The notes beneath the pieces are model-generated. The model did not search any database and had not been told where the DNA came from. It was given only the letters and a program-made list of their open reading frames with translations. From Pseudomonas aeruginosa PAO1 (GTDB lineage Bacteria > Pseudomonadota > Gammaproteobacteria > Pseudomonadales > Pseudomonadaceae): a stretch of DNA of 64,000 bases. Where the stretch lies: the NCBI RefSeq assembly GCF_000006765.1, contig NC_002516.2; one strand, 5' to 3'. The position numbers and the translations under genes were made by a program. Each line of letters begins with the position of its first letter. Positions within the stretch are counted from its first letter, which is position 1. Shown here piece after piece: positions 1 through 64,000 of this stretch.

Positions 1-744
1 GTCAAGAGCGCCTTCGGCCTAGACCCGGCGTTCGGCGGCCTGCTCGGCAGCGCCATCGTGATGGGCGTCAAGCGTGGCGTCTTCGCCAACGAGGCCGGCC
101 TGGGCAGCGCGCCGAACGTCGCCGCGGTCGCCGCCGTGCGCCATCCGGCGGCACAGGGCGTGGTCCAGGCCTTCAGCGTGTTCCTCGACACCTTCGTGAT
201 CTGCACCTGCACCGCCCTGCTGATCCTGCTCTCGGGCTTCTACACCCCGGGCTTCGAAGGCGACGGCATCGTCCTCACCCAGAACTCCCTGGCCGCGGTG
301 GTCGGCGACTGGGGCCGGGTGTTCGTCAGCGTGGCCCTGTCGCTGTTCGTCTTCACCTGCATCCTCTACAACTTCTACCTGGGCGAGAACAGCCTACAGT
401 TCCTCAGCCGCAACCGCCTGGTGCTGATCGGCTACCGCGCGCTGGTGCTGGCCCTGGTGGTCTGGGGCTCGGTGCAGGACCTGTCCACCGTGTTCGCCTT
501 CGCCGACATCACCATGACCTGCCTGGCCTTCGTCAACCTGATGGCCCTGGCCCTGCTGTTCAAGGTCGGCCTGCGGGTGATGCGCGACTATGACGTGCAG
601 CGCCGCGCCGGGATCAAGCAACCGGTGTTCGACTCGGCGCAGTTCGCCGACCTCGACCTGGACCGCGAAGCCTGGCCCGCCGGCCAGCGCGCCGAGCCCC
701 CGGCGCAGGCGGACGCCGAGCCGCTGCCGAGCGGCAATCGCTGA
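1..744 (+). CDS. AGCS-family alanine/glycine:cation symporter, 5'-truncated by window edge
   Basis: Frame is open from base 1. GVKRGVFANEAGLGSAP motif, DTFVICTCTA, multiple TM segments. Confidence 0.9.
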   Translation, partial: VKSAFGLDPAFGGLLGSAIVMGVKRGVFANEAGLGSAPNVAAVAAVRHPAAQGVVQAFSVFLDTFVICTCTALLILLSGFYTPGFEGDGIVLTQNSLAAVVGDWGRVFVSVALSLFVFTCILYNFYLGENSLQFLSRNRLVLIGYRALVLALVVWGSVQDLSTVFAFADITMTCLAFVNLMALALLFKVGLRVMRDYDVQRRAGIKQPVFDSAQFADLDLDREAWPAGQRAEPPAQADAEPLPSGNR

Positions 745-843
745 GTTTCGCGCAGGCGCCCTCCCCCCGGAGCGGCGCCTGCGCCACAATGGTGTCCCCT
801 CTTCGCACGTCCGGCGCGAAAAGGCCCGACACAAGGATTACGG

Positions 844-1830
844 ATGCTCCCAGTCAAGAACCTCTTCGTGCTCTACACCGGCGGCACCATCGGCATGTTG
901 CAGACCCCGCAGGGACTGGCTCCGGCCGGTGGCTTCGAAGCGCGCATGCGCGACCACCTGCAAAGCCTCGGCGACGCCCCGGACCTGCGCTGGCGCTTCG
1001 CCGAACTGCAACCGCCGCTGGACAGCGCCAACATGACCCAGGGCAACTGGCTGGCGATGCGCGACGCCATCGTCGCCGCGCTCGACGCCGGCCACGACGG
1101 CGTGCTGCTCCTGCACGGCACCGACACCCTGGCCTACAGCGCCGCGGCGCTGTCCTTCCTGCTCCTCGACCTGCCGATCCCGGTGCTGCTGACCGGCTCC
1201 ATGCTGCCGGCCGGCGCGCCGGGCAGCGATGCCTGGGACAACCTGGTCGGCGCCCTGCGCGTCCTCCAGGAGGGCCACGCGCGCGGCGTACAGGTCTATT
1301 TCAACGATGCCCTGCTGCACGGCGCGCGAGTCAGCAAGCTGCGCAGCGACGCGTTCGACGCCTTCGCCGAACTGCCGCGACCGCGCCACGCCGAGCATGC
1401 GCCGGTGCCTGCGGCGCTCGGCTACCGCCAGCCGCGCCGGGAAGTGAACCTCGCCGTGCTGCCGCTCTATCCAGGGCTGCGCGCCGCGCACCTGCGCGGG
1501 CTGCTCGACAGCGGCGTGGAAGCGCTGCTGCTGGAATGCTATGGCAGCGGCACCGGCCCGTCCGACGACGAGGAGCTGCTGGCGCTGCTGCGCGAAGCCC
1601 ACGCCCGCGGCGTGCTGCTCGCCGCGGTCAGCCAGTGCGCCTACGGCCAGGTCGAGTTCGGCGTCTACGCCGCCGGCAGCCGCCTGCGCGACGCCGGCCT
1701 GCTCTCGGCTGGCGGAATGACCCGCGAGGCGGCCCTGGGCAAGCTCTTCGGCCTGCTCGGCGCCGGCCTCGGACGCGACGAAGCGCAACGCTGGTTCGCC
1801 CTCGACCTGTGCGGCGAGAACGCCGACTGA
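844..1830 (+). CDS. ansA: L-asparaginase type I (cytoplasmic)
   Basis: YTGGTIGM and HGTDTLAY catalytic Thr motifs; no signal peptide. Confidence 0.92.
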   Translation: MLPVKNLFVLYTGGTIGMLQTPQGLAPAGGFEARMRDHLQSLGDAPDLRWRFAELQPPLDSANMTQGNWLAMRDAIVAALDAGHDGVLLLHGTDTLAYSAAALSFLLLDLPIPVLLTGSMLPAGAPGSDAWDNLVGALRVLQEGHARGVQVYFNDALLHGARVSKLRSDAFDAFAELPRPRHAEHAPVPAALGYRQPRREVNLAVLPLYPGLRAAHLRGLLDSGVEALLLECYGSGTGPSDDEELLALLREAHARGVLLAAVSQCAYGQVEFGVYAAGSRLRDAGLLSAGGMTREAALGKLFGLLGAGLGRDEAQRWFALDLCGENAD

Positions 1831-2044
1831 CCGCCCTGCGGCCGCCCGCCGGCGGCCGCTTCCTTCAGCCCTCCCCGCGATACGCGACAACGCCGGCGGC
1901 CCGCCCGTGCCCGGCGCCCATCGTCAAGCTTCAGCGAACAGTGTTTCCGGCCTTCCCCGGTTTATCCCCCGGCGGCGAGTCCACAGGATGTCGCCTTCCG
2001 CTGCCGGCCCCGCCGGCATCCGCCCACAAGGAGGAAACACCTGC

Positions 2045-3031
2045 ATGTACGCCATCGCCGAAGACACCCTTCCCGCACGCGTATTGAAAGAACTGTTGCT
2101 CTATCGCCGCCGTTACCCCGAGCATCGCCAGAGCGCCAGCGAAGCGGACGAGATCCGCCGCATCGAACAGGTCCAGTTGCCGCGCATCGCCGCCTTCATC
2201 GAAGCCGGCGAGCCCATCGAATTCGTCCTGCCGGCGTTTCCGGCCAAGTCGCCGAACCCCGGCAAGGTCCTCGACAGCCGTCCGGACATGGCCGAGCGCC
2301 TGTCGCTGTCGTTCCTCAACCACCTGTGCCAGCGCATCCAGCTGTTCTATGCACCGGGCGCGAAGATCACCGTCTGCTCCGACGGCCGGGTGTTCGGCGA
2401 CCTGGTGAGGATCGGCGATGCGCACATCAGCGCCTACCAGGATGCCTTGCGCCTGATGATCGAGGAGATCGGCGCCACCCATATCGGCGTGTTCAACCTG
2501 GAGGACGTACGCGCCTTCGAGGCCCAGCGTGACAACCACGAGCAGCTCCGCCAGTTGCTGATCGGCGGCTACGCCGAGCCGCTGGAAAGCATCCGCGAGA
2601 CCCTGCTGGCCAGCGAAGAAGGCCTGCTGCTGTACCGCGCCATCACCCGTTTCCTCTACGAGGACGGCCTGACCCCCGACTACCAGGGTTCGAAGACTGC
2701 CCTGCAACGCGACGCCAAGGAGCGCGCCTACGGGGTGATCCAGCGCAGCTGGGCCTGGGGCGCGCTGCTGGCCGACCAGTTCCCCCGCGCGATCCGCCTG
2801 TCCATCCATCCGCAGCCGGCGGACAGTCTGAAGTTCGGCATCCACATGATGCCGACCCGCGACGACTGGCTGACGCCCTGGCACGGCGTGGCGGTGAACA
2901 CCGAGGACCGCTTCGTGCTGATGAAGCGCAGCGAGGTGCTGGAACTCGGCGGCGAGCTGGTGCAGATCAACGGCCAGCCCAGTCACTACCGCCTGCCGGC
3001 CAGGGCCGCCCGGCGCGCCGCCGTGGCCTGA
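2045..3031 (+). CDS. pvcA: Isonitrile (isocyanide) synthase PvcA
   Basis: FVLPAFPAKSPN, CSDGRVFGD, RLSIHPQ and TPWHGV motifs. ATG at 2045 follows AGGAGG and gives 328 aa. Confidence 0.93.
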   Translation: MYAIAEDTLPARVLKELLLYRRRYPEHRQSASEADEIRRIEQVQLPRIAAFIEAGEPIEFVLPAFPAKSPNPGKVLDSRPDMAERLSLSFLNHLCQRIQLFYAPGAKITVCSDGRVFGDLVRIGDAHISAYQDALRLMIEEIGATHIGVFNLEDVRAFEAQRDNHEQLRQLLIGGYAEPLESIRETLLASEEGLLLYRAITRFLYEDGLTPDYQGSKTALQRDAKERAYGVIQRSWAWGALLADQFPRAIRLSIHPQPADSLKFGIHMMPTRDDWLTPWHGVAVNTEDRFVLMKRSEVLELGGELVQINGQPSHYRLPARAARRAAVA

Positions 3032-3048
3032 GCCCGAGGAGCCAGACG

Positions 3049-3924
3049 ATGAACGCCTATCTCAGCGATCAACCGGTACGTCTCTCGCCGCTGCGCGACG
3101 AACAGGGCAACCAGCCGCGCTTCGGCCTGCTGCTGGAGCCCGGCCGCCCCGGCATGCACGTCGGCGAGCTGCCGGCGCAGTGGCTCAAGGGCCTGGCTCG
3201 CAGCCACCACCTGCTGCTCCTGCGCGGCTTCGCCGCCTTCGCCGACGCCGAGAGCCTGACCCGCTACTGCCACGACTTCGGCGAAGTCATGCTGTGGCCG
3301 TTCGGCGCGGTGCTCGAGCTGGTGGAACAGGAAGGCGCCGAGGACCACATCTTCGCCAACAACTACGTGCCGCTGCACTGGGACGGCATGTACCTGGAGA
3401 CGGTCCCGGAATTCCAGGTGTTCCACTGTGTCGACGCGCCCGGCGACAGCGACGGCGGCCGCACCACCTTCAGCTCGACCCCGGCGGCGCTGCAACTGGC
3501 CGACAGTAGCGAGCTGGAACTCTGGCGCCGCGCCAGCGGCCGGTACCAGCGCAGCGCGGCGCACTACAGCAGCCGCTCGGCGGCGCCGATAGTCGAGCGC
3601 CACCCGCGCCGCGAATTCCCCATCCTGCGTTTCTGCGAACCGCCGGTCGAGGGCGACGCCAGCTTCATCAACCCCTCCGAGTTCCACTACGACGGCATCG
3701 CCCCGGAACAGCGCGGCGAACTGCTCGCCAGCCTGCGCCGCTGCCTGTACCACCCACAGGCGCACTACGCCCACCGCTGGCGCAGCGACGACCTGGTGAT
3801 CGCCGACAACCTGACCCTGTTGCACGGTCGCGAGGCCTTCGCCCACCGCGCGCCGCGCCACCTGCGGCGGGTGCATATCCACGCCGAGCCGGCGCTGCGC
3901 AACCCGCACCTGCAGCGCGACTGA
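3049..3924 (+). CDS. pvcB: Fe(II)/2-oxoglutarate oxygenase PvcB (TauD-like)
   Basis: PLHWDG (HxD) and DNLTLLHGR; directly follows pvcA. Confidence 0.93.
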   Translation: MNAYLSDQPVRLSPLRDEQGNQPRFGLLLEPGRPGMHVGELPAQWLKGLARSHHLLLLRGFAAFADAESLTRYCHDFGEVMLWPFGAVLELVEQEGAEDHIFANNYVPLHWDGMYLETVPEFQVFHCVDAPGDSDGGRTTFSSTPAALQLADSSELELWRRASGRYQRSAAHYSSRSAAPIVERHPRREFPILRFCEPPVEGDASFINPSEFHYDGIAPEQRGELLASLRRCLYHPQAHYAHRWRSDDLVIADNLTLLHGREAFAHRAPRHLRRVHIHAEPALRNPHLQRD

Positions 3925-3975
3925 CCGCCCCGCCGGCCGTGCGCGCCACGGCCGGCGTCCCGACAAGGAACCAGC

Positions 3976-5478
3976 ATGAGCCATTCCGTCCCCAACGCGC
4001 TGATGACCGGCGCCGACTATCTCGACAGCCTGCGCGACGGTCGCCAGGTCTACCTCAACGGCGAACGGGTCGCCGACGTCACCCGGCACAGGGCGTTCCG
4101 CAACGCCTGCCGCAGCATCGCCGGGCTCTACGACGGCCTCCACGGCGAGCAGCGCGACGTCCTCACCCGGGTCGATGCCCAGGGCCGCCGCAGCCACCGC
4201 TTCTTCACCCCCGCGCAGAACGCCGAGGACCTGCTCGGCGCGCGCGAGGCGATCGGCTGCTGGTCGCGCATGACCTACGGCTTCATGGGGCGTACCCCGG
4301 ACTACAAGGCGGCGTTCATGTCCGGGCTGGAGGCCGGCGCCGGCTTCTACGGCGACTACCGGCATAACGCCTGCGCCTGGCACCGCGCCTTCGCCGACCG
4401 CGGGCTGTTCCTCAACCACGCGATCATCAATCCGCCGCTGGACCGCAGCAAGGCGATCCACGAGATGCGCGACGTGTTCGTCCACGTCGAACGCGAGACC
4501 GACCAGGGTATCGTCGTCAGCGGGGCGAAGATGCTCGCCACCGGCAGCGCCATCACCAACGCCACCTTCGTCGCCCCGGTCGCCTCGGCGCAGATGGAGG
4601 CCGGCAAGGCCGAGGACTTCGCTGTTGTGTTCTTCGCCCGCATGGACAACCCCGGCCTGCGCCTGATGTGCCGGCCATCCTACGAGGAGCGCGCGAGCAG
4701 TCCCTTCGACTATCCGCTGTCCAGCCGCTTCGACGAGAACGACAGCGTGCTGCTGTTCGACAAGGCGCTGATTCCCTGGGAGGACGTCCTGGTCTACCGC
4801 GACCTGCGCCGCGCCACCGGCTTCTATGCCGAGTCGGGCTTCGCCAACCTGTACAACTTCCAGTCCGGCATCCGCCTCGGGGTGAAGCTGGAGCTGATGA
4901 TCGGCCTGCTTTCCCTCGGCGTGCGCGCCAATGGCACCCAGAGCTTCCGCGGGATACAGGCTGCCCTCGGCGAGCTGATCGCCCTGCAGCACCTGCTGCA
5001 GGCGCTGACCACCGCCATGGCCCGCGACCCGGAGCGCAACGCCGCCGGGTCGGCGGTGCCGCGCCTGGAGTACGCCAATGCCCTGCGCATCCAGGTGCCG
5101 CAGATCTGGAAGCGGGTCCGCGAGCTGCTGGAAAGCGCCCTCGGCGGCGCCCCGCTGGTCACCGTCTCGGGCGCCGCCGACCTGCGCGACGGCGAGGCGC
5201 GGCGGCTGGTGGACAGCTACTACCGCGGTGCCGAGCTGGAGCCGGAGCAGCGCCTGAAGCTGTTCAAGCTGATCTGGGACGCCACCGGCAGCGAGTTCGG
5301 CGCGCGCCACGCGGTCTATGAGAGCCATTATTCCGGCAATGCCGAGCAGATCCGCCTCGACTCGCTGGCCTGGGCCAGCCGTCGCGGGCACCTGGCCTAC
5401 TGCGAGGCGATGGTCCAGCGCTGTATGGCCGACTACGACATCCACGGCTGGCTGCGGGGGCCCTGGCAGCATGACTGA
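3976..5478 (+). CDS. pvcC: Flavin-dependent monooxygenase PvcC (HpaB-like)
   Basis: TGADYLDSLRDGRQVYLNGERV and SSRFDENDS, typical of the 4-hydroxyphenylacetate 3-hydroxylase family. Confidence 0.92.
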   Translation: MSHSVPNALMTGADYLDSLRDGRQVYLNGERVADVTRHRAFRNACRSIAGLYDGLHGEQRDVLTRVDAQGRRSHRFFTPAQNAEDLLGAREAIGCWSRMTYGFMGRTPDYKAAFMSGLEAGAGFYGDYRHNACAWHRAFADRGLFLNHAIINPPLDRSKAIHEMRDVFVHVERETDQGIVVSGAKMLATGSAITNATFVAPVASAQMEAGKAEDFAVVFFARMDNPGLRLMCRPSYEERASSPFDYPLSSRFDENDSVLLFDKALIPWEDVLVYRDLRRATGFYAESGFANLYNFQSGIRLGVKLELMIGLLSLGVRANGTQSFRGIQAALGELIALQHLLQALTTAMARDPERNAAGSAVPRLEYANALRIQVPQIWKRVRELLESALGGAPLVTVSGAADLRDGEARRLVDSYYRGAELEPEQRLKLFKLIWDATGSEFGARHAVYESHYSGNAEQIRLDSLAWASRRGHLAYCEAMVQRCMADYDIHGWLRGPWQHD

Positions 5479-6118
5479 GCGCAAACGCTGGCTGGCCGGC
5501 TGCCTCTCGGCCCTGCTTTCCCTGCCGCTGGCCGCCGCCGTGCCGGGCCCGGACGCGCCCGCCGACCTGGCGCGCGGCAAGGCGATGGCGCAGAAAATGT
5601 GCTCGCGCTGCCACGACGACGACGGCAACGGCGGGCCGCGGCCGAACCGCAGCTACCCGAAGCTCGCCGGGCTCGACCGGGAATACCTGTACAAGCAGAT
5701 CTACGACCTCAAGACCCAGCGCCGGCGCAACCCGGCCACCAACGGCCGCGGCGAGGAGCTGAGCGCGGCGGACGTGGTCAACGTCTCCGCCTGGTTCGCC
5801 GCCCAGCGCATGAGTGCCGGCGAGCAGACCCTGGCCGACCCGAGGCAACGCGAACGCGGCCGCCAGCTCTTCGAGAACGGCCTGGCGCAGCGCGGCGTAC
5901 CGCCCTGCGTCACCTGCCACGGGCCCGCCGCCCAGGGCCTGGCGGCGCTGAAGGCGCCGCGCCTGGCCGGGCAATGGGCGGAATACCTGGCAACCCAGTT
6001 GCACGGCTTCCGCGACGGCAAGCGCGGCAACAGCGCGACCATGCGCGCGGTCGCCGGCGGCCTGGAGGATAGCCACATCCAGGCGCTCGCCGGCTACCTG
6101 GGCAGCCTGGGGCCGTAG
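5471..6118 (+). CDS. pvcD: Di-heme c-type cytochrome PvcD
   Basis: Signal peptide, CSRCH and CVTCH heme motifs. Start overlaps the pvcC end; the stop TAG lies inside a REP GTAG. Confidence 0.9.
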   Translation: MTERKRWLAGCLSALLSLPLAAAVPGPDAPADLARGKAMAQKMCSRCHDDDGNGGPRPNRSYPKLAGLDREYLYKQIYDLKTQRRRNPATNGRGEELSAADVVNVSAWFAAQRMSAGEQTLADPRQRERGRQLFENGLAQRGVPPCVTCHGPAAQGLAALKAPRLAGQWAEYLATQLHGFRDGKRGNSATMRAVAGGLEDSHIQALAGYLGSLGP

Positions 6119-6328
6119 GGCGAATAACCGCTCGCGGTTATCCGCCGCCTATCCACGACGTCGGCGGCGGATAACGCCTGTGGCGTTATTCGCCCTACGC
6201 CAGTTGGAATGGCTTGCGACCGAGATGCTGCCGAAGCCCGATCCGTAGGGCGAATAACCGCTCGCGGTTATCCGCCGCCTATCCGTGACGTCGGCGGCGG
6301 ATAACGCCTGTGGCGTTATTCGCCCTAC
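6115..6328. repeat. Two 84-bp GTAG-family REP doublets (REPIN/BIME-like), 130-bp period
   Basis: Copies at 6115-6198 and 6245-6328 differ at 2 nt. Each is GTAGGGCGAATAAC...GTTATTCGCCCTAC with internal palindromes, lying between convergent pvcD and ptxR. Confidence 0.9.
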
Positions 6329-6354
6329 AGCCCCCCCAGCACGGATGCCCAGCC

Positions 6355-7293
6355 TCATTCGCTCTGCGCCAGGCGGAACGGCTCGCGACCGAGATGCTCG
6401 CGCAGCGACTCGATGAACGCCCTGACCCGCACCGGCATGTAGCGCGCCGAGGGGTACAGGGCATAGATGCCGCCCTGCGGCAGGCGCCAACCGGGCAGCA
6501 GCCGGACCAGCCGTCCGCGGGCGATCTCGCGGGCTACCAGGAAGCTCGGCAGCACGCTGACGCCGGCACCGTCGAGCACCAGGCGGTACACCGCCAGGGT
6601 GTTGTTCGCCAGCAGGCGCCCTCGGGTCTGTACCGTGGCACGCTCGCGCTGGCGTTCGAAGGTCCAGGTCCAGGGCGTGCTCAGGCGGGTATGGCCGATC
6701 CATTCGCAACGCGCCAGGTCGTGCGGCTGGAGCACCGGCGGCAGGCCGGCGAGGTATCCCGGCGTCGCCACGGCAACCTGCTGGAAGTCGCACAGCTTGC
6801 TGGCATGCAGGCCGGAGTCGCGCGGCCAGCCGATACGTACTGCGAGATCGATGCGCTGGCCGACCAGATCGCTGAACTGGTCATCGGCCAGCATTTCCAC
6901 CTGGACCTTGGGAAACTGCCGGATGAACGCCGCGGAAACGCTGCTGATGTGCCACTTGACGAAGTCCTGCGGCGCGGTGATGCGCAACCGGCCACTGGGC
7001 TCGCCCTGCAGGTCGCGCACATCGGAGAGCGCGCCGTCCAGCTCGCCGAGCATGCGCTGGGCCACGCCGAACAGCAGTTCGCCGCGATCGGTAAGGGTCA
7101 TGCGACGGGTGGTACGGGTCAGCAACTGGATCCCGAGGTCGGCCTCCAGGCGTCGCAACTGCTCGCTGAGTAGCGATTTCGACAAGCCCAGGGCCTCCGC
7201 CGCGGCGGTGAAGCTGTTGTGTTCGGCGACGGCGACGAAGGCATACAAGTGATTCAGGTTCAGATGATTCAATCGCTCCAGGGCGGCGCTCAT
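6355..7293 (-). CDS. ptxR: LysR-family regulator PtxR
   Basis: N-terminal HTH (HLYAFVAVAEHNSFTAAAEAL...SEQLRRLEADLG); 312 aa from ATG 7293; lies between pvcD and ptxS. Confidence 0.92.
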   Translation of the reverse strand: MSAALERLNHLNLNHLYAFVAVAEHNSFTAAAEALGLSKSLLSEQLRRLEADLGIQLLTRTTRRMTLTDRGELLFGVAQRMLGELDGALSDVRDLQGEPSGRLRITAPQDFVKWHISSVSAAFIRQFPKVQVEMLADDQFSDLVGQRIDLAVRIGWPRDSGLHASKLCDFQQVAVATPGYLAGLPPVLQPHDLARCEWIGHTRLSTPWTWTFERQRERATVQTRGRLLANNTLAVYRLVLDGAGVSVLPSFLVAREIARGRLVRLLPGWRLPQGGIYALYPSARYMPVRVRAFIESLREHLGREPFRLAQSE

Positions 7294-7771
7294 CCTGTCA
7301 TTCCTTAGCCGGGAAGTGGGTCCGGACGGGTCTTGTCGAAAAATCCTGCTGCGACGGAACGGCGGCATTCGACAGGACCCGCAACGATCGGTGAGCGTGA
7401 TGACGCGACCGGGCGGTCAGGTCGTCGATAAAGACCGCCAGGCGCGCATAAGTTTCAGCGCGCCACCTTCGTTTTCCGATAAATGAGAACTGCTTCAGAC
7501 GGTCGGCCGGGTGCTTTTCATGTCAGCGAAGCTCGCCTGATTGATCGCTTTCTACCGACAAAACCTTCTTAAAGTAGTTTCTCAAGTATTGGACAAACTT
7601 CCTTTTTATTTATGGAGATATGGCACATTCATTCCATTCGACATTAATAATTGCAAACCATCATTCGAAACGATTATTCGGTTTTCATGAACAACGTCCT
7701 GGCCTCATGCCTGGCTCGGCCCCGGTAGGCGTTTTTTTCCCGTTGACGGGCATCGGCCTTCTGGTATTTTC

Positions 7772-7785
7772 TGAAACCGGTTTCA
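7772..7785. promoter_or_regulatory. PtxS operator upstream of ptxS
   Basis: Perfect palindrome TGAAACCGGTTTCA, the established PtxS site. Confidence 0.9.
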
Positions 7786-7855
7786 ACTCCTGGCATCCGC
7801 TGGCGAAGACCAGCCGGACACACCAATAAGAACAGCACCAAGAGGTACCAGGTCC

Positions 7856-8878
7856 GTGAATGGTTCAGTACTGCCCAGCCGTGGCCGCGTCACCATCAAC
7901 CAGGTGGCCGAGGCCGCCGGCGTCTCCAAGGCCAGCGTGTCGCGCTATATCGGCGGCGACCGCCAGTTGCTCGCCGATGCCACCGCCCGGCGCATCGAGC
8001 GCGCCATCGACCAGCTCGACTACCGCCCCAACCAGATGGCCCGAGGCCTCAAGCGCGGGCGCACACGGCTGATCGGAATGCTGGTGGCGGACATCCTCAA
8101 CCCCTACTCCGTGGCCGTCATGCATGGCGTGGAAACCGCCTGCCGCGAACACGGCTACAGCCTGGTGGTGTGCAATACCGACCGCGACGACGAGCAGGAG
8201 CGTCATCACCTGGCCGCCCTGCAGTCCTACAACGTCGAAGGACTGATCGTGAACACCCTCGGCCACCATCCCGGCGAATTGCGCGCCCTGCACCGCGAAC
8301 TGCCGATGGTGCTGGTGGACCGCCAGTTGGCCGAGCTGGATACCGACCTGGTCGGCCTGGACAACGCCGACGCCGTCGAACAGGCCCTCGACCACCTGCA
8401 GCACCGCGGCTTCCGCGACATCCTGCTGGTCACCGAACCGCTCGACGGCACCAGCTCGCGGATCGAGCGGGTCCAGGCCTTCAATGCCTCCATCGGCCGG
8501 CGACCGGCGCTCAAGGGCCAGGTCCTGCAAACCGACGACTTCTTCCGCGACGGCCTGCGCGCCTTCCTTTCGGCCAGCGGCCCCGGGCCGAAGGCGCTGT
8601 TCACCTGCAACGGCGTCGCCACCCTCTGCGCCACCCGCCAACTGCGCGACCTCGGCTGCCGGCTGTTCGATGAGGTCGGCCTGCTGGCCCTGGACGAACT
8701 CGACTGGTACCCACTGGTGGGCAGCGGCATCACCGCCCTCGCCCAACCCACCGACGAAATCGGCCGCACCGCCTTCGAGCGCCTCCTGGCGCGACTCGAA
8801 GGCGACCGCGAGCCGGCGCGCCGGGTGACCTTCCCGGCGCAACTGATCGTTCGCGGCTCGACCCATCCACGCGGCTAG
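7856..8878 (+). CDS. ptxS: LacI-family repressor PtxS (2-ketogluconate responsive)
   Basis: VTINQVAEAAGVSKASVSRY HTH and YRPNQMARGLK; GTG start; 340 aa. Confidence 0.95.
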   Translation: MNGSVLPSRGRVTINQVAEAAGVSKASVSRYIGGDRQLLADATARRIERAIDQLDYRPNQMARGLKRGRTRLIGMLVADILNPYSVAVMHGVETACREHGYSLVVCNTDRDDEQERHHLAALQSYNVEGLIVNTLGHHPGELRALHRELPMVLVDRQLAELDTDLVGLDNADAVEQALDHLQHRGFRDILLVTEPLDGTSSRIERVQAFNASIGRRPALKGQVLQTDDFFRDGLRAFLSASGPGPKALFTCNGVATLCATRQLRDLGCRLFDEVGLLALDELDWYPLVGSGITALAQPTDEIGRTAFERLLARLEGDREPARRVTFPAQLIVRGSTHPRG

Positions 8879-8922
8879 CGGCCCGCCGCCGGCGCGTTGC
8901 CGGCGGCTTTCGCACGGCTTGA

Positions 8923-10675
<1,753 letters not shown>

Positions 10676-10737
10676 ACCCGCCGCCCACGCGGCACCTGTT
10701 GCGACAAGAACAAGACAAGCTCAGGAGATACCCGACC

Positions 10738-12045
10738 ATGACCATGCCTCGCCTCGCCAGCAGCCGCTGGTGGTACATCATGCCGATCGTTTTCGTCACC
10801 TACAGCCTGGCCTACCTGGACCGCGCCAACTACGGCTTCGCCGCCGCCTCCGGGATGGCCGACGACCTGCGGATCACTCCCGGGCTGTCCTCGCTGCTGG
10901 GCGCGCTGTTCTTCCTCGGTTACTTCTTCTTCCAGGTGCCGGGGGCGATCTACGCGGAAAAGCGCAGCGTCAAGAAGCTGATCTTCGTCAGCCTGATCCT
11001 CTGGGGCGGACTGGCCACCCTGACCGGGATGGTCGCCAACGTCTATCTGCTGATCGGCATCCGCTTCCTCCTCGGCGTGGTCGAGGCGGCGGTGATGCCA
11101 GCGATGCTGGTCTACCTCTGCCACTGGTTCACCCGCGCCGAGCGCTCGCGGGCGAACACCTTCCTGATCCTCGGCAACCCGGTGACCATCCTCTGGATGT
11201 CGGTGGTCTCCGGCTACCTGGTGGAGCATTTCAGCTGGCGCTGGATGTTCATCATCGAAGGCCTGCCGGCGGTGATCTGGGCCTTCATCTGGTGGCGCCT
11301 GGTGGATGACCGCCCGCGCCAGGCCGCCTGGCTGAGCGGCTCGGAAAAACGCGACCTGGAAGACGCCCTGGCCGCCGAGCAGCAGGGCATCAAGCCAGTG
11401 AAGAACTACCGCGAGGCGTTCCGTTCGCCAAAGGTCATCGTCCTCTCGCTGCAGTACTTCTGTTGGAGCATCGGCGTCTATGGCTTCGTCCTCTGGCTGC
11501 CGTCGATCCTCAAGCACGGTGCCAACATCGACATCATAGAAGCCGGCTGGCTGTCGGCGCTGCCCTACCTGGCGGCGGTGATCGCCATGCTCGGGGTGTC
11601 CTGGGCCTCGGACCGGTTGCAGAAACGCAAGCGTTTCGTCTGGCCGCCGCTGCTCATCGCGTCCATCGCCTTCTACGGTTCCTACGCCCTCGGCAGCGAG
11701 CACTTCTGGCTGTCCTACGCCCTGCTGGTGCTGGCCGGGGCCTGCATGTACGCGCCCTACGGACCGTTCTTCGCCATCGTCCCGGAAGTCCTCCCGGCCA
11801 ACGTCGCCGGCGGCGCCATGGCGCTGATCAACAGCATGGGCGCGCTGGGCTCGTTCTCCGGCTCCTGGCTGGTCGGCTACCTGAACGGCATCACCGGCGG
11901 GCCCGGGGCTTCCTATCTGTTCATGAGCGGAGCGCTGCTGCTGTCGGTGCTGCTCACCGTGTTCCTCAACCCGCACGCCGACAAGCGCGAGCCCGATGCC
12001 GCTCGCGCGCACGCCTCGCGGCGGGCGGCGCCGGCCCACCCCTGA
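10738..12045 (+). CDS. kguT: MFS 2-ketogluconate transporter
   Basis: YLDRANYGFA (ACS family), about 12 TM segments; ATG after AGGAG. Confidence 0.9.
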   Translation: MTMPRLASSRWWYIMPIVFVTYSLAYLDRANYGFAAASGMADDLRITPGLSSLLGALFFLGYFFFQVPGAIYAEKRSVKKLIFVSLILWGGLATLTGMVANVYLLIGIRFLLGVVEAAVMPAMLVYLCHWFTRAERSRANTFLILGNPVTILWMSVVSGYLVEHFSWRWMFIIEGLPAVIWAFIWWRLVDDRPRQAAWLSGSEKRDLEDALAAEQQGIKPVKNYREAFRSPKVIVLSLQYFCWSIGVYGFVLWLPSILKHGANIDIIEAGWLSALPYLAAVIAMLGVSWASDRLQKRKRFVWPPLLIASIAFYGSYALGSEHFWLSYALLVLAGACMYAPYGPFFAIVPEVLPANVAGGAMALINSMGALGSFSGSWLVGYLNGITGGPGASYLFMSGALLLSVLLTVFLNPHADKREPDAARAHASRRAAPAHP

Positions 12046-12063
12046 CCGACTCCGGAGCATCCG

Positions 12064-13050
12064 ATGAAGAAAGTGGTTCTCTACAAACGTCTCTCCGCGC
12101 CCCTGATGGAACGCCTGCGCGAACGGGTCGAGGTGCTCCTGGTCGAGGAGCCCGGCCGCGACGGCCTGGCCCGCCTGCGCGACGCCCTGCCCGAGGCCCA
12201 CGGCCTGCTCGGCGCCAGCCTGCGCCTGGACGCCGGACTGCTCGACCTGGCACCGCGACTGGAAGCCATCGCCAGCGTCTCGGTGGGCGTCGACAACTAT
12301 GACATCGACTACCTCGACCGCCGCGGCATCCTCCTCAGCAATACCCCCGACGTGCTCACCGAGACCACCGCCGACACCGGCTTCGCGCTGATCCTGGCGA
12401 CAGCCCGGCGGGTAGTGGAACTGGCCGGCTGGGTGCGCGCCGGGGAATGGAAGAAGAGCGTCGGCGCCGCCCAGTTCGGTACCGACGTGCATGGCAAGAC
12501 CCTCGGTATCGTCGGCATGGGCCGCATCGGCGAGGCCCTGGCCCGGCGCGGGCACCACGGCTTCGGCATGCGCGTGCTGTACCACAGCCATAGCCCGAAG
12601 CCCCACGTCGAAGAACGCTACGCAGCGAGCTACCGCCCCCTCGACGCGCTGCTCGAGGAATCCGACTTCGTCTGCCTGACCCTGCCGCTGACCGCCGCCA
12701 CCGAAGGCCTGATCGGTGCCGCGCAGTTCGCCCGGATGCGCCCGCAGGCGATCTTCATCAACATCTCCCGTGGCCGGGTGGTCGACGAGGCGGCCCTGAT
12801 CGAGGCCCTGGCCCAGCGGCGGATCCGCGCCGCCGGCCTCGACGTGTTCGAGCGCGAGCCGCTGTCTCCCGACTCGCCGCTGCTGCGCCTGCCGAACGTG
12901 GTGGCCACTCCCCACATCGGCTCGGCCACCGAGGAAACCCGCGAAGCCATGGCCCGCTGCGCGGTAGACAACCTGCTGGCCGCCCTCGCCGGCGCGCGGC
13001 CGCTGAACCTGGTCAATCCTTCGGCCTGGGCGCGACGGCGAGGCGCCTGA
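12064..13050 (+). CDS. kguD: 2-ketogluconate(-6-P) reductase, D-2-hydroxyacid dehydrogenase family
   Basis: GIVGMGRIG, NISRG, LDVFEREP and TPHIGS motifs. Confidence 0.9.
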   Translation: MKKVVLYKRLSAPLMERLRERVEVLLVEEPGRDGLARLRDALPEAHGLLGASLRLDAGLLDLAPRLEAIASVSVGVDNYDIDYLDRRGILLSNTPDVLTETTADTGFALILATARRVVELAGWVRAGEWKKSVGAAQFGTDVHGKTLGIVGMGRIGEALARRGHHGFGMRVLYHSHSPKPHVEERYAASYRPLDALLEESDFVCLTLPLTAATEGLIGAAQFARMRPQAIFINISRGRVVDEAALIEALAQRRIRAAGLDVFEREPLSPDSPLLRLPNVVATPHIGSATEETREAMARCAVDNLLAALAGARPLNLVNPSAWARRRGA

Positions 13051-13120
13051 AGGCCGCGCCGGGCCGACGCCCGGCGCGCCGTTCTGCTTCACTTGCCGGT
13101 ATTGGCCTGCCTGAATCCTT

Positions 13121-13137
13121 GCTGAAACGTTTTTTCA
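13121..13137. promoter_or_regulatory. LacI-type operator-like site upstream of the gluconate dehydrogenase operon
   Basis: GCTGAAACGTTTTTTCA, with a TATAAT at 13154-13159 just downstream. Confidence 0.55.
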
Positions 13138-13217
13138 ACGTGACACATGAACTTATAATTAGCCTGCTAATCATTATCAGAAAGACGAAACCGTGATGAT
13201 CCAGAGAGGACCCCACC

Positions 13218-13934
13218 ATGCCCGATGACAAGGCCGTCAACGGCCGCCGCGACTTCCTGCGCAAGACCCTGACCGTGATCCCGGCGGTGACCCTGGCCGG
13301 CTATGGCGTCGGCCATGCCATGCAGACGCCCGCCGCCGAGCAGGACAAACCCCGCGAACGCTACCAGCCTCGCTTCTTCACCAACACCGAATGGGCTTTC
13401 GTCAACGCCGCGGTGGCGCGACTGATCCCCAGCGACGACAACGGCCCCGGCGCCATCGAGGCCGGGGTGCCGGAGTTCATCGACCGACAGATGGAAACCC
13501 CCTACGGGCACGGCGCACTCTGGTACATGCAGGGGCCGTTCGTCACCGACGCCGCGCCGGAGTTCGGCCATCAGTTGAAGCTGGTGCCACGCGACATCTA
13601 CCGGGTCGGCATCGCCGCCCTGGAACGCTGGAGCAAGGCCAACCAGGGCAAGCCGTTCGCCGAGCTGGAGCCGTCGGCGCAGGACGACATCCTGCAACGC
13701 CTGGAAGCCGGCCAGATCGACCTGCAGGACCTGCCGGCCAAGCTGCTCTTCGGCCAGTTGCTGCAAAACACCCACGAAGGCTTCTTCTCCGATCCGCAGC
13801 ACGGCGGCAATCGCGGCCTGGTGGGCTGGAAGCTGGTCGGTTTCCCCGGCGCCCGCGCCGACTTCATGGACTGGGCCGACCGCGGCGAGAAGTATCCCTT
13901 CCCGCCGGTGGCGATTTCCGGCGAGAGGGGTTGA
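13218..13934 (+). CDS. Gluconate 2-dehydrogenase subunit 3 (Tat-exported)
   Basis: Twin-arginine GRRDFLRK; EGFFSDPQHGGNRGLVGWKLVGFPG. Confidence 0.9.
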   Translation: MPDDKAVNGRRDFLRKTLTVIPAVTLAGYGVGHAMQTPAAEQDKPRERYQPRFFTNTEWAFVNAAVARLIPSDDNGPGAIEAGVPEFIDRQMETPYGHGALWYMQGPFVTDAAPEFGHQLKLVPRDIYRVGIAALERWSKANQGKPFAELEPSAQDDILQRLEAGQIDLQDLPAKLLFGQLLQNTHEGFFSDPQHGGNRGLVGWKLVGFPGARADFMDWADRGEKYPFPPVAISGERG

Positions 13935-13936
13935 AC

Positions 13937-15712
13937 ATGGCGACGACACTCAAACCGGTGGACGCGGTGGTGGTCGGCTTCGGCTGGACCGGAGCGATCC
14001 TGGCCAAGGAGCTGACCGAGGCCGGGCTCAACGTGGTGGCGCTGGAGCGCGGCGAGAACCGCGATACCTATCCCGACGGTGCCTACCCCAACACCCTCGA
14101 CGAGCTGACCTACAACACCCGCGGCAAGCTGTTCCAGAATCTCTCCAAGAGCACCGTGAGCATCCGCCACGGGATCAACGATACCGCGCTGCCCTACCGC
14201 CAGCTCTCCGCCTTCCTTCCCGGCGACGGCGTCGGTGGCGCCGGCCTGCACTGGTCCGGCGTGCATTTCCGGATCATGCCCGAGGAACTGCGCTTGCGCA
14301 GTCACTACGAGGAACGCTACGGCAAGAAATTCATCCCCGAAGGCATGACCATCCAGGACTACGGGGTCAGCTACGAGGAGCTGGAACCGCACTTCGATTT
14401 CGCCGAGAAGGTCTTCGGCACCTCCGGCACCGCGCATACGGTCAAGGGCCAGGTGGTCGGCAAGGGCAATCCGTTCGCCGCCGACCGCTCGGACGACTTC
14501 CCGCTGCCGGCACTGCGCCAGGTGTACTCCGCGCAACTGTTCCGCAAGGCCGCCGAGGAACTCGGCCTGCACCCCTACGACCTGCCGGCGGCCAACGCTT
14601 CGGGGCCCTGGACCAACCCCTACGGGGTGCAGATGGGGCCGTGCAACTTCTGCGGCTTCTGCAGCGGCTACGCCTGCTACATGTATTCCAAGGCCTCGCC
14701 GAACCTGAACATCCTGCCGGCGCTGCGCCAGACCCCGCTGTTCGAACTGCGCGCCAACTGCAACGTGCTCAAGGTCAACCTCGACAGCGACGGCAGGCAA
14801 GCCACCGGCGTGACCTACGTCGACGCCCAGGGGCGCGAGATCGTGCAGCCGGCGAAGCTGGTGATCATCAGTGCCTTCCAGTTCCACAACGTACGCCTGC
14901 TGCTGCTCTCCGGCATCGGCAAGCCCTATGACCCGCGTACCGGCGAGGGCGTGGTGGGGAAGAACTTCGCCTACCAGAACATGGCCACCATCAAGGCGTT
15001 CTTCGACAAGGACGTGCATACCAACCCCTTCGTCGGCACCGGCGGCGGCGGCGTGGCGGTGGACGACTTCAACGCCGACAACTTCGACCACGGACCGCTG
15101 GGCTTCGTCGGCGGCTCGCCGATGTGGGTCAACCAGGCCGGCTCCAAGCCGATCGGCGGCCTCGCCGTGCCGCCCGGCACGCCGAGCTGGGGCAGCGGCT
15201 GGAAACAGGCGGTCAAGGACGCCTACACGCACACCGTGTCGATGGACGCCCACGGCAGCAACATGACCTACCGCGACAACTACCTCGACCTCGACCCGAC
15301 CTACAAGGACGCCTACGGCCAGCCACTGCTGCGCATGACCTTCGACTGGAAGGACAACGAGATCCGCATGAGCCGCTACGTCACCGAGCACATGCGCAAG
15401 ATCGCCGAAGCGATGAACCCGAAGGCCATCTCGGTGAGCGTCAAGAACTTCGGCGACCACTTCAATACACGGGTCTACCAGACCACCCACCTGCTCGGCG
15501 GGGCGATCATGGGCAGCGATCCGAAGACCAGTGTGCTCAACCGCTACCTGCAGAGCTGGGACGTGCACAACGTCTTCGTCATGGGCGCCTCGGCCTTCCC
15601 CCAGGGCACCGGCTACAACCCCACTGGGCTGGTGGCGGCGCTGGCCTACTGGTCGGCCAAGGCGATCCGCGAGCAATACCTGAAGAACCCCGGTCCGCTG
15701 GTGCAGGCATGA
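13937..15712 (+). CDS. gad: Gluconate 2-dehydrogenase flavoprotein subunit (GMC family)
   Basis: VVVGFGWTG FAD motif, CNFCGFCSGYAC, C-terminal GYNPTG. Confidence 0.92.
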   Translation: MATTLKPVDAVVVGFGWTGAILAKELTEAGLNVVALERGENRDTYPDGAYPNTLDELTYNTRGKLFQNLSKSTVSIRHGINDTALPYRQLSAFLPGDGVGGAGLHWSGVHFRIMPEELRLRSHYEERYGKKFIPEGMTIQDYGVSYEELEPHFDFAEKVFGTSGTAHTVKGQVVGKGNPFAADRSDDFPLPALRQVYSAQLFRKAAEELGLHPYDLPAANASGPWTNPYGVQMGPCNFCGFCSGYACYMYSKASPNLNILPALRQTPLFELRANCNVLKVNLDSDGRQATGVTYVDAQGREIVQPAKLVIISAFQFHNVRLLLLSGIGKPYDPRTGEGVVGKNFAYQNMATIKAFFDKDVHTNPFVGTGGGGVAVDDFNADNFDHGPLGFVGGSPMWVNQAGSKPIGGLAVPPGTPSWGSGWKQAVKDAYTHTVSMDAHGSNMTYRDNYLDLDPTYKDAYGQPLLRMTFDWKDNEIRMSRYVTEHMRKIAEAMNPKAISVSVKNFGDHFNTRVYQTTHLLGGAIMGSDPKTSVLNRYLQSWDVHNVFVMGASAFPQGTGYNPTGLVAALAYWSAKAIREQYLKNPGPLVQA

Positions 15713-15723
15713 GGAGCGCAACG

Positions 15724-17043
15724 ATGAAACCGACAGCCTTCCTCGCCCTCTCCGCCCTCGCCTGCGGCATCGCCCAGGCCGCCGCAGCGCCGGACCCGGC
15801 CCTGGTCAGGCAGGGTGAATACCTGGCCCGCGCCGGCGATTGCGTGGCCTGCCACACCGCCAGGGACGGCAAGCCGTTCGCCGGGGGCCTGCCGATGGAA
15901 ACGCCGATCGGCGCGGTGTACTCGACCAACATCACCCCGGACCGCAAGACCGGCATCGGCGACTACAGCTTCGAGGACTTCGACCGTGCCGTGCGCCACG
16001 GCGTGGCCAGATCCGGCGACACGCTCTACCCGGCGATGCCCTACCCGTCCTACGCGCGAGTCAGCGAAGCGGACATGCGCGCCCTCTACGCCTACTTCAT
16101 GCATGGCGTGGAGCCGGTGGAGCAGCCCAACAAGGCCAGCGACATCCCCTGGCCGCTGTCGATGCGCTGGCCGCTGGCATTCTGGCGCTGGACCTTCGCT
16201 CCCGAGGTGAAGGACTTCCAGGCCGCCGCCGGGCAGGACCCGGTGCTGGCGCGCGGCGCCTACCTGGTCGAAGGCCTTGGCCACTGTGGCGCCTGCCATA
16301 CCCCGCGTGGGCTGGGCATGCAGGAGAAGGCCCTGGCGGCGAGCGATGGCGCGGCCTACCTGTCCGGCAGCGCGCCGCTGGAGAACTGGATCGCCAAGAG
16401 CCTGCGCGGCGACCACCGGACCGGACTGGGCAGCTGGAGCGAAGCCGACCTGGTCAGCTTCCTGCGTACCGGCCGCAGCGAGCGCAGCGCGGTGTTCGGC
16501 GGCATGTCCGACGTGGTGGTGCACAGCATGCAGTACATGACCGACGCCGACCTCACCGCCATCGCCCGCTACCTCAAGTCGCTGCCGCCGGCGGACCCCG
16601 CCGACCAGCCGCACGTCTACGACGAGAGCGTGGCCCAGGCACTGTTCCACGGCGATGACAGCAAGACCGGCGCGGCGCTCTACGTCGACAACTGCGGGGC
16701 CTGCCACCGCACCGACGGCAAGGGCTATGCGCGGGTCTTCCCGGCCCTGGCCGGCAACCCGGTAGTGACCGGCAGCGACCCGACCTCCCTGGTGCACATC
16801 GTGCTCAAGGGCGGCACCCTGCCGGCCACCCACCAGGCACCGTCGAGCTTCACCATGCCGCCGTTCGGCTGGCGGATGAACGACCAGGAGATCGCCGACG
16901 TGGTCAACTTCATCCGCACCAGCTGGGGCAACCAGGCGCCAAGCGTCAGCGTCGACGAGGTCAGGCGCCTGCGCAAGGACACCGGCGCGGCGGCGGTGGG
17001 CGACATTCCGCCGCCGGGATCGGCCGCGGCGGATCGCGGCTGA
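15724..17043 (+). CDS. Gluconate 2-dehydrogenase tri-heme cytochrome c subunit
   Basis: CVACH, CGACH and CGACH. ATG 15724 follows GAGGAG; an alternative ATG is at 15709. Confidence 0.9.
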   Translation: MKPTAFLALSALACGIAQAAAAPDPALVRQGEYLARAGDCVACHTARDGKPFAGGLPMETPIGAVYSTNITPDRKTGIGDYSFEDFDRAVRHGVARSGDTLYPAMPYPSYARVSEADMRALYAYFMHGVEPVEQPNKASDIPWPLSMRWPLAFWRWTFAPEVKDFQAAAGQDPVLARGAYLVEGLGHCGACHTPRGLGMQEKALAASDGAAYLSGSAPLENWIAKSLRGDHRTGLGSWSEADLVSFLRTGRSERSAVFGGMSDVVVHSMQYMTDADLTAIARYLKSLPPADPADQPHVYDESVAQALFHGDDSKTGAALYVDNCGACHRTDGKGYARVFPALAGNPVVTGSDPTSLVHIVLKGGTLPATHQAPSSFTMPPFGWRMNDQEIADVVNFIRTSWGNQAPSVSVDEVRRLRKDTGAAAVGDIPPPGSAAADRG

Positions 17044-17065
17044 GCGCCAGGCCTGCCATTCCAGC

Positions 17066-17089
17066 CCCTCTCCCGCTCGCGGGAGAGGG
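17066..17089. terminator. GC-rich hairpin (REP-like or bidirectional terminator) between convergent genes
   Basis: CCCTCTCCCGC-TC-GCGGGAGAGGG; no U-tract. Confidence 0.5.
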
Positions 17090-17115
17090 TTGCCATACCA
17101 GGCACGGCCACCCCT

Positions 17116-18012
17116 TCACTCATCTCCCAATCGCACATGCCGCCCCAGCTCGTCGAACAACACGACCACCGAGCGCAACGCCCGGCAGTCCGGACGGGTC
17201 AGCAGCCACAGGGCGCTGGCGCAGCCCTCGAGGTCGGCGTCCAGTACCCGCAGGCCGTCGCCGTCGCGTAGCAGGTAGGCAGGGATCGCCGCCAGGCCGA
17301 GGCCGGCGCGGGCCATCTCGGCGACCGCCAGCACGCCGTTGCAGCGGTAGGCCGGCAGCACCCCGGGATAGTGTCGACGACGCCAGACCACGCTCGGGTG
17401 GTCGGGAAGAAAATCGTCCGGGGCGATCCAGTGCAGCATGGCGGGCTCCGTCGCGTCGCGGCCCTCCAGGTAGCGTTCGCTGGCGCAGAGCACGTAGCGC
17501 ACCTCGCCGAGGTTGCGCCCGACCAGGTGTTCCGGCGGCGTGCGGGTCATGCGCAGGGCGATGTCGGCGTCGCGCCGGCTGAGGTTGGCAAAGTCGTTGG
17601 AGGTCGCCAGCTCCAGTTGCAGGGCCGGATAGCCAGGCATGAAGCGCGCCAGCGCCGGCAGCAGCAGGCCATGCAGGACGGCGTCGGAGCAGGTCATGCG
17701 CACGGTACCGCTGAGCACCTCGCGCTCCAGTTCGAGGCCGATGCGCGCCGCCTCCAGCGCCTGCTCCGCCAGTTCCGCCTGCTGCGCCAGACGGCGGGCG
17801 GTCTGGTTCGCCAGGTAGCCGCTGCGGCTTTTGTCGAACAATGCCTTGCCGAGGTTCTTCTCCAGCCGGCGGATGGCCCGGAAGACCGTCGACACATCGA
17901 CCCTGAGCAACTCCGCGGCCCGCGCCAGGCTGCCGCCGCGAACCAGGGCGAGGACCAGGGCAAGATCGGCATGGTCCAGGCGATATTGCAGCGGTGCATT
18001 CATCTTTTGCAT
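17116..18012 (-). CDS. LysR-family transcriptional regulator
   Basis: GGSLARAAELLRVDVSTVFRAIRRLE HTH and RRDADIALR. Start is 18012 or 18003. Confidence 0.9.
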   Translation of the reverse strand: MQKMNAPLQYRLDHADLALVLALVRGGSLARAAELLRVDVSTVFRAIRRLEKNLGKALFDKSRSGYLANQTARRLAQQAELAEQALEAARIGLELEREVLSGTVRMTCSDAVLHGLLLPALARFMPGYPALQLELATSNDFANLSRRDADIALRMTRTPPEHLVGRNLGEVRYVLCASERYLEGRDATEPAMLHWIAPDDFLPDHPSVVWRRRHYPGVLPAYRCNGVLAVAEMARAGLGLAAIPAYLLRDGDGLRVLDADLEGCASALWLLTRPDCRALRSVVVLFDELGRHVRLGDE

Positions 18013-18098
18013 TGGCGCCCATATCGAGTGCGGAAACGCAACTATAGAGTGAGCGCCAGGGCCCGCCAACCGGCGTGGCGAAACTGGAGCGAAAACGG

Positions 18099-19169
18099 AT
18101 GTCCACCCCTCCCGCGGCGCCGCTGCGCATTGCCCTGGTCGGCGACCACGACCCGCACATCACCGCCCACCGGGCGATTCCCCTGGCCCTGCGCCTGGCC
18201 GGCGAGGCACTCGGCCTGGAGATCGCATTCGACTGGCTGGCCAGCGACCGCCTGCCCGCCGAGCCGGCGCTGGAGCGCTATGACGGGTTCTGGTGCGTGC
18301 CGGGCAGCCCCTATCGCGACGCCGACGCGGTGCTGCGCCTGATCGCCCATGCCCGGGGCCGGCGCCGGCCGTTCCTCGGTACCTGCGCCGGCTTCCAGCA
18401 CACGATCCTCGAGTTCGCCCGCAACGCCCTCGGCTGGCAGGCGGCGACCCATGGCGAGGAGCATCCGCACAGCGACCAGGCGGTGATCGCCGCCCTGCCC
18501 TGCGCTCTGCTCGAAGCCCGCGAGGATGTCCGCCTGCTGCGCGGCTCGCGCCTGGCCCTGGCGTATGCCGCCGACTGGATCGAGGCGGACTACCATTGCC
18601 GCTACGCAATCGCCCCGCGCTTCGCCGCGGAACTTACCGGCGGCGCACTGCGGGCCAGCGCCTGGAGCGCCGACGGAGCGATCCGCGCGGTGGAGCTGGA
18701 ACAGCATCCGTTCTTCGTCGCCACCCTGTTCCAACCCGAGCGGGCAGCCCTGGCCGGCGTCCTGCCGCCACTGCCGAAGGCATTCGTCGAGGCGTGCCGG
18801 ACGCAGCGCCGCGACCACCCACGGCGCGGCCCGACACCTTATTACGCAGTGATCTTCAGCTCCCATCGCAGCGCCGTCGACGACGGCTACGCCGAAGCGG
18901 CCGAGCGCATGCTGGAACTGGCCAGCCGCCAGCCGGGCTATCTCGGCGTGGAGTCGGTCCGCGGCGCCAACGGTTTCGGCATCACCGTCTCCTACTGGGA
19001 CAGCGAGGCGGCGATCCGTGCCTGGAGCCGCCACGCGGAGCACCGCGACGCCCAGGCGCGCGGCCGGCACGACTGGTACGCCGGTTTCAGCGCGCGGATC
19101 GCCCGGGTCGAACGCGAATACGCCTTCCCGGCTCAGCCGGACACCGCGCAGTCTCCGGCCTCGTCCTGA
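18099..19169 (+). CDS. CTP-synthase-like class I glutamine amidotransferase domain fused to an ABM-type monooxygenase domain
   Basis: PFLGTCAGFQHTILEFARN resembles the PyrG C-terminal domain. C-terminal YYAVIF...QPGYLGVES...ITVSYWDSEAAI is ABM-like. Confidence 0.8.
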   Translation: MSTPPAAPLRIALVGDHDPHITAHRAIPLALRLAGEALGLEIAFDWLASDRLPAEPALERYDGFWCVPGSPYRDADAVLRLIAHARGRRRPFLGTCAGFQHTILEFARNALGWQAATHGEEHPHSDQAVIAALPCALLEAREDVRLLRGSRLALAYAADWIEADYHCRYAIAPRFAAELTGGALRASAWSADGAIRAVELEQHPFFVATLFQPERAALAGVLPPLPKAFVEACRTQRRDHPRRGPTPYYAVIFSSHRSAVDDGYAEAAERMLELASRQPGYLGVESVRGANGFGITVSYWDSEAAIRAWSRHAEHRDAQARGRHDWYAGFSARIARVEREYAFPAQPDTAQSPASS

Positions 19170-20338
19170 GCCAGCACCCGGAAGCAGGCCAGGGCCAGCA
19201 GCCAGGCCAGCCAGCCGGCGCCGACCGCGACGAGGAAACCGCTGGCGGCGCCGTAGCCCTCCACCACCCAACCGGCCAGCGCCGAGCCCAAGGCCATGCC
19301 GATGCCCAGCCCGGTGATGGCCCAGGTCAGGCCTTCGGTGAGGCGCGCCGGGTCCACCGCGCGCTCGACCAGGCCCATGGCCAGGATCATCGTCGGCGCC
19401 ACGCTGAAGCCGGCCACCAGCACGGTCAGGGCAAGCGCAAGGATGCTCTCCACCCCTAGCAGCGGCATCAGGCTCAGGGCCATCAGCGTAACCATGCAGA
19501 GCAGTTGCCGGGAAAGCACCAGGCGCCAGCGCAGCAGCCCGAACAGCAATCCCGCGAGACATGAGCCGACGGCATAGACCGACAACACCAGGCTTGCCGC
19601 AGCCTTGTTGCCGTGCGCCTCGGCGAAGGCCACGCTGACCACTTCCACCGCGCCGAAGATCACCCCGATGGCGGCCAGCACCAGCGCCAGCACGCGTACC
19701 GCCGGATAGGCCAGCGCGCTGCCGGCGCGGCGCCGCGGATGGGCATGCAGCGGCGGTTCGGTGCCGCGTTGCAGGCTGAACAGGCTCACCCCGGCGACCA
19801 GGAACAGCGTCGCCAGCAGCGGCCCCGCCTCGGCGAACCAGCCGACGCTGAGGCTCACCGCCAGCACCGGCCCGATGATGTAGCACACCTCGTCCATCAC
19901 CGATTCGAAGGAAAACGCCGTGTGCAGCTTCGGCGAGCCCCGGTACAGCTCGGTCCAGCGCGCCCGTACCATGGCCGGCATGCTCGGCATCGCCCCGGCG
20001 AGCAAGGCGAACAGGTAGAGCCAGGCATTCGGCGCTCGATAGTGCGTACACAGCAACAGCGCGCTCATCGACAGGGCGCTGGCCAGCGCGGCCGGGAGCA
20101 GCACCCGGCCCTGGCCGAAGCGGTCCACCAGGCGCGATACCTGCGGCGCGAGCAAGGCATTGCAGAACACGAAGGTGGCCGCCACGGTACCGGCCAGCCA
20201 GTAGTCGGCATGCACCTGGGAAAGCATGGTGACGATGCCCAGGCCGGTCATCGACAGGGGCATCCGCGCCAGCAGGCCGGCGGCTGAAAAGCCCTTGGCG
20301 CCGGGCGCGGCGAACAGTTCGAGATAGGGGTTGCTCAT
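19133..20338 (-). CDS. MFS transporter (probable efflux)
   Basis: About 12 TM segments and the RLVDRFGQGR MFS motif A. Overlaps the convergent upstream gene by 37 bp. Confidence 0.85.
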   Translation of the reverse strand: MSNPYLELFAAPGAKGFSAAGLLARMPLSMTGLGIVTMLSQVHADYWLAGTVAATFVFCNALLAPQVSRLVDRFGQGRVLLPAALASALSMSALLLCTHYRAPNAWLYLFALLAGAMPSMPAMVRARWTELYRGSPKLHTAFSFESVMDEVCYIIGPVLAVSLSVGWFAEAGPLLATLFLVAGVSLFSLQRGTEPPLHAHPRRRAGSALAYPAVRVLALVLAAIGVIFGAVEVVSVAFAEAHGNKAAASLVLSVYAVGSCLAGLLFGLLRWRLVLSRQLLCMVTLMALSLMPLLGVESILALALTVLVAGFSVAPTMILAMGLVERAVDPARLTEGLTWAITGLGIGMALGSALAGWVVEGYGAASGFLVAVGAGWLAWLLALACFRVLAQDEAGDCAVSG

Positions 20339-20397
20339 GGAAAGCCTCGGCTGGCCGGCTCCAGCGGAACCGGCGACGACGGGAGAAGACGAAATTA

Positions 20398-20446
20398 ACA
20401 TACGCTGCGTATGTCAAAAATCATGGAGACATACGCAGCGTATGTC
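20398..20446. promoter_or_regulatory. Tandem TetR operators
   Basis: ACATACGC(T)GCGTATGT at 20398-20414 and ACATACGC(A)GCGTATGT at 20429-20445, between the divergent MFS and TetR genes. Confidence 0.8.
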
Positions 20447-20484
20447 AATTATCCTGAAGCCCCTTCGCCACCCGGAGACCTCGC

Positions 20485-21598
<1,114 letters not shown>

Positions 21599-21719
21599 AC
21601 GGCGGCAAAGGGCTTGACCGGCGGGTGGCGGGTGACGGTACAGTTGCCAACTGCAACAGGATGTTTCAGCACTGCCCCGGACGGGCTTCCGCTCTCCCTC
21701 TTCCCCAGTGTGCCCTTGC

Positions 21720-23417
21720 ATGAGCAGTCAACGCCGAAACTACCGCTTCATCCTTGTCGTCACCCTGTTCGTCCTCGCCTCCCTGGCCGTCTCCGGACGG
21801 TTGGTCTATCTCCAGGTCCACGACCACGAATTCCTCGCCGACCAGGGCGACCTCCGCTCGATCCGCGACCTGCCGATCCCGGTCACCCGCGGCATGATCA
21901 CCGACCGCAACGGCGAGCCGCTGGCGGTATCCACCGAAGTCGCGTCGATCTGGTGCAACCCCAGGGAAATGGCCGCCCACCTCGACGAGGTGCCGCGCCT
22001 GGCCGGCGCCCTGCACCGCCCCGCGGCGGCGCTGCTGGCCCAGCTCCAGGCCAACCCGAACAAGCGCTTCCTCTACCTCGAGCGCGGCCTGTCGCCGATC
22101 GAGGCCAGCGAGGTGATGGCCCTGGGCATAACGGGGGTACACCAGATCAAGGAATACAAGCGTTTCTACCCCAGTTCCGAGCTGACCGCGCAGTTGATCG
22201 GCCTGGTCAACATCGACGGCCGCGGCCAGGAAGGCACCGAACTGGGCTTCAACGACTGGCTGAGCGGCAAGGACGGGGTACGCGAGGTGGCGATCAACCC
22301 GCGCGGCTCGCTGGTCAACAGCATCAAGGTGCTGAAGACGCCCAAGGCCAGCCAGGACGTGGCCCTGAGCATCGACCTGCGACTACAGTTCATCGCCTAC
22401 AAGGCGCTGGAAAAGGCCGTGCTCAAGTTCGGCGCGCACTCCGGCTCGGCGGTCCTGGTGAACCCGAAGAGCGGGCAGATCCTGGCGATGGCCAACTTCC
22501 CCTCCTACAACCCGAACAACCGCGCCAGCTTCGCCCCGGCCTTCATGCGCAACCGCACCCTCACCGATACCTTCGAGCCGGGCTCGGTGATCAAGCCGTT
22601 CAGCATGTCGGCGGCGCTGGCCTCCGGCAAGTTCGACGAGAACAGTCAAGTCAGCGTGGCACCGGGCTGGATGACCATCGACGGGCACACCATCCACGAC
22701 GTCGCCCGGCGCGACGTACTGACCATGACCGGGGTGCTGATCAACTCCTCGAACATCGGCATGAGCAAGGTCGCCCTGCAGATCGGACCCAAGCCGATCC
22801 TCGAACAGCTCGGCCGGGTCGGTTTCGGCGCGCCGCTGTCGCTGGGCTTCCCCGGCGAGAACCCGGGCTACCTGCCGTTCCACGAGAAATGGTCGAACAT
22901 CGCCACCGCCAGCATGTCGTTCGGCTACAGCCTGGCGGTGAACACCGCCGAGCTGGCCCAGGCCTACTCGGTGTTCGCCAACGACGGCAAGCTGGTGCCG
23001 CTCAGCCTGCTCCGCGACAACCCGCAGAACCAGGTGCGACAGGCGATGGACCCGCAGATCGCACGGCGCATCCGGGCGATGCTGCAAACCGTGGTGGAAG
23101 ACCCGAAGGGCGTGGTCCGCGCCCGCGTGCCGGGCTACCACGTGGCGGGCAAGAGCGGCACCGCGCGCAAGGCCTCGGGCCGGGGCTACGCGGACAAGTC
23201 CTACCGTTCGCTGTTCGTCGGCATGGCGCCGGCGTCCGACCCGCAACTGGTGCTGGCGGTGATGATCGATTCGCCGACCAGGATCGGCTACTTCGGCGGC
23301 CTGGTCTCGGCGCCCACCTTCAGCGACATCATGGCCGGATCGCTACGCGCCCTGGCGATCCCGCCGGACAACCTGCAGGACAGCCCGGCCGTCGCCGACC
23401 GCCAGCACCACGGCTGA
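21720..23417 (+). CDS. pbpC: Penicillin-binding protein 3A (class B, FtsI paralogue)
   Basis: N-terminal TM and RGMITDRNG; SVIK (SxxK), SSN (SxN), KSGT; 565 aa. Confidence 0.92.
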   Translation: MSSQRRNYRFILVVTLFVLASLAVSGRLVYLQVHDHEFLADQGDLRSIRDLPIPVTRGMITDRNGEPLAVSTEVASIWCNPREMAAHLDEVPRLAGALHRPAAALLAQLQANPNKRFLYLERGLSPIEASEVMALGITGVHQIKEYKRFYPSSELTAQLIGLVNIDGRGQEGTELGFNDWLSGKDGVREVAINPRGSLVNSIKVLKTPKASQDVALSIDLRLQFIAYKALEKAVLKFGAHSGSAVLVNPKSGQILAMANFPSYNPNNRASFAPAFMRNRTLTDTFEPGSVIKPFSMSAALASGKFDENSQVSVAPGWMTIDGHTIHDVARRDVLTMTGVLINSSNIGMSKVALQIGPKPILEQLGRVGFGAPLSLGFPGENPGYLPFHEKWSNIATASMSFGYSLAVNTAELAQAYSVFANDGKLVPLSLLRDNPQNQVRQAMDPQIARRIRAMLQTVVEDPKGVVRARVPGYHVAGKSGTARKASGRGYADKSYRSLFVGMAPASDPQLVLAVMIDSPTRIGYFGGLVSAPTFSDIMAGSLRALAIPPDNLQDSPAVADRQHHG

Positions 23418-23424
23418 CCGCTGC

Positions 23425-23895
23425 CTAGCCGTCGTGCTCGCGGCCCTCGGCGTCCAGCCAGTGCGCTCCCGGCCCCTCGGCGGAAAGCTGGTCGCCGGGG
23501 TTGCGCAACGGGCAGGCCTGGAGCGACAGGCAGCCGCAACCGATGCAGCCGTCCAGTTGGTCGCGCAACAGCAGCAGCTTGTCGATGCGCTCGGTGAGAT
23601 CCTCCTTCCACTGCGCCGACAGGCGCGCCCAGTCCGCCGCGCTAGGGCTGCGCCCCGCCGGCAGGGTCTGCAGGGCGCGAGCGATCTCCGCGAGGGGAAT
23701 GCCGACCCGCTGGGCGACCTTGATCACCACCACCCGGCGTAGCGTCTCGCGACTGAAGCGCCGCTGGTTGCCGGCGTTGCGCTGGCTGCTGATCAGCCCC
23801 TTGGTTTCGTAGAAATGCAGGGCGGAGACCGCCACGCCGGCACGCCTGGCCAGTTCGCCGACGCTCAGTTCACGAGATGCGCAGGAATTCTTCAT
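23425..23895 (-). CDS. soxR: Redox-sensing MerR-family regulator SoxR
   Basis: RNAGNQRRF and the [14 protein letters not shown] [2Fe-2S] motif. Confidence 0.96.
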
Positions 23896-23902
23896 GATTG
23901 GC

Positions 23903-23933
23903 TTGACCTCAAGTTTGCTTGAGGTTTTACCCT
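23903..23933 (+). promoter_or_regulatory. SoxR box within a 19-bp-spacer sigma70 promoter
   Basis: TTGACC (23903-08), 19 bp, TACCCT (23928-33). Palindrome CCTCAAGTTTGCTTGAGG at 23907-23924. Confidence 0.9.
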
Positions 23934-23972
23934 GGGCCGGCCCTCGACACAAGTCACCCGGAGTAACCCGCC

Positions 23973-24350
23973 ATGCTCATCCCCTCCTCCTACTGCTGCA
24001 CCGACGATCAGTGCCCGGCCGCTAGCGAGCGGTCGCCGTGCTACGCGCAACTCATCGATATCGAGGTGGAACCCGCCAGCCAGTTGTCGCTGGCGCTGGA
24101 ACAGAACGCGCACCTGCAACGCCTGGAACGCTGCTTCAGGAACTGCCCGGGCTACCTGTCCGCCAGCCTGCACCCCAGCGAGGACGGCCAGCACGTGCTG
24201 AACTACACCTGCTGGCGTTCACGCGAGGACTGCGAACGCGCCTGGCTGGCCCGGGAGGACGCGCAAGGCCCGCTGAGCGCGGGCGTCTGGCGGCTGGGGG
24301 CGAAAAGCGTGCGTTTCGAGACCTTCCTGGTCGACGCCGAGGGCTGCTGA
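23973..24350 (+). CDS. ABM-family monooxygenase-like protein, SoxR target
   Basis: [27 protein letters not shown] dimeric alpha-beta barrel pattern; downstream of the SoxR box. Confidence 0.85.
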
Positions 24351-24374
24351 GCCCGCCGGCGCCGACGGCCCGTC

Positions 24375-25436
24375 TCAGAAGGACTTCTGCAGGGAGGCCA
24401 TGTCGATCACGAAGCGATACTTCACGTCGCTGGCCAGCATCCGCTCGTAGGCCTGGTTGATCTGCTGGATCTCGATCATCTCGATGTCGCAGGCGATCCC
24501 GTGGGCCGCGCAGAAATCCAGCATTTCCTGGGTCTCGGCGATGCCGCCGATGGCCGAGCCGGCGATCGAGCGGCGTCCCATCACCAGTTGCGCACCGTGC
24601 ACCGCCGGCTCCAGCGGCTCGAGCAGGCCGACCAGTACGAGGGTGCCGTCGCGCTTGAGGGTCGCCAGATAGGGATTGAGGTCGTGCTGGTGCGGCACGG
24701 TGTCCAGGATCAGGTCGAAGCGTCCGGCGACGGCGGCCATCCGCTGTGGGTCGGTGGAAAGGATCACCTGGTCGGCGCCGAGCCGCCGCGCTTCCTCTTC
24801 CTTGCCCGGCGAGCGGGTGAACAGGGCCACCTCGGCACCGAGCGCCCTGGCGAACTTCAGGCCCATGTGACCGAGGCCGCCCAGGCCGACCACCGCCACC
24901 CGGCTGCCGGGACCGACCTTCCAGTGACGCAGTGGCGAGTAGGACGTGATCCCGGCGCACAGCAGCGGCGCCGCCGCCTTCGGATCGAGCCCCTGGGGAA
25001 TGCGCAGGACGAACCTGGCCGAGACCACGATGCGCTCCGAGTAGCCGCCGAAGGTCGGCAGGCCGTCGTGGCGGTCGCGGCCGTTGTAGGTCAGGGTCGG
25101 GTATTCCGCGCAATACTGCTCCAGGCCCTCGGAGCAGGCGGCGCAGTGCCGGCAGGAGTCGACCATGCAGCCGACGCCGACCAGTTCGCCGACCGCGAAA
25201 CCGCTCACCGCCTCGCCGACGCTGGCGACCCGGCCGATGATCTCGTGGCCCGGCACCAGCGGGTACAGGCTGTTGTGCCATTCGTTGCGCGCCTGATGGA
25301 GGTCCGAGTGGCAGACGCCGCAGTAGAGGATGTCGATCACCAGGTCGTCGGCGCGCGGCGCGCGGCGTTCGAAGCGATGGGCGGTCAGCGGGGTGCTGGC
25401 GGACTGGGCGGCGTAGCCGCGGATCTGTAGGGTCAT
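24375..25436 (-). CDS. Zn-dependent NADP alcohol dehydrogenase (CAD/YahK-like)
   Basis: CGVCHSDLH, GHEIIG, CRHCAACSEGLEQYC and GLGGLG. Confidence 0.93.
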   Translation of the reverse strand: MTLQIRGYAAQSASTPLTAHRFERRAPRADDLVIDILYCGVCHSDLHQARNEWHNSLYPLVPGHEIIGRVASVGEAVSGFAVGELVGVGCMVDSCRHCAACSEGLEQYCAEYPTLTYNGRDRHDGLPTFGGYSERIVVSARFVLRIPQGLDPKAAAPLLCAGITSYSPLRHWKVGPGSRVAVVGLGGLGHMGLKFARALGAEVALFTRSPGKEEEARRLGADQVILSTDPQRMAAVAGRFDLILDTVPHQHDLNPYLATLKRDGTLVLVGLLEPLEPAVHGAQLVMGRRSIAGSAIGGIAETQEMLDFCAAHGIACDIEMIEIQQINQAYERMLASDVKYRFVIDMASLQKSF

Positions 25437-25644
25437 CGGTGTGTCCTCTTCGCAGGATGGCGGGCCGCGACGGCTTGCTGGCGGCGGTCCGTTCGGGGGG
25501 CAATTGTTCGCCGGATGGGCGCCGCCGCAGAATGTCCATTCCTGTCGAAGCCTTGCCCATTCGTGCCGATGTTGCGTGCCGCCACTGCCCAGGCGCGCAC
25601 GGGGTTGCTACGTTTGCCTCCCCTCCTGGAGAAACAGCCAAGGC

Positions 25645-26535
25645 ATGAGCACTACTTCCACCGACATGGCGTCGCTGATCGCCACCCTGCAAGACGAACC
25701 GGGTTTCGACGCCACCCGCATCCCCGGGGTTCGCCTGATGCGCGCCGAACAGGCCTATCCGCGCAGCCCGGTGTTCTATGAGCCGCGCATCTGCATCCTC
25801 GCCCAGGGCCAGAAGATCGGTTTCCTCGGCGGCGAAACCTACCGCTACGACGCCGAACGCTACCTGGTGATGTCGGTGCCCCTGCCGTTCGAATGCGAAA
25901 CCCACGCCTCCGCCGCCGAACCCTTGCTGGGAGTGAGCGTCGACGTGGATATCGGCACCTTGAAGGAACTGCTGCTACAGATGGAAGAGGCTCCCGGCAG
26001 CGACGACGACAATGAGCTGGCACCCAGCGCGCCGATGGCTTCGGTACCGCTGGACGCGGGGATGGCCGATGCGGTGATGCGCCTGCTGGGCTGCCTGCAG
26101 AGCCCGCTGGACAGCCATATCCTCGGCCCGCAACTGGTCCGCGAGATCATCTTCCGCGCCCTGCGCAGCGAGCAGGGCAACGCCCTGCGTGCGGTGGCCG
26201 GCCGGCACAGCGGCTACGGGCGCATGGCCAGGGCCCTGCGGCGCATCCACACCGACTACGCCAGTGCGCTGGACATCGACACCCTGGCTCGCGAGGCGAA
26301 CATGAGCGTGTCGACCTTCCACCACAACTTCAAGGCGATGACCTTCACCTCGCCCCTCCAGTACCTGAAGAGCGTGCGCCTGTACAAGGCCTGGAGCCTG
26401 ATGGTGCAGGACGGGCTGAACGCCAGTACCGCCGCCAACCAGGTCGGCTACGAGAGTCCCTCGCAGTTCAGCCGCGAGTTCAAGCGCTACTTCGGGCGCA
26501 CGCCGAGCGAGGAAGTCCAGGCCGCCCGCCGCTAG
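25645..26535 (+). CDS. AraC-family regulator (YqhC-like), divergent from the dehydrogenase
   Basis: MSVSTFHHNFKAMT..SPLQYLK and VGYESPSQFSREFKRYFG. Confidence 0.9.
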   Translation: MSTTSTDMASLIATLQDEPGFDATRIPGVRLMRAEQAYPRSPVFYEPRICILAQGQKIGFLGGETYRYDAERYLVMSVPLPFECETHASAAEPLLGVSVDVDIGTLKELLLQMEEAPGSDDDNELAPSAPMASVPLDAGMADAVMRLLGCLQSPLDSHILGPQLVREIIFRALRSEQGNALRAVAGRHSGYGRMARALRRIHTDYASALDIDTLAREANMSVSTFHHNFKAMTFTSPLQYLKSVRLYKAWSLMVQDGLNASTAANQVGYESPSQFSREFKRYFGRTPSEEVQAARR

Positions 26536-26554
26536 CCGGCGGGAGCGGGGGCGC

Positions 26555-26582
26555 TTGCAATACATACGGATATCCGTATATT
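26555..26582 (+). promoter_or_regulatory. ars promoter with probable ArsR operator
   Basis: TTGCAA (26555-60) and TATATT (26577-82) enclose the perfect palindrome ATACGGATATCCGTAT (26564-26579). Confidence 0.7.
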
Positions 26583-26613
26583 CAGCTTTCCATATATCCA
26601 GGAAGGCCCAGCG

Positions 26614-26964
26614 ATGCCCAGCCCCGCCGAAGTGTTCAAGTGCCTGGCCGACGAGACGCGTGTTCGCGCCACCCTGCTGATCGTCGACCAGGGCGAACTG
26701 TGCGTCTGCGAACTGATGTGCGCCCTCGCCGACAGCCAGCCGAAGATCAGCCGCCACCTGGCCCAGTTGCGCAGTGCCGGGCTGCTCCTCGACCGTCGCC
26801 AGGGCCAGTGGGTGTATTACCGCCTGAACCCTGCGCTGCCGGCCTGGATCCACGAAGTCCTGCAAGTGACCCTGCGGGCCAACGGCGACTGGCTGCAAGC
26901 CGACGCAGCGCGCCTGCGCGACATGGACGGCCGCCCGCAGCGCGCCTCCGCCTGCTGCCAATAG
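26614..26964 (+). CDS. arsR: Arsenite-responsive repressor
   Basis: ELCVCEL motif and [13 protein letters not shown]. Confidence 0.95.
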
Positions 26965-26977
26965 CGCGAGCCGCCCC

Positions 26978-28261
26978 ATGCTGATCGCCTTCGCCATCTT
27001 CCTGTTCACCCTGGTCCTGGTCATCTGGCAGCCCAGGGGCCTCGGCATCGGCTGGAGCGCCAGCATCGGTGCCCTGCTCGCCCTGGCGCTGGGCAGCGTC
27101 GCGCCGGGCGACATCCCGACCGTCTGGAACATCGTCTGGAATGCCACCGCCACCTTCATCGCGGTGATCGTCATCAGCCTGCTGCTGGACGAGGCCGGCT
27201 TCTTCGAATGGGCCGCGCTGCACGTCGCGCGCTGGGCTGGCGGCGACGGCCGGCGCCTGTTCGCCTTCTGCGTGCTGCTCGGCGCGGCGGTCTCGGCGCT
27301 GTTCGCCAACGACGGCGCGGCGCTGATCCTCACGCCCATCGTGATGTCGATGCTGCTGGCCCTGCGCTTCAGCCCGGCGGCGACCCTGGCCTTCGTCATG
27401 GCGGCGGGCTTCATCGCCGACAGCGCCAGCCTGCCGCTGGTGGTCTCGAACCTGGTGAACATCGTCTCGGCCGACTACTTCGGGCTCGGCTTCGGCGAGT
27501 ACGCCGCGGTCATGCTGCCGGTAAACCTGGTGAGCGTCGCGACCTCCCTGCTGGTGCTGTTCCTCTATTTCCGCCGCGACCTGCCGCCGGTCTATGCGCT
27601 GGAGCAATTGAAGCCGCCGCGGGCGGCGATCCGCGACCGCGCGACCTTCGTCGTCGGTGGCTGGATGCTGCTGGTCCTGCTCGCCGGGCTGTTCGCCCTG
27701 GAGCCGCTGGGCGTCCCCGTCAGCGCGGTGGCCGCGGCCTGTGCGGCGCTGCTGCTGGCGGTGGCCGGGCGCGGGCGGGTGATCTCGACCCGGCGGGTGC
27801 TGCGCGAAGCGCCCTGGCAGATCGTGGTCTTCTCGCTGGGCATGTACCTGGTGGTCTACGGCCTGAAGAACGCCGGTCTCACCGACCTCCTGGCGCAGCT
27901 CCTGAACCGCCTGGCCGAGCACGGCGTATGGGCGGCCGCGCTGGGTACCGGACTGCTTTCCGCCGCCCTCTCGTCGGTAATGAACAACATGCCCAGCATG
28001 CTGCTCGGCGCCCTGTCGATCCAGGCCAGCGACACCGCCGGCGCGGTGCGCGAAGCGATGATCTACGCCAACGTCATCGGCTGCGACCTGGGTCCGAAGA
28101 TCACCCCTATCGGCAGCCTGGCGACGCTGCTCTGGCTGCACGTGCTGGCGCGCAAAGGCATGCGCATCACCTGGGGCTACTACTTCAGGGTCGGCGCCCT
28201 GCTGACCCTGCCGGTCCTGCTGGCGACCCTTTCGGCCCTGGCCCTGCGCCTGGCCATCTGA
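26978..28261 (+). CDS. arsB: Arsenite efflux pump
   Basis: [11 protein letters not shown] and [17 protein letters not shown]. Confidence 0.95.
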
Positions 28262-28292
28262 CGGCCGCCGGCGACGGCGGCAGGAGCATCCC

Positions 28293-28763
28293 ATGCGAGT
28301 CCTGTTCATGTGCACGGCCAACAGTTGCCGCAGCATTCTTTCCGAAGCCATGTTCAACCACCTGGCCCCGCCGGGTTTCGAGGCATGCAGCGCCGGCAGC
28401 CAGCCCAGCGGGCGGGTGCATCCGCGCAGCCTGGCGACCCTCGAACAGGCCGGCATCGCCACCCACGGCCTGTACAGCAAGGGCAGCGAAGCCTTCGAAG
28501 GCGCACCACCGGACATCGTCATCACCGTTTGCGACGCCGCCGCGGGGGAAGCCTGCCCGCTGTATCTCGGCGCAGCGCTGAAGGCCCATTGGGGCCTGGC
28601 CGATCCCTCCGCCCTGGATGGCGACGAAGCCCTGCGGGATGCGGCGTTCCACGCCACCCTGGCACGCATCGAACAGCGTTGCCGAGCCTTCCTCGGCCTG
28701 CCCTTCGCTACCCTGGATCGCGACCAGCTCAAGCGTGAGCTGGAGCGCATCGGCTCGCTCTGA
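28293..28763 (+). CDS. arsC: Arsenate reductase, LMW-PTPase (thioredoxin) type
   Basis: CTANSCRS P-loop with resolving Cys in TVCD and EACP. Confidence 0.92.
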
Positions 28764-28774
28764 CCGGAGGAAGC

Positions 28775-29467
28775 ATGTCCGAACAACTACCCAACCTCGA
28801 TCCCGCGCTGCTCGGCGACCCGCCCCCCGTCTCCGGGCACAGGCCGCGCATCCTCCTGCTCTACGGCTCGACCCGCGAGCGCTCCTTCAGCCGCCTGCTG
28901 GTGCTGGAGGCCGCACGCCTGCTCGAACGCTTCGGTGCCGAAACGCGGATTTTCGACCCTTCCGGGCTGCCATTGCCCGATGATGCACCGGTGGAGCATC
29001 CCAAGGTCCGCGAGTTGCGCGACCTGGTGCAGTGGTCGGAAGGCCAGGTCTGGTGCTCGCCCGAGCGCCACGGTGCGCTGTCCGCGGTATTCAAGGCGCA
29101 GATCGACTGGATTCCCCTGGCACTCGGGGCGGTGCGCCCGACCCAGGGCAAGACCCTGGCGCTGATGCAGGTCTGCGGCGGCTCGCAGTCGTTCAACGTG
29201 GTCAACCAGTTGCGCGTGCTGGGTCGCTGGATGCGCATGTTCACCATCCCCAACCAGTCCTCGGTTCCCAAGGCCTACCTGGAGTTCGACGAAGCGGGCC
29301 GGATGAAGCCATCGCCCTACTACGACCGGGTGGTCGACGTGATGGAGGAGTTGTTCAAGTTCACCCTGCTCCTGCGCGAGCGCACGGACTTCCTGGTGGA
29401 CCGCTATTCGGAGCGCAAGGAAAGCGCCGAGCAGCTTTCCGCGCGGGTCGACCAGCGTTCGCTCTGA
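28775..29467 (+). CDS. arsH: ArsH NADPH-dependent FMN reductase / organoarsenical oxidase
   Basis: [21 protein letters not shown] and VCGGSQSFN. Confidence 0.95.
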
Positions 29468-29479
29468 ACCGCGTCCGCC

Positions 29480-30424
29480 TCACTCGCGCCCCGGCGGATG
29501 GCCGAAGCGCGCGCGGTAGGCATGGGTGAAGTTTTCCGGACTGGAGTAACCCAGGCGATAGGCTATCTGCGCGATCTGCCAGCGACCCTCGCGGACCATC
29601 TGCCGGCCGATCTCGAGACGCCGGTCGCGGACGTACTGCAACATCGAGCGACCGAACTCGTTCTTGAAAATCCGCCGCAGGGTGGTTTCGCCGACCCCCA
29701 GTTGGCGCGCCAGTTCGAGGCTGGCCGGCGGCTCACCGAGGTTCGCCTCCAGCAGGCGGCGCGCTTCATGGGCCAGGTCGCGCTGGGCGCGTGGGGTGCG
29801 CGCGCGACGAAGGTCCGCGCCGCCCAGGTAGGCGGCCAGCTCCACCAGCAGGCCCAGGGTCAGGCTCTCTTCGTGCAGGCGTCCGAGGGCGCCGCGGTAT
29901 GGATTCTGGTAGAGGCGCTCGAACAGGGCGGTGATGGCGCCGCAACGGGACAACTGGGTAAAGCTCGCGCCGTCGCCCTTCAGCCGCGCCAGCGGCCGCA
30001 GGGCGCCATCGCCGGTTTCCAGTTCCTCTTCCAGATAGCTGGCGGCGATCCGCAGCCCGCCCAGGCGCACGCGGCTGCCCGCCGGCAGGATATCGAAGGC
30101 CTCCATCGGCTCGCCGGTGCCGAGCACCGAAGGACCGCCCAGGTTGTAGAGATAAGGCTCGCCGCCGTCGACGCTGTGCCGCCACTGGCCGTCGAACATC
30201 TGCACGATGCACAGGCCTTCCGGCAGCACCTTGTGGGTTCGCAGCGGCTCGGTGAAGCTCAGGTCGCAATCGAAATACTGCATCGACGGGCGCACCGTCC
30301 GCGCCTGGTAGTGACCGGTGGCGCTGCCGAGCATTTCGCGCGCGTCGAGGATCTGCGACTGGCTCAGGGGTGAAGGAGCGTCGAAATAGAGCTCCGTGTC
30401 GTGGTAGGGATTCCAGCTTTCCAT
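29480..30424 (-). CDS. AraC-family regulator (PchR-like), divergent from the M48 operon
   Basis: LARQLGVGETTLRRIFKNEFG and LGYSSPENFTHAYRARFG. Start codon uncertain. Confidence 0.85.
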   Translation of the reverse strand: MESWNPYHDTELYFDAPSPLSQSQILDAREMLGSATGHYQARTVRPSMQYFDCDLSFTEPLRTHKVLPEGLCIVQMFDGQWRHSVDGGEPYLYNLGGPSVLGTGEPMEAFDILPAGSRVRLGGLRIAASYLEEELETGDGALRPLARLKGDGASFTQLSRCGAITALFERLYQNPYRGALGRLHEESLTLGLLVELAAYLGGADLRRARTPRAQRDLAHEARRLLEANLGEPPASLELARQLGVGETTLRRIFKNEFGRSMLQYVRDRRLEIGRQMVREGRWQIAQIAYRLGYSSPENFTHAYRARFGHPPGRE

Positions 30425-30621
30425 GGCGTAGGTATCGGTGGGACGCAACCATCTGAACCGGTTCAGGCAGCGGCTTTCCAGGATGGTTCCGTGCGCTGAT
30501 CGAACCGAACCTGTGGGCGACGACGCTTTTCCTGTGAGCGGCGGCCGCCTCGGTTGTTCGTGGCTCGCGCCTGTATTAATAGATGCGCCCCTTTTACATC
30601 GCGTTGCCAAAGGGGGCGAGA

Positions 30622-31050
30622 ATGATAGCAAAGTGGACTGCGGCACTGCTGATGGGCGCACTGGCGTGGGGATCCTGCACGGCGCAGGCCGAAGAGGCGC
30701 GGCCGCCAGTCGCCGACAAGGTGGTGGCCTACCAGGGCCAGCAGGGGCTCAAGGTCTGGACCCTGCGTATCGGCGAAGCGGCGGCCGGCGAAGCGCTGTT
30801 GCAGGTCGAAGGTCTGGACCACGACTGGGACCGCCTGATCCACAAGGTAAAGGTGGAAAAGAGCGCCAGGGACAGTCGCTACTCCACCGAACTGAACGGC
30901 AGCAAGTATGTGATCCTGATCGTGCGCGACGGCTGGGGCGAGCTCTACCTGCCCGGCGAACAGCAGACGCGGCAGGTCGCCTATAGCGAGTCGCTGTCGT
31001 CCGCAGGCGAGCCCCAGGCATTCCTGACCGACTACCTCGAGCAGAAATAA
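30622..31050 (+). CDS. Secreted/periplasmic hypothetical protein, 142 aa
   Basis: Sec signal MIAKWTAALLMGALAWGSCTAQA-EE, typical codon usage, first gene of the operon. Confidence 0.8.
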   Translation: MIAKWTAALLMGALAWGSCTAQAEEARPPVADKVVAYQGQQGLKVWTLRIGEAAAGEALLQVEGLDHDWDRLIHKVKVEKSARDSRYSTELNGSKYVILIVRDGWGELYLPGEQQTRQVAYSESLSSAGEPQAFLTDYLEQK

Positions 31051-31056
31051 ACGCGG

Positions 31057-32514
31057 ATGAGCCACGATACGCTGCGGGTAAGGCTGCTCGCATTCCTCTT
31101 CCTGATTCCCCTGGCGCTCTACGCCTGGTCCGCCGTGCAGGCCTTCCGGGTCGACTCGACCCTGCGCGACGAACAGTTCATGCGCGACTGGAGCGCCTCG
31201 GTGCGCAACGACCCGGACGCCGCCGGCGCCATTCCCCGTCACCTGTTCCGTCCGGCCTATGGCGTCGAAGGTCATCTTCACCAGTTCGCCGAAGACGCCG
31301 AGGCCATCCGCCGCGACCATCCTTGGCTGGCTCTGCGCGGCTGGCTGGCCGCTATCGGCAAGCTCTGCGCGCTGGCGTCGGCGCTGGTCGCGGCCGCCTT
31401 GCTGGCGAGACTGGAATACGACGGGCGCCGCTCGATGCGCTCGCAAGCCTACCTGCTCGGCCACCTCGCGCCGGCCTGGCGGCGCCTCGGTCGACTAGTC
31501 CCGCTGCACGCCGGCCTGCTGGTCGCCGCCCTGGCCAGCCAGTTGCTCTACGAAGCGCTGTGGAGCTACAGCCACTGGCACAGCCACGGCTTCGTCGCCC
31601 TGCTCTTCTCACTGCCGCTGTGGCTGCTGTTCCTCGGCGGCCTGCTCATGCTGCGGCGCCTGCGCGGCGAACTGCTGCCGCTGGAGGAACCGGTGCTCCA
31701 CCTGCTCGGCCGCGAACTCGACCGCGTCGCCGCGCCCGGCCTCTGGCAATGGCTGGGACAGATCGCCGACCGCGCCGGAGCGCCGCTACCGGACCATGTC
31801 GTCACCGGCATCGAGCACTGCTACTTCGTCACCCAGGCCAAGGTCCTGCTGGCACCCCGCGGCATTCCGCTGGAGGGGCGTACCCTGTACATCCCGCTGA
31901 CCTATGCCTCGGTCATGAGCGAGGCCGAAAGCGCCGCGATCATCGGCCACGAACTGGGCCACTTCGCCGCCGGCGACACCGCCCACGGTGCATCCCTGTC
32001 GCTCCTGCAGCGGCAGGTGCGCCTGCGCATCGACCGCATCGCCGCCCCCGAAGTTGGGCATGTCGGCCTGCTCGGCAAGCCGGGCCTGTGGGCCGCGCTG
32101 TACTTCCTCGATCGCTTCGAGCGCGCCTACCTGCACTGGAATCGCCGCCAGGAACTGGCCGCCGACAAGGTCGGGGCGCGGGTAGCCGGCGCGCGGGTCT
32201 TCGCCATCGCGCTGCTACGCACCTGCGCCCTTGCAGGACTGATCGAACGCCTGCTGGCCAGCCCGCAGACGCGCAACCTGGTGCATGCGCTGACCGACCA
32301 TCTGCGCGGGAACTCCCTGGAACTGGACGAACAGGACAGCGCTCGCCGCCTGGAACACCCCTTCGACAGTCACCCGCCGACCTACCAGCGGATCGCGGAC
32401 CTTTCCCTGGCGCTCGACGACGATCTGCTGCGACAGGCAAGGCGCATCGTCAGCGCCGACGACACGCAGTGGCTCAACCGCCTGCTCGATGCAGGCCACG
32501 GGGAAAGCCGGTGA
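31057..32514 (+). CDS. M48 (HtpX-like) membrane Zn-metalloprotease, copy 1
   Basis: About 4 TM segments, then IIGHELGHF (HExxH), RRQELAAD and DSHPP. Confidence 0.85.
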   Translation: MSHDTLRVRLLAFLFLIPLALYAWSAVQAFRVDSTLRDEQFMRDWSASVRNDPDAAGAIPRHLFRPAYGVEGHLHQFAEDAEAIRRDHPWLALRGWLAAIGKLCALASALVAAALLARLEYDGRRSMRSQAYLLGHLAPAWRRLGRLVPLHAGLLVAALASQLLYEALWSYSHWHSHGFVALLFSLPLWLLFLGGLLMLRRLRGELLPLEEPVLHLLGRELDRVAAPGLWQWLGQIADRAGAPLPDHVVTGIEHCYFVTQAKVLLAPRGIPLEGRTLYIPLTYASVMSEAESAAIIGHELGHFAAGDTAHGASLSLLQRQVRLRIDRIAAPEVGHVGLLGKPGLWAALYFLDRFERAYLHWNRRQELAADKVGARVAGARVFAIALLRTCALAGLIERLLASPQTRNLVHALTDHLRGNSLELDEQDSARRLEHPFDSHPPTYQRIADLSLALDDDLLRQARRIVSADDTQWLNRLLDAGHGESR

Positions 32515-33182
32515 TCCCGCCGGGCGCGCAAACGCCCTGCCCCGCCGGGACAAGGGGCGACGAAGCCACGCAGTTGCGGCGCTTCGTCGCCAGCGTCCCC
32601 AACCGGATAAGCATCGGCGCCGCCCGTGGCGCGGCGCCGCTGTCCGCCCTGCTCGGCCTGCTGCTGCTCGGCGGCGCCTGGACCTTGCGCGACCACCCCG
32701 GTCCCGGCCATGAGGCGGCGGCGCTGTGCCTGCTGGCGGCGGCCGCCCTCCTCATGTGCCTGGCCTGCCTGCAGCGCAACGCCAGGAGCGCGCCGTTCCT
32801 CGTCCTCGGCCAGGGGCGCCTGCGCGCCCGCAGCCTGTCGGCGCCGCTGGACCTGCTGGAGGTCGCCGACCTGCGCCTGGAGGACGGGGTCTGGTTCTCC
32901 GCGATAGTCCTCGAACTGCACGGCAAGGCGCTACCGGCACCATCCACGCGCCCGCTCGATCCGTTCGCCGCGCGTGCCGTCAGCGAATGCCGGGACGGCC
33001 CACGGGTTCGCCTGCTGTCCCCCGGCTGGCGCCTCAACGGTCGCAACCTGTCGCTACTGGAAGCCGCGGAGGTCATCGACCTCTACCTGGACATCGCCCG
33101 CGCCCAGGCCCGGCTCCGCCAACTGGGCGAGATCCCGCCCAGTGCTTCCTCTTCACTCCCAACTCCAAGGATATTTCCATGA
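32511..33182 (+). CDS. Two-TM membrane protein, paralogue A
   Basis: GTGA start/stop overlap with the M48 gene; TM hairpin then soluble domain ending in a conserved helix. Confidence 0.7.
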   Translation: MIPPGAQTPCPAGTRGDEATQLRRFVASVPNRISIGAARGAAPLSALLGLLLLGGAWTLRDHPGPGHEAAALCLLAAAALLMCLACLQRNARSAPFLVLGQGRLRARSLSAPLDLLEVADLRLEDGVWFSAIVLELHGKALPAPSTRPLDPFAARAVSECRDGPRVRLLSPGWRLNGRNLSLLEAAEVIDLYLDIARAQARLRQLGEIPPSASSSLPTPRIFP

Positions 33183-33841
33183 GCAACCAGGAACCCCGGG
33201 ACCTCGTCTCCAACCTCGCCGAAACCCTCGGTGCCGAACACGAAGAGCTGAACCAGGCGAAGACCGCCGAGGTCATCGCCCACCTGGAGCGGGTGATCGC
33301 CAACGTACCGCCGGCCACCGAGTTCACCAATACCCGCAAGTACGTGGTGCTGGGTCCGCTGCTGAGCATCGTGCCCTTCATCATGACCGGCATGTGGTTC
33401 TCCCAGGGCAAGCCGGGGGTCGGCGTCGTCGGCTTGCTGCTCGGCCTGTTCGGGCTGTTCCTCGGCTACCAGCATCGCAACTCCGGCAAGACCCCCTTCA
33501 TGCGCCTGACCCGTACCCAGCTCTGGGCCGACAGCCTGTCGGCTCCGGTCGAGCTGGCCGACGTCATCGATTTCAGCGTCAAGGCCGACATGCTGCAAAC
33601 CACCCAGACCCTCCACCTGCGGCCCGAAACGCCGCTGCCGACCCATCGCGCCGTACGCCAGGTGTTCGCCTCCCAGGCCATGGCCTTCAAAGGCAAGGAC
33701 CCGCGCATCACCATCATGTCGGCCGGCCTGCAGAGCGATGGCAAGAAGCTGGACTGCGACGACATGGCGGCGATCCTCGACGCCTACATCCAGGCCGCCC
33801 ACGCCCAGCGCTACCTGCAACAACTGCGCAGCCAGGGCTGA
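33179..33841 (+). CDS. Two-TM membrane protein, paralogue B
   Basis: ATGA overlap with AAGGA upstream; TM hairpin then soluble domain. Confidence 0.8.
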   Translation: MSNQEPRDLVSNLAETLGAEHEELNQAKTAEVIAHLERVIANVPPATEFTNTRKYVVLGPLLSIVPFIMTGMWFSQGKPGVGVVGLLLGLFGLFLGYQHRNSGKTPFMRLTRTQLWADSLSAPVELADVIDFSVKADMLQTTQTLHLRPETPLPTHRAVRQVFASQAMAFKGKDPRITIMSAGLQSDGKKLDCDDMAAILDAYIQAAHAQRYLQQLRSQG

Positions 33842-35386
33842 GTGAAGGGCACGGTCCATCCGCGAAGGCTGCTGCTTTGCCTGGTGCTGGTTCCAGCGCT
33901 GCTGGCGGGGCTCGGCGCCTGGCAGTCCTGGCGCGCCGAGCAGCAGGCCGAGCGACTGGGCGCCGCGCAGCAGCGGGTCGAGCGCGCGCTCGCCGAAGCG
34001 CGGGCGCTGCCGCCGAGGGCCAGCGTCCGGGTGGACGGCCGGGCCTATGTGCGCGACCTGGCCCTGGCGCGGCTCGACGAGCGACTCGCCGACACACGAA
34101 GCGCACAGCGCCTGAGTCGCTTCGCCGCCGTCCTCGCCGATAGCGGAGCCTGCCTGGCGGCGCTGGTCGCCGTATTGGGAGCCGTCTCCCTGGCCGGCAT
34201 CGCCGGCGCCGCACGCAGCGCACTGCGCTCGCGTCGCTGCCTGCTCCTGTGGTTCGAGCTGGGCCGACGCCTGCTGCCCTGCCTGCTCCTCGCCCAGATC
34301 GGCCTGCTCGCCCTGGCCCTGGCCTGTGCCGGAACGTTCGAGATCCTCGGGCTGTGGCGGGTCGGCCAGGTTCCGGTCAGCGAAGGACGCACCCAACTGA
34401 GCGTGGCGCTGATCCTTCTCGGCCTGCTGGCGTCGGCGTGGCAAATGCTGGCGAAGATCAGCCGCTTGCGCCTGCGCCCGGCGCCGGCCCTGGATGTCAT
34501 CGGCCGCCGGCTGGGCGAAGAGGATGCACCGGAACTCTGGACGCTACTGCGCGAGCTGGCGGCGCGCCTCGACACGCCAGCCCCGCAGCACCTGTTGGTA
34601 GGTCTCTGCGACGGCTTCTACGTGACCGCCAACCGCGTCTGCCTGCAACCTTCCGGCGAGCATCTGGAAGGACGCAGCCTATACCTCTCGCTACCGTTGC
34701 TGGGCCTGCTGGACCGCGCCGAACTGAGTGCAGTGATCGCTCACGAACTGGCCCACTTCGCCGGCCGCGACGCCCATTACAGCCTGCGCTTCCTGCCGAT
34801 CTACCAGGGCGCCGCGAGCCAACTGGCCGCCATCGAGGAGCAGGAAGCCAACGTCTTCGAACGTGCGGCACTGGAACCGGCGCGACTGTTGGCCGGGTAC
34901 TTCCTCGAACGTTTCGGCCTCGCCGTGAACCACTGGAGCCGCCTGCGCGAATTCGCCGCCGACCGCCGCGCCGCACAACTGGCCGGTGCGCCGGCGATGG
35001 CCTCGGCCCTGCTGCGCAGCGCGGCGGCCGGCGCGCCGATACGGGCGTTCCTCGAACACTGCCTGCTCGCTCCGGCGCGCGCGCCGGACAACCTGGTGGA
35101 CGCCATCCACGTCTACCTGGGCCAGTCCGGCCTGGAAGCACCGGCCCCCGGGGCGGAGGGACTCCAGGTCCATCCGCAGGATACCCACCCTCCGCTGGGC
35201 CTGCGCTGCACGGCGCTGGGAGAGAGCTTCGAACGCACCTGGGCCGGGACCGCCGGCCGGGCCGTTCCGACACGACCGCCGAGCCAGGCGCTGGGCGTCT
35301 GGTTCGGCGCCCCCCTGGCGTTGAGCCGAGCGCTCAGCGCCGACCTGCTCGGCAAGACCTGTGAGAATCCCCATGCAAGAAACTGA
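33842..35386 (+). CDS. M48 (HtpX-like) membrane Zn-metalloprotease, copy 2
   Basis: VIAHELAHF, RLREFAAD and DTHPP; GTG start abuts the upstream stop. Confidence 0.85.
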   Translation: MKGTVHPRRLLLCLVLVPALLAGLGAWQSWRAEQQAERLGAAQQRVERALAEARALPPRASVRVDGRAYVRDLALARLDERLADTRSAQRLSRFAAVLADSGACLAALVAVLGAVSLAGIAGAARSALRSRRCLLLWFELGRRLLPCLLLAQIGLLALALACAGTFEILGLWRVGQVPVSEGRTQLSVALILLGLLASAWQMLAKISRLRLRPAPALDVIGRRLGEEDAPELWTLLRELAARLDTPAPQHLLVGLCDGFYVTANRVCLQPSGEHLEGRSLYLSLPLLGLLDRAELSAVIAHELAHFAGRDAHYSLRFLPIYQGAASQLAAIEEQEANVFERAALEPARLLAGYFLERFGLAVNHWSRLREFAADRRAAQLAGAPAMASALLRSAAAGAPIRAFLEHCLLAPARAPDNLVDAIHVYLGQSGLEAPAPGAEGLQVHPQDTHPPLGLRCTALGESFERTWAGTAGRAVPTRPPSQALGVWFGAPLALSRALSADLLGKTCENPHARN

Positions 35387-36008
35387 CGAAACCCTCGACG
35401 AACTGCCGCCGCTGGAAGCCCGCTGCGAGATCCGCGAGGTCTCGCGGGGCACCGCCTGCGTTGCCCTGCTCGCTGGCCTGGTGGCTGGCGCCACCGGTCT
35501 CTGGCTCGCTTCGCTGCCCAACGCCTGGCGCCTGGCCAGTGGCCAATGGCTGTTCTGGCTGCCAGCCGCGCTGCTGCTGGGCGGCGGCCTGTACGCCTGC
35601 CTGGCGGGCGTGTTCCTCTACCGGCGCCACGGCCAGGTCGCGCTCACCCTGACGCCGGAGAGCATCGCCTTCGCCAACGCGCCGCAGGTGCCGATGTACA
35701 CCTTCCAGTCGCTGGAGATCGAGCGCGGGCGCTGGCTGGAACTCACCTTCGCGACCACCTTCGATTGCACGGCACCGCGCTTCGACAGCCATGCCCGTTT
35801 CGACCCGCGGGCTTTCGCCCGCCCCGAAGCCCGCGCGGTGGCCGGCGGCAAGCGGGTCAAGCTGGCGCTGTGCGGCGCCGCGCTGAACGGCCAGAAAATG
35901 GAGCTGGAGCCGCTCGCACGACTGATCTACCGGTACATCCTCGCCGGCCATCGCCAGCGCGCCCTGCAACATCATCGCGCGCCCGGGAGCGACGGCAGCG
36001 GGGCCTGA
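35373..36008 (+). CDS. Two-TM membrane protein, paralogue C
   Basis: Overlaps the end of M48 copy 2 and has the same architecture. Alternative GTG start at 35361. Confidence 0.75.
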   Translation: MQETDETLDELPPLEARCEIREVSRGTACVALLAGLVAGATGLWLASLPNAWRLASGQWLFWLPAALLLGGGLYACLAGVFLYRRHGQVALTLTPESIAFANAPQVPMYTFQSLEIERGRWLELTFATTFDCTAPRFDSHARFDPRAFARPEARAVAGGKRVKLALCGAALNGQKMELEPLARLIYRYILAGHRQRALQHHRAPGSDGSGA

Positions 36009-36020
36009 AGCGAGCAACGC

Positions 36021-36308
36021 TCAGGCTGCGCGCTGGCGTTGCCAGTCCACCGCGGCTTTCAGGCGCGCCACCACCTTGCGCACGAAGAGCGGGTCGTCCG
36101 CCACGCAGAGCTCCGCGCTGACCCACTCCGGCCAGCCGGTTCCCTGGCGCTCGCGAGCCCCCAGCAGGCGCTCGACTTCGTCGCGCACGGCGCGCTCCAG
36201 GCGTTCGCTGGCACGATTGCGGGACAGGTGGAGGCGCAGGCAGGCCTGTTTCTCGCGCTCCAGGGCGTGGCGTCGGGACAGCGGCAGTTCGGCAAGGTTG
36301 TGGCTCAT
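36021..36308 (-). CDS. Small hypothetical protein (95 aa), probably SOS-regulated
   Basis: AAGGAG RBS and a LexA box about 40 bp upstream. Confidence 0.75.
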   Translation of the reverse strand: MSHNLAELPLSRRHALEREKQACLRLHLSRNRASERLERAVRDEVERLLGARERQGTGWPEWVSAELCVADDPLFVRKVVARLKAAVDWQRQRAA

Positions 36309-36340
36309 GATCGGTGCTCCTTGTCGCGCAGGCAGGCGAT

Positions 36341-36374
36341 TTCCGATTACTGTACATTCATACAGTAATCGGAA
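36341..36374. promoter_or_regulatory. LexA (SOS) box inside a 14-bp-arm inverted repeat
   Basis: CTG-TACATTCATA-CAG at 36350-36365; arms TTCCGATTACTGTA / TACAGTAATCGGAA. Confidence 0.85.
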
Positions 36375-36428
36375 TTGACGACGCTGACAAGGGCTGGCCG
36401 GGTAGCGCGAACAAGCGCATCCGGCACT

Positions 36429-38561
36429 TCAGAACTGGTATTCGACCCCGGCTCCCGCGTACCAGGACAGCCCGGGGGCCGCTTCGTAGTAACGCCGGTT
36501 GCCGTCGCCGACGATGACCGAGCCGACGTACTGGCGGTCGAACAGGTTGTCCAGGCGCACCAGCTGGTGGAAGGTCCAGGCCCCCAGGCGCTGTTCGAAG
36601 CGGGTGCGCCAGTTGAATACCGCATAGCTCGGCGCGGCCTTTTCGCTGTTGCTGTCCTCGACGTAGACCTGGCTGCGGTACATGCCTTCCCAGCCCATGC
36701 TGATGCCCTCCGCGGGCTTCCACACCAGTTCGCCGAACAGGCTGCTTTCCGGCACGCCCGGCAGGTGCTTGCCCTTGCCGATGGTCTTGCCGCCGGCCTC
36801 GAAATCCGAATCGTAGGTGGCGGATAGCCGGGTATAGGCCAGGTTGGCGTTCCAGTGCTCGCTCAGTTCGCTCTCCAGGCCCAGTTCGAAGCCGCGACGC
36901 AGGGTCTTGCCGGCGTTCTGGTAGCTGGTGCGACCGCCGAGGGAGCTGGCGACGACGATCTCGTCCTCGGTGCGGACCTGGAAGATCGCCGCGTTGACCC
37001 GCGTATTGCCCCACAGGCGCGCCTTCAGCCCGGCTTCGTACTGGCTGCTGGTGGCTGGCTTGAGGCCGAAGTTGAAGACGTCCGGCGCGTTCGCCGCCAC
37101 CGGCGCATAGGCCATCTCCGCCTGGGTCGGAGTCTCGAAGCCCTTGCCGGCGCTGAGGTAGCCGTGCAGGTCGGGGGTGAAGGCGTACATCACCGAGAAC
37201 GACGGGGTGTTCTTCCGGTAGCGCCGCGAGCCGCTGGCATCGCCGTTGCTCAGGTAGCGGTCGTCGACCTCCATCTTCATGGTGCTGTGGCGCACCCCGG
37301 CCTGCAGGGTCCAGGCGTCGATGGCCCAGCTCGCCTGCAGGTAGGGATCGAGGCTGGTGGCGGTGTCCACCTCGTCGCGGCGCAACTTGCCCTTCACGCC
37401 GAGCTGGTCGCCGTTGAAGTTCTGGTAGCCGCGACGGTCGTCGCGGCTCTGGTCGTAGTCGAGGCCGACGGTCAGGTTCAGCTCGCCCGGCGCCTGGCTT
37501 ACCGGTTGCAGCCAGCGCACGGTGCCACCGTGGAAGTCGCGGTCGAAGTCGATCACCGCGCCGTTTCTCTGGCAACGCGGATTACTCTCGCATCCTATCT
37601 GCTTGGGTATCGCCTGATACTGCACGACACTGCGCTTGCCCACGTAGGCGTTGACCTGCAAGGTCGCCTCGCCGAAGTAGCGCTCGTAGTTCATCCCGGC
37701 CTGCTGGTGGTCGATGCTCTTGCGCGTGTCGTACAGCTCGGCGTTGGCGGTGACGGAGCGCGGGTCGTACTTGTAGGCGTCCCAGGTCTGCCCCAGCGGA
37801 TCTTCAATGTCGTTCTGTTCCAGGCTGCTGTAGATCAGCGCCAGGCGGCTGTCGGCGTCGGGCCTGAAGTTGAGCTTGGCGAAGGTCTGGTCGCGGCGCG
37901 CGGCGCTGTGGTCGCGGTAGCCGTCGGTGTCCATCCGCGAGGCATCCACCAGGAAACCGACCCCGTCGCCCTCGCCTTCCGTGTACAGGTGGTTGCGGCT
38001 CAGGCCATCGCTGCCGACGGTGGCTTCCGCGCCGACCCGCGGGGCGCCCTGGCCGTCGCGGGAGAACATCTGGATCACCCCGCCGGCGTTGCTGCCGTAG
38101 ATCGTCGAGGCCGGCCCGCGCAGTACCTCGATGCGCTCGGCGACGTCGAGGTTGAGGGTCGCGGCCTGGCCCTGGCCATCCGGCGTACTGGCCGGGATGC
38201 CGTCGGCGAGCAGCTTCAGCCCGCGGATACCGAAGGCCGAGCGGGCGCCGTAGCCGCGCGAGGAGATTTGCAGGTCCTGGGCGTAGTTCTGGCGGTTCTG
38301 CACCACCAGGCCAGGTACCCGCGGCAGGACTTCGGAGAGGTTGATGCCGAGCTGGCCGTCGGCGATCTGCCGACGCTCGATGCTATCCACCGAGAACGGC
38401 AGGTCGAAGGTGTCGCTGGGGTTGTAGCTGCCGGTCACCACCATGGGTTCGAGGCTGCGTCGCTCCTCGCCCTGGACGGCGCAGGCGATGGCCAGGCCGC
38501 AGAGCGCCAGGGAGCCGGGCAACAGGTGGGAGACGAAGCTGGGTCGGGGTCGGGACGGCAT
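36429..38561 (-). CDS. TonB-dependent outer-membrane receptor (YncD/PqqU-like by inference)
   Basis: Signal peptide, MVVTG TonB box, ERIEVLRGPASTIYGSNAGGVI plug motif, C-terminal GVEYQF. Confidence 0.88.
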   Translation of the reverse strand: MPSRPRPSFVSHLLPGSLALCGLAIACAVQGEERRSLEPMVVTGSYNPSDTFDLPFSVDSIERRQIADGQLGINLSEVLPRVPGLVVQNRQNYAQDLQISSRGYGARSAFGIRGLKLLADGIPASTPDGQGQAATLNLDVAERIEVLRGPASTIYGSNAGGVIQMFSRDGQGAPRVGAEATVGSDGLSRNHLYTEGEGDGVGFLVDASRMDTDGYRDHSAARRDQTFAKLNFRPDADSRLALIYSSLEQNDIEDPLGQTWDAYKYDPRSVTANAELYDTRKSIDHQQAGMNYERYFGEATLQVNAYVGKRSVVQYQAIPKQIGCESNPRCQRNGAVIDFDRDFHGGTVRWLQPVSQAPGELNLTVGLDYDQSRDDRRGYQNFNGDQLGVKGKLRRDEVDTATSLDPYLQASWAIDAWTLQAGVRHSTMKMEVDDRYLSNGDASGSRRYRKNTPSFSVMYAFTPDLHGYLSAGKGFETPTQAEMAYAPVAANAPDVFNFGLKPATSSQYEAGLKARLWGNTRVNAAIFQVRTEDEIVVASSLGGRTSYQNAGKTLRRGFELGLESELSEHWNANLAYTRLSATYDSDFEAGGKTIGKGKHLPGVPESSLFGELVWKPAEGISMGWEGMYRSQVYVEDSNSEKAAPSYAVFNWRTRFEQRLGAWTFHQLVRLDNLFDRQYVGSVIVGDGNRRYYEAAPGLSWYAGAGVEYQF

Positions 38562-38588
38562 GCAGGGTTCCGCGGGTCGCAAGGTATC

Positions 38589-38684
38589 GAAGGGGCTTTG
38601 CCAAGGGCGGGAACGCGCCTCCCCTTGGCAAAGCCCCTTCCGGGCCGAGGCCCGGAAGGCCGGGAGCCGGCTGTGGGCTCCCGG
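38589..38684 (-). other. Three consecutive hairpins in the gcd-receptor intergenic region
   Basis: 19-bp arms at 38589-38607/38622-38640, a stem at 38636-38659, and 9-bp arms at 38660-38668/38676-38684. Confidence 0.7.
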
Positions 38685-38692
38685 TGGGCGGG

Positions 38693-41104
38693 TCATTGCC
38701 TGGGCAGGGCGTAGGCGATGATGTAGTCGCCCATGCGGGTACCGAAGGAGCCGTGTCCGCCAGCGACGATCAGCACGTACTGGCGACCGTCCTTGCCGGT
38801 GTAGCTCATCGGCGTGGCCTGGCCGCCGGCCGGCAGGCGCGCCTGCCAGAGCTGCTTGCCGTCCTTCACGTCGTAGGCGCGCAGGTACTGGTCGAGCGTG
38901 CCGCTGAGGAAGGCCACGCCGCCGGCGGTGGTGATCGAGCCGCCCATGCTCGGTACGCCGACGGTGAGGCCGATCGGCACCGGGGTGTTGTCGCGGCTGG
39001 TGCCGTTCTTGTGCTGCCAGACGACCTTGGCGGTGGTCAGGTCGATACCCGCCACGTCACCCCAGGACGGCGCCTGGCACGGCAGGCCGATGGGCGACAT
39101 GAACGGATGCATGATCACCGCGTAGGGCGCGCCGGTGTTCGGCTGCACGCCGCTGGTCTCGCCCTCGCGCTTGCTTCCGCTGGGCACCTTGTCGCGCGGC
39201 ACCATCTGCGAGACGAAGGCCATGTAGTTGGGGCTGGTGAAGAGGATCTGGCGCACCGGGTCGACCGACACCCCGCCCCAGTTGAACACTCCGACGTTGC
39301 CCGGATAGATCAGGCTGCCCTGCTCCGACGGCGGGGTGTACTGGCCCTCGTAGCGCAGCGAGCGGAACTGGATGCGGCAGAGCATCTGGTCGAACGGGCT
39401 GCTGCCCCACATGTCGCGCTCGGTCAGCGGCGGGCGCAGCAGGTTGAGGTCGGAACGCGCCTGGGTCGGCGCGGTATGGTCGCCCTCCACCGCGCCCTGC
39501 GGCGCCGGCACTTCGCGGATCGGCACGATCGGCGTGCCGTCGCGGCGGTCCAGCACGTACAGGCTGCCCTGCTTGGTCGGCGCGATCAGCGCCGGCTTGA
39601 CGCCATCGGCGGTCTTCAGGTCGAGCAGGGTCGGCTGGCTGCCGACGTCCATGTCCCACAGGTCGTGGTGGGTGAACTGGTAGTTCCAGCGCAGCTTGCC
39701 GGTGTTCAGGTCGAGGGCCACCAGGCCGGCGCTGAACTTCTCGGCGCCAGGGGTGCGGTTGCCGCCCCACTGGTCGGGCATCTGGTTGCCCAGCGGCAGG
39801 TAGACCTGGCCGAGCTTCTCGTCGACGCTGGCCAGCGACCACATGTTCGGCGAGTTGCGGGTATAGAACTTGCCGGGCGCCAGGGGCTCGGTCTCGTCCG
39901 GGTTGCCGCTGTCCCAGTTCCACACCAGCTTGCCGTCGTGCACGTCGAAGGCGCGGATCACCCCGGACGGCTCGTTGGTCGACTCGTTGTCGGTGACGTG
40001 GCCGCCGATGATCACCAGATTGCGGGTGACCGCCGCCGGCGAGGTGGAGTAGTAGCCGCCCGGGGTGAACGGACCGATGCCGGCCGTCAGGTCGACCGCG
40101 CCCTTGACCCCGAAGTCCTCGCAGACCTTGCCGTTGTCGGCGTTGATCGCGATCAGGCGGGCGTCGGCGGTGGGCAGGAACAGGCGCCGCGGACAACTGG
40201 CGGCGACCGCCTTGCCGGCCTCGGAGAGCGCGGCCGGCGGCGCGCCGACGTCGCTCCTGGCGTACTGCTCTTCGTCGTAGTAGGAGACGCCACGGCAAGT
40301 CATGTGGGCGAAGCCCTTGAAGCCTACCGGGCTCTGGATCTGCGGATCGAAGCGCCAGATTTCCGCGCCGGTGTCCGGGTCGAGGGCCAGCACCTTGCTG
40401 TGCGCGGTGCAGGCGTAGAGCATGCCGTTGACCTTCAGCGGGGTGTTCTCGTTGGTCAGTTCGAGCGGATCGTCGGCGGTCGGCAGGTCGCCGGTACGGA
40501 TGCGCCAGGCTTCCTCGAGCTGGCCGACGTTGGCCGGGGTGATCTGCTTCAACGGCGAGTAGCGGTCGCCGAACTCGGTGCGCCCGTAGGCCTGCCAGTC
40601 GCCGTCCGGCATCGCCGGGGCGGTGCTGGTCATGCCGCTGTCGCGGTCGATGCGACCGACGATCTGCCCCGGATTGGTGAACTGGCTGCCCACCGCGGCG
40701 GCGCCGGCCAGGACCACCGCCACGCCCAGCGCCGCGGTGCCCAGCGGCGCCGGACCGTCGGCCAGCAGCGGGCGGCGGAACCAGGGTAGCCAGAGCAGCA
40801 GGCCGAAGACGAACCACAGAGCCAGGCGCGGCACCAGTTGCCACCAGTCCAGGCCGACTTCCCACAGCGCCCAGACGGTGCTGGCGAACAGCACCAGAGC
40901 GTACAGGCCTAGCGCCGCACGCTTGCCCAGCAGCAGCAACAGTCCGCTCAGGGCCAGGCCGATGCCGGCCAGCAGGTAGTACAGCGAGCCGCCCAGGCTC
41001 GCCAGCTTGATGCCGCCGGCCAGCAGCGCCAGGCCGGACAGCAGGATCAACAGGCCGAGCAGGCTCGGCAGCAGGCGCGATCGACTGCGGTTACCTTCGC
41101 TCAT
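38693..41104 (-). CDS. gcd: Membrane-bound PQQ-dependent glucose dehydrogenase
   Basis: Five N-terminal TM segments; DWQAYGRT...RYSPLKQITPANV, HHDLWDMD and GGQATPMSY; 803 aa. Confidence 0.96.
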   Translation of the reverse strand: MSEGNRSRSRLLPSLLGLLILLSGLALLAGGIKLASLGGSLYYLLAGIGLALSGLLLLLGKRAALGLYALVLFASTVWALWEVGLDWWQLVPRLALWFVFGLLLWLPWFRRPLLADGPAPLGTAALGVAVVLAGAAAVGSQFTNPGQIVGRIDRDSGMTSTAPAMPDGDWQAYGRTEFGDRYSPLKQITPANVGQLEEAWRIRTGDLPTADDPLELTNENTPLKVNGMLYACTAHSKVLALDPDTGAEIWRFDPQIQSPVGFKGFAHMTCRGVSYYDEEQYARSDVGAPPAALSEAGKAVAASCPRRLFLPTADARLIAINADNGKVCEDFGVKGAVDLTAGIGPFTPGGYYSTSPAAVTRNLVIIGGHVTDNESTNEPSGVIRAFDVHDGKLVWNWDSGNPDETEPLAPGKFYTRNSPNMWSLASVDEKLGQVYLPLGNQMPDQWGGNRTPGAEKFSAGLVALDLNTGKLRWNYQFTHHDLWDMDVGSQPTLLDLKTADGVKPALIAPTKQGSLYVLDRRDGTPIVPIREVPAPQGAVEGDHTAPTQARSDLNLLRPPLTERDMWGSSPFDQMLCRIQFRSLRYEGQYTPPSEQGSLIYPGNVGVFNWGGVSVDPVRQILFTSPNYMAFVSQMVPRDKVPSGSKREGETSGVQPNTGAPYAVIMHPFMSPIGLPCQAPSWGDVAGIDLTTAKVVWQHKNGTSRDNTPVPIGLTVGVPSMGGSITTAGGVAFLSGTLDQYLRAYDVKDGKQLWQARLPAGGQATPMSYTGKDGRQYVLIVAGGHGSFGTRMGDYIIAYALPRQ

Positions 41105-41257
41105 CGTCCGGTACTCCCTTCGGGGTTGATGACAGGCATTGCTTACTCTCCTATTACGTTCTGCACGCCGGGCTGTTCAGCCCGCCGCGCCGCGTTGGGC
41201 GGCGCTGAAGAAATGGCCGCTGGCCATGACCGAATCGCGGTTGTCCGAAGCAACAGC

Positions 41258-42616
41258 CTAGAACACCGTCTGGATCTTGATCCCCGCCACCAGCGCGTTG
41301 TCGACCTCGTCGACCCCGCCCGGCTGCTTGATGTATTGCAGGTTCGGCCGCACCGTCAGCCAGTCGGTCACATGCACCCCGTAGTACAGCTCGGCGTTGT
41401 ACTCGGTGTCCTGCAGCGGCTGGTACAGCGGGTTGTCGTAGTCGTCGATGCCGTTCACCTGGTTCACCAGGCGCTGGCGCTTCTTCACATCGTCGTTGAC
41501 ATGGATGCGCGCGATACCCAGGCCGATGTCGTCCTTCGGCCGCGCGTCGAACGGCCCCTTGTAGACCACCCCGAGCTGCTGGTAGTTGTCCACCACGTTG
41601 GTCGCCTTGTCGTGGACCGTCAGGTTGGCGAACAGGCTCAACCCGCGCGAGGCATCGCCGTTGTGCGAAGTGACCTGCTGCTGCGCCACCACCCACCAGC
41701 CATGCTTGCTGCCGCGCGACTTGAAGTCGTTGCCGGTCAGCCCCTGCGGCTGGCCGTCGACGTCGTCGTAGACGTCATCGGCCTTCGCCGTGCTGTAGTA
41801 GTAACCCAGCCGGTACTCGCCCGGCAGTTGCTCGGCGCCGACCTTCGGCTGCCAGATCAGCTCCACCGGCAGCAGCGCGCCCTTGGTCCCGCTGCCGCTC
41901 ATCTTGAAGCCGTTGCCGGTCTCCAGGTTCGACGGGTTCTGCTCGTAGGCGCCGACCTGCACGTACCAGTCCGGCGCGAAGTTGTACTTCACCCGCAACG
42001 CCCACTGGCTGACCGGCCAGTTGTACCAGATGCTCCCCGCCCAGTTGCCCACCTGCGAGCCGCAGAAGGCCAGGTTCTGGAAATCGCAGGGGAAGCTGTT
42101 GAAGTCCTCGCCCTCGCCGAAACGGCCGAATTTCACGTCCAGCGCGCCGGCGAAGTACTGCTGCTTGAGCCACAGCTGGGTCAGCCGCCAGGTCTGCCCG
42201 CGGCCCCAGACCTCCTGCACCGAGCTGATGTGCCCGGCACGCGGGTCGCCGATGCGGTCGTTGGAAAGGTTCTTGCCGTTGCGCTCGGTGACGGTGAACT
42301 GGAACTCGGTAGCCTTCCAGCCGAGGATCTTCTCCAGGTCCATGTGCACGCCCAGGGCGAACTGGTCGGTGTAGCGTCCGGTCTTGTCGTCGTCATAGCC
42401 GCCATCGAGGTTGGCCGCCGCCTCGCCGACGTACTCCAGCTTGAAGTCGTAGCCCTTCTCCAGCAGCTCGGTGCGCTTGCCGCCCCAGTCGCCGAGCATC
42501 CATTTCGAGTTCGGCGAGAACGCCTCGGCGGCGTGCACCGCGTTGCACAGCAGGGAGGCGGACAATAGGCCGCCGGCCACGGGGCGCAGGGCCGGGCGGA
42601 GAAGATGGGATTTCAC
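41258..42616 (-). CDS. OprB-family carbohydrate-selective porin
   Basis: WMLGDWGGKR, RFGEGEDF and RPNLQYIKQPGG, terminal Phe. GTG start after GAGG gives 452 aa. Confidence 0.92.
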   Translation of the reverse strand: MKSHLLRPALRPVAGGLLSASLLCNAVHAAEAFSPNSKWMLGDWGGKRTELLEKGYDFKLEYVGEAAANLDGGYDDDKTGRYTDQFALGVHMDLEKILGWKATEFQFTVTERNGKNLSNDRIGDPRAGHISSVQEVWGRGQTWRLTQLWLKQQYFAGALDVKFGRFGEGEDFNSFPCDFQNLAFCGSQVGNWAGSIWYNWPVSQWALRVKYNFAPDWYVQVGAYEQNPSNLETGNGFKMSGSGTKGALLPVELIWQPKVGAEQLPGEYRLGYYYSTAKADDVYDDVDGQPQGLTGNDFKSRGSKHGWWVVAQQQVTSHNGDASRGLSLFANLTVHDKATNVVDNYQQLGVVYKGPFDARPKDDIGLGIARIHVNDDVKKRQRLVNQVNGIDDYDNPLYQPLQDTEYNAELYYGVHVTDWLTVRPNLQYIKQPGGVDEVDNALVAGIKIQTVF

Positions 42617-42776
42617 GCGAACGCTTCCTCGTTGCGAATGGTCGACTGGCCGCACGCAGCGACCGCTCTACTTCCTCGATAACCTTGCAAGGAGCAAGGG
42701 TTTATGAAGAGGACTCATGATCTGAGCCAAGCAGAACAATGGTTAATTTGCGAATGATAAGGTCTTTGCAAGTAAA

Positions 42777-42791
42777 GCTGAAACGTTTCAG
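42777..42791. promoter_or_regulatory. LacI/Cra-type palindrome upstream of porin-gcd
   Basis: CTGAAACGTTTCAG is a perfect 14-bp palindrome at 42778-42791 in an AT-rich promoter region. Confidence 0.65.
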
Positions 42792-42957
42792 GCTGGAAAA
42801 CAGTGTTACGGAAACGACAACGAAGCCAGGCGGCGGGCCTCCGAGCGGGTCACCCGGGTGGTGGCCGTGGCGGGACGGGGACAACGCAGGGATTGGCAAC
42901 AATCTGAAACCCATGAACACGCTTCACGTTGTTGCCGGGAGCGGAACAATACCCGCC

Positions 42958-43239
42958 TCAGAGTTCGTCGCGCAGATAGGACCAGGGGTAGATACCGCGC
43001 TCGTGACCATCGTCGAACAGCAACTGCACGCCGTAGCCCTGCAGGCGGATATCGCGCAGGCGCACGCCCTGCTCCGCCGCGACGATCCGTCCGCGCAGGC
43101 GCTGCGCCCGGCATTGCGCACAGGGACAGGCGGCGCGCAGGCGCGCATGGTCGATCCGGCTGACCGCGCCGTCCGCCCATTCGAGCATCAGCCAGCCGTC
43201 CCTGGCGGAATTGCGCAGGCGCAGCGGCGGCTGGGTCAT
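42958..43239 (-). CDS. DUF971 / GBBH-N-like small Cys protein (93 aa)
   Basis: LRAACPCAQC, GYGVQLLFDDGHERGIYPWSYL; ATGA overlap with the HEAT gene. Confidence 0.82.
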   Translation of the reverse strand: MTQPPLRLRNSARDGWLMLEWADGAVSRIDHARLRAACPCAQCRAQRLRGRIVAAEQGVRLRDIRLQGYGVQLLFDDGHERGIYPWSYLRDEL

Positions 43240-44201
43240 GCCGGCATCCGCAGTTGCGCCAGGGCGATGCGCACCGCCTTGCGCACCTCGGGATCGCCGT
43301 CGCCTTCGGCGACCCGCAAGGCCTGGGCCGAGGCCGGGTCCGCCAGTTCGCCGAGGGCCAGGGCGGCCTCCTTGCGCAGGTTGCCGATGGGATGGCCGAG
43401 CAATGCTTCCAGCGCCTCCCGCGCCGGGCGGTGGCGCAAGCGCCCGAGCGCCCGCGCGGCGCGCAGGCGGACCTGCCAGTAGTCGTCCGCCAGGGCCTTC
43501 AGCAGCGGCTCGCCGGCCTCCTCCCGGCCCAGCTTGCCAAGGGTCGTCGCCGCCTCTTCGCGAACCTGCCATTGAGCGTCCGCCAGCGCCGCGCAGAGCG
43601 CCGGCAGCACCGTCGCCTCGCGGCTCAGGCCGAGGGCGCCGGTGGCCGCCCGGCGTACCTCCGGGTCGACATCGGCGCTGGCCAGCCTGGCCAGTTCGGC
43701 CAGGGCCGGCTGGTGGCGGAGCCAGCCGAGTACCGCCACCGCCTCGCGGCGCACCGCCGCCTGCGGATCGCCGAGGGCGGCCAGGGCCGGCACGGCGCTC
43801 TCCTCCAGGCGCAGTTCGCGCAACGCACGCAATACGCTGGCGCGGACGAAGGCATCGGCATGCCCGAGCCACGGCAGCAGGCGCCGCCCGGCGGCCGGTT
43901 CCTTGAGTTCGCCAAGGCTCTGCGCGGCGGCATCGGCCACCGCCGGCACCGGATCGGCCAGGGCCGCACAGAGCGCATCGACCACTGCGTCTTCCTCCCA
44001 GGCCTCCAGCAGGCGCGCGGCCTCGCCGCGCACGCCGGGGTCGGGATCGCCGCGCAGGGCCGCAACCAGCAACGGCAGCGCCTCCGGCAGCTCCAGGTCG
44101 GCCAGTTCGATCAGCGCCAGGCGGCGTACGCCGGGGTCGGCGTCCTCCAGGCGCGGCGACAGTTCGAGGATTTCGGGCAGGGTGGCGTTTTTACAGGTCA
44201 T
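43236..44201 (-). CDS. HEAT/PBS-lyase repeat protein (321 aa)
   Basis: About 9 repeats of D.D..VR..AA.ALG.L; ATGA overlap with the ABC ATPase. Confidence 0.88.
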   Translation of the reverse strand: MTCKNATLPEILELSPRLEDADPGVRRLALIELADLELPEALPLLVAALRGDPDPGVRGEAARLLEAWEEDAVVDALCAALADPVPAVADAAAQSLGELKEPAAGRRLLPWLGHADAFVRASVLRALRELRLEESAVPALAALGDPQAAVRREAVAVLGWLRHQPALAELARLASADVDPEVRRAATGALGLSREATVLPALCAALADAQWQVREEAATTLGKLGREEAGEPLLKALADDYWQVRLRAARALGRLRHRPAREALEALLGHPIGNLRKEAALALGELADPASAQALRVAEGDGDPEVRKAVRIALAQLRMPA

Positions 44202-45052
44202 ATGGCGATCCGCAGTCGGTCCGGGGTGATGCCCGGCGGCAAGCCGAGCGGGGTCAGGCGCGGCAACTGGCGGCCGTCGTCGTGGTCGAGCAGTTCCAGG
44301 CAGTGGCGTTTCAGGCGCACGAAGTCGGCGCTGGTCACCAGCCGGGTGTCGCGCGGGCGCGGGAAGTCCAGCGCCAGGTCGGCGATGATCCGTCCCGGAC
44401 GGGGGCTCATCACCAGCACCCTGTCCGCCAGGTACAGGGCCTCGTCGATGTCGTGGGTGACGAACAGCACCGTGGTGCGGACCCGCGCCCATACGTCCAG
44501 CAGCAAGGTCTGCATCTTCAGCCGGGTCTGCGCGTCGAGGGCGCCGAAGGGCTCGTCCATCAGCAGCAGGCGCGGCCGGTTGACCAGCACCCGGGCGATC
44601 TCCACGCGCTGCTGCATACCCCCGGACAGTTGGCCGGGCCAGCGCCCGGCGAAGTCCGCCAGCCCCACCAGTCCGAGCATCTCCATGGCGCGCCGGTTGC
44701 GCTCGGCGCGGGCCAGGCCCTGCATCTTCAGGCCGAAGGCGACGTTGTCGCGGACCCGCCGCCAGGGGAACAGGGTGTGCTGCTGGAATACCATGCCACG
44801 CTGCGGCGAAGGTCCTTCCACGCTCCGGCCGTCGACCCTCACGCTGCCGGCGCTTGGCCTCAGGTGGCCGGCCAGGGCGCCGAGCAGGGTCGACTTGCCG
44901 CATCCCGAAGGCCCGAGCAGGCAGACGAACTCGCCCGGCCGCGCCTCCAGGTTCAGATCGCGGACCGCCTCGAAGGCTTCGCTCCCCTGCCCCAGGCGGA
45001 TGCTCAGGTCGCGGATCTGGATGCGCCCCAGGCTGTTGCCGGCCGTCGTCAT
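44198..45052 (-). CDS. ABC ATPase, nitrate/sulfonate/taurine type
   Basis: GPSGCGKST, LSGGMQQRV, LMDEPFGALD and VTHDIDEA. Confidence 0.93.
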   Translation of the reverse strand: MTTAGNSLGRIQIRDLSIRLGQGSEAFEAVRDLNLEARPGEFVCLLGPSGCGKSTLLGALAGHLRPSAGSVRVDGRSVEGPSPQRGMVFQQHTLFPWRRVRDNVAFGLKMQGLARAERNRRAMEMLGLVGLADFAGRWPGQLSGGMQQRVEIARVLVNRPRLLLMDEPFGALDAQTRLKMQTLLLDVWARVRTTVLFVTHDIDEALYLADRVLVMSPRPGRIIADLALDFPRPRDTRLVTSADFVRLKRHCLELLDHDDGRQLPRLTPLGLPPGITPDRLRIAI

Positions 45053-45846
45053 CGGACCTTGCCTCCCGCCGCGTACCAGGGCGTCAGCGACGCGCCGACG
45101 CGCTTCACCAACCCACTACTGCCCATGCCGAAGAGGCCGATGAGCAGCATGCCGACCACCACCTCGTCGTAGTTCTGGATGTTGTAGGAAGCCCAGGTGT
45201 AGTAACCCAGTCCCCATTGCCCGGAGATCATCTCGGCGGTCACCAGGCAGAACCAGGAGGTGCCCATGCCGATCGCCAGGCCGGTGAAGATGCCCGGTCC
45301 GGCGCCGGGCAGCAGCACCTCGCGCAGCAGCGCCCGGCGCCCCGCCCCCAGGCTGCGCGCCGAAGCCAGCAGGCGCGGATCGAGCGCCTCCACGCCATGC
45401 ACGGTATTGAGCAGGATCGGGAACAGCGCGCCGGTGAAGGTAATGAAGATCATCGAGGCCTCCGACGAAGGGAACATCAGGATCGCCAGGGGAATCCAGG
45501 CCACCGCCGGGATCGGCCGCAGCACTTCCAGCGGCGGCAGCAGCAAGGCCTCGGCCCAGGCCGAGCGGCCGATCGCCAGGCCGAGGGCGATGCCCAGCGC
45601 GGCGGCCAGCAGATAGCCGGCGAAGACCCGCGCCAGACTGGCGCCGAGGTGCGCCAGGAGCACGCTGGACTGGGCCAGGTTGCAGGCCGCCAGCAACACC
45701 GCACCGGGCGTCGGCACGTTGGCGAAGGTCACCAGGCCCAGATTCAGTTGCAGACCGGCGGCGAGCTGCCAGAACGCCAGGCAGGCCGCCAGCGAAGCGG
45801 CGCGGGTGGCCCAGCGCCAGGGTCGGGAGATCGGAAGCGAACTCAT
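45049..45846 (-). CDS. ABC permease, SsuC/TauC type
   Basis: LRPIPAVAWIPLAILMF and SARSLGA (EAA loop). Confidence 0.92.
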   Translation of the reverse strand: MSSLPISRPWRWATRAASLAACLAFWQLAAGLQLNLGLVTFANVPTPGAVLLAACNLAQSSVLLAHLGASLARVFAGYLLAAALGIALGLAIGRSAWAEALLLPPLEVLRPIPAVAWIPLAILMFPSSEASMIFITFTGALFPILLNTVHGVEALDPRLLASARSLGAGRRALLREVLLPGAGPGIFTGLAIGMGTSWFCLVTAEMISGQWGLGYYTWASYNIQNYDEVVVGMLLIGLFGMGSSGLVKRVGASLTPWYAAGGKVR

Positions 45847-45870
45847 GGGCGGACTCCGAAGACGCCCGCC

Positions 45871-47277
45871 TCAGCGGAGCGCCAGCGCCTGCTGGCTGGC
45901 GGCGGCAAAGTCGCGTACCTCGCCGCCATGGCGGCGGGCATAGTCCTGGGCCTGCTCGCGGAGCAGGAAGGCGTTGAGGCGACCCTCGCCGTCGCGGACG
46001 AACCACGCCTGGTTGGCCAGCAGCTTGATCCCGCTGTCACGATCCTGGGCGTAGATCGCACGAATCGCCTTGCCCTGCGCCTTCAGCTCGGCAAGATCGG
46101 CCAGGGCCGACTCCGGCGAAGCGTAATGGCGCACCCTGGCCTCGCCCTTCACCCAGATCTGCGCTACCCGTTCGAACTCCTCGATCGGCCGGCCGCTGCG
46201 CGCGTCGCTGGCGCGCAGCGGCGACGGTGCGTAGTCTGCCAGCGCCGCCTGGTAGTCCAGCCCGGCCTGACGGTAGGCCTCGCGGATGTAGCGGTCGTCG
46301 ACGAAACGCTCGACGTCCAGCCCACGGTCGGCCTTCTTCAGCAGCTTCAGGGTGTCGATGGAGGTCGCCAGCGCCTGGCGGTATTCGGGTTTCCAGGCCT
46401 GGTCGCGGGTCTGCAGGCCGAGCGGACCGTGGAACAGGTAATTGACCTCGGCCTCGATGCCGGTGACCTTCTCGATCAGCTCGCTGTATTTCTCCGGTTC
46501 GGCGGCCAGCAGTCGATTGGCTTCGATGCTCGCCCGCAGGTAGGCCACCACCACCTCCGGATAGCGCTCGGCGTAGGCGGCGTCCACCAGCGCGCCATGG
46601 AAGGTCGGCGCGTTGGCCTGGGAACCGTCGTAGATCTTGCGGGCGAAGCCGCGATTGGGGAACAGCTCGGCGAAGGGTACGAAGTCGGCATGGGCGGCAA
46701 TCTTGTTCGCCTGCAAGGCCGAACCGGCGATTTCCGGCGGCTGGGCGATGATGGTCACGTCGCGCTGCGGGTCCCAGCCTTGCGCCGCCACCGCGCGCAG
46801 CAGCATGCCATGGGCGGTGGAGGCGAACGGTACGGAGATGGTCTGGCCTTTCAGTTCGGCCAGCGACTGCACCGGCGAGCCGCTCGGTACCACGATGCCG
46901 TTGCCGCTGCCACGGGTGCTGCCGGACAGCACGCTGATGAACAGGCTGCGCTTGCCGGCGGCGGCGAAGGCCACGCCGTTGAAGGTGCCGGGAAAGTCGG
47001 CCATGGCGCCGAAGTCGAGCTTGCCGGCGACCATCTCGTTGGTCAGCGGTGCGCCACTGGTGAAGTTCTTCCACTCCACCCGGTAGTCCGCATCCTTGTA
47101 GCGGCCGTCGCGCGGCAGGTATTTCTCCAGCAGGCCCAGCTCGCGGATCAGCAGCCCGCCGGCGGCGCAGTTGATGGTGGTGTCCTGAGTGCCGATGGCC
47201 ACGCGGATGGTTTCCGCCTGGGCACCCAGGGAAGTCAGGGCCAGCGCCAGGCTGGCCAGGATTGCACGCAGTCGCAT
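45871..47277 (-). CDS. ABC substrate-binding protein (SsuA/TauA type) with an extra C-terminal NosL-like domain
   Basis: Signal peptide, FTSGAPLTNEMVAGKLDFG and SVPFASTAH; about 110 extra residues at the C-terminus. Confidence 0.85.
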   Translation of the reverse strand: MRLRAILASLALALTSLGAQAETIRVAIGTQDTTINCAAGGLLIRELGLLEKYLPRDGRYKDADYRVEWKNFTSGAPLTNEMVAGKLDFGAMADFPGTFNGVAFAAAGKRSLFISVLSGSTRGSGNGIVVPSGSPVQSLAELKGQTISVPFASTAHGMLLRAVAAQGWDPQRDVTIIAQPPEIAGSALQANKIAAHADFVPFAELFPNRGFARKIYDGSQANAPTFHGALVDAAYAERYPEVVVAYLRASIEANRLLAAEPEKYSELIEKVTGIEAEVNYLFHGPLGLQTRDQAWKPEYRQALATSIDTLKLLKKADRGLDVERFVDDRYIREAYRQAGLDYQAALADYAPSPLRASDARSGRPIEEFERVAQIWVKGEARVRHYASPESALADLAELKAQGKAIRAIYAQDRDSGIKLLANQAWFVRDGEGRLNAFLLREQAQDYARRHGGEVRDFAAASQQALALR

Positions 47278-47411
47278 GGGGATTCCCCTCGAATCATGGT
47301 CATGGGAATCGTCTCCGCCACCCGGACGGTGGTGGGAAACGAGGGGTGTTTCAGAGTGGCGTCCGGGAGTGGCCGGATGGCGGGTTCTGCCTCGCTTGCC
47401 GGGAGCGGGCG

Positions 47412-47657
47412 TCAGCGCAGCAGGTAGGGAATCTCGACCTTCACCGCGCCGGTCGGGCAGTCCTTTTCGCAAGGCATGCAGTACCAGCACTCGTCGTAGG
47501 CCATGTAGGCCTTGCGGGTCGTCGGATCGATGGCCAGCAGGTCCATCGGGCAGACCTCGACGCAGACGGTGCAGCCCTTGTCGGCGATGCAGCGGTCTTC
47601 GTCGATGGTCACCGGGGCGCTGCTGCGGAAGAAGATGTCCTGGGGTCGGTAGGCCAT
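47412..47657 (-). CDS. 2x[4Fe-4S] ferredoxin, AprB-like
   Basis: CIADKGCTVCVEVCP and CWYCMPCEKDCP. Confidence 0.9.
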   Translation of the reverse strand: MAYRPQDIFFRSSAPVTIDEDRCIADKGCTVCVEVCPMDLLAIDPTTRKAYMAYDECWYCMPCEKDCPTGAVKVEIPYLLR

Positions 47658-47742
47658 GGCACGCGGTCCTCGTGGTTCGATCTGGCCCGCTTTCGTGGCG
47701 GCGGGCTCGGTGTCTAGCGGTACTACGCCGGGGCGTGGGGCC

Positions 47743-49467
47743 CTAGGCGGCGTCGTTCCTCAGCCGCAGGCGCTGGTAGGCCTGCTGTTCGCCCTCGTCG
47801 ATGGCGAACAGGTAGGGTTCGACCGGTTTCCTGAAGCTGGCCATGCGTCCCTGCTCGTCCTTCTTCAGGTGCGCGTGGCAGAACCAGGCAGCGTCGTCGC
47901 GCCGCGGATAGTCCACCCGGTGGTGGTACAGGCCCCAGCGGCTCTCGGTGCGGAACAGCGAGGCGCGCGCGGCCATCTCCGCGCAATCGCGGATAACGCT
48001 GACTTCCAGGGCGCGCATCAGCTCGTGGGGGTTGTCCGCCTTGATCCGCTCCAGGTCCTCGGCGATGGCCTGGATGCGTTGCAGGCCCAATTCCATCTTG
48101 CGGGTCACCTTGGGCGGTTGCAGGTAGTCGTTGACCAGCCGGCGCAGCTTGTACTCCACCTGCGCCGCCGGCAGGCCATGCTCGCGCAGCAGCGGCGCCT
48201 CGATCCGCGCACGCTCGCGCTCGACCTGGGCGCGGTCGACCGCGCTGAAGGCGCGCCCGGCGACGTATTCGGCGGCGTTGCGCCCGGCGAACCAGCCATA
48301 GGTGAAGGCGCCGAGCATGTAGTTGTGCGGCACCGCGGCCATGTCGCCGGCAGCGTAGAGGCCCTTCACGCTGGTCTCGGCCTTCTCGTTGACCCACACG
48401 CCGGAGGCCGAGTGGCCGGAGCAGAAGCCGATCTCGGAAATGTGCATCTCGACCATCTGCTGGCGGTAGTCGGTGCCGCGCCCGGCGTGGAACTGCCCGC
48501 GACTGGGGCGTTCGTTGCCATGGAGGATGTCCTCGATGGTCTGGATGGTTTCCTCCGCCAGGTGGTCGAGCTTGAGGAACACCGGGCCATTGCCGCCTTC
48601 GAGTTCCTGGTGGAACTCCCACATCATCTGCCCGCTCCAGTAGTCGCATTCGATGAAGCGCTCACCCCTGGCGTTGGCGGTATAGCCACCCAGCGGGCCG
48701 GTGACGTAGGCACAGGCCGGGCCGTTGTAGTCCTTGATCAGCGGGTTGATCTGGAAGCATTCCAGGTTGGCCAGCTCGGCGCCGGCATGATAGGCCATGG
48801 CGTAGCCGTCGCCGGCGTTGGTCGGGTTCTCGTAGGTACCCATCAGGTAGCCCGAGGACGGCAGGCCCAGGCGGCCCGCCGCGCCGCAGCAAAGGATCAC
48901 CGCCTTGGCGCGGATCACATGGAAGTCGCCGCTGCGGCAGTCGAAACCGAGTACGCCGTTCACCGCGCCCTCGGCATCGGTGAGCAGGCGGGTGCAGACC
49001 AGGCGGTTGGCGATGGGGATCCGCGCACGCTTGAGCTGGCGGTAGAGCACCTTCTTGATGTCGTGCCCTTCCGGCATCGGCAGCACATAGGCGCCCATGT
49101 GGTGGACCTTCTTCACCGCATAGTCGCCGGTCTCGTCCTTTTCGAACCTGACGCCCCAGCGATCCAGCTGCCGCAGGGTCTCGAAGCTGTGGCTGGCATA
49201 GGCGTAGACCGCCGCCTGGTTGACGATGCCGTCGTTGGCCACGGTGATTTCCCGGGTGTACTGCTCGGCCGTGGCGTGGCCGGGGACGATGGCGTTGTTC
49301 AACCCGTCCATGCCCATGCTGATGGCGCCGCTGCGCTTGACGTTGGCCTTGTCCACCAGCAGCACGCGCAGTTCGCGGTCGTGCTCCTTGGCCTTGATCG
49401 CCGCCATCGGCCCGGCGGTGCCGCCGCCGATCACCACGATGTCGTATTCCTGCTCCAGGGTGTTCAT
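47743..49467 (-). CDS. FAD oxidoreductase of the SdhA/FrdA/AprA superfamily, AprA-like
   Basis: IGGGTAG; KRSGAISMGMDGLN resembles AprA RSGAVAQGLSAIN; RTESRWGLYH. Confidence 0.85.
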   Translation of the reverse strand: MNTLEQEYDIVVIGGGTAGPMAAIKAKEHDRELRVLLVDKANVKRSGAISMGMDGLNNAIVPGHATAEQYTREITVANDGIVNQAAVYAYASHSFETLRQLDRWGVRFEKDETGDYAVKKVHHMGAYVLPMPEGHDIKKVLYRQLKRARIPIANRLVCTRLLTDAEGAVNGVLGFDCRSGDFHVIRAKAVILCCGAAGRLGLPSSGYLMGTYENPTNAGDGYAMAYHAGAELANLECFQINPLIKDYNGPACAYVTGPLGGYTANARGERFIECDYWSGQMMWEFHQELEGGNGPVFLKLDHLAEETIQTIEDILHGNERPSRGQFHAGRGTDYRQQMVEMHISEIGFCSGHSASGVWVNEKAETSVKGLYAAGDMAAVPHNYMLGAFTYGWFAGRNAAEYVAGRAFSAVDRAQVERERARIEAPLLREHGLPAAQVEYKLRRLVNDYLQPPKVTRKMELGLQRIQAIAEDLERIKADNPHELMRALEVSVIRDCAEMAARASLFRTESRWGLYHHRVDYPRRDDAAWFCHAHLKKDEQGRMASFRKPVEPYLFAIDEGEQQAYQRLRLRNDAA

Positions 49468-50213
49468 GCCCGCTCTCCCTTCTGCCGATCGATGCGCAGG
49501 CGATACTGGAAAGCGTCGCCGCGGTAGTAGAGGTATTCGAAGTCCAGCGGCGCGCCGTCGGCGGCATGGGTCAGGCGCTCGATACGCATGATCGGCGCGC
49601 CCTCCTCGACCGCCAGGGCGCGGGTCAGGTCGGCATCGGCGAGCACCGCGTCGATGGCCAGGTCGGCATGGCCGAGGGGAATGCCGCAATCGTTCTCGAG
49701 GATCAGGAAGATGTCGCGGGTCACCAGGTCGGCCTTCTCCAGGCGCTCGCCGAGCGCCTGCGGCAGGTAGGTGACTTCCAGCGAAACCGGCTCGCGGTTG
49801 ACCAGCCGCACCCGCTTGATCTCGCACACAGGGCTGCCCTCTTCCACCCGCAGGCGCTCGGCCACCCGCGCGCCGGCCGGCACGTAGCGCAGGCCGTGCA
49901 GGCGGTTGATGACCTCGTAGCCCATCTGCGTCATGGACTCGCCCAGGCCTTGCAGGGTGCTGACGTTCTGGAACGCCTTCGGCCGGGCGACGAAGGTGCC
50001 CTTGCCGTGGATCTTGAAGATCAGCCCTTCCTTCTGCAGGTCGCCGAGCGCCTGGCGCACGGTGATGCGGCTGACGTCGAAGGCCTTGCCCAGCTCGTTC
50101 TCCGAGGGCATGCGGCTGAGCGGCGGGTAGACGCCGTCGAGGATGCGCCCGCGCAGCAGCTCCTTGAGCTGGCTGTACAGCGGCACGGGAGAAAGCGGGA
50201 GCAGTTTGCCCAT
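49464..50213 (-). CDS. GntR-family regulator, HutC subfamily (UTRA domain)
   Basis: PSENELGKAFDVSRITVRQALGDLQKEGLI..IHGKGTFV; ATGA overlap with the flavoprotein. Confidence 0.93.
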   Translation of the reverse strand: MGKLLPLSPVPLYSQLKELLRGRILDGVYPPLSRMPSENELGKAFDVSRITVRQALGDLQKEGLIFKIHGKGTFVARPKAFQNVSTLQGLGESMTQMGYEVINRLHGLRYVPAGARVAERLRVEEGSPVCEIKRVRLVNREPVSLEVTYLPQALGERLEKADLVTRDIFLILENDCGIPLGHADLAIDAVLADADLTRALAVEEGAPIMRIERLTHAADGAPLDFEYLYYRGDAFQYRLRIDRQKGERA

Positions 50214-50244
50214 GGTCGGATTCGCTTGTCGGAGTGGCTCGGAC

Positions 50245-50260
50245 ACTTGTTATAACAAGT
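50245..50260. promoter_or_regulatory. Probable GntR/HutC operator
   Basis: Perfect 16-bp palindrome ACTTGTTATAACAAGT, 31 bp upstream of the GntR start. Confidence 0.8.
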
Positions 50261-50388
50261 TATGCTGTGATGGTAAACGCCATGAACGATCAAGCGGAAA
50301 TACCGAAAACGCATATGGATATGGCGCCACCCGTGCGTGGCTCTCGCCGGCCAAAGGACCGGCCCGCAGCGCGGACCGGCCCGCCCCC

Positions 50389-51840
50389 TCAGCGCAGCGG
50401 CCGCCAGAGGGTGAAGGCTACCGGCGGCGTCCAGCCGCTGTTGGAGGTGTGCGCCTGCAGGCAGAGATAGCGCAGCCCCTCGTAGGTCACCCCATCGTCG
50501 ACCCGATAGGCCTGGTTCTCCCGCCATTGCGGGAATTGCGGATCCACCGCCCCGCCGCTGGTGCTGACCTCCAGGCCTTCGCTGGGCAGCGACTGGTTGC
50601 CCTGGGTATCGGTGGCGGTGACGAAATAGCTGTAGCGGGTGTCCGCCGTCAGGCCGCTGTCGGTGGAACCCAGCGCGGCGCTCTGGCCAACCATGGCGCC
50701 GTCGCGATAGAGGCTGTAGTAATCGATCGGACGCTGCCCGCTGGAGGCGTTCCAGGCCAGCACCAGGCTGGTCTCGCCGCGCTCCAGCAGACGCAGGCCC
50801 TGCGGCGCCGCCGGGCGCTGGTCGCCGCCCTCGCCGTCATGGATGAGGCTGGCGTAGCGCTTGCGGAACTCCCAGTTGTAGCGCTCGCCGCGCTTGTTCA
50901 GGCCATCGTCCCAGTTCACCGACCAGGTCATCAGGCCCTTGATCGCGTGACCGGCGGCTTCCAGGCGACGAAACGCGTTGCTCACCGCGGCGGGATCGAT
51001 CACGTAGCCGGTAGCCGCCGCATCGACGTTGCTCGGCAGGCCGATGGCCAGGCGCTGCGCCGGGATCCGCACGAAGTCGCGGCTGCCGGTGGCCAGGCTC
51101 TCGGTGAGGTAGTAGAGGAAGTCTTCTTTCATCGCGTCGTTGTTCTGCGCGATCCAGGCGCCCTTGCCGCCGTTCGCCTCCTGGACCCACAGGCCGTCGC
51201 CGCCCTGGTTGTAGTACTGCGGCGCGATGAAGTCGTAGACGCCTTCCAGGGCCTGCAGATAAGGCACGTACTTGCCGTTCTTGTGCAGATAGGGAAACTC
51301 CGGGGCCATGCTGACGATGAAGTGCTTGCCCTGCCCGGCGTAGTGCTCGCGCACCAGCTTGAGGGCCGCCGGCAGCACCCGCTGGTTGTCGGCCAGGTCG
51401 ATGGCGCTCTGCTCGAGGTCGATGTCCAGGCCGTCGAAACCGTAGGTTTCCACCAGACGGACGATCTCGGCGGCCAGCGCCTGCTCCTGCCCGGCGTGCA
51501 ACTCGATGTGCGCGTCGGCGCCCCCCAGCGAAATCAGCACCGCGCGGCCCTGGGCGTTGAGCACGCCGACCTGGCGGCGAAACTCCGCGTCGGACAGGTT
51601 GTATGGCTGGAAGGTCGGGATGCCGCGCCCTTTCATGAAGGCCACGGCGACCACGTTGTACTCGCTCGGCACGTCTTCCAGCGCGATGTTGGCGAACGAG
51701 CCCTGCTGGTAGCCGTCGGCGGCGCCGGCCGGCCAGTTGTGCCAGAAGCCCATGAGAATCTTCTTGCCGGCGATGCTCGGCATGGCCGCCGCGGCATCTT
51801 CGCGGGCCTGGTGCAACTGGGAAAAGTCGATCCTGATCAT
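50389..51840 (-). CDS. chiC: Chitinase C (GH18 + FnIII + chitin-binding domain)
   Basis: FDGLDIDLE (DxxDxDxE), FnIII YSYFVTATD, C-terminal WRENQAYRVDDGVTYEG...W module. Confidence 0.95.
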   Translation of the reverse strand: MIRIDFSQLHQAREDAAAAMPSIAGKKILMGFWHNWPAGAADGYQQGSFANIALEDVPSEYNVVAVAFMKGRGIPTFQPYNLSDAEFRRQVGVLNAQGRAVLISLGGADAHIELHAGQEQALAAEIVRLVETYGFDGLDIDLEQSAIDLADNQRVLPAALKLVREHYAGQGKHFIVSMAPEFPYLHKNGKYVPYLQALEGVYDFIAPQYYNQGGDGLWVQEANGGKGAWIAQNNDAMKEDFLYYLTESLATGSRDFVRIPAQRLAIGLPSNVDAAATGYVIDPAAVSNAFRRLEAAGHAIKGLMTWSVNWDDGLNKRGERYNWEFRKRYASLIHDGEGGDQRPAAPQGLRLLERGETSLVLAWNASSGQRPIDYYSLYRDGAMVGQSAALGSTDSGLTADTRYSYFVTATDTQGNQSLPSEGLEVSTSGGAVDPQFPQWRENQAYRVDDGVTYEGLRYLCLQAHTSNSGWTPPVAFTLWRPLR

Positions 51841-52012
51841 TTACCGCTCCTCGGATGAAGGTAGGAAACGCATCCGGAGGGGCTGTCCGACGAACCGCGC
51901 CGTGGCCGCCGCGAACGCTTAGAAAAAACAGGCGCGAGCGTCTACCACGGGGCATTCCGGCGTTTGTCGCGATCAGGGCGGGGGCATGGTTGCAGAGACG
52001 GCGGAAGGCTTC

Positions 52013-52032
52013 ACCTACCACAATTGGCAGAG
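52013..52032. promoter_or_regulatory. las/rhl box upstream of chiC
   Basis: ACCTACCACAATTGGCAGAG fits NNCT-N12-AGNN and resembles the lasB box. Confidence 0.7.
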
Positions 52033-52058
52033 CCGCGGCGGCGATGTCCGCGCCGGGT

Positions 52059-52601
52059 TCAACCGGCTTCGCTGAGTTCGGCGACCACCACTCCGGGAAG
52101 GTCTTTCAGCAGTGCCGGGGACAGCAGCAGCTTGGTCTCGCGGACCCCGGCGCCCATCACCACCAACGGCCGTTCGAAGACCGCCGCGTCGACCAGCAGC
52201 GGCATGCCTTCGGGCAAGCCGAACGCGGTGATGCCGCCGAACTGCATGCCGGTCAGCTCGGTGGCGACCTCGCGGGCGGCGAAGGACAGCCGGCGGGCCC
52301 CGAGCAGCGCCTTGACCGCGCCGTTCACGTCGAGCCGCCGCGAGCCCAGGTTGACCACCGCGGCATAGCCTTCGGCGCCGTCGCGCTTGTAGCGCAGGAC
52401 CAGGGTGTTGGCGCAGTCCTCCAGGCCAAAGCCGTAGCGTGCGCTGAACGCCGCGGTGTCGGAATGCTCGTCGGCGACGCGGAACACCACCAGCTCGGCG
52501 GAAGGCAGGCCGCGCGCGACCTGCTCCGGCAGATGGCGGTGGTAGTCGGCCGGGGCGACGGCGTCGAGCCGGTGGCGTTGGGTGTATTCGCGCAGAACCA
52601 T
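52059..52601 (-). CDS. YbaK/ProX-like aminoacyl-tRNA editing (deacylase) domain protein, 180 aa
   Basis: DTAAFSARYGFGLEDCANTLV, RRLSFA and TGMQFGGITAFG. Confidence 0.82.
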   Translation of the reverse strand: MVLREYTQRHRLDAVAPADYHRHLPEQVARGLPSAELVVFRVADEHSDTAAFSARYGFGLEDCANTLVLRYKRDGAEGYAAVVNLGSRRLDVNGAVKALLGARRLSFAAREVATELTGMQFGGITAFGLPEGMPLLVDAAVFERPLVVMGAGVRETKLLLSPALLKDLPGVVVAELSEAG

Positions 52602-52629
52602 GGGCAACCTCGAATGAAGACGGACGGCA

Positions 52630-52664
52630 CCGGCCCCTGCCGCCAGGCGGGCGGCAGGGGCCGG
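52630..52664 (-). terminator. 15-bp GC stem immediately after the ambE stop
   Basis: CCGGCCCCTGCCGCC / GGCGGCAGGGGCCGG with a 5-nt loop; no U-tract on the minus strand. Confidence 0.55.
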
Positions 52665-52668
52665 CGGT

Positions 52669-55600
52669 TCAGGTTGCCAGGTTCGCCGGCACGCCGCCAG
52701 GCACATCGGGCGCCAGGCGCTGCCGCAGGATCGCGCAGACCTCCTCCGCCGCCGTCACCACCAGGCCGTGGCCGCCGGCCAGGGTCTCCAGCTCGTAGCG
52801 GCTGGCGTGCCGCCGCCAGCCGTCGATGGCCACCCTGGAGACGCCCGGGTCCTGCTCGCCGAGGATCGCGGTGATCGGTATGGCCAGCGGCTCGCGCGGG
52901 CGGTAGCGATAGTCGGCGGCCAGGCGCGAATCGGCGCGCAGGGTGGCCAGGCTGATCTCGCGCAGCTCCGGGTCGTCGAGCACTTCCAGCGGCAGCACGT
53001 CGTACTCGCGCAGGGTTCGCAGCAACTCGGCGTCGCCCATCGCATGGAAGCGCGGGTATTCCAGGTCCGGCCCCGGAGCGCGGCTGCTGATCACGAACAA
53101 CTGCCTGGCGCGCAGGCCGTGCAGGCTTTCCAGGCGTGCCGCCAGTTCGTAGGCGAGCATGCCGCCGAGGCTGGCGCCGATCAGGGCGAACGGACGGTCG
53201 AGCAATGGCAGGAGCGCGTCGTCGATGGCACAGAGCATGGCCTCTACATCGGTGACGAATGGCTCGTCCTGGCGTTCCTGGCGCCCCGGATACTGGATCG
53301 CCAGCAGCTCCACGTCCGCCGGCAGGCGCGCGTCCCAACCACGGAAAGTGCCGGCGTTGCCGCCCGCGGGCGGCAGCGCGATCAGGCGCAGGCGCGGCTG
53401 CGCGCTCCCGCTGCGCTGCAACCACAGGGCCCGGGCGCGCTCGGTGGCGGGCGGCAACGGCGGCGCGTCGGCGGCATGGCAGCGGCGCACCACTTCGCGG
53501 GCATCCGGATCGCCCTGCAACAGCCCCAGGCTCAGTTGCCTGCCGGTCAGCCGGCGCAATTCGGCGATCGCCTGCACGCCCAGCAGCGAATGCCCGCCGG
53601 CGCTGGCGAAGCCCTGGTCGGCCGCCAGCGGCCGGCCGAGCACCCGGGACAACACCTTGAGCACCCGCCGCAGCTCCACGCTGTCCTCGGCCTGGGCCGC
53701 CGCGGGCGGCTGCACCGGGTCTCCGAGCAGCGCCAGCAACGCCTCGCGGTAGGCGCCGGCCAGTGCCTCGGCGCGCTCGGCGGGGAAACGTCCGGCGGCA
53801 TACTGGAAGCCCACCTCGAGGCGCTCGCCGGCCACCTCGAAGTCCACCGCCAGCGGCACGTCGACGTCCACCACCACCTGGTCGAGGATGCCGCCGTGCC
53901 TTACTCCCGCCGGCGCGGCGTCGTCCTGGTGGAAGTCGACGAAGTTGAACAGGCTGTCCAGGCGCAACTCGCGGTTGCGCCTGCGAATCGCCGCCAGCGG
54001 ATGGCGCCGATGTTCCAGGCTCGCGCGCTCGTAGTCGAATGCGCGACGGGCGCTGTCGAGCAGATCGACGGAAGCCGACAGCCGGCACGGCAGGGTGTTC
54101 AGGAACAGGCCGAGCAGGCGGTCCGCTCCCGGCTCCTCGGGGCGCCCGTGGCTGACGAAGCCGGTGACTACTTCATCGGCATCGCTGAAGCGGCACAACG
54201 CTCGGCCATGCGCCGCCAGCAACAACGAACGCAAGGGCAAGCCGCTGCGTTCGGCCAGGGCGCGCAAGCGCGACAGGCTGTCGGCCGGCACGTCCACGCG
54301 GACCGCCGCCATGCGCCGGGGTCCCTCCTCCGCCAGGCCGGGCAACGGCCGGTAGCGGGCGCCGGCCAGGTAGTCGAGCCAGAACAGCGCCGAGGCGGCG
54401 TTGGCCTCGGCCTCACGCTCCAGCGCCACGTAGTCGCGGAAGCCTACCGCGGGCGCTTCCGCTTCCCGCGCGACGACACCGGCGAGAAGGTCGGCGTAGA
54501 CCGCCAGCAGCTCGTCCACCAGGCTTTGCAGGCTCCAGCCGTCCAGCACGCTATGGTGTTCGGCGACGCCCAGGGCGAAGCGCCGCTCGTCCAGCGCCAG
54601 CGCGGCGAGGCGCACCAGCGGTGGGCGGCTCCAGTCGAACGGGGTGGCCTGCTCTTCCTCGATCCAGGCACGCAGGCGCAGGCGCCGTGTTTCCCCATCG
54701 AGGCCACACAGGTCGTGCACCGGCACCTCGGCGGCGACCGCCGTGGCCGGGTGGACCCATTGCAGGGGAACCTGGCCACCGTGCAGATCGAAGCCGGTAC
54801 GCAGGATCGCGTGGCGGCCGATCAGGATCGCCCAGGCGCGCGCCAGCAACTCGCCGTCCAGGCGTCCATGCACCTCGTGCAGGACGACGTTGTGCAACAG
54901 CCGTGGATCGCCGCTGGCCTCGCTTTGCAGGAGCATGCCCTGTTGCAGGCTGGTCATCGGATAGGCGTCGTCGAGCCCCTCCGGCAGGCGCTTGCGTTCC
55001 GCCGCCGACAACAGGGCGAACGGCTCCAGCGACTGCGGCGCCGAGGTCCCGAGCGCATCCGCCGGACTCGCCGGAGCGGCCAGCAGGCGCGCCAGTTCGC
55101 GGATGCTCTGGTGGTTGAACACGTCGCGCAGGGTAAAGGCAAGCCCCGCCTCGCGCGCCATGACCTGCATCTGGATCAGGCGGATGGAGTCGCCGCCGAC
55201 CTGGAAGAAATTGTCGCTGACGCCGATCGCCGGGCGTTTCAGCACGCTCTTCCAGATCTCCAGCAGGGCCGCCTCGGTGGCATTGGCCGGCGCTTCCAGG
55301 GTCTGCGCGGCCGCCTCGGCGGCCAGCGCCGCCAACAGCGCGCGACGGTCGAGCTTGCCTTCGGCGGTCAGCGGCAGGCGTTCGACCCGGGCGATCCGGC
55401 TCGGCAGCATGTAGGCCGGCAGGCGCGCCTCGAGGAAGCCACGCAGGGCCTGCTCGCTCAGCTCGCCGCCGAGGGCCGCGGCGGGGCGCGGCGCGAGCGC
55501 GCGCCAGTCGATGCGCTCAGCCAGCGACTCGGCATAGCCCGGGCGCACCGCGTAGCAGTTGTAACGGTCGGTACCCTCCAGCAGCGCGTCCTGACGGATG

Positions 55601-58600
55601 CTCACCTCGAAGCCATGGCGGCGCAGCAGGTCGCTCAAGGCATCGGCGCGGCCGGCGGTGGCACCGTCGCGCTTGTCATGGACCTCCAGGACGATCTGCC
55701 GGACCTTGGCCAGCGCCGCATCGTCGAGACCGAGCAGCACATCCATTTCCGCGCGCTGCACGTCGATCTTCAGCAGGTCGATACGCTCCAGGCCCAGTTC
55801 GCCGATCACCTGGTCGAGGCGGCGCAGGCGGCAGCGGTGGGCTTCGGCGCGCAGGCGGTCGTCGAGGATTTCGTCGATGTTGTCCAGCAGCAGGTTGGCC
55901 CCGCCCTCCTCGCCCTGGTTGCTCAGGTAGCGTCGGATGACGTCGCGTTCGCCGCTGGCGTCGGCGTACTCGGCGATCCCGGAGAAGGTCGAGTAGCCCG
56001 GATAGTAGGTGAAGGTTTCCTCACGCTCGGCGTCGGACAGACCGATGCCGAATACCTCGACCTGCGGTGCGTAGCGTCCGAGGTTGGCCTCCAGGCGCCG
56101 GCGGATCGGTGCCAGCGGCTCGAAGGCGACCACTCGCGCGCGCGGCGCGCGGCTGGCGATGTACAGCGAGAACAGGCCGATGTTGGCACCGACGTCGAGG
56201 ACCACCGCGTCCGGCGGCAGGACGATGCCGTCGCGGCTGTAGACCTCGTCGACGAAGATTTCCTGGTAGACGTACTCGGTTTCGTTGAGGTTCAGTCCGG
56301 CGACCCGGTGCCCGCTGGGCAGGTCGACTTCCAGCCAGGACTCGTCCGCGGTCTCCTCGGCGGCGGTGACGAAGGCGACGATCCGGCGATCCGCGCCCGG
56401 TTCGGCCGCATCGGCCTCGTCGGTGAGTACCGCCGCCTCGCCCACCGCCGGGTGTTCCAGCAACGCGCTGCGGATCTCGCCCAGTTCGATGCGGTAGCCG
56501 TTGATCTTCACCTGTTCGTCGATCCGCCCGAGGAACTCCAGGCAACCGTCGGCGCGCCAGCGCACCAGGTCGCCGCTGCGGTACAGGCGGCCGCTGCCCG
56601 GCCAGCCCTCCTCGACGAAGCGCCCGGCCGCCTCGCCGGCGTCGCCGGCATAGCCGCGCGCCACCCCGGCGCCGCCGATCCACAGTTCGCCGCTGGCGCC
56701 ACGGGTCTTGCGACGACCGAGGCCATCGACCACATGCAGATCGACGTTGGCCAGGGCGCGGCCGATGGTCGGCCGCGCATGCTCGGCGACCCGCGCCAGG
56801 CTGGCGTTCACCGTGGCTTCGGTAGGACCGTAGAGATTGAACACCTGGCAGCGGCGCCAGCCGGCGGCGACCTCCCAGGACGCTTCGTCGAAGCGCTCGC
56901 CCCCTACCAGGATGCGCCCGGGCAGCGCCGGGTGGGCATCGTCGAGGCCGGCCTGGAGCAGCAGGCGGAACAGCGACGGGGTGCAGTCGAGCACGTCGAT
57001 GCGCCGTTCTTCGAGGAACCCCAGCATCCGCTGCGGATCGCTGCGCACCTCCTGCGGCACCAGGACCAGGCAATGGCCGGAGAGCAACTGGAGAATCTGC
57101 TTGATCGAGGAGTCGAAGGAGAACGGCGCGTTGACCGTCACCCGCAGGCCCTCGCCCACCACGTTCGCGTATACCGTGCGCGCCAGGGCCTGGGACAGGT
57201 TGAGCGCGCTGGCGTGCTCGACCACCACGCCTTTGGGCTGGCCGCTGGTGCCCGAGGTGAAGATCATGTAGGCCGCATCGCGCCCGCCCGGCGCCGGCAG
57301 GCTCATGCCGCTGCCGGCAAGCGGCAGCGTCGACAGGTCCAGGCAGGCCCCGGCGAAGGCCTCGCGGGCGCGCCCGGCGCACTCGGCATCGGCAAGGGCG
57401 AAGACGATCCCGCCCGCTTCGCGCATCCGCTCCACCCGCGCCGCCGGAAACTCCGGATTGACCGGGGTGTACACCGCCGCCGCGCGCATCACCCCGAGCA
57501 GGGCGACGATCGCCTCGCGGTTGCGCCCGGTCATCACCGCCACCGCCTGGCCGGGCCGCACGCCGGCAGCCAGCAGCGCTTCGGCGACCGCTTCGCTGCG
57601 CGCGCGCAGCGTGGCGAAATCCAGGCTGCCGTGGGCATCCAGCAACGCCGGCGCCTGCGGCTGCAGGGCGGCGCGCAGATCGAACGCGGCCACCAGGGAT
57701 TCCACCGGCGCGGGCTCCACGCGCTCGCCCTGCCAGGCCTGGTAGCGCTCGCGCTCGGCCGCGCCGATCAACGGCAGCCCGGCCAGTGGCAGTTGCCTGT
57801 CGGCGGCGATGCTTTCCAGGCATTCGACCCAGGCGTCGAGCAAGCGCCCGGCCAGCGTTCCGTCATGGTCGCGACGGACCCGCAGGCTGGCCAGCCTGCC
57901 TTCGCCGTGGGGCAGCACCTGCAACTCGAGGAACCCGCCCAGCGGCGGCTGACGGCAATCCAGCTCGGCCACCCCGGCGCCATCCAGTTCGCCCGCCAGC
58001 CAGGCGAAGCCCAACTCGGCGAGCGGCCAGTCGGGGGCAAAGGGATCGCGCAGGGCCGCTGCCTCCTCCTGGGCGAGGATCGCCGCCTGGAGGGCGTCGA
58101 GCCGCTCGCCGACGCTGCCCGCGCGGACATTCTCCAGGCACAGCGGCGCGACCCCGGCGAACGGTCCGGCCAGCTCGGCGAACTCGTTGAACAGGCGCCC
58201 CGAGACCAGTCGCGCCATTTCCAGCGGGAGGCCCTCGTCGCCCTGGAACTGCCCGGCGACCTGGGTCCAGGCCAGCAGGGCGGCCGCCTCCGGCAAGCCG
58301 TTGGCGGCCAGGCGTTCGAGCAGCGCGCGCGGCAGCAGGCGCCGCGCCGTCCACTCGCCTTCGCCCAGGTCGTCCGCCAGCGCCAGCGGACTCTCCGCCG
58401 CAACGGCCGCCTGCTCTCGCCAGTAACCGCTGGCGCTTTCGCCGTCTTCGCCGGCCAGCGCCTCGTTGGCCCACTCGGAGAAATGCTGGAACAGCAGCGC
58501 CTCGTCTCCCTCGTCCGCGCTCGCCTGGCCGGCCGGCCCCAGGCCGCGGCGCAGCAGCGCCACCAGGCTGGCCGCATCGACGACGAACGCCGGCGCCGCC

Positions 58601-59043
58601 AGCAACAGCCCCTGGAGCGTCTCTCCGGCGGCGTCCAGCAGCAGGCCGAGCGCCAGTACCGGCTGGCCTTCCCCGCCCAGGGGCGAAGCGGCGAGACGCG
58701 CGCTTTCGCGCGCGAAGCGTCCGGCCCAGTCGCCGTCTCCCGGCAGGCGCTCGACCAGCAGATCGGCCGCGCGCCCATCCAGTACCTGCACCGGCAGGCT
58801 CATGCCCGGCATCGTCCGGTAGGCCACGCGCAGTTGCGCCTCGCCGTCCAGCGCCCGGCGCAGCCGCTCCAGCGTCGCCACGGGATCGGCCGGGGCGTGC
58901 AGGCGCACGCCGACAACCGTATTTTCCGGCCGCTCGGCATGGCGGCGCCAGGCGCGGGTCTGCAAGGGAGACAGCGGGAATCCTTCGAGCGCTTCGCTCG
59001 CGGCCGGTTGCACAGCGGATTGCAGGTCTTCTGACGCACTCAT
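52669..59043 (-). CDS. ambE: NRPS AmbE (A domain interrupted by MT, T, C, T, TE)
   Basis: FTSGTSGQPKG, DVGANIG, GGDS and GGHS carrier sites, HHSVLDG and GASLG; 2124 aa. Confidence 0.95.
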   Translation of the reverse strand: MSASEDLQSAVQPAASEALEGFPLSPLQTRAWRRHAERPENTVVGVRLHAPADPVATLERLRRALDGEAQLRVAYRTMPGMSLPVQVLDGRAADLLVERLPGDGDWAGRFARESARLAASPLGGEGQPVLALGLLLDAAGETLQGLLLAAPAFVVDAASLVALLRRGLGPAGQASADEGDEALLFQHFSEWANEALAGEDGESASGYWREQAAVAAESPLALADDLGEGEWTARRLLPRALLERLAANGLPEAAALLAWTQVAGQFQGDEGLPLEMARLVSGRLFNEFAELAGPFAGVAPLCLENVRAGSVGERLDALQAAILAQEEAAALRDPFAPDWPLAELGFAWLAGELDGAGVAELDCRQPPLGGFLELQVLPHGEGRLASLRVRRDHDGTLAGRLLDAWVECLESIAADRQLPLAGLPLIGAAERERYQAWQGERVEPAPVESLVAAFDLRAALQPQAPALLDAHGSLDFATLRARSEAVAEALLAAGVRPGQAVAVMTGRNREAIVALLGVMRAAAVYTPVNPEFPAARVERMREAGGIVFALADAECAGRAREAFAGACLDLSTLPLAGSGMSLPAPGGRDAAYMIFTSGTSGQPKGVVVEHASALNLSQALARTVYANVVGEGLRVTVNAPFSFDSSIKQILQLLSGHCLVLVPQEVRSDPQRMLGFLEERRIDVLDCTPSLFRLLLQAGLDDAHPALPGRILVGGERFDEASWEVAAGWRRCQVFNLYGPTEATVNASLARVAEHARPTIGRALANVDLHVVDGLGRRKTRGASGELWIGGAGVARGYAGDAGEAAGRFVEEGWPGSGRLYRSGDLVRWRADGCLEFLGRIDEQVKINGYRIELGEIRSALLEHPAVGEAAVLTDEADAAEPGADRRIVAFVTAAEETADESWLEVDLPSGHRVAGLNLNETEYVYQEIFVDEVYSRDGIVLPPDAVVLDVGANIGLFSLYIASRAPRARVVAFEPLAPIRRRLEANLGRYAPQVEVFGIGLSDAEREETFTYYPGYSTFSGIAEYADASGERDVIRRYLSNQGEEGGANLLLDNIDEILDDRLRAEAHRCRLRRLDQVIGELGLERIDLLKIDVQRAEMDVLLGLDDAALAKVRQIVLEVHDKRDGATAGRADALSDLLRRHGFEVSIRQDALLEGTDRYNCYAVRPGYAESLAERIDWRALAPRPAAALGGELSEQALRGFLEARLPAYMLPSRIARVERLPLTAEGKLDRRALLAALAAEAAAQTLEAPANATEAALLEIWKSVLKRPAIGVSDNFFQVGGDSIRLIQMQVMAREAGLAFTLRDVFNHQSIRELARLLAAPASPADALGTSAPQSLEPFALLSAAERKRLPEGLDDAYPMTSLQQGMLLQSEASGDPRLLHNVVLHEVHGRLDGELLARAWAILIGRHAILRTGFDLHGGQVPLQWVHPATAVAAEVPVHDLCGLDGETRRLRLRAWIEEEQATPFDWSRPPLVRLAALALDERRFALGVAEHHSVLDGWSLQSLVDELLAVYADLLAGVVAREAEAPAVGFRDYVALEREAEANAASALFWLDYLAGARYRPLPGLAEEGPRRMAAVRVDVPADSLSRLRALAERSGLPLRSLLLAAHGRALCRFSDADEVVTGFVSHGRPEEPGADRLLGLFLNTLPCRLSASVDLLDSARRAFDYERASLEHRRHPLAAIRRRNRELRLDSLFNFVDFHQDDAAPAGVRHGGILDQVVVDVDVPLAVDFEVAGERLEVGFQYAAGRFPAERAEALAGAYREALLALLGDPVQPPAAAQAEDSVELRRVLKVLSRVLGRPLAADQGFASAGGHSLLGVQAIAELRRLTGRQLSLGLLQGDPDAREVVRRCHAADAPPLPPATERARALWLQRSGSAQPRLRLIALPPAGGNAGTFRGWDARLPADVELLAIQYPGRQERQDEPFVTDVEAMLCAIDDALLPLLDRPFALIGASLGGMLAYELAARLESLHGLRARQLFVISSRAPGPDLEYPRFHAMGDAELLRTLREYDVLPLEVLDDPELREISLATLRADSRLAADYRYRPREPLAIPITAILGEQDPGVSRVAIDGWRRHASRYELETLAGGHGLVVTAAEEVCAILRQRLAPDVPGGVPANLAT

Positions 59044-59062
59044 GGCTATCCCTCGCACGGGT

Positions 59063-60082
59063 TCAGGGTTGGTGGACATGCAGGTCGGTCATCGCCACCA
59101 GCACCTTGCGCTCGCCGGTGTACGGCTCGCGGCCGTGGACGCTGATGAAGTTGTCGAGCATCAGGACATCGCCGCGCTCCCAGGCGAACGCGCGGGTTTC
59201 CTCGCGGTAGGCGGCGCGGATGGTGTCCAGCACCTCCGCCTCGATCGGGCTGCCGTCGCCGTAGTAGGCGTTGCGCGGCAGGCCCTGTTCGCCGACCTCG
59301 TCGAGCAAGGCCCGGGCCAGGGCCGGCGGCATGTTGGAGACATGGAACATGTGCGCGTGGTTGAACCACAGCGTCTCGCCGCTGAGCGGGTGGCGCACCA
59401 TCGCCTGGCGTACCTGGCGGGTATTCAGGCGCTGGTCGTCGAGCCAGGTCCATTGGGTACCGGTCTGCCGGCAGTAGGCCTCGACCTCGGCGCGACTGTC
59501 GGTCTGGAAGCCTTCCTGCCAGGTCAGGTCGATCTCCGGCCCGTAGTTGCGCACGTAGCACACCCCATGGCGGAGGAAGCGCTGCCTGATCGCCTCGGGT
59601 ATCCGAGCGCTGACCCGGCGCTCGTCGGCCAGGGGCGTGCGGCCCTGGGTGGCGGGCGGTGTCTGGCAGTAGAAGTGGATATAGCTCGGCCAGTTGTGCG
59701 AGTAGGACATCTCGTGGTGCGGCGGAATCCAGCCGTCCGGCGAGAACTCGGTGGAGGTGAACACCCGGTGCGCCACTTCCTGGCGTGCCGCCGCGCGCTC
59801 CAGGTAGTCGAGCATGTTCGGCGAAAAGCTTTGTACCGCCTGGGAGAAGCCCTCCGCTCCGTCTACCGCGAAGCCACGAAACAGGATGCCGCCATGCCGC
59901 AGCAGGCTGTCGCGCAGCCCTGCGCCGGCGGCGGCGATCCATTGCCGCAGGTCCATGCCCGGCTGGCGCGCGCGGACGATGCGCAGATAGTCGTTGGCCG
60001 GGTCGAGCAGGCTTTCCTCCACCAGGTCGCCGGCCGAGAGCTGCCGGGGGCGCAGGCGCGGCGCGCTGAACGAGGCGCTCAT
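59063..60082 (-). CDS. ambD: Fe(II)/2-OG oxygenase AmbD
   Basis: PHHEMSY (HxE) and DNFISVHGREP; 339 aa. Confidence 0.92.
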   Translation of the reverse strand: MSASFSAPRLRPRQLSAGDLVEESLLDPANDYLRIVRARQPGMDLRQWIAAAGAGLRDSLLRHGGILFRGFAVDGAEGFSQAVQSFSPNMLDYLERAAARQEVAHRVFTSTEFSPDGWIPPHHEMSYSHNWPSYIHFYCQTPPATQGRTPLADERRVSARIPEAIRQRFLRHGVCYVRNYGPEIDLTWQEGFQTDSRAEVEAYCRQTGTQWTWLDDQRLNTRQVRQAMVRHPLSGETLWFNHAHMFHVSNMPPALARALLDEVGEQGLPRNAYYGDGSPIEAEVLDTIRAAYREETRAFAWERGDVLMLDNFISVHGREPYTGERKVLVAMTDLHVHQP

Positions 60083-61167
60083 GCGGCACCTCCGAGCGCC
60101 AGGCGCGGAGGTGTCGGCGGGACGTCGGCGGGCGCCAGGCTGGAATACGGCGTGGACATGATGGTGAGGATCCGTCGCGGCCCGCGGAACGGCTCGCGGC
60201 CGTGCTGGGCGAGCATGTTGTCGAGGATCAGCACGTCGCCCACGCGCCAGTCGAAGCGCCGCGTCTCGCGGTCTATGGCGCTGCGGATGGTCGCCAGGGT
60301 CTGCGCCTCGATCGGGCTGCCATCGCCGTAGTAGGTCTGGTACGGCAGGTCTTCCTCGGCGACGCTGCGCAGCAGCGCATCGCGCAGGCCCGGCTCGAGA
60401 CTGGTGGCATGGAAGAACATGCCGTGGTTGAACCACAGGCGCTCGCCGGTATACGGGTGGCGTTGGAACGCCGCGCGCCTCTGCCAGGTGCGCAGGTGCT
60501 CGTCGCCGATCCAGGCATGGGCGATCCGGTGCTCAGCGCAGAACGCCTCGACCTCGGCGCGGCTGTCGGTCTGGAACGCTTCGCGCCAGGACAGGCCGAG
60601 GCCGGCGCGGTAGTTGCGCACGTAGAGGATGCCCAGGCGCCCGAAGCGTTCCAGCAATTCGTCCGGCAGGTGGCGGAGCACCAGCCGGTTGGCCGCCACC
60701 GGAGTGGCGCCGCCCTCGAGCGGCGCGACCTGGCAATGGAACATGATGTACAGCGGCCAGTCGGCGGTATAGGACTGCTCGTTATGCAGGAAGATCGGCT
60801 GGTCCACCGGATGCTCGGTGGAGGTGTAGACCTCGCCGCTGACCTGGCTACGCGGCGAGGAACGCTCCTTGTAGTCGAGCAGTTGCGGGGCGAAGGCAGC
60901 GGCGGCTGCGCGGAAGCGCTCCGCCGAGTCGACCTCGAAGCCTCTCAGCAACAGGCCGCCAGCCAGGTTCAGGTCGTCGTGCAGGGACTGGCCCTGCTCG
61001 CGAATCCAGTCGGCCAGGGACAGGCCGGGAGCCTGTGCCTCGATCAGCAGCGGCAGGCCGTCGCGCTCCGCCGCCGGGCGCCGCACCAGCGCCTCGCTGC
61101 TGCGCGGGCTGAGATTGCGCGGCCGGGCGAAGCCGCGACCGGTGAGACTGGGAGCTGTTCGTTCCAT
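60079..61167 (-). CDS. ambC: Fe(II)/2-OG oxygenase AmbC
   Basis: LHNEQSY and DNMLAQHGREP; 362 aa. Confidence 0.92.
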   Translation of the reverse strand: MERTAPSLTGRGFARPRNLSPRSSEALVRRPAAERDGLPLLIEAQAPGLSLADWIREQGQSLHDDLNLAGGLLLRGFEVDSAERFRAAAAAFAPQLLDYKERSSPRSQVSGEVYTSTEHPVDQPIFLHNEQSYTADWPLYIMFHCQVAPLEGGATPVAANRLVLRHLPDELLERFGRLGILYVRNYRAGLGLSWREAFQTDSRAEVEAFCAEHRIAHAWIGDEHLRTWQRRAAFQRHPYTGERLWFNHGMFFHATSLEPGLRDALLRSVAEEDLPYQTYYGDGSPIEAQTLATIRSAIDRETRRFDWRVGDVLILDNMLAQHGREPFRGPRRILTIMSTPYSSLAPADVPPTPPRLALGGAA

Positions 61168-61196
61168 CGCTGTTCTCCGTGGGAGGCTCGGGGTCG

Positions 61197-64000
61197 TCAG
61201 GAAGCGTTGCAGCCCTCCGGCGACATGCGTTTCGAGATAGGTTCGCCGGCATTCGCCAGCAGGCGCCGCTCCCAGGCCTGGTGCAGGCGCTCGATGCGGT
61301 GCAGGTCGAAGATCGCGCTGACCCCGGTCCAGACGGCCAGCCAACCCTGCGGCTGGTCTTCCAGCCACAGCGTCAGGTCCAGGCGCGCGCCAGGCACCGG
61401 GATGAAGTCGGCTTCGACGCGCACCCCGGCATCCACCGCCGGGGCCGCCCGACCGTTGTGCGCGCCGCAGGCGATGCGGATCGGCAGGCCGCTGGCGCCG
61501 CGCTGGCGCAGGGCCTGGGTCACGCATTCGAGGGGCACGTCCTGGTGTTCGAGCAGTTCCAGCAGATCATGGCCGACCTGGCGCAGGCGCCACTCCACGG
61601 ACTGCTCCGGACGCAGGCCGACCGCCAGCGGCAGGAGGTTGACGAAGCAGCCGACCAGCCCCTGCATTTCCAGGCGCGAACGCCCGGCCAGGGCCACGCC
61701 GACGAGCAGGTCGTCGACGCCCAGTTCGGCGCCGAGCACTTCGGCGAAGGCCTGTAGCGCAGCACTGAACGGGCTTACCGAGGTGCGTTCGGCCAGCGCC
61801 CGGCAGGCGGCATGGACGGCGGCGGAAACCGGCAGGGCGAGGCGTTGGCCGGCGCGCCCGCCGCTCTCCTCCGGGCGCGCCGGCGCGGCGCCGGGAGCCT
61901 TCGCCAGCGGCAACAAACGCTCAGCCCAGCGCTCGGCGACACGGTCCAGGCGTCCCGAGGCCAACGCCGCGCGCTCGCGGGCGGCAACCTGTTCCGGCGT
62001 GCTGGCGAGCACGCCCAGGCGACCGCCATCGAGCAGCGTCTTCAGTTCCGCGGCAAAGACCGCCAGCGACACATCGTCGAAGGCGTAGTGATGGACGCTG
62101 AGCAGGAGGTCGGCGCGCGCGCTGTCGCGGGTGACGACCAGCAGCAGGCGTGCCGGCGCCTCGTGGGCGAGGTCGAAGACTCGCGCGCCCTCACGGCGCA
62201 CGCCATCCTCCAGCAACCGCTCGGCGTGGACGGCGTCGCTCGCCAGCAGGCGTTGCAGGGGCACCGCATGCGCCGCCAGCGCATGCGGCTGCGGCCCGTC
62301 GACGCCCGTTTCGACACGCCGGCGCAGCGCCACATGCCGTTCCAGCAACTGGCGCAAGGCCTGTTCGATGGCGTCGGCCGTGGCGCCGACTATGCGCAGG
62401 TGGGCCAGCAGGTTGTAGGAGGTGTCCTCCGGCGCCAGTTGCTGGGCCACCCACAGGCGCCGTTCGGCGAGGCTCAGCCCGGCGGCGCCGGCGCTCGGCT
62501 CCGGCTCGTCGCCCTCGGGCGCGGCCTGGCGCAGCAGTTCCAGCAGGGCCTCGGGGGTCGCCGGGCCACCGGCGAACGCCTGCAACGGTACGCGTCGGGA
62601 CAGTCGCTGGCGCAGCGTCGCGAGCAGGTGCACCGCCCGCAGGGAATCGCCGCCGGCGGCGTAGAAGCCCTGTCCGGCGCGCGGCGGCGCACCAAGCTGC
62701 GCCTGCCAGGCCTGGTGTAGCGCCTGCTCCAGCGGATCGCTGGGCAGCGCCTGCGGCTCGGCGCCGGTCGCCTGGGGACGCGGCAGGGCCTTGCGGTCGA
62801 TCTTGCCGTTGAGCGTCTTGGGCAGCTCCGCCAGGACCACGAACGCCGACGGCAACATGTAGTGCGGCAGACTTTGCCCAAGGTGCTCGTTCAGCGCCTG
62901 GAGCGGCGGGGCGAACGGCGCCGCCAGGTAGCCGACCAGCCGACGCAGGCCGGCGCTGTCCTCGGTGAGCATGGCGCAGGCTTCGCTCACCCCGGGAAAA
63001 CTCGCCAGGCACGAGGCGATCTCACCCAGCTCGATGCGGAAGCCGTTGAACTTGACCTGGTCGTCGAGCCGGCCGAGGTGTTCCAGCACGCCGTCCTCGC
63101 GCATGCGTACGCGGTCGCCGGTGCGATAGCGGCGCTCGCCGCTGCCCGGATCGACGCGGAAACGCTCGGCGGTCTGCTCCGGCTTGCCGAAATAGCCACG
63201 CGCCAGGCCGATGCCGCCGAGGTACAGCTCCCCGGCCACGCCCAGCGGCAGCGGCGCCTCGAAGCCGTCGAGCACCTCCACCGTGGTGCCGGGCAGCGGT
63301 CGGCCGATGGGCGGCTCGTCGAGCGCTTCGGCGTGCAGGTCCAGTTCGTGCACCGTCGAATAGGTGGTGTCCTCGGTCGGCCCGTAGAGATTGACCAGGC
63401 GCCGTACCTGGGGTTGGCCACGAATCTGTCGCACCAGGTGGCCGCGCAGCGGTTCGCCGGCCAGGTTCAGCGTGCGCACCCCGCCCGGCAGGTCGCCGAG
63501 GGCGAGCAGCGCGGCGCACACCGAGGGCACGGTATTGAGCAGGCTGATCTCGTCGCGGCGCGGGTAGTCCGGCAGGCTGAACAGGTTTTCCACCAGGTGC
63601 AGCGTGCCGCCTTCGGCCAGGGTGCCGAACAGCTCGTAGACCGACAGGTCGAAGCACACCGAGGTCGCCGCCAGTACCCCGCTCCATTCTTCGGCGGCAT
63701 AGTGCTGGCCGGCCCAGCGCAGGAAGGCATGGGCGCTGCCGTGCTCGATGGCGACGCCCTTGGGGCGTCCGGTGGATCCGGAGGTATAGATGATGTAGGC
63801 GAGGTGGTCGGCGCCGACCTCGCTCGCGGGCAGCGCCAGGTCGTTCGCCTGGTCGCCGCCCTCCTCCAGCGTCAGGCATGGCCGGCCCAGCGCGGCGACC
63901 CGCTCGCGGGTGCTCGCGTCGACCAGCACCAGCAGGCAGTCGGCGTCGTCGAGCATGTAGGCCACCCGCTCCTCCGGATAGGCCGGGTCCAGCGGGACGT
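61197..64000 (-). CDS. ambB: NRPS AmbB (A-T-C), 5'-truncated by window edge
   Basis: YTSGSTGRPKG, YGPTE, GGDS and HHYAFDD; upstream of ambC. Confidence 0.92.
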   Translation of the reverse strand, partial: VPLDPAYPEERVAYMLDDADCLLVLVDASTRERVAALGRPCLTLEEGGDQANDLALPASEVGADHLAYIIYTSGSTGRPKGVAIEHGSAHAFLRWAGQHYAAEEWSGVLAATSVCFDLSVYELFGTLAEGGTLHLVENLFSLPDYPRRDEISLLNTVPSVCAALLALGDLPGGVRTLNLAGEPLRGHLVRQIRGQPQVRRLVNLYGPTEDTTYSTVHELDLHAEALDEPPIGRPLPGTTVEVLDGFEAPLPLGVAGELYLGGIGLARGYFGKPEQTAERFRVDPGSGERRYRTGDRVRMREDGVLEHLGRLDDQVKFNGFRIELGEIASCLASFPGVSEACAMLTEDSAGLRRLVGYLAAPFAPPLQALNEHLGQSLPHYMLPSAFVVLAELPKTLNGKIDRKALPRPQATGAEPQALPSDPLEQALHQAWQAQLGAPPRAGQGFYAAGGDSLRAVHLLATLRQRLSRRVPLQAFAGGPATPEALLELLRQAAPEGDEPEPSAGAAGLSLAERRLWVAQQLAPEDTSYNLLAHLRIVGATADAIEQALRQLLERHVALRRRVETGVDGPQPHALAAHAVPLQRLLASDAVHAERLLEDGVRREGARVFDLAHEAPARLLLVVTRDSARADLLLSVHHYAFDDVSLAVFAAELKTLLDGGRLGVLASTPEQVAARERAALASGRLDRVAERWAERLLPLAKAPGAAPARPEESGGRAGQRLALPVSAAVHAACRALAERTSVSPFSAALQAFAEVLGAELGVDDLLVGVALAGRSRLEMQGLVGCFVNLLPLAVGLRPEQSVEWRLRQVGHDLLELLEHQDVPLECVTQALRQRGASGLPIRIACGAHNGRAAPAVDAGVRVEADFIPVPGARLDLTLWLEDQPQGWLAVWTGVSAIFDLHRIERLHQAWERRLLANAGEPISKRMSPEGCNAS

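What the first reader, a model, noticed from the sequence alone, without database searches (positions are those of the whole stretch)
30622..36008. Candidate undescribed system: six-gene coupled operon with two paralogous M48 membrane proteases
The genes are joined by a 6-bp gap, GTGA and ATGA overlaps, an abutting TGA/GTG and a 14-bp overlap, indicating translational coupling. The two proteases align motif by motif: GRELDRVAAPGLW / GRRLGEEDAPELW; LEGRTLYIPL / LEGRSLYLSL; IIGHELGHF / VIAHELAHF; RRQELAAD / RLREFAAD; DSHPP / DTHPP. All Zn ligands are intact, but the N-terminal periplasmic loops differ completely. Each protease is followed by one or two members of a small membrane-protein family. 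The layout (exported protein, protease plus two partners, protease plus one partner) suggests a modular regulated-proteolysis, envelope-surveillance or anti-toxin/anti-phage system with diversified sensing loops. Function is not evident from the sequence, and I know of no characterisation.
Basis: partly seen in the sequence, partly recalled or inferred. Interest (0 to 1): 0.78.

Follow-up and report, generated by a model that had tools for sequence, protein, structure and literature searches.

The report
Split membrane protease persister operon PA2282–PA2287
This is a real six-gene operon of Pseudomonas aeruginosa, already published as a DNA-damage-induced operon that promotes antibiotic persistence; my new result is that its small membrane proteins are detached pieces of the neighbouring zinc proteases, which other bacteria make as one fused protein.

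Summary
Six + strand genes (30622-36008) are joined by exactly the stated gaps and overlaps. Two are paralogous M48 zinc proteases with intact catalytic residues, and three belong to one small membrane-protein family.

The claim that the system is undescribed does not hold. By gene order this is the P. aeruginosa operon PA2282-PA2287. Papers citing Long et al. 2019 report that it is induced in ciprofloxacin persisters and that PA2285 and PA2287 (genes 4 and 6 here) bind RNA polymerase (RpoC) and FtsZ. A 2026 paper reports UV-C induction outside the LexA-like regulons.

New here:
- In P. syringae, Roseomonas, Sphingomonas, Bosea, Methylobacterium and Morganella the protease and the partner are one ~720-aa protein.
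- Among 143 representative proteins carrying the partner module, 79 are fused to this M48 clade and none to any other domain.
- The module is a helix, a transmembrane hairpin and a probably PH-like cytoplasmic domain.
- Pseudomonas carries split versions: a divergent AraC regulator, an exported protein, an M48 protease and one to three partners. Some loci have lost the protease.

No evidence supports an anti-phage or T6SS role.

Best model: a split membrane protease whose PH-like module binds cytoplasmic clients and stalls growth after DNA damage. What the protease does is still unknown.

The parts
29480..30424 (-). Divergently transcribed AraC-family regulator (PA2281 by gene order), the likely regulator of the operon
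   Evidence: Pfam HTH_18 2e-20 and HTH_AraC 6e-11. Orthologues sit divergently upstream of g1 in P. flavescens L030, P. extremorientalis L013 and P. putida L037 (E 1e-111 to 1e-120). The start at 30424 is inferred from the lengths of homologues (314-329 aa); the mechanical ORF runs on to 30661.
30510..30543 (.). Two CCTGTG(G/A)GCG direct repeats, 21 bp start to start, in the araC-g1 intergenic region; candidate AraC-type operator
   Evidence: Direct repeat D1. The two TGTG cores are invariant in an alignment of the region upstream of g1 from five loci. That they bind the regulator is inference.
30622..31050 (+). g1 (PA2282): exported 142-aa protein of unknown fold
   Evidence: Signal peptide ending AQA|EE. 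No Pfam, NCBIfam or PADLOC family. 84 homologue clusters, in Pseudomonas and Superficieibacter. It leads the split operons in L013, L030, L034 and L037 and occurs alone in L038 and L039.
31057..32514 (+). g2 (PA2283): membrane M48 zinc protease 1, 'split' type, with four N-terminal transmembrane helices and a cytoplasmic catalytic domain
   Evidence: Pfam PF01435 8.4e-13. H298-E-x-x-H302 and E366 read from the alignment. Transmembrane segments at 10-28, 97-115, 147-165 and 179-197. Groups with the proteases of the split operons in a rough NJ tree.
32511..33182 (+). g3 (PA2284): partner module, the most diverged copy (transmembrane hairpin plus cytoplasmic domain)
   Evidence: E 4e-17 to g4. 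Matches the partner profile at 1.5e-45. Transmembrane segments 35-53 and 69-87. The GTG start is inferred from the GTGA overlap.
33179..33841 (+). g4 (PA2285): partner module, made of an N-terminal helix, a transmembrane hairpin, and a PH-like beta-sandwich with a C-terminal helix
   Evidence: AF2 model with pLDDT 87.6 and pTM 0.76. The best Foldseek PDB hits are mostly PH-superfold domains, but all are weak (E > 0.07). Homologous to residues ~620-722 of the fused P. syringae protein (E 2e-12). Published as binding RpoC and FtsZ.
33842..35386 (+). g5 (PA2286): membrane M48 zinc protease 2, closest to the fused-type proteins
   Evidence: Pfam PF01435 3.3e-15. H301-E-x-x-H305, E370 and H444-P-x-D-x-H-P are invariant columns. 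35-39% identical to fused proteins and 29-30% to split-type proteases. The 514-aa form is found on at least 1000 P. aeruginosa contigs.
35373..36008 (+). g6 (PA2287): partner module corresponding to the C-terminal ~200 aa of the fused proteins
   Evidence: E 6e-11 to residues 595-722 of the fused P. syringae protein. Matches the partner profile at 2.7e-48. Groups with the third partner of P. flavescens and with fused C-termini. Published as binding RpoC and FtsZ.

Best explanation
The locus is the P. aeruginosa operon PA2282-PA2287. Each 'protease plus small protein' set is a split version of a single ~720-aa inner-membrane protein that other proteobacteria make in one piece.

The fused protein has these parts in order: four transmembrane helices with a periplasmic helical stalk; a cytoplasm-facing M48 zinc-protease domain; a linker helix; a transmembrane hairpin; and a PH-like cytoplasmic domain capped by a long helix. 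The small proteins g3, g4 and g6 are therefore the protease's own C-terminal module, set free and duplicated.

Working model:
1. After DNA damage (ciprofloxacin, UV-C) the operon is switched on. This probably happens through the divergent AraC-type regulator acting on two conserved TGTG repeats, not through LexA.
2. The PH-like modules, held at the membrane, bind cytoplasmic clients. The published clients are FtsZ and the RNA polymerase beta-prime subunit. Binding stalls division and transcription and gives the persister phenotype.
3. The M48 domain works in the same complex on whatever the module holds, either the module itself or its bound client.

Shown here: homology, the fusion, topology, fold class and distribution. 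Taken from papers: induction and the binding partners. Inferred: that the PH-like domain is the client-binding part, that the AraC regulator controls the operon, and any proteolytic step at all.
For: Fusion:
- Homologues of g5 and g2 in P. syringae, Roseomonas, Allosphingosinicella, Mangrovicella and others are 709-748 aa.
- Their last ~200 residues are homologous to g6 (E 6e-11) and g4 (E 2e-12), and align over the whole partner length.
- Ten genome loci carry the fusion; nine as a single ORF (L001-L009), and L010 has it split into two ORFs.
- A profile of the module finds 398 clusters. Of the 143 best representatives, 62 are full-length fusions and 17 are truncated fusions to this M48 clade, 63 stand alone, and none is fused to another domain.

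Topology and structure:
- Positive-inside analysis puts the catalytic and PH-like domains in the cytoplasm.
- The fused protein models well (pLDDT 84.6, pTM 0.69), as does g4 alone (87.6).
- Foldseek hits are dominated by PH/PTB folds.

Split operons with the same layout occur in P. flavescens, P. extremorientalis, P. putida and a metagenome contig.

Regulation:
- The TGTG repeats are conserved.
- There is no LexA box in the promoter.
- UV-C induction outside the LexA-like regulons is reported in PMC12796719.

Published function: induction in persisters and RpoC/FtsZ binding by PA2285 and PA2287 (PMC13041383 and PMC8065639, both citing Long et al. 2019).
Against: - No substrate of either protease is known.
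- I could not read the primary paper, so the binding data reach me second-hand.
- The PA numbers are assigned by gene order, not by a tool result.
- The PH-like assignment rests on weak Foldseek scores (best E 0.08, target-normalised TM-score (TMt) about 0.4) and no Pfam match.
- Partners exist without any adjacent protease (L033, L034, L036), and the published phenotype needs only the partner. The protease is therefore dispensable for at least part of the function.
- I could not inspect domain contacts in the models.
Confidence: 0.5

Rival explanations
1. Arrest factor plus dedicated off-switch. The small proteins are self-sufficient growth-arrest effectors, and the M48 proteases exist to destroy them. 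This limits arrest and allows regrowth, as Lon does for SulA and as DdcP/CtpA do for YneA in Bacillus (comparison from my own knowledge).
For: Overexpressing the partner alone gives the published phenotype. Partner-only loci exist. The genes are tightly coupled, which would keep their amounts in step. The catalytic residues are intact in both proteases.
Against: Fusing an arrest factor permanently to its destroyer, as in at least 79 of the 143 representatives, is hard to reconcile with a simple antidote role unless the fusion cuts itself. No cleavage product or cleavage site is known. Loss of the protease in L034 and of the second protease in P. flavescens would then leave an unchecked inhibitor.
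Confidence: 0.25
2. Sensor-transducer protease in the manner of BlaR1/MecR1. The periplasmic stalk, together with exported g1, senses an envelope signal. This activates the cytoplasmic M48 domain, which clips the partner and releases its PH-like domain into the cytoplasm.
For: The architecture has a periplasmic loop followed by a cytoplasmic zinc protease. An exported protein leads the split operons. There is a faint Pfam M56 match at the HExxH region.
Against: The M56 score is 12.6 bits against a cut-off of 31. There is no penicillin-binding or other recognisable sensor domain. The fused forms lack g1. The known inducers are DNA-damaging agents, not envelope stress. The stalk is short, ~65 aa.
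Confidence: 0.1
3. Ordinary HtpX-like membrane-protein quality control, with the small proteins as accessory subunits that have no specific clients.
For: M48 family membership. Weak NCBIfam HtpX matches. The catalytic domain is cytoplasmic, as in HtpX (the HtpX topology is from my own knowledge).
Against: The HtpX equivalog scores are 18-40 bits against cut-offs of 245-422. The family is rare (398 clusters among 1.84 billion representatives) and its distribution is patchy. Induction is by DNA damage, and specific binding partners have been published.
Confidence: 0.1
4. Anti-phage defence or T6SS-linked immunity system.
For: The fused P. syringae homologue lies beside tssE/F/G and vipA/B. One PHROGs family of unknown function matches the M48 region of g5.
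Against: No PADLOC match for any of the six proteins. No viral structural match. Other loci have unrelated neighbours such as ars genes, TonB receptors and ABC transporters. The locus sits in a conserved chromosomal context on at least 1000 P. aeruginosa contigs, unlike a mobile defence island.
Confidence: 0.03

Closest known systems
The PA2282-PA2287 (PA14_35060-PA14_35010) persister operon of P. aeruginosa (Long et al. 2019, J Antimicrob Chemother 74:2575, as cited in PMC13041383 and PMC8065639)
   Same: It is the same locus. The six genes lie in the same order between the ars genes with an AraC regulator on one side, and the small DNA-damage-induced gene, a TonB-dependent receptor and gcd on the other. 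The proteins are annotated as P. aeruginosa hypothetical proteins and M48 peptidases.
   Different: The citing papers describe only PA2285 and PA2287, as proteins that bind RpoC and FtsZ. They do not mention the fusion with the proteases, the PH-like fold, the paralogy of PA2284, the AraC repeats or the distribution. I could not read the primary paper, so I cannot say whether it covers any of these.
HtpX (M48B membrane quality-control protease)
   Same: M48 fold, HExxH plus Glu zinc site, N-terminal membrane anchor, cytoplasmic active site.
   Different: Scores fall far below the HtpX equivalog cut-offs. This family also has a longer N-terminal region with a periplasmic stalk, an extra C-terminal hairpin plus PH-like module, and DNA-damage induction.
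BlaR1/MecR1 (M56 sensor-transducer proteases)
   Same: The general plan of a membrane-embedded zinc protease with an extracytoplasmic part and a cytoplasmic catalytic part.
   Different: Pfam M56 is not met (12.6 bits; cut-off 31). There is no sensor domain and no BlaI-type repressor next door; an AraC-type regulator is there instead.
DNA-damage division inhibitors with a dedicated protease (SulA-Lon; YneA-DdcP/CtpA; SidA and DidA) - comparison from my own knowledge
   Same: Induced by DNA damage, aimed at the division machinery, small membrane-anchored proteins, and a protease in the picture.
   Different: No sequence relationship. Induction here is reported to be independent of LexA-like repressors. 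The protease and the small protein are one polypeptide in most relatives. RNA polymerase is reported as a second target.
Bacterial PH-domain proteins of the YdbS/YdbT type (Pfam bPH_2, PF03703) - lead from my own knowledge
   Same: A transmembrane hairpin followed by a small beta-sandwich with a C-terminal helix. PH/PTB folds lead the structural hits, and one faint viral hit is named 'Bacterial PH domain protein'.
   Different: None of the 13 family members matches any Pfam family at E <= 10 other than noise. The structural scores are weak.

Membership tests
Peptidase family M48 (Pfam PF01435) | Profile score above the gathering threshold | tested here: met
   g2 49 bits and g5 56.8 bits; cut-off 20.3.
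Peptidase family M48 (Pfam PF01435) | HExxH zinc motif plus a downstream Glu ligand | tested here: met
   g2 H298/E299/H302/E366 and g5 H301/E302/H305/E370. These columns are invariant in alignments of 12 and 20 sequences.
HtpX (NCBIfam equivalogs NF002826, NF003965 and others) | Score above the equivalog cut-off | tested here: not met
   Best score 40 bits against a cut-off of 369 (g5), and 17.8 bits against 245 (g2).
BlaR1/MecR1 (Pfam Peptidase_M56) | Profile score above the gathering threshold, plus an extracytoplasmic sensor domain | tested here: not met
   12.6 bits against 31 for g2 and no hit for g5. No other domain was detected.
Fused M48 + hairpin + PH-like family (unnamed; defined here) | Protease part aligns end to end with the ~720-aa proteins | tested here: met
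   g5 is 35-39% identical over 88-99% of its length. g2 gives E 1e-42 over 392 aa. Profile E values are 1e-170 to 1e-185.
Fused M48 + hairpin + PH-like family (unnamed; defined here) | C-terminal module present, either fused or encoded immediately downstream | tested here: met
   g3, g4 and g6 match the module profile at 1e-45 to 1e-64. Pairwise E values to the fused P. syringae protein are 6e-11 and 2e-12.
Bacterial PH domain (Pfam bPH_2 and PH superfold) | Sequence profile match | tested here: not met
   No PH-type Pfam family for any of the 13 members, even at E <= 10.
Bacterial PH domain (Pfam bPH_2 and PH superfold) | Seven-stranded sandwich capped by a C-terminal helix that superposes on solved PH/PTB domains | tested here: inconclusive
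   The model has 7-8 strands plus helix 193-219. PH/PTB hits lead the list (probability up to 0.90), but E >= 0.08 and the target-normalised TM-score (TMt) is about 0.4.
SOS (LexA) regulon | CTGT-N8-ACAG box in the promoter region | tested here: not met
   The only match in the 64-kb window is at 36350-36365, upstream of the neighbouring 95-aa gene on the - strand. The literature also places the operon outside the LexA-like regulons.
Known anti-phage defence systems (PADLOC-DB 2.0) | Any component profile match | tested here: not met
   Zero families at E <= 1 for all six proteins.
Type II toxin-antitoxin module | Small toxin with an adjacent small DNA-binding or neutralising antitoxin | tested here: not met
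   The layout is membrane proteases of ~500 aa plus membrane proteins of ~220 aa. No antitoxin-type domains were found. Whether the protease neutralises the partner cannot be tested with these tools.

The most novel reading that the evidence does not exclude
The fused M48 + hairpin + PH-like proteins (about 400 clusters, in alpha- and gamma-proteobacteria among the loci sampled) may be an unrecognised class of stress-gated membrane proteases. In this reading the PH-like domain captures core cytoplasmic machines (FtsZ, RNA polymerase) at the membrane, and the protease sets the length of the growth arrest. P. aeruginosa would then be a naturally dissected version, in which the capture module has been freed, triplicated and placed under an AraC-type DNA-damage circuit independent of LexA.
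Probability: 0.3. Interest if true: 0.7.

Novelty: already known. Interest (0 to 1): 0.42.

Why it matters
Persister cells are a main reason why P. aeruginosa infections relapse. This operon is one of the few loci reported to drive persistence through defined targets.

The published account, as relayed by the citing papers I could read, treats two of the small proteins as stand-alone inhibitors and says nothing about the two proteases. If the small proteins are the proteases' own detached domain, the whole operon can be read as one machine. The roughly 400 related clusters, mostly single fused genes in plant- and soil-associated bacteria, then become natural comparators for working out what the protease does.

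The locus is also a compact example of DNA-damage-responsive genes outside the LexA, AlpR and PrtR circuits.

Tried and rejected
- Reading the primary paper (doi 10.1093/jac/dkz214): not held. I relied on three papers that cite or discuss it.
- Pfam, NCBIfam, PADLOC and PHROGs for g1 and the partners: nothing usable.
- PDB sequence searches with the partner and protease profiles: no significant hit.
- Foldseek with the full fused model: only long-helix noise, a prefoldin-like match to the stalk and one PTB domain. The viral library gave nothing significant.
- LexA box in the operon promoter: absent. The sigma-70 promoter scan found nothing, and the three terminator-like hits lie inside or at the start of genes and are no more than chance predicts.
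- The 14-bp palindrome CTGAACCGGTTCAG in the intergenic region: considered as an operator, but it is not conserved in the other species.
- T6SS linkage: seen in one locus only.
- A mention of 'PA2285' as AmrZ in PMC3985676: this looks like a mislabel, and I disregarded it.
The fused relatives served for that comparison instead.

Full report
**The observation.** The window is high-GC Pseudomonas DNA. Protein searches name the organism as P. aeruginosa. On the + strand between 30622 and 36008 lie six ORFs:

| Gene | Coordinates | Length |
|---|---|---|
| g1 | 30622-31050 | 142 aa |
| g2 | 31057-32514 | 485 aa |
| g3 | 32511-33182 | 223 aa |
| g4 | 33179-33841 | 220 aa |
| g5 | 33842-35386 | 514 aa |
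| g6 | 35373-36008 | 211 aa |

Reading the junctions base by base confirms the 6-bp gap, the GTGA and ATGA overlaps, the TGA|GTG abutment and the 14-bp overlap.

- g2 and g5 both pass Pfam Peptidase_M48. They align at 33% identity over about 260 residues (E 1e-26), and every quoted motif is in the alignment.
- The zinc ligands and a C-terminal H-P-x-D-x-H-P motif are invariant across the family.
- g3, g4 and g6 are paralogues (E 4e-17, 1e-6 and 0.002).
- g1 has a Sec signal peptide whose Cys is not conserved in homologues.
- The N-terminal parts of g2 and g5 are much diverged, but they share the same four-helix architecture and a few invariant residues. 'Differ completely' is therefore too strong.

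**The locus is already in the literature.**
- The flanks match the PAO1 map around PA2278-PA2290, which I recall from memory. Upstream are arsB, arsC, arsH and an AraC-family gene. Downstream are a 95-aa gene, a TonB-dependent receptor and a PQQ glucose dehydrogenase. On that map the six genes are PA2282-PA2287. This assignment is by gene order, not by a tool result.
- PMC13041383 and PMC8065639 summarise Long et al. 2019: the operon PA2282-PA2287 (PA14_35060-PA14_35010) is strongly induced in cells surviving ciprofloxacin. PA2285 and PA2287 bind RpoC and FtsZ and inhibit them, and overexpressing either raises survival about 100-fold.
- PMC12796719 lists PA2284, PA2285 and PA2287 among UV-C-induced genes that belong to none of the three LexA-like regulons.
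- The primary paper is not in the library.
- So 'no characterisation' is wrong. In the papers I could read, the two proteases, g1 and PA2284 are not discussed.

**What the small proteins are.**
- The g4 family looked tiny in the word-indexed search (17 hits).
- The search with g5 then returned proteins at 34-41% identity, most of them 689-748 aa, from P. syringae, Roseomonas, Allosphingosinicella, Plastoroseomonas and Mangrovicella. That is about 200 residues longer than g5.
- The extra tail is homologous to the partners: g6 against the P. syringae protein gives E 6e-11 and g4 gives E 2e-12.
- A joint alignment matches the partners over their whole length: the pre-membrane helix, the hairpin, the globular domain and the terminal helix.
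- A genome scan found the fusion in Pseudomonas spp., Roseomonas, Sphingomonas, Bosea, Morganella and Methylobacterium (ten loci, one of which has it in two ORFs). More distant M48 proteins lack the module.
- An exhaustive profile search found 398 clusters (201 at E <= 1e-10). Of the 143 best representatives, 62 are full-length fusions to this M48 clade, 17 are truncated fusions, 63 stand alone and one is unclear. None is fused to any other domain.
- This is a classic gene-fusion argument that protease and partner work together.

**Shape and topology.**
- Hydrophobicity and charge analysis places the M48 domain and the partners' ~125-aa C-terminal domain in the cytoplasm. A ~65-aa loop between the first two protease helices faces the periplasm.
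- AlphaFold models are confident: the fused P. syringae protein has pLDDT 84.6 and pTM 0.69, and g4 has pLDDT 87.6.
- The globular domain has seven or eight strands followed by a long helix. Foldseek against the PDB gives only weak scores, but PH-superfold domains dominate the top of the list: Pob3, ORP8 PH, GRK2 PH and CCM2 PTB, with probability up to 0.90. I call it PH-like, with reservations.
- Pfam has no model for the module, and PDB sequence searches find nothing.
- The periplasmic stalk resembles a prefoldin-type helical hairpin.

**How the operon is built in relatives.**

| Organism or locus | Layout |
|---|---|
| P. extremorientalis (L013) | araC, g1, M48, one partner |
| P. flavescens (L030) | araC, g1, M48, three partners; no second protease |
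| P. putida (L037) | araC, g1, M48 (called as two ORFs), two partners |
| Metagenome contig L034 | g1 and two partners; no protease |
| L035 | M48 and one partner only |
| L033, L036 | lone partners |
| L038 (Superficieibacter-like), L039 (P. yamanorum) | g1 alone |

- In rough NJ trees g2 groups with the split-operon proteases, whereas g5 falls inside the fused clade. g6 groups with the third partner of P. flavescens, near the fused C-termini.
- P. aeruginosa therefore looks like a core split operon (g1-g4) followed by a second, more fused-like pair (g5-g6).
- The partners clearly keep a function without a protease, which fits the published partner-only phenotype.

**Regulation.**
- The araC-g1 intergenic region has no LexA box.
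- It carries two CCTGTG(G/A)GCG repeats 21 bp apart. Their TGTG cores are invariant across five loci. This spacing is typical of AraC-family sites (from my own knowledge).
- The AraC gene is conserved in divergent orientation.
- That this regulator mediates the DNA-damage response is inference.

**Mechanism.** My preferred reading is a split membrane protease whose PH-like module is the client-binding part. The modules hold FtsZ and RNA polymerase at the membrane and stall growth. The protease acts within that complex, but its substrate is unknown.
- The main rival is that the protease is simply the off-switch that removes the arrest factor. Permanent fusion in most relatives sits less easily with this.
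- A BlaR1-like sensor-transducer and plain HtpX-like quality control are possible but less well supported.
- An anti-phage or T6SS role has essentially no support.

**Verdict.**
- The system is already known as a persister-promoting operon, so its novelty as a system is low.
- What adds value here is the fusion evidence, the fold assignment, the family census and the candidate operator. Together they give a testable frame for the uncharacterised proteases.

Noticed in passing
window 36350-36365, upstream of the - strand ORF 36021-36308: A perfect LexA-type box (CTGT-N8-ACAG), the only one in the 64-kb window, lies within a longer palindrome just upstream of a 95-aa gene convergent with the operon. 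By gene order this gene is PA2288. Papers list PA2288 as induced by hydrogen peroxide and use it as a ciprofloxacin reporter alongside lexA and dinB. An SOS gene thus sits directly beside the LexA-independent operon.
   Followed up: partly
window 35373-35386; L030 7265-7278; L035 5001-5014: The same 14-bp ATG...stop overlap occurs at the protease-to-partner junction in P. aeruginosa g5/g6, in P. flavescens and in a metagenome-derived locus, and the partner N-termini are similar. This hints at a single ancestral split, which sits awkwardly with the rough tree that places g5 among the fused proteins.
   Followed up: partly
L037 (P. putida) 6433-7880; L010 (Morganella psychrotolerans) 7444-9602: In these two genomes the protease (L037) or the fused gene (L010) is called as two consecutive ORFs instead of one. 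This could be gene decay or assembly error. It was not examined further.
   Followed up: no
L029 (P. syringae) 1-5300 and 9771-11705: The fused homologue stands alone on its strand between a T6SS sheath/baseplate cluster (tssG, tssF, tssE-like, vipB, vipA) and a RecQ-type helicase gene. No such neighbours were seen in the other loci.
   Followed up: partly
window 26978-29467: An arsenic-resistance cluster (arsB, an arsC of the low-molecular-weight phosphatase type, and an arsH-like FMN reductase) lies immediately upstream of the AraC gene. The same arrangement is seen on another P. aeruginosa contig.
   Followed up: yes
fused model mc51637382f75, residues ~3-128 (equivalent to g5 residues ~10-128, window ~33870-34225): The periplasmic part is predicted as two very long helices continuous with transmembrane helices 1 and 2 and joined by a small beta-hairpin. 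It matches archaeal prefoldin subunits (probability 0.99, target-normalised TM-score (TMt) 0.70). Its function is unknown.
   Followed up: no
L001 (Pseudomonas sp. KK4) 11233-11598: A 122-aa ORF matching only the middle of the partner module (E 3e-11) lies about 1 kb downstream of the fused gene. It may be a remnant of a second copy.
   Followed up: no
literature: PMC3985676: This paper calls a transposon hit 'PA2285' and says it encodes AmrZ. That does not fit the membrane protein encoded here, and it is probably a locus-tag error in the paper.
   Followed up: no

Follow-up and report, generated by a model that had tools for sequence, protein, structure and literature searches.

The window, a 64,000-nucleotide stretch of Pseudomonas aeruginosa PAO1 (NC_002516.2), carries on its minus strand, according to the open reading frame calls, eight co-oriented and closely spaced genes between positions 42958 and 50213. 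The sequence-only reading had listed eight co-oriented genes with the same contents; all of them were found on this strand and Pfam confirmed all eight domain assignments. We take these genes to be PA2292-PA2299, and the locus tags bracketed below follow from that assignment.

42822..42841, minus strand: weak terminator-like hairpin 3' of the last gene, a consensus scan match only
42958..43239, minus strand: DUF971/GBBH-like_N protein, 93 aa (presumably PA2292; Pfam PF06155, 77 bits)
43236..44201, minus strand: HEAT-repeat protein, 321 aa (presumably PA2293; Pfam HEAT_2, 265 bits)
44198..45052, minus strand: ABC ATPase, NitT/TauT family (presumably PA2294; Pfam ABC_tran)
45049..45846, minus strand: ABC permease, NitT/TauT family (presumably PA2295; Pfam BPD_transp_1)
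45871..47277, minus strand: periplasmic substrate-binding protein, 468 aa, with signal peptide (presumably PA2296; HMM, PDB and fold matches)
47412..47657, minus strand: ferredoxin, 81 aa, with eight cysteines for 2x[4Fe-4S] (presumably PA2297; Pfam Fer4_7)
47743..49467, minus strand: AprA-like FAD flavoprotein, 574 aa (presumably PA2298; member of NCBIfam NF006131/PRK08275)
49464..50213, minus strand: GntR/UTRA regulator, HutC subfamily (presumably PA2299; Pfam GntR 70.8 bits, UTRA 129.8 bits)
50245..50260, no strand assigned: candidate operator, a perfect 16-bp palindrome ACTTGTTATAACAAGT, read from the sequence

Four junctions (permease/ATPase, ATPase/HEAT, HEAT/DUF971 and gntR/flavoprotein, where the gntR stop and the flavoprotein start are joined) consist of four-base ATGA overlaps, a pattern typical of a single operon. 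The consensus scan that picked out the hairpin beyond the last gene returned a number of terminator matches not above that in shuffled sequence.

Comparison of 80 related genome loci revealed all eight genes in identical order in 70 of them, while five of the remaining ten are broken by contig ends and the other five lack the ABC transporter genes only. Given this conserved order, the genes are clustered far beyond chance. Rearranged versions of the cluster occur in Acinetobacter, Rhizobium, Acidithiobacillus (A. caldus pTcM1) and Streptomyces, the A. caldus version also encoding a GltD/FNR-like NAD(P)H oxidoreductase and FdxA, and the hosts are all aerobes. In P. putida-group loci that lack ABC genes of their own, the core cluster adjoins an organosulfur-type gene set (a sulfonate-type ABC transporter, a TauD-family dioxygenase, a LysR regulator and a TonB receptor), an adjacency that probably reflects a single evolutionary event.

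The flavoprotein gene currently bears an SdhA/FrdA/NadB-type database name (succinate dehydrogenase/fumarate reductase flavoprotein, L-aspartate oxidase), and its product has the FAD_binding_2 and Succ_DH_flav_C domains and the overall fold in common with these enzymes. The proposal that it is AprAB-like rather than SdhA/NadB-like is nevertheless backed by two trees and an AU test as well as by scores against HMMs and PDB chains. The protein scored 1137 bits on NF006131 (cutoff 587), 292 and 185 bits on AprA models (cutoffs 557 and 642, respectively) and 174 bits on SdhA, and its best PDB match was the alpha subunit of the archaeal Methanothermococcus thermolithotrophicus PAPS reductase (8a8o_A, 213 bits), followed by A. 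fulgidus AprA (148), E. coli SdhA (96) and NadB (63). When its phylogeny was examined together with AprA, AsfA, SdhA and NadB, the family did not group with SdhA/NadB but emerged as sister to the clade of AprA and PAPS reductase (support 99/98). Grouping of the flavoprotein with SdhA/FrdA/NadB was rejected (AU p 5e-5). The nearest sister clades have TctCBA tripartite carboxylate-type transporters (downstream in P0133 and P0142) or unrelated anaerobe genes as neighbours, not sulfur genes, and the P0142 gene is adjoined by a GltD-like Fe-S flavoprotein (Fer4_20 + Pyr_redox_2). The occurrence of GltD-like modules with the Acidithiobacillus version and beside this sister-clade gene provides context for an electron route through NAD(P)H or ferredoxin.

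Residue alignment refined this placement. As anticipated from the letters, the covalent-FAD His is missing and the surrounding loop is AprA-like: KRSGAISMGMDGLNN aligns with AprA ERSGAVAQGLSAINT, and Gly occupies the position of the SdhA/FrdA His. The dicarboxylate-binding and catalytic residues of SdhA/FrdA/NadB (His242, Arg286, Arg399) are also missing, and the operon differs further from these systems in having neither an SdhB-type subunit nor a membrane anchor. Equivalents of AprA Asn74 and His398 are retained along with an AprA-type insertion ("ESRW"). By contrast, Arg265 is changed to Leu, Trp234 to Tyr and Tyr95 to Glu, and the nucleotide loop with Glu141/Gln145 has been rebuilt, the family having its own conserved loop there (VHHxGxYVLPMPEG). 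On the basis of these replacements, the alignment indicates that neither APS nor PAPS is the substrate. With Arg265 among the replaced APS-binding residues, AprA chemistry is not simply transferable to this enzyme, and the loss of Arg265 weakens the direct transfer of the AprA sulfite-adduct chemistry in particular.

The ferredoxin had been said to echo AprB, and its CWYCMPC motif does align with CWECYSC of Desulfovibrio gigas AprB, the Trp that follows the second motif's first Cys (the electron-relay Trp) being kept. It scored 39.7 bits on the NCBIfam aprB model and 42.7 bits against the whole D. gigas chain, residues 1-63 of which align in one stretch (36 bits). What the ferredoxin resembles is the AprB N-terminal domain, and it has no counterpart of the C-terminal tail, which is also missing from an "AprAB-like" clade (PMC8477390). 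With 4.9% Cys plus Met in the flavoprotein, neither this protein nor the ferredoxin is sulfur-poor, a weak argument against a sulfur role. Typical sulfate-starvation proteins are sulfur-poor.

The importer had been called sulfonate-type, and SsuA and TauA did lead the matches to the binding protein, by sequence as well as by fold. These two scored 58 and 56.6 bits, respectively, among PDB sequences, and Foldseek with the AlphaFold2 model (pLDDT 79.5) placed SsuA or TauA in all of the top eight positions, with target-normalised TM-scores of at most 0.84. The binding protein (111.7 bits on SsuA_fam, cutoff 163.5), the permease (121-145 bits on NCBIfam ntrB, SsuC and TauC, each under cutoff) and the ATPase (best NCBIfam match taurine ATPase, 258.7 bits, cutoff 357) all remain below the curated SsuA/TauA-family cutoffs, and the ATPase and binding protein also have weak phosphonate-family matches. 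The layout of binding protein, permease and ATPase genes is that of SsuABC/TauABC (NitT/TauT family). Unlike these systems, the operon encodes a binding protein whose SsuA/TauA-like two-lobe domain is accompanied by a conserved extra C-terminal alpha/beta domain of ~120 aa (~aa 350-468), its partner enzyme is an Fe-S flavoprotein instead of SsuD or TauD, and its regulator is of another type than CysB, Cbl and SsuR.

Sulfur scavenging is usually governed by sulfur-starvation regulators of the CysB/SsuR type, whereas the operon regulator, with winged-helix and UTRA effector domains, belongs to the substrate-type GntR/HutC class instead; PhnF and PhnR are among its relatives (~107 bits each). The perfect palindrome lies 32 bp 5' of the gntR ATG (an alternative GTG start is at 50246), and at least 35 of 83 related loci, among them those of Cellvibrio and Porticoccaceae, have its core TTGTnnnnACAA no more than 220 bp upstream of gntR, which makes the 16-bp element a candidate operator of the GntR/HutC-type regulator. 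As to the last two genes, the HEAT protein corresponds to the C-terminal portion of the NF010374/PRK13800 fusion model, and natural flavoprotein::HEAT fusions number at least 120 in Streptomyces, where they account for every one of the matches listed. The HEAT protein is thus likely a physical partner of the flavoprotein. DUF971 has been tied to Fe-S maintenance by cofitness (preprint 10.1101/072470), and the DUF971 protein probably helps to maintain or assemble Fe-S clusters.

Could the flavoprotein and ferredoxin simply be a bona fide APS/PAPS reductase, or a sulfite-oxidising AprAB acting in reverse? Their nearest characterised relatives, the M. thermolithotrophicus PAPS reductase (8A8O) and the dissimilatory APS reductase AprAB of A. 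fulgidus (1JNR/2FJA) and D. gigas (3GYX), likewise combine a fumarate-reductase-superfamily FAD flavoprotein with a 2x[4Fe-4S] ferredoxin subunit; the likeness extends to non-covalent FAD with an RSGA motif, the retained Asn and His with the E(T/S)RW insertion, the ferredoxin Trp and the sister-group relationship. We give this reading hardly any credence, as the flavoprotein forms a separate clade in aerobic hosts with AprA model scores far under the cutoffs, the nucleotide-site residues are replaced and the AprB tail is missing. Moreover, sat, qmo and APS kinase genes are all missing from the cluster, the linked genes being instead those for an ABC importer, GntR, HEAT and DUF971, and an intracellular nucleotide substrate does not fit the presence of an importer and a substrate-type repressor. 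In addition, P. aeruginosa already possesses an assimilatory CysH-type APS reductase (structure in PMC10322725).

Only slightly less improbable is an AsfAB-type pair that merely supplies reducing power to a separate oxygenase (e.g. SsuD) for arylsulfonate desulfonation, a role reportedly suggested for the P. putida S-313 asfRABC genes. The order flavoprotein, ferredoxin, binding protein corresponds to the name order asfA, asfB, asfC, both systems pair an FAD_binding_2 flavoprotein with a following 2x[4Fe-4S] ferredoxin and are associated with a sulfonate-type binding protein or ABC transporter, a role in organosulfur use has been proposed for both, and organosulfur-utilisation genes adjoin the core cluster in the P. 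putida-group loci. As a statement of homology, however, the link to asfABC drawn in the sequence-only reading did not hold beyond gene order. The published asfA/asfB primers have no match in the window but match AsfAB of C. metallidurans CH34 (Rmet_4334/5), which we used to represent AsfA; this protein is a distant paralogue (23% identity to the flavoprotein, 56 bits on PRK08275) in a separate clade, and monophyly was rejected (AU p 6e-6). In addition, AsfB is longer (111 versus 81 aa) with a CFMCE instead of a CMPCE motif, AsfR is a divergent LysR-type regulator whereas the GntR gene here is co-oriented, no HEAT or DUF971 genes were found among the ORFs flanking CH34 asfAB, and most genomes have no oxygenase gene in or beside the cluster. 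A more serious, if still unlikely, alternative is a catabolic dehydrogenase that oxidises an imported non-sulfur organic anion (carboxylate, phosphonate or nitro compound) and hands on the electrons, via the ferredoxin, to either the respiratory or the NAD(P)+ pool. The carboxylate-type transporters of the sister clades, the PhnF/PhnR relatives of the substrate-type regulator, the phosphonate-family matches of the ATPase and binding protein and the aerobic hosts, for which oxidative catabolism is the norm, all speak for it, as does the weak binding of 2-aminoethylphosphonate by TauA (PMC6906117). Against it stand the loss of the SdhA/FrdA/NadB dicarboxylate-site residues, a binding protein whose best sequence and fold matches are all sulfonate binders, and a cluster in which no further catabolic enzymes were found. 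Such a lack is unusual for a carbon pathway.

We consider the odds somewhat better than even that the genes constitute a self-contained operon for uptake of a small anion and one cytoplasmic two-electron redox step, probably under the control of the regulator that it encodes and inducible by the substrate. The imported compound would react at the FAD of the flavoprotein, with electrons exchanged with the NAD(P)H/ferredoxin pool through the two ferredoxin clusters, while the HEAT protein could serve as scaffold or partner subunit and DUF971 might maintain the loading of the clusters exposed to oxygen. Among substrate classes, an organosulfonate-like or sulfate-ester-like anion ranks first, though it falls short of an even chance, and the reductive direction with sulfite release is slightly favoured; a non-sulfur anion (carboxylate, phosphonate or nitro compound) has about the same likelihood. 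In line with the view that the pathway is undescribed, we found no functional account of the operon in the indexed literature. The operon is a widespread orphan enzyme system, for which the reductive cleavage of an organosulfur oxyanion put forward in the sequence-only reading is a hypothesis.

Gene calls and Pfam upheld the eight co-oriented genes that the sequence-only reading had placed at 42958-50260, and each domain of the eight products found a Pfam match:

49464-50213, minus strand: GntR-family regulator with a UTRA domain (249 aa; alternative GTG start at 50246)
47743-49467, minus strand: flavoprotein (574 aa)
47412-47657, minus strand: eight-cysteine ferredoxin (81 aa)
45871-47277, minus strand: binding protein with a signal peptide (468 aa)
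45049-45846, minus strand: ABC permease (265 aa)
44198-45052, minus strand: ABC ATPase (284 aa)
43236-44201, minus strand: HEAT-repeat protein (321 aa)
42958-43239, minus strand: DUF971/GBBH-like_N protein (93 aa)

We take these genes to be PA2299 down to PA2292, in agreement with papers that list PA2297 as a "probable ferredoxin" and PA2298 as a "probable oxidoreductase", and a database search returned a Pseudomonas aeruginosa protein with 99-100% identity to the flavoprotein. Adjacent genes overlap by four bases (ATGA) at four of the seven junctions. Untranslated gaps of 134 bp (47278-47411) and 85 bp (47658-47742) surround the ferredoxin gene, most other junctions overlap, and the gap 3' of the flavoprotein gene ranges from ~40 to ~300 bp among Pseudomonas loci. 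A promoter scan found nothing, and a terminator scan gave hits no better than those in shuffled sequence. Directly downstream (38693-42655, minus strand) lie genes for a PQQ-dependent glucose dehydrogenase (803 aa) and an OprB-like carbohydrate porin (465 aa), a neighbourhood that is not kept in other species. The other flank holds the chitinase gene chiC (50389-51840), a small YbaK-like ORF (52059-52706) and an NRPS gene of 2136 aa (52669-59079, minus strand), presumably ambE of the AMB antimetabolite cluster, all three unrelated to the operon.

Every database names the flavoprotein (PA2298) as a succinate dehydrogenase/fumarate reductase subunit, and the NCBIfam model that it matches best, NF006131 (PRK08275; 1137.1 bits over residues 1-573, curated cutoff 587), carries the generic name 'fumarate reductase/succinate dehydrogenase flavoprotein subunit'. 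Our comparisons show that this name is wrong. Next in rank after NF006131 and a fusion model come two APS-reductase alpha models, ahead of SdhA/FrdA (174 bits) and NadB, and the AprA models match below their cutoffs (TIGR02061, 185.5 bits versus 641.75; NF005331, 291.8 versus 557). Against solved structures the flavoprotein scores 213 bits with the alpha subunit of MtPAPSR, the AprAB-like PAPS reductase of Methanothermococcus thermolithotrophicus, and 148 bits with Archaeoglobus fulgidus AprA, versus 96, 68 and 63 bits with E. coli SdhA, FrdA and NadB, respectively. For phylogeny we combined representatives from a full-library search with E. coli SdhA, FrdA and NadB, orthologues from four other phyla or classes, and two solved AprA-type sequences that were added through HMMER alignments, A. 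fulgidus AprA being covered in part only. Two trees, a quick one of 78 rows and a careful one of 42, agreed in placing the PA2298 group as a clade (support 100/99) nested within a 13-row flavoprotein clade (100/99), most of whose members are followed by a small ferredoxin gene where context was read. This 13-row clade is sister to the clade of AprA and PAPS reductases (100/100), with a joint node supported at 99/98. Grouping PA2298 with SdhA/FrdA/NadB costs 73.6 log-likelihood units (AU p 4.8e-5). The sequence-only reading had proposed an AprAB-like enzyme and had set a grouping with SdhA/NadB beforehand as its refutation; neither the trees nor the AU test produced that grouping.

Alignment also bears out the earlier claims that the covalent-FAD His is absent and that the surrounding loop is AprA-like: the position of SdhA His45 and its FrdA counterpart is Gly ('KRSGAI' versus SdhA 'TRSHTV' and AprA 'ERSGAV'), so that FAD is predicted to be held non-covalently, as in AprA. 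AprA Asn74 (A. fulgidus numbering) is kept, with 'GLNN' aligning to 'AINT', as is the equivalent of AprA His398 and SdhA His354 ('SGHSASG' versus 'GGHGQAG', a column compared with MtPAPSR only); from published structures we take Asn74 and His398 to be AprA active-site residues. The Trp insertion in AprA 'FRKETRWPGY' is matched by 'FRTESRWGLY' in PA2298, whereas SdhA ('FRTESR--GAH') lacks it, and the SdhA 'GANRLGGNS' loop with Arg399 is deleted in PA2298 as it is in AprA.

The pocket itself departs from both families. At the positions of SdhA His242, Arg286 and Arg399 (E. coli numbering), which we take to be dicarboxylate-binding and catalytic residues, PA2298 has Asn, Thr/Gly and the deleted loop, and the loss of His242 and Arg286 speaks against a fumarate reductase. 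AprA Arg265 ('IPFRFKD'; MtPAPSR 'IALRVKD'), presumably a substrate-binding and catalytic residue judging from published structures, is Leu in PA2298 ('INPLIKD'), and none of the members of the 13-row clade has Arg there. AprA Trp234 ('RTWYAI') is replaced by Tyr ('GTYENP'), Tyr95 by Glu, and the Glu141/Gln145 loop by 'VHHxGxYVLPMPEG', which is conserved across the PA2298 clade; the corresponding loop in the archaeal PAPS reductase is said to set PAPS specificity (PMC10322725). An APS or PAPS reductase is disfavoured by these replacements of Arg265, Trp234, Tyr95 and the Glu141/Gln145 loop. As far as can be predicted from sequence, the flavoprotein is an AprA scaffold with a different substrate pocket, and neither a fumarate reductase nor a reductase of APS or PAPS.

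The ferredoxin (PA2297) carries eight cysteines in the motifs C-x6-C-x2-C-x3-CP and C-x2-C-x2-C-x3-CP. It aligns in one continuous stretch with residues 1-63 of Desulfovibrio gigas AprB (36 bits; 42.7 for the whole chain), which is outscored overall only by two polyferredoxins, via several weaker stretches. The likeness of its CWYCMPC to the AprB motif, noticed earlier, holds in this alignment: 'ECWYCMPC' falls on AprB 'ACWECYSC', and the Trp after the first Cys, an electron-relay residue in AprB, is kept. In the PAPS reductase, Trp42 is likewise an electron-relay residue (PMC10322725). Whereas the C-terminal tail of AprB wraps around AprA, the 81-aa ferredoxin has the ferredoxin domain and the Trp without a tail, as do "AprB-like" proteins of anaerobes (PMC8477390).

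With one genome taken for each species, a scan yielded at least 595 relatives, and among the best 80 of these (83-88% protein identity) the eight genes occur in the same order in 70 loci; five more are cut by contig ends. The remaining five, all from the P. putida group, keep gntR, flavoprotein, ferredoxin, HEAT and DUF971 genes and miss the three ABC genes. Conservation does not extend to the flanking genes, so the cluster acts as a module. Flavoprotein identity is 66-88% across Alpha-, Beta- and Gammaproteobacteria and Acidithiobacillia, with carriers in Pseudomonas, Acinetobacter baumannii, Burkholderiales and rhizobia, and 57% for the HEAT-fused flavoprotein of Streptomyces; the hosts are aerobes, as the earlier account had it. 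The layout in A. baumannii is that of PAO1, and a Rhizobium plasmid carries DUF971, flavoprotein, ferredoxin and HEAT genes followed by a Crp/Fnr regulator and then ABC genes. In a Porticoccaceae MAG (locus L070, 5041-8900), an insert of ~3.8 kb separates the flavoprotein gene from the ferredoxin gene.

Two further variants bear on how the proteins cooperate. Streptomyces (locus L089, 8001-10778) has the order GntR, ferredoxin, binding protein, permease and ATPase, followed by a single polypeptide in which flavoprotein and HEAT protein are fused; such fusions, of ~900-950 aa, account for 120 of the 120 Streptomyces flavoproteins among the matches listed (P0391-P0509), and the NCBIfam fusion model NF010374 matches the two separate PAO1 proteins, at 848 bits for the flavoprotein and 90 bits for the HEAT protein. 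The linker of the Streptomyces fusion (residues 597-631) is predicted to be disordered. Since a natural fusion exists, there is good evidence that flavoprotein and HEAT protein physically work together. On Acidithiobacillus caldus plasmid pTcM1 (locus L086, 9158-14035), GntR, flavoprotein, ferredoxin and HEAT genes are followed by FdxA and a 1153-aa GltD-like/FNR-like NAD(P)H oxidoreductase, with an OprD-family porin and ABC genes in the vicinity. One sister-clade gene, P0142, is likewise followed by a GltD-like Fe-S flavoprotein. Together, these arrangements suggest electron exchange with NAD(P)H by way of Fe-S proteins, and because GltD-type modules usually feed electrons in, the reductive direction is slightly favoured. 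Cofitness with Mrp, BolA and YggX has tied DUF971 to the maintenance of Fe-S clusters (preprint 10.1101/072470), and a DUF971 copy of its own is plausible for an Fe-S enzyme whose hosts are strict aerobes.

The importer was described earlier as sulfonate-type, and this description stands at family level, below curated cutoffs, with SsuA and TauA best by both sequence and fold. The best NCBIfam match of the binding protein (PA2296) is the SsuA family (TIGR01728; 111.7 bits, cutoff 163.5), and permease and ATPase are NitT/TauT-family proteins that likewise miss the specific cutoffs. Its closest solved relatives by sequence are E. coli SsuA, E. coli TauA and a Xanthomonas sulfonate binder. With an AlphaFold2 model (pLDDT 79.5) as query, the eight top-ranked fold matches belong to TauA and to SsuA of three species, at target-normalised TM-scores of up to 0.84, and are followed by nitrate, bicarbonate, pyrimidine and PQQ binders. 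The case for a sulfonate-like ligand rests most strongly on this likeness to SsuA/TauA in sequence and predicted fold, which would indicate such a ligand at family level only. The binding protein also has an extra alpha/beta domain (~aa 350-468; 45871-46230), conserved and confidently folded in the AlphaFold2 model, with invariant Trp375, Arg383, Arg406 and Tyr409. None of the matched structures covers this domain, for which the sole sequence hint is a faint NosL match.

The sequence-only reading had further likened the operon to asfABC of P. putida S-313, and this link did not hold. Reviews describe asfRABC as a reductase-ferredoxin pair with a binding protein and a LysR regulator, required together with ssu for arylsulfonate desulfonation (PMC4267179). 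Sequence searches with PA2298 and with AsfA of Cupriavidus metallidurans CH34 returned generic names only, none of them AsfA. As reference we used the CH34 protein in place of the S-313 protein, identified through published primers and the CH34 annotation: the asfA marker primers asfAF1all and AsfBtoA (supplement of PMC9694294) both match, with at most two mismatches, adjacent flavoprotein and ferredoxin genes at 927.9-929.9 kb of the CH34 megaplasmid, where the genome paper places AsfA/AsfB as Rmet_4334/5 (PMC2864759). Neither primer matches the PA2298 or PA2297 genes at up to three mismatches. CH34 AsfA (549 aa) shares 23% identity with PA2298 over 395 residues, reaches only 56 bits on the PA2298 family model and forms a long-branched clade apart from PA2298; a joint clade is rejected (AU p 6e-6). 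The primers, the low identity and the AU test all speak against orthology of PA2298/PA2297 with AsfA/AsfB as represented by the CH34 proteins. AsfRABC, which responds to sulfate limitation, has a divergent LysR-type AsfR, whereas the PAO1 operon has a co-oriented GntR/UTRA regulator. In CH34 (locus L083, 13389-19862), the asfAB genes face, tail-to-tail, a second NitT/TauT ABC transporter and an amidohydrolase-family gene. On the opposite side of the pair, ~2.4 kb 5' of asfA, comes a gene for a rhodanese-rich protein.

Whether the substrate contains sulfur has to be weighed on evidence of several kinds. In favour are the likeness of the binding protein to SsuA/TauA, the pairing of one transporter with one enzyme, an arrangement shared with the tau and ssu operons, the origin of the enzyme in the AprA lineage, and the organosulfur-type gene set that adjoins the P. 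putida-group core cluster lacking its own ABC genes. In four of these five loci (L054, L058, L065, L076 and L080), a sulfonate-type ABC transporter comes next on the opposite strand. The fully read neighbours in L058 encode the transporter components (an ATPase, a fused double permease and an SsuA-family binding protein) together with a TauD-family dioxygenase, a LysR regulator and a TonB receptor, and L076 has the same kinds of ORF where read; we take this set to resemble the ats/sft sulfate-ester cluster. Against a sulfur substrate stand the loss of Arg265, the TctCBA transporters that follow the genes of the nearest sister clades, and the unrelated anaerobe contexts of more distant relatives. 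The gene context of six such relatives (flavoproteins P0127, P0128, P0130, P0136, P0140 and P0142) held no consistent sulfur signal, and the lone sulfur hint near them is one PF03601 (YeiH-like) neighbour. The GntR/HutC regulator is the wrong type for sulfur scavenging, and the operon proteins are not sulfur-poor, sulfur content being uninformative as a marker of sulfate starvation. In the indexed literature, searches for the PAO1 and PA14 locus tags turned up table entries only, which record slight repression with N-acetylcysteine, inclusion among cyanide-repressed genes, a Tn-seq call on the 81-aa ferredoxin and a mention in a comparative-genomics study. Searches of the same literature on AprA-like enzymes and on enzymatic reductive desulfonation gave no description of the PA2298 family.

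The regulator belongs to the HutC subfamily of the GntR family, with an N-terminal winged helix (PF00392, 70.8 bits) and a C-terminal UTRA domain (PF07702, 129.8 bits). Upstream of the gntR ATG, at a distance of 32 bp, positions 50245-50260 form a perfect palindrome of 16 bp, ACTTGTTATAACAAGT, which overlaps the alternative GTG start. Its core TTGTnnnnACAA precedes gntR in at least 35 of 83 related loci, among them loci of Pseudomonas, Cellvibrio and Porticoccaceae. The palindrome is likely the operator of the GntR/HutC regulator, and the arrangement fits an operon that the regulator it encodes would repress, with the substrate as inducer. A CysB-type sulfur-starvation regulon would not match this arrangement.

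The most defensible reading is that the module couples uptake of a small anion to a single flavin/Fe-S redox step on it, and that it is a widespread, highly conserved, mis-named orphan whose enzyme is sister to the APS/PAPS reductases and has a new substrate pocket. Reductive organosulfur cleavage, the chemistry proposed by the sequence-only reading, we treat as a hypothesis. Its fullest form, in which PA2298/PA2297 with the HEAT and DUF971 proteins constitute a new ferredoxin-linked, O2-independent class of flavoenzyme that acts reductively on an imported organosulfonate, sulfate ester or sulfamate and so releases sulfite, appears rather unlikely to us. If true, aerobic soil and host-associated bacteria would possess an AprA-derived 'desulfonating or desulfating reductase', a third route by which sulfonates and sulfate esters are cleaved, the other two being the oxygenases (SsuD, TauD, AtsK) with hydrolytic sulfatases, and the glycyl-radical lyases. 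With one regulator that has a clear candidate operator, one binding protein and one enzyme, the system lends itself to direct tests. The identity of the substrate would reveal how AprA-type flavin chemistry is used outside sulfate respiration, and an organosulfur substrate would both define a new route of sulfur mobilisation in soils and hosts and correct the assumed equivalence of such flavoprotein-ferredoxin pairs to AsfAB.
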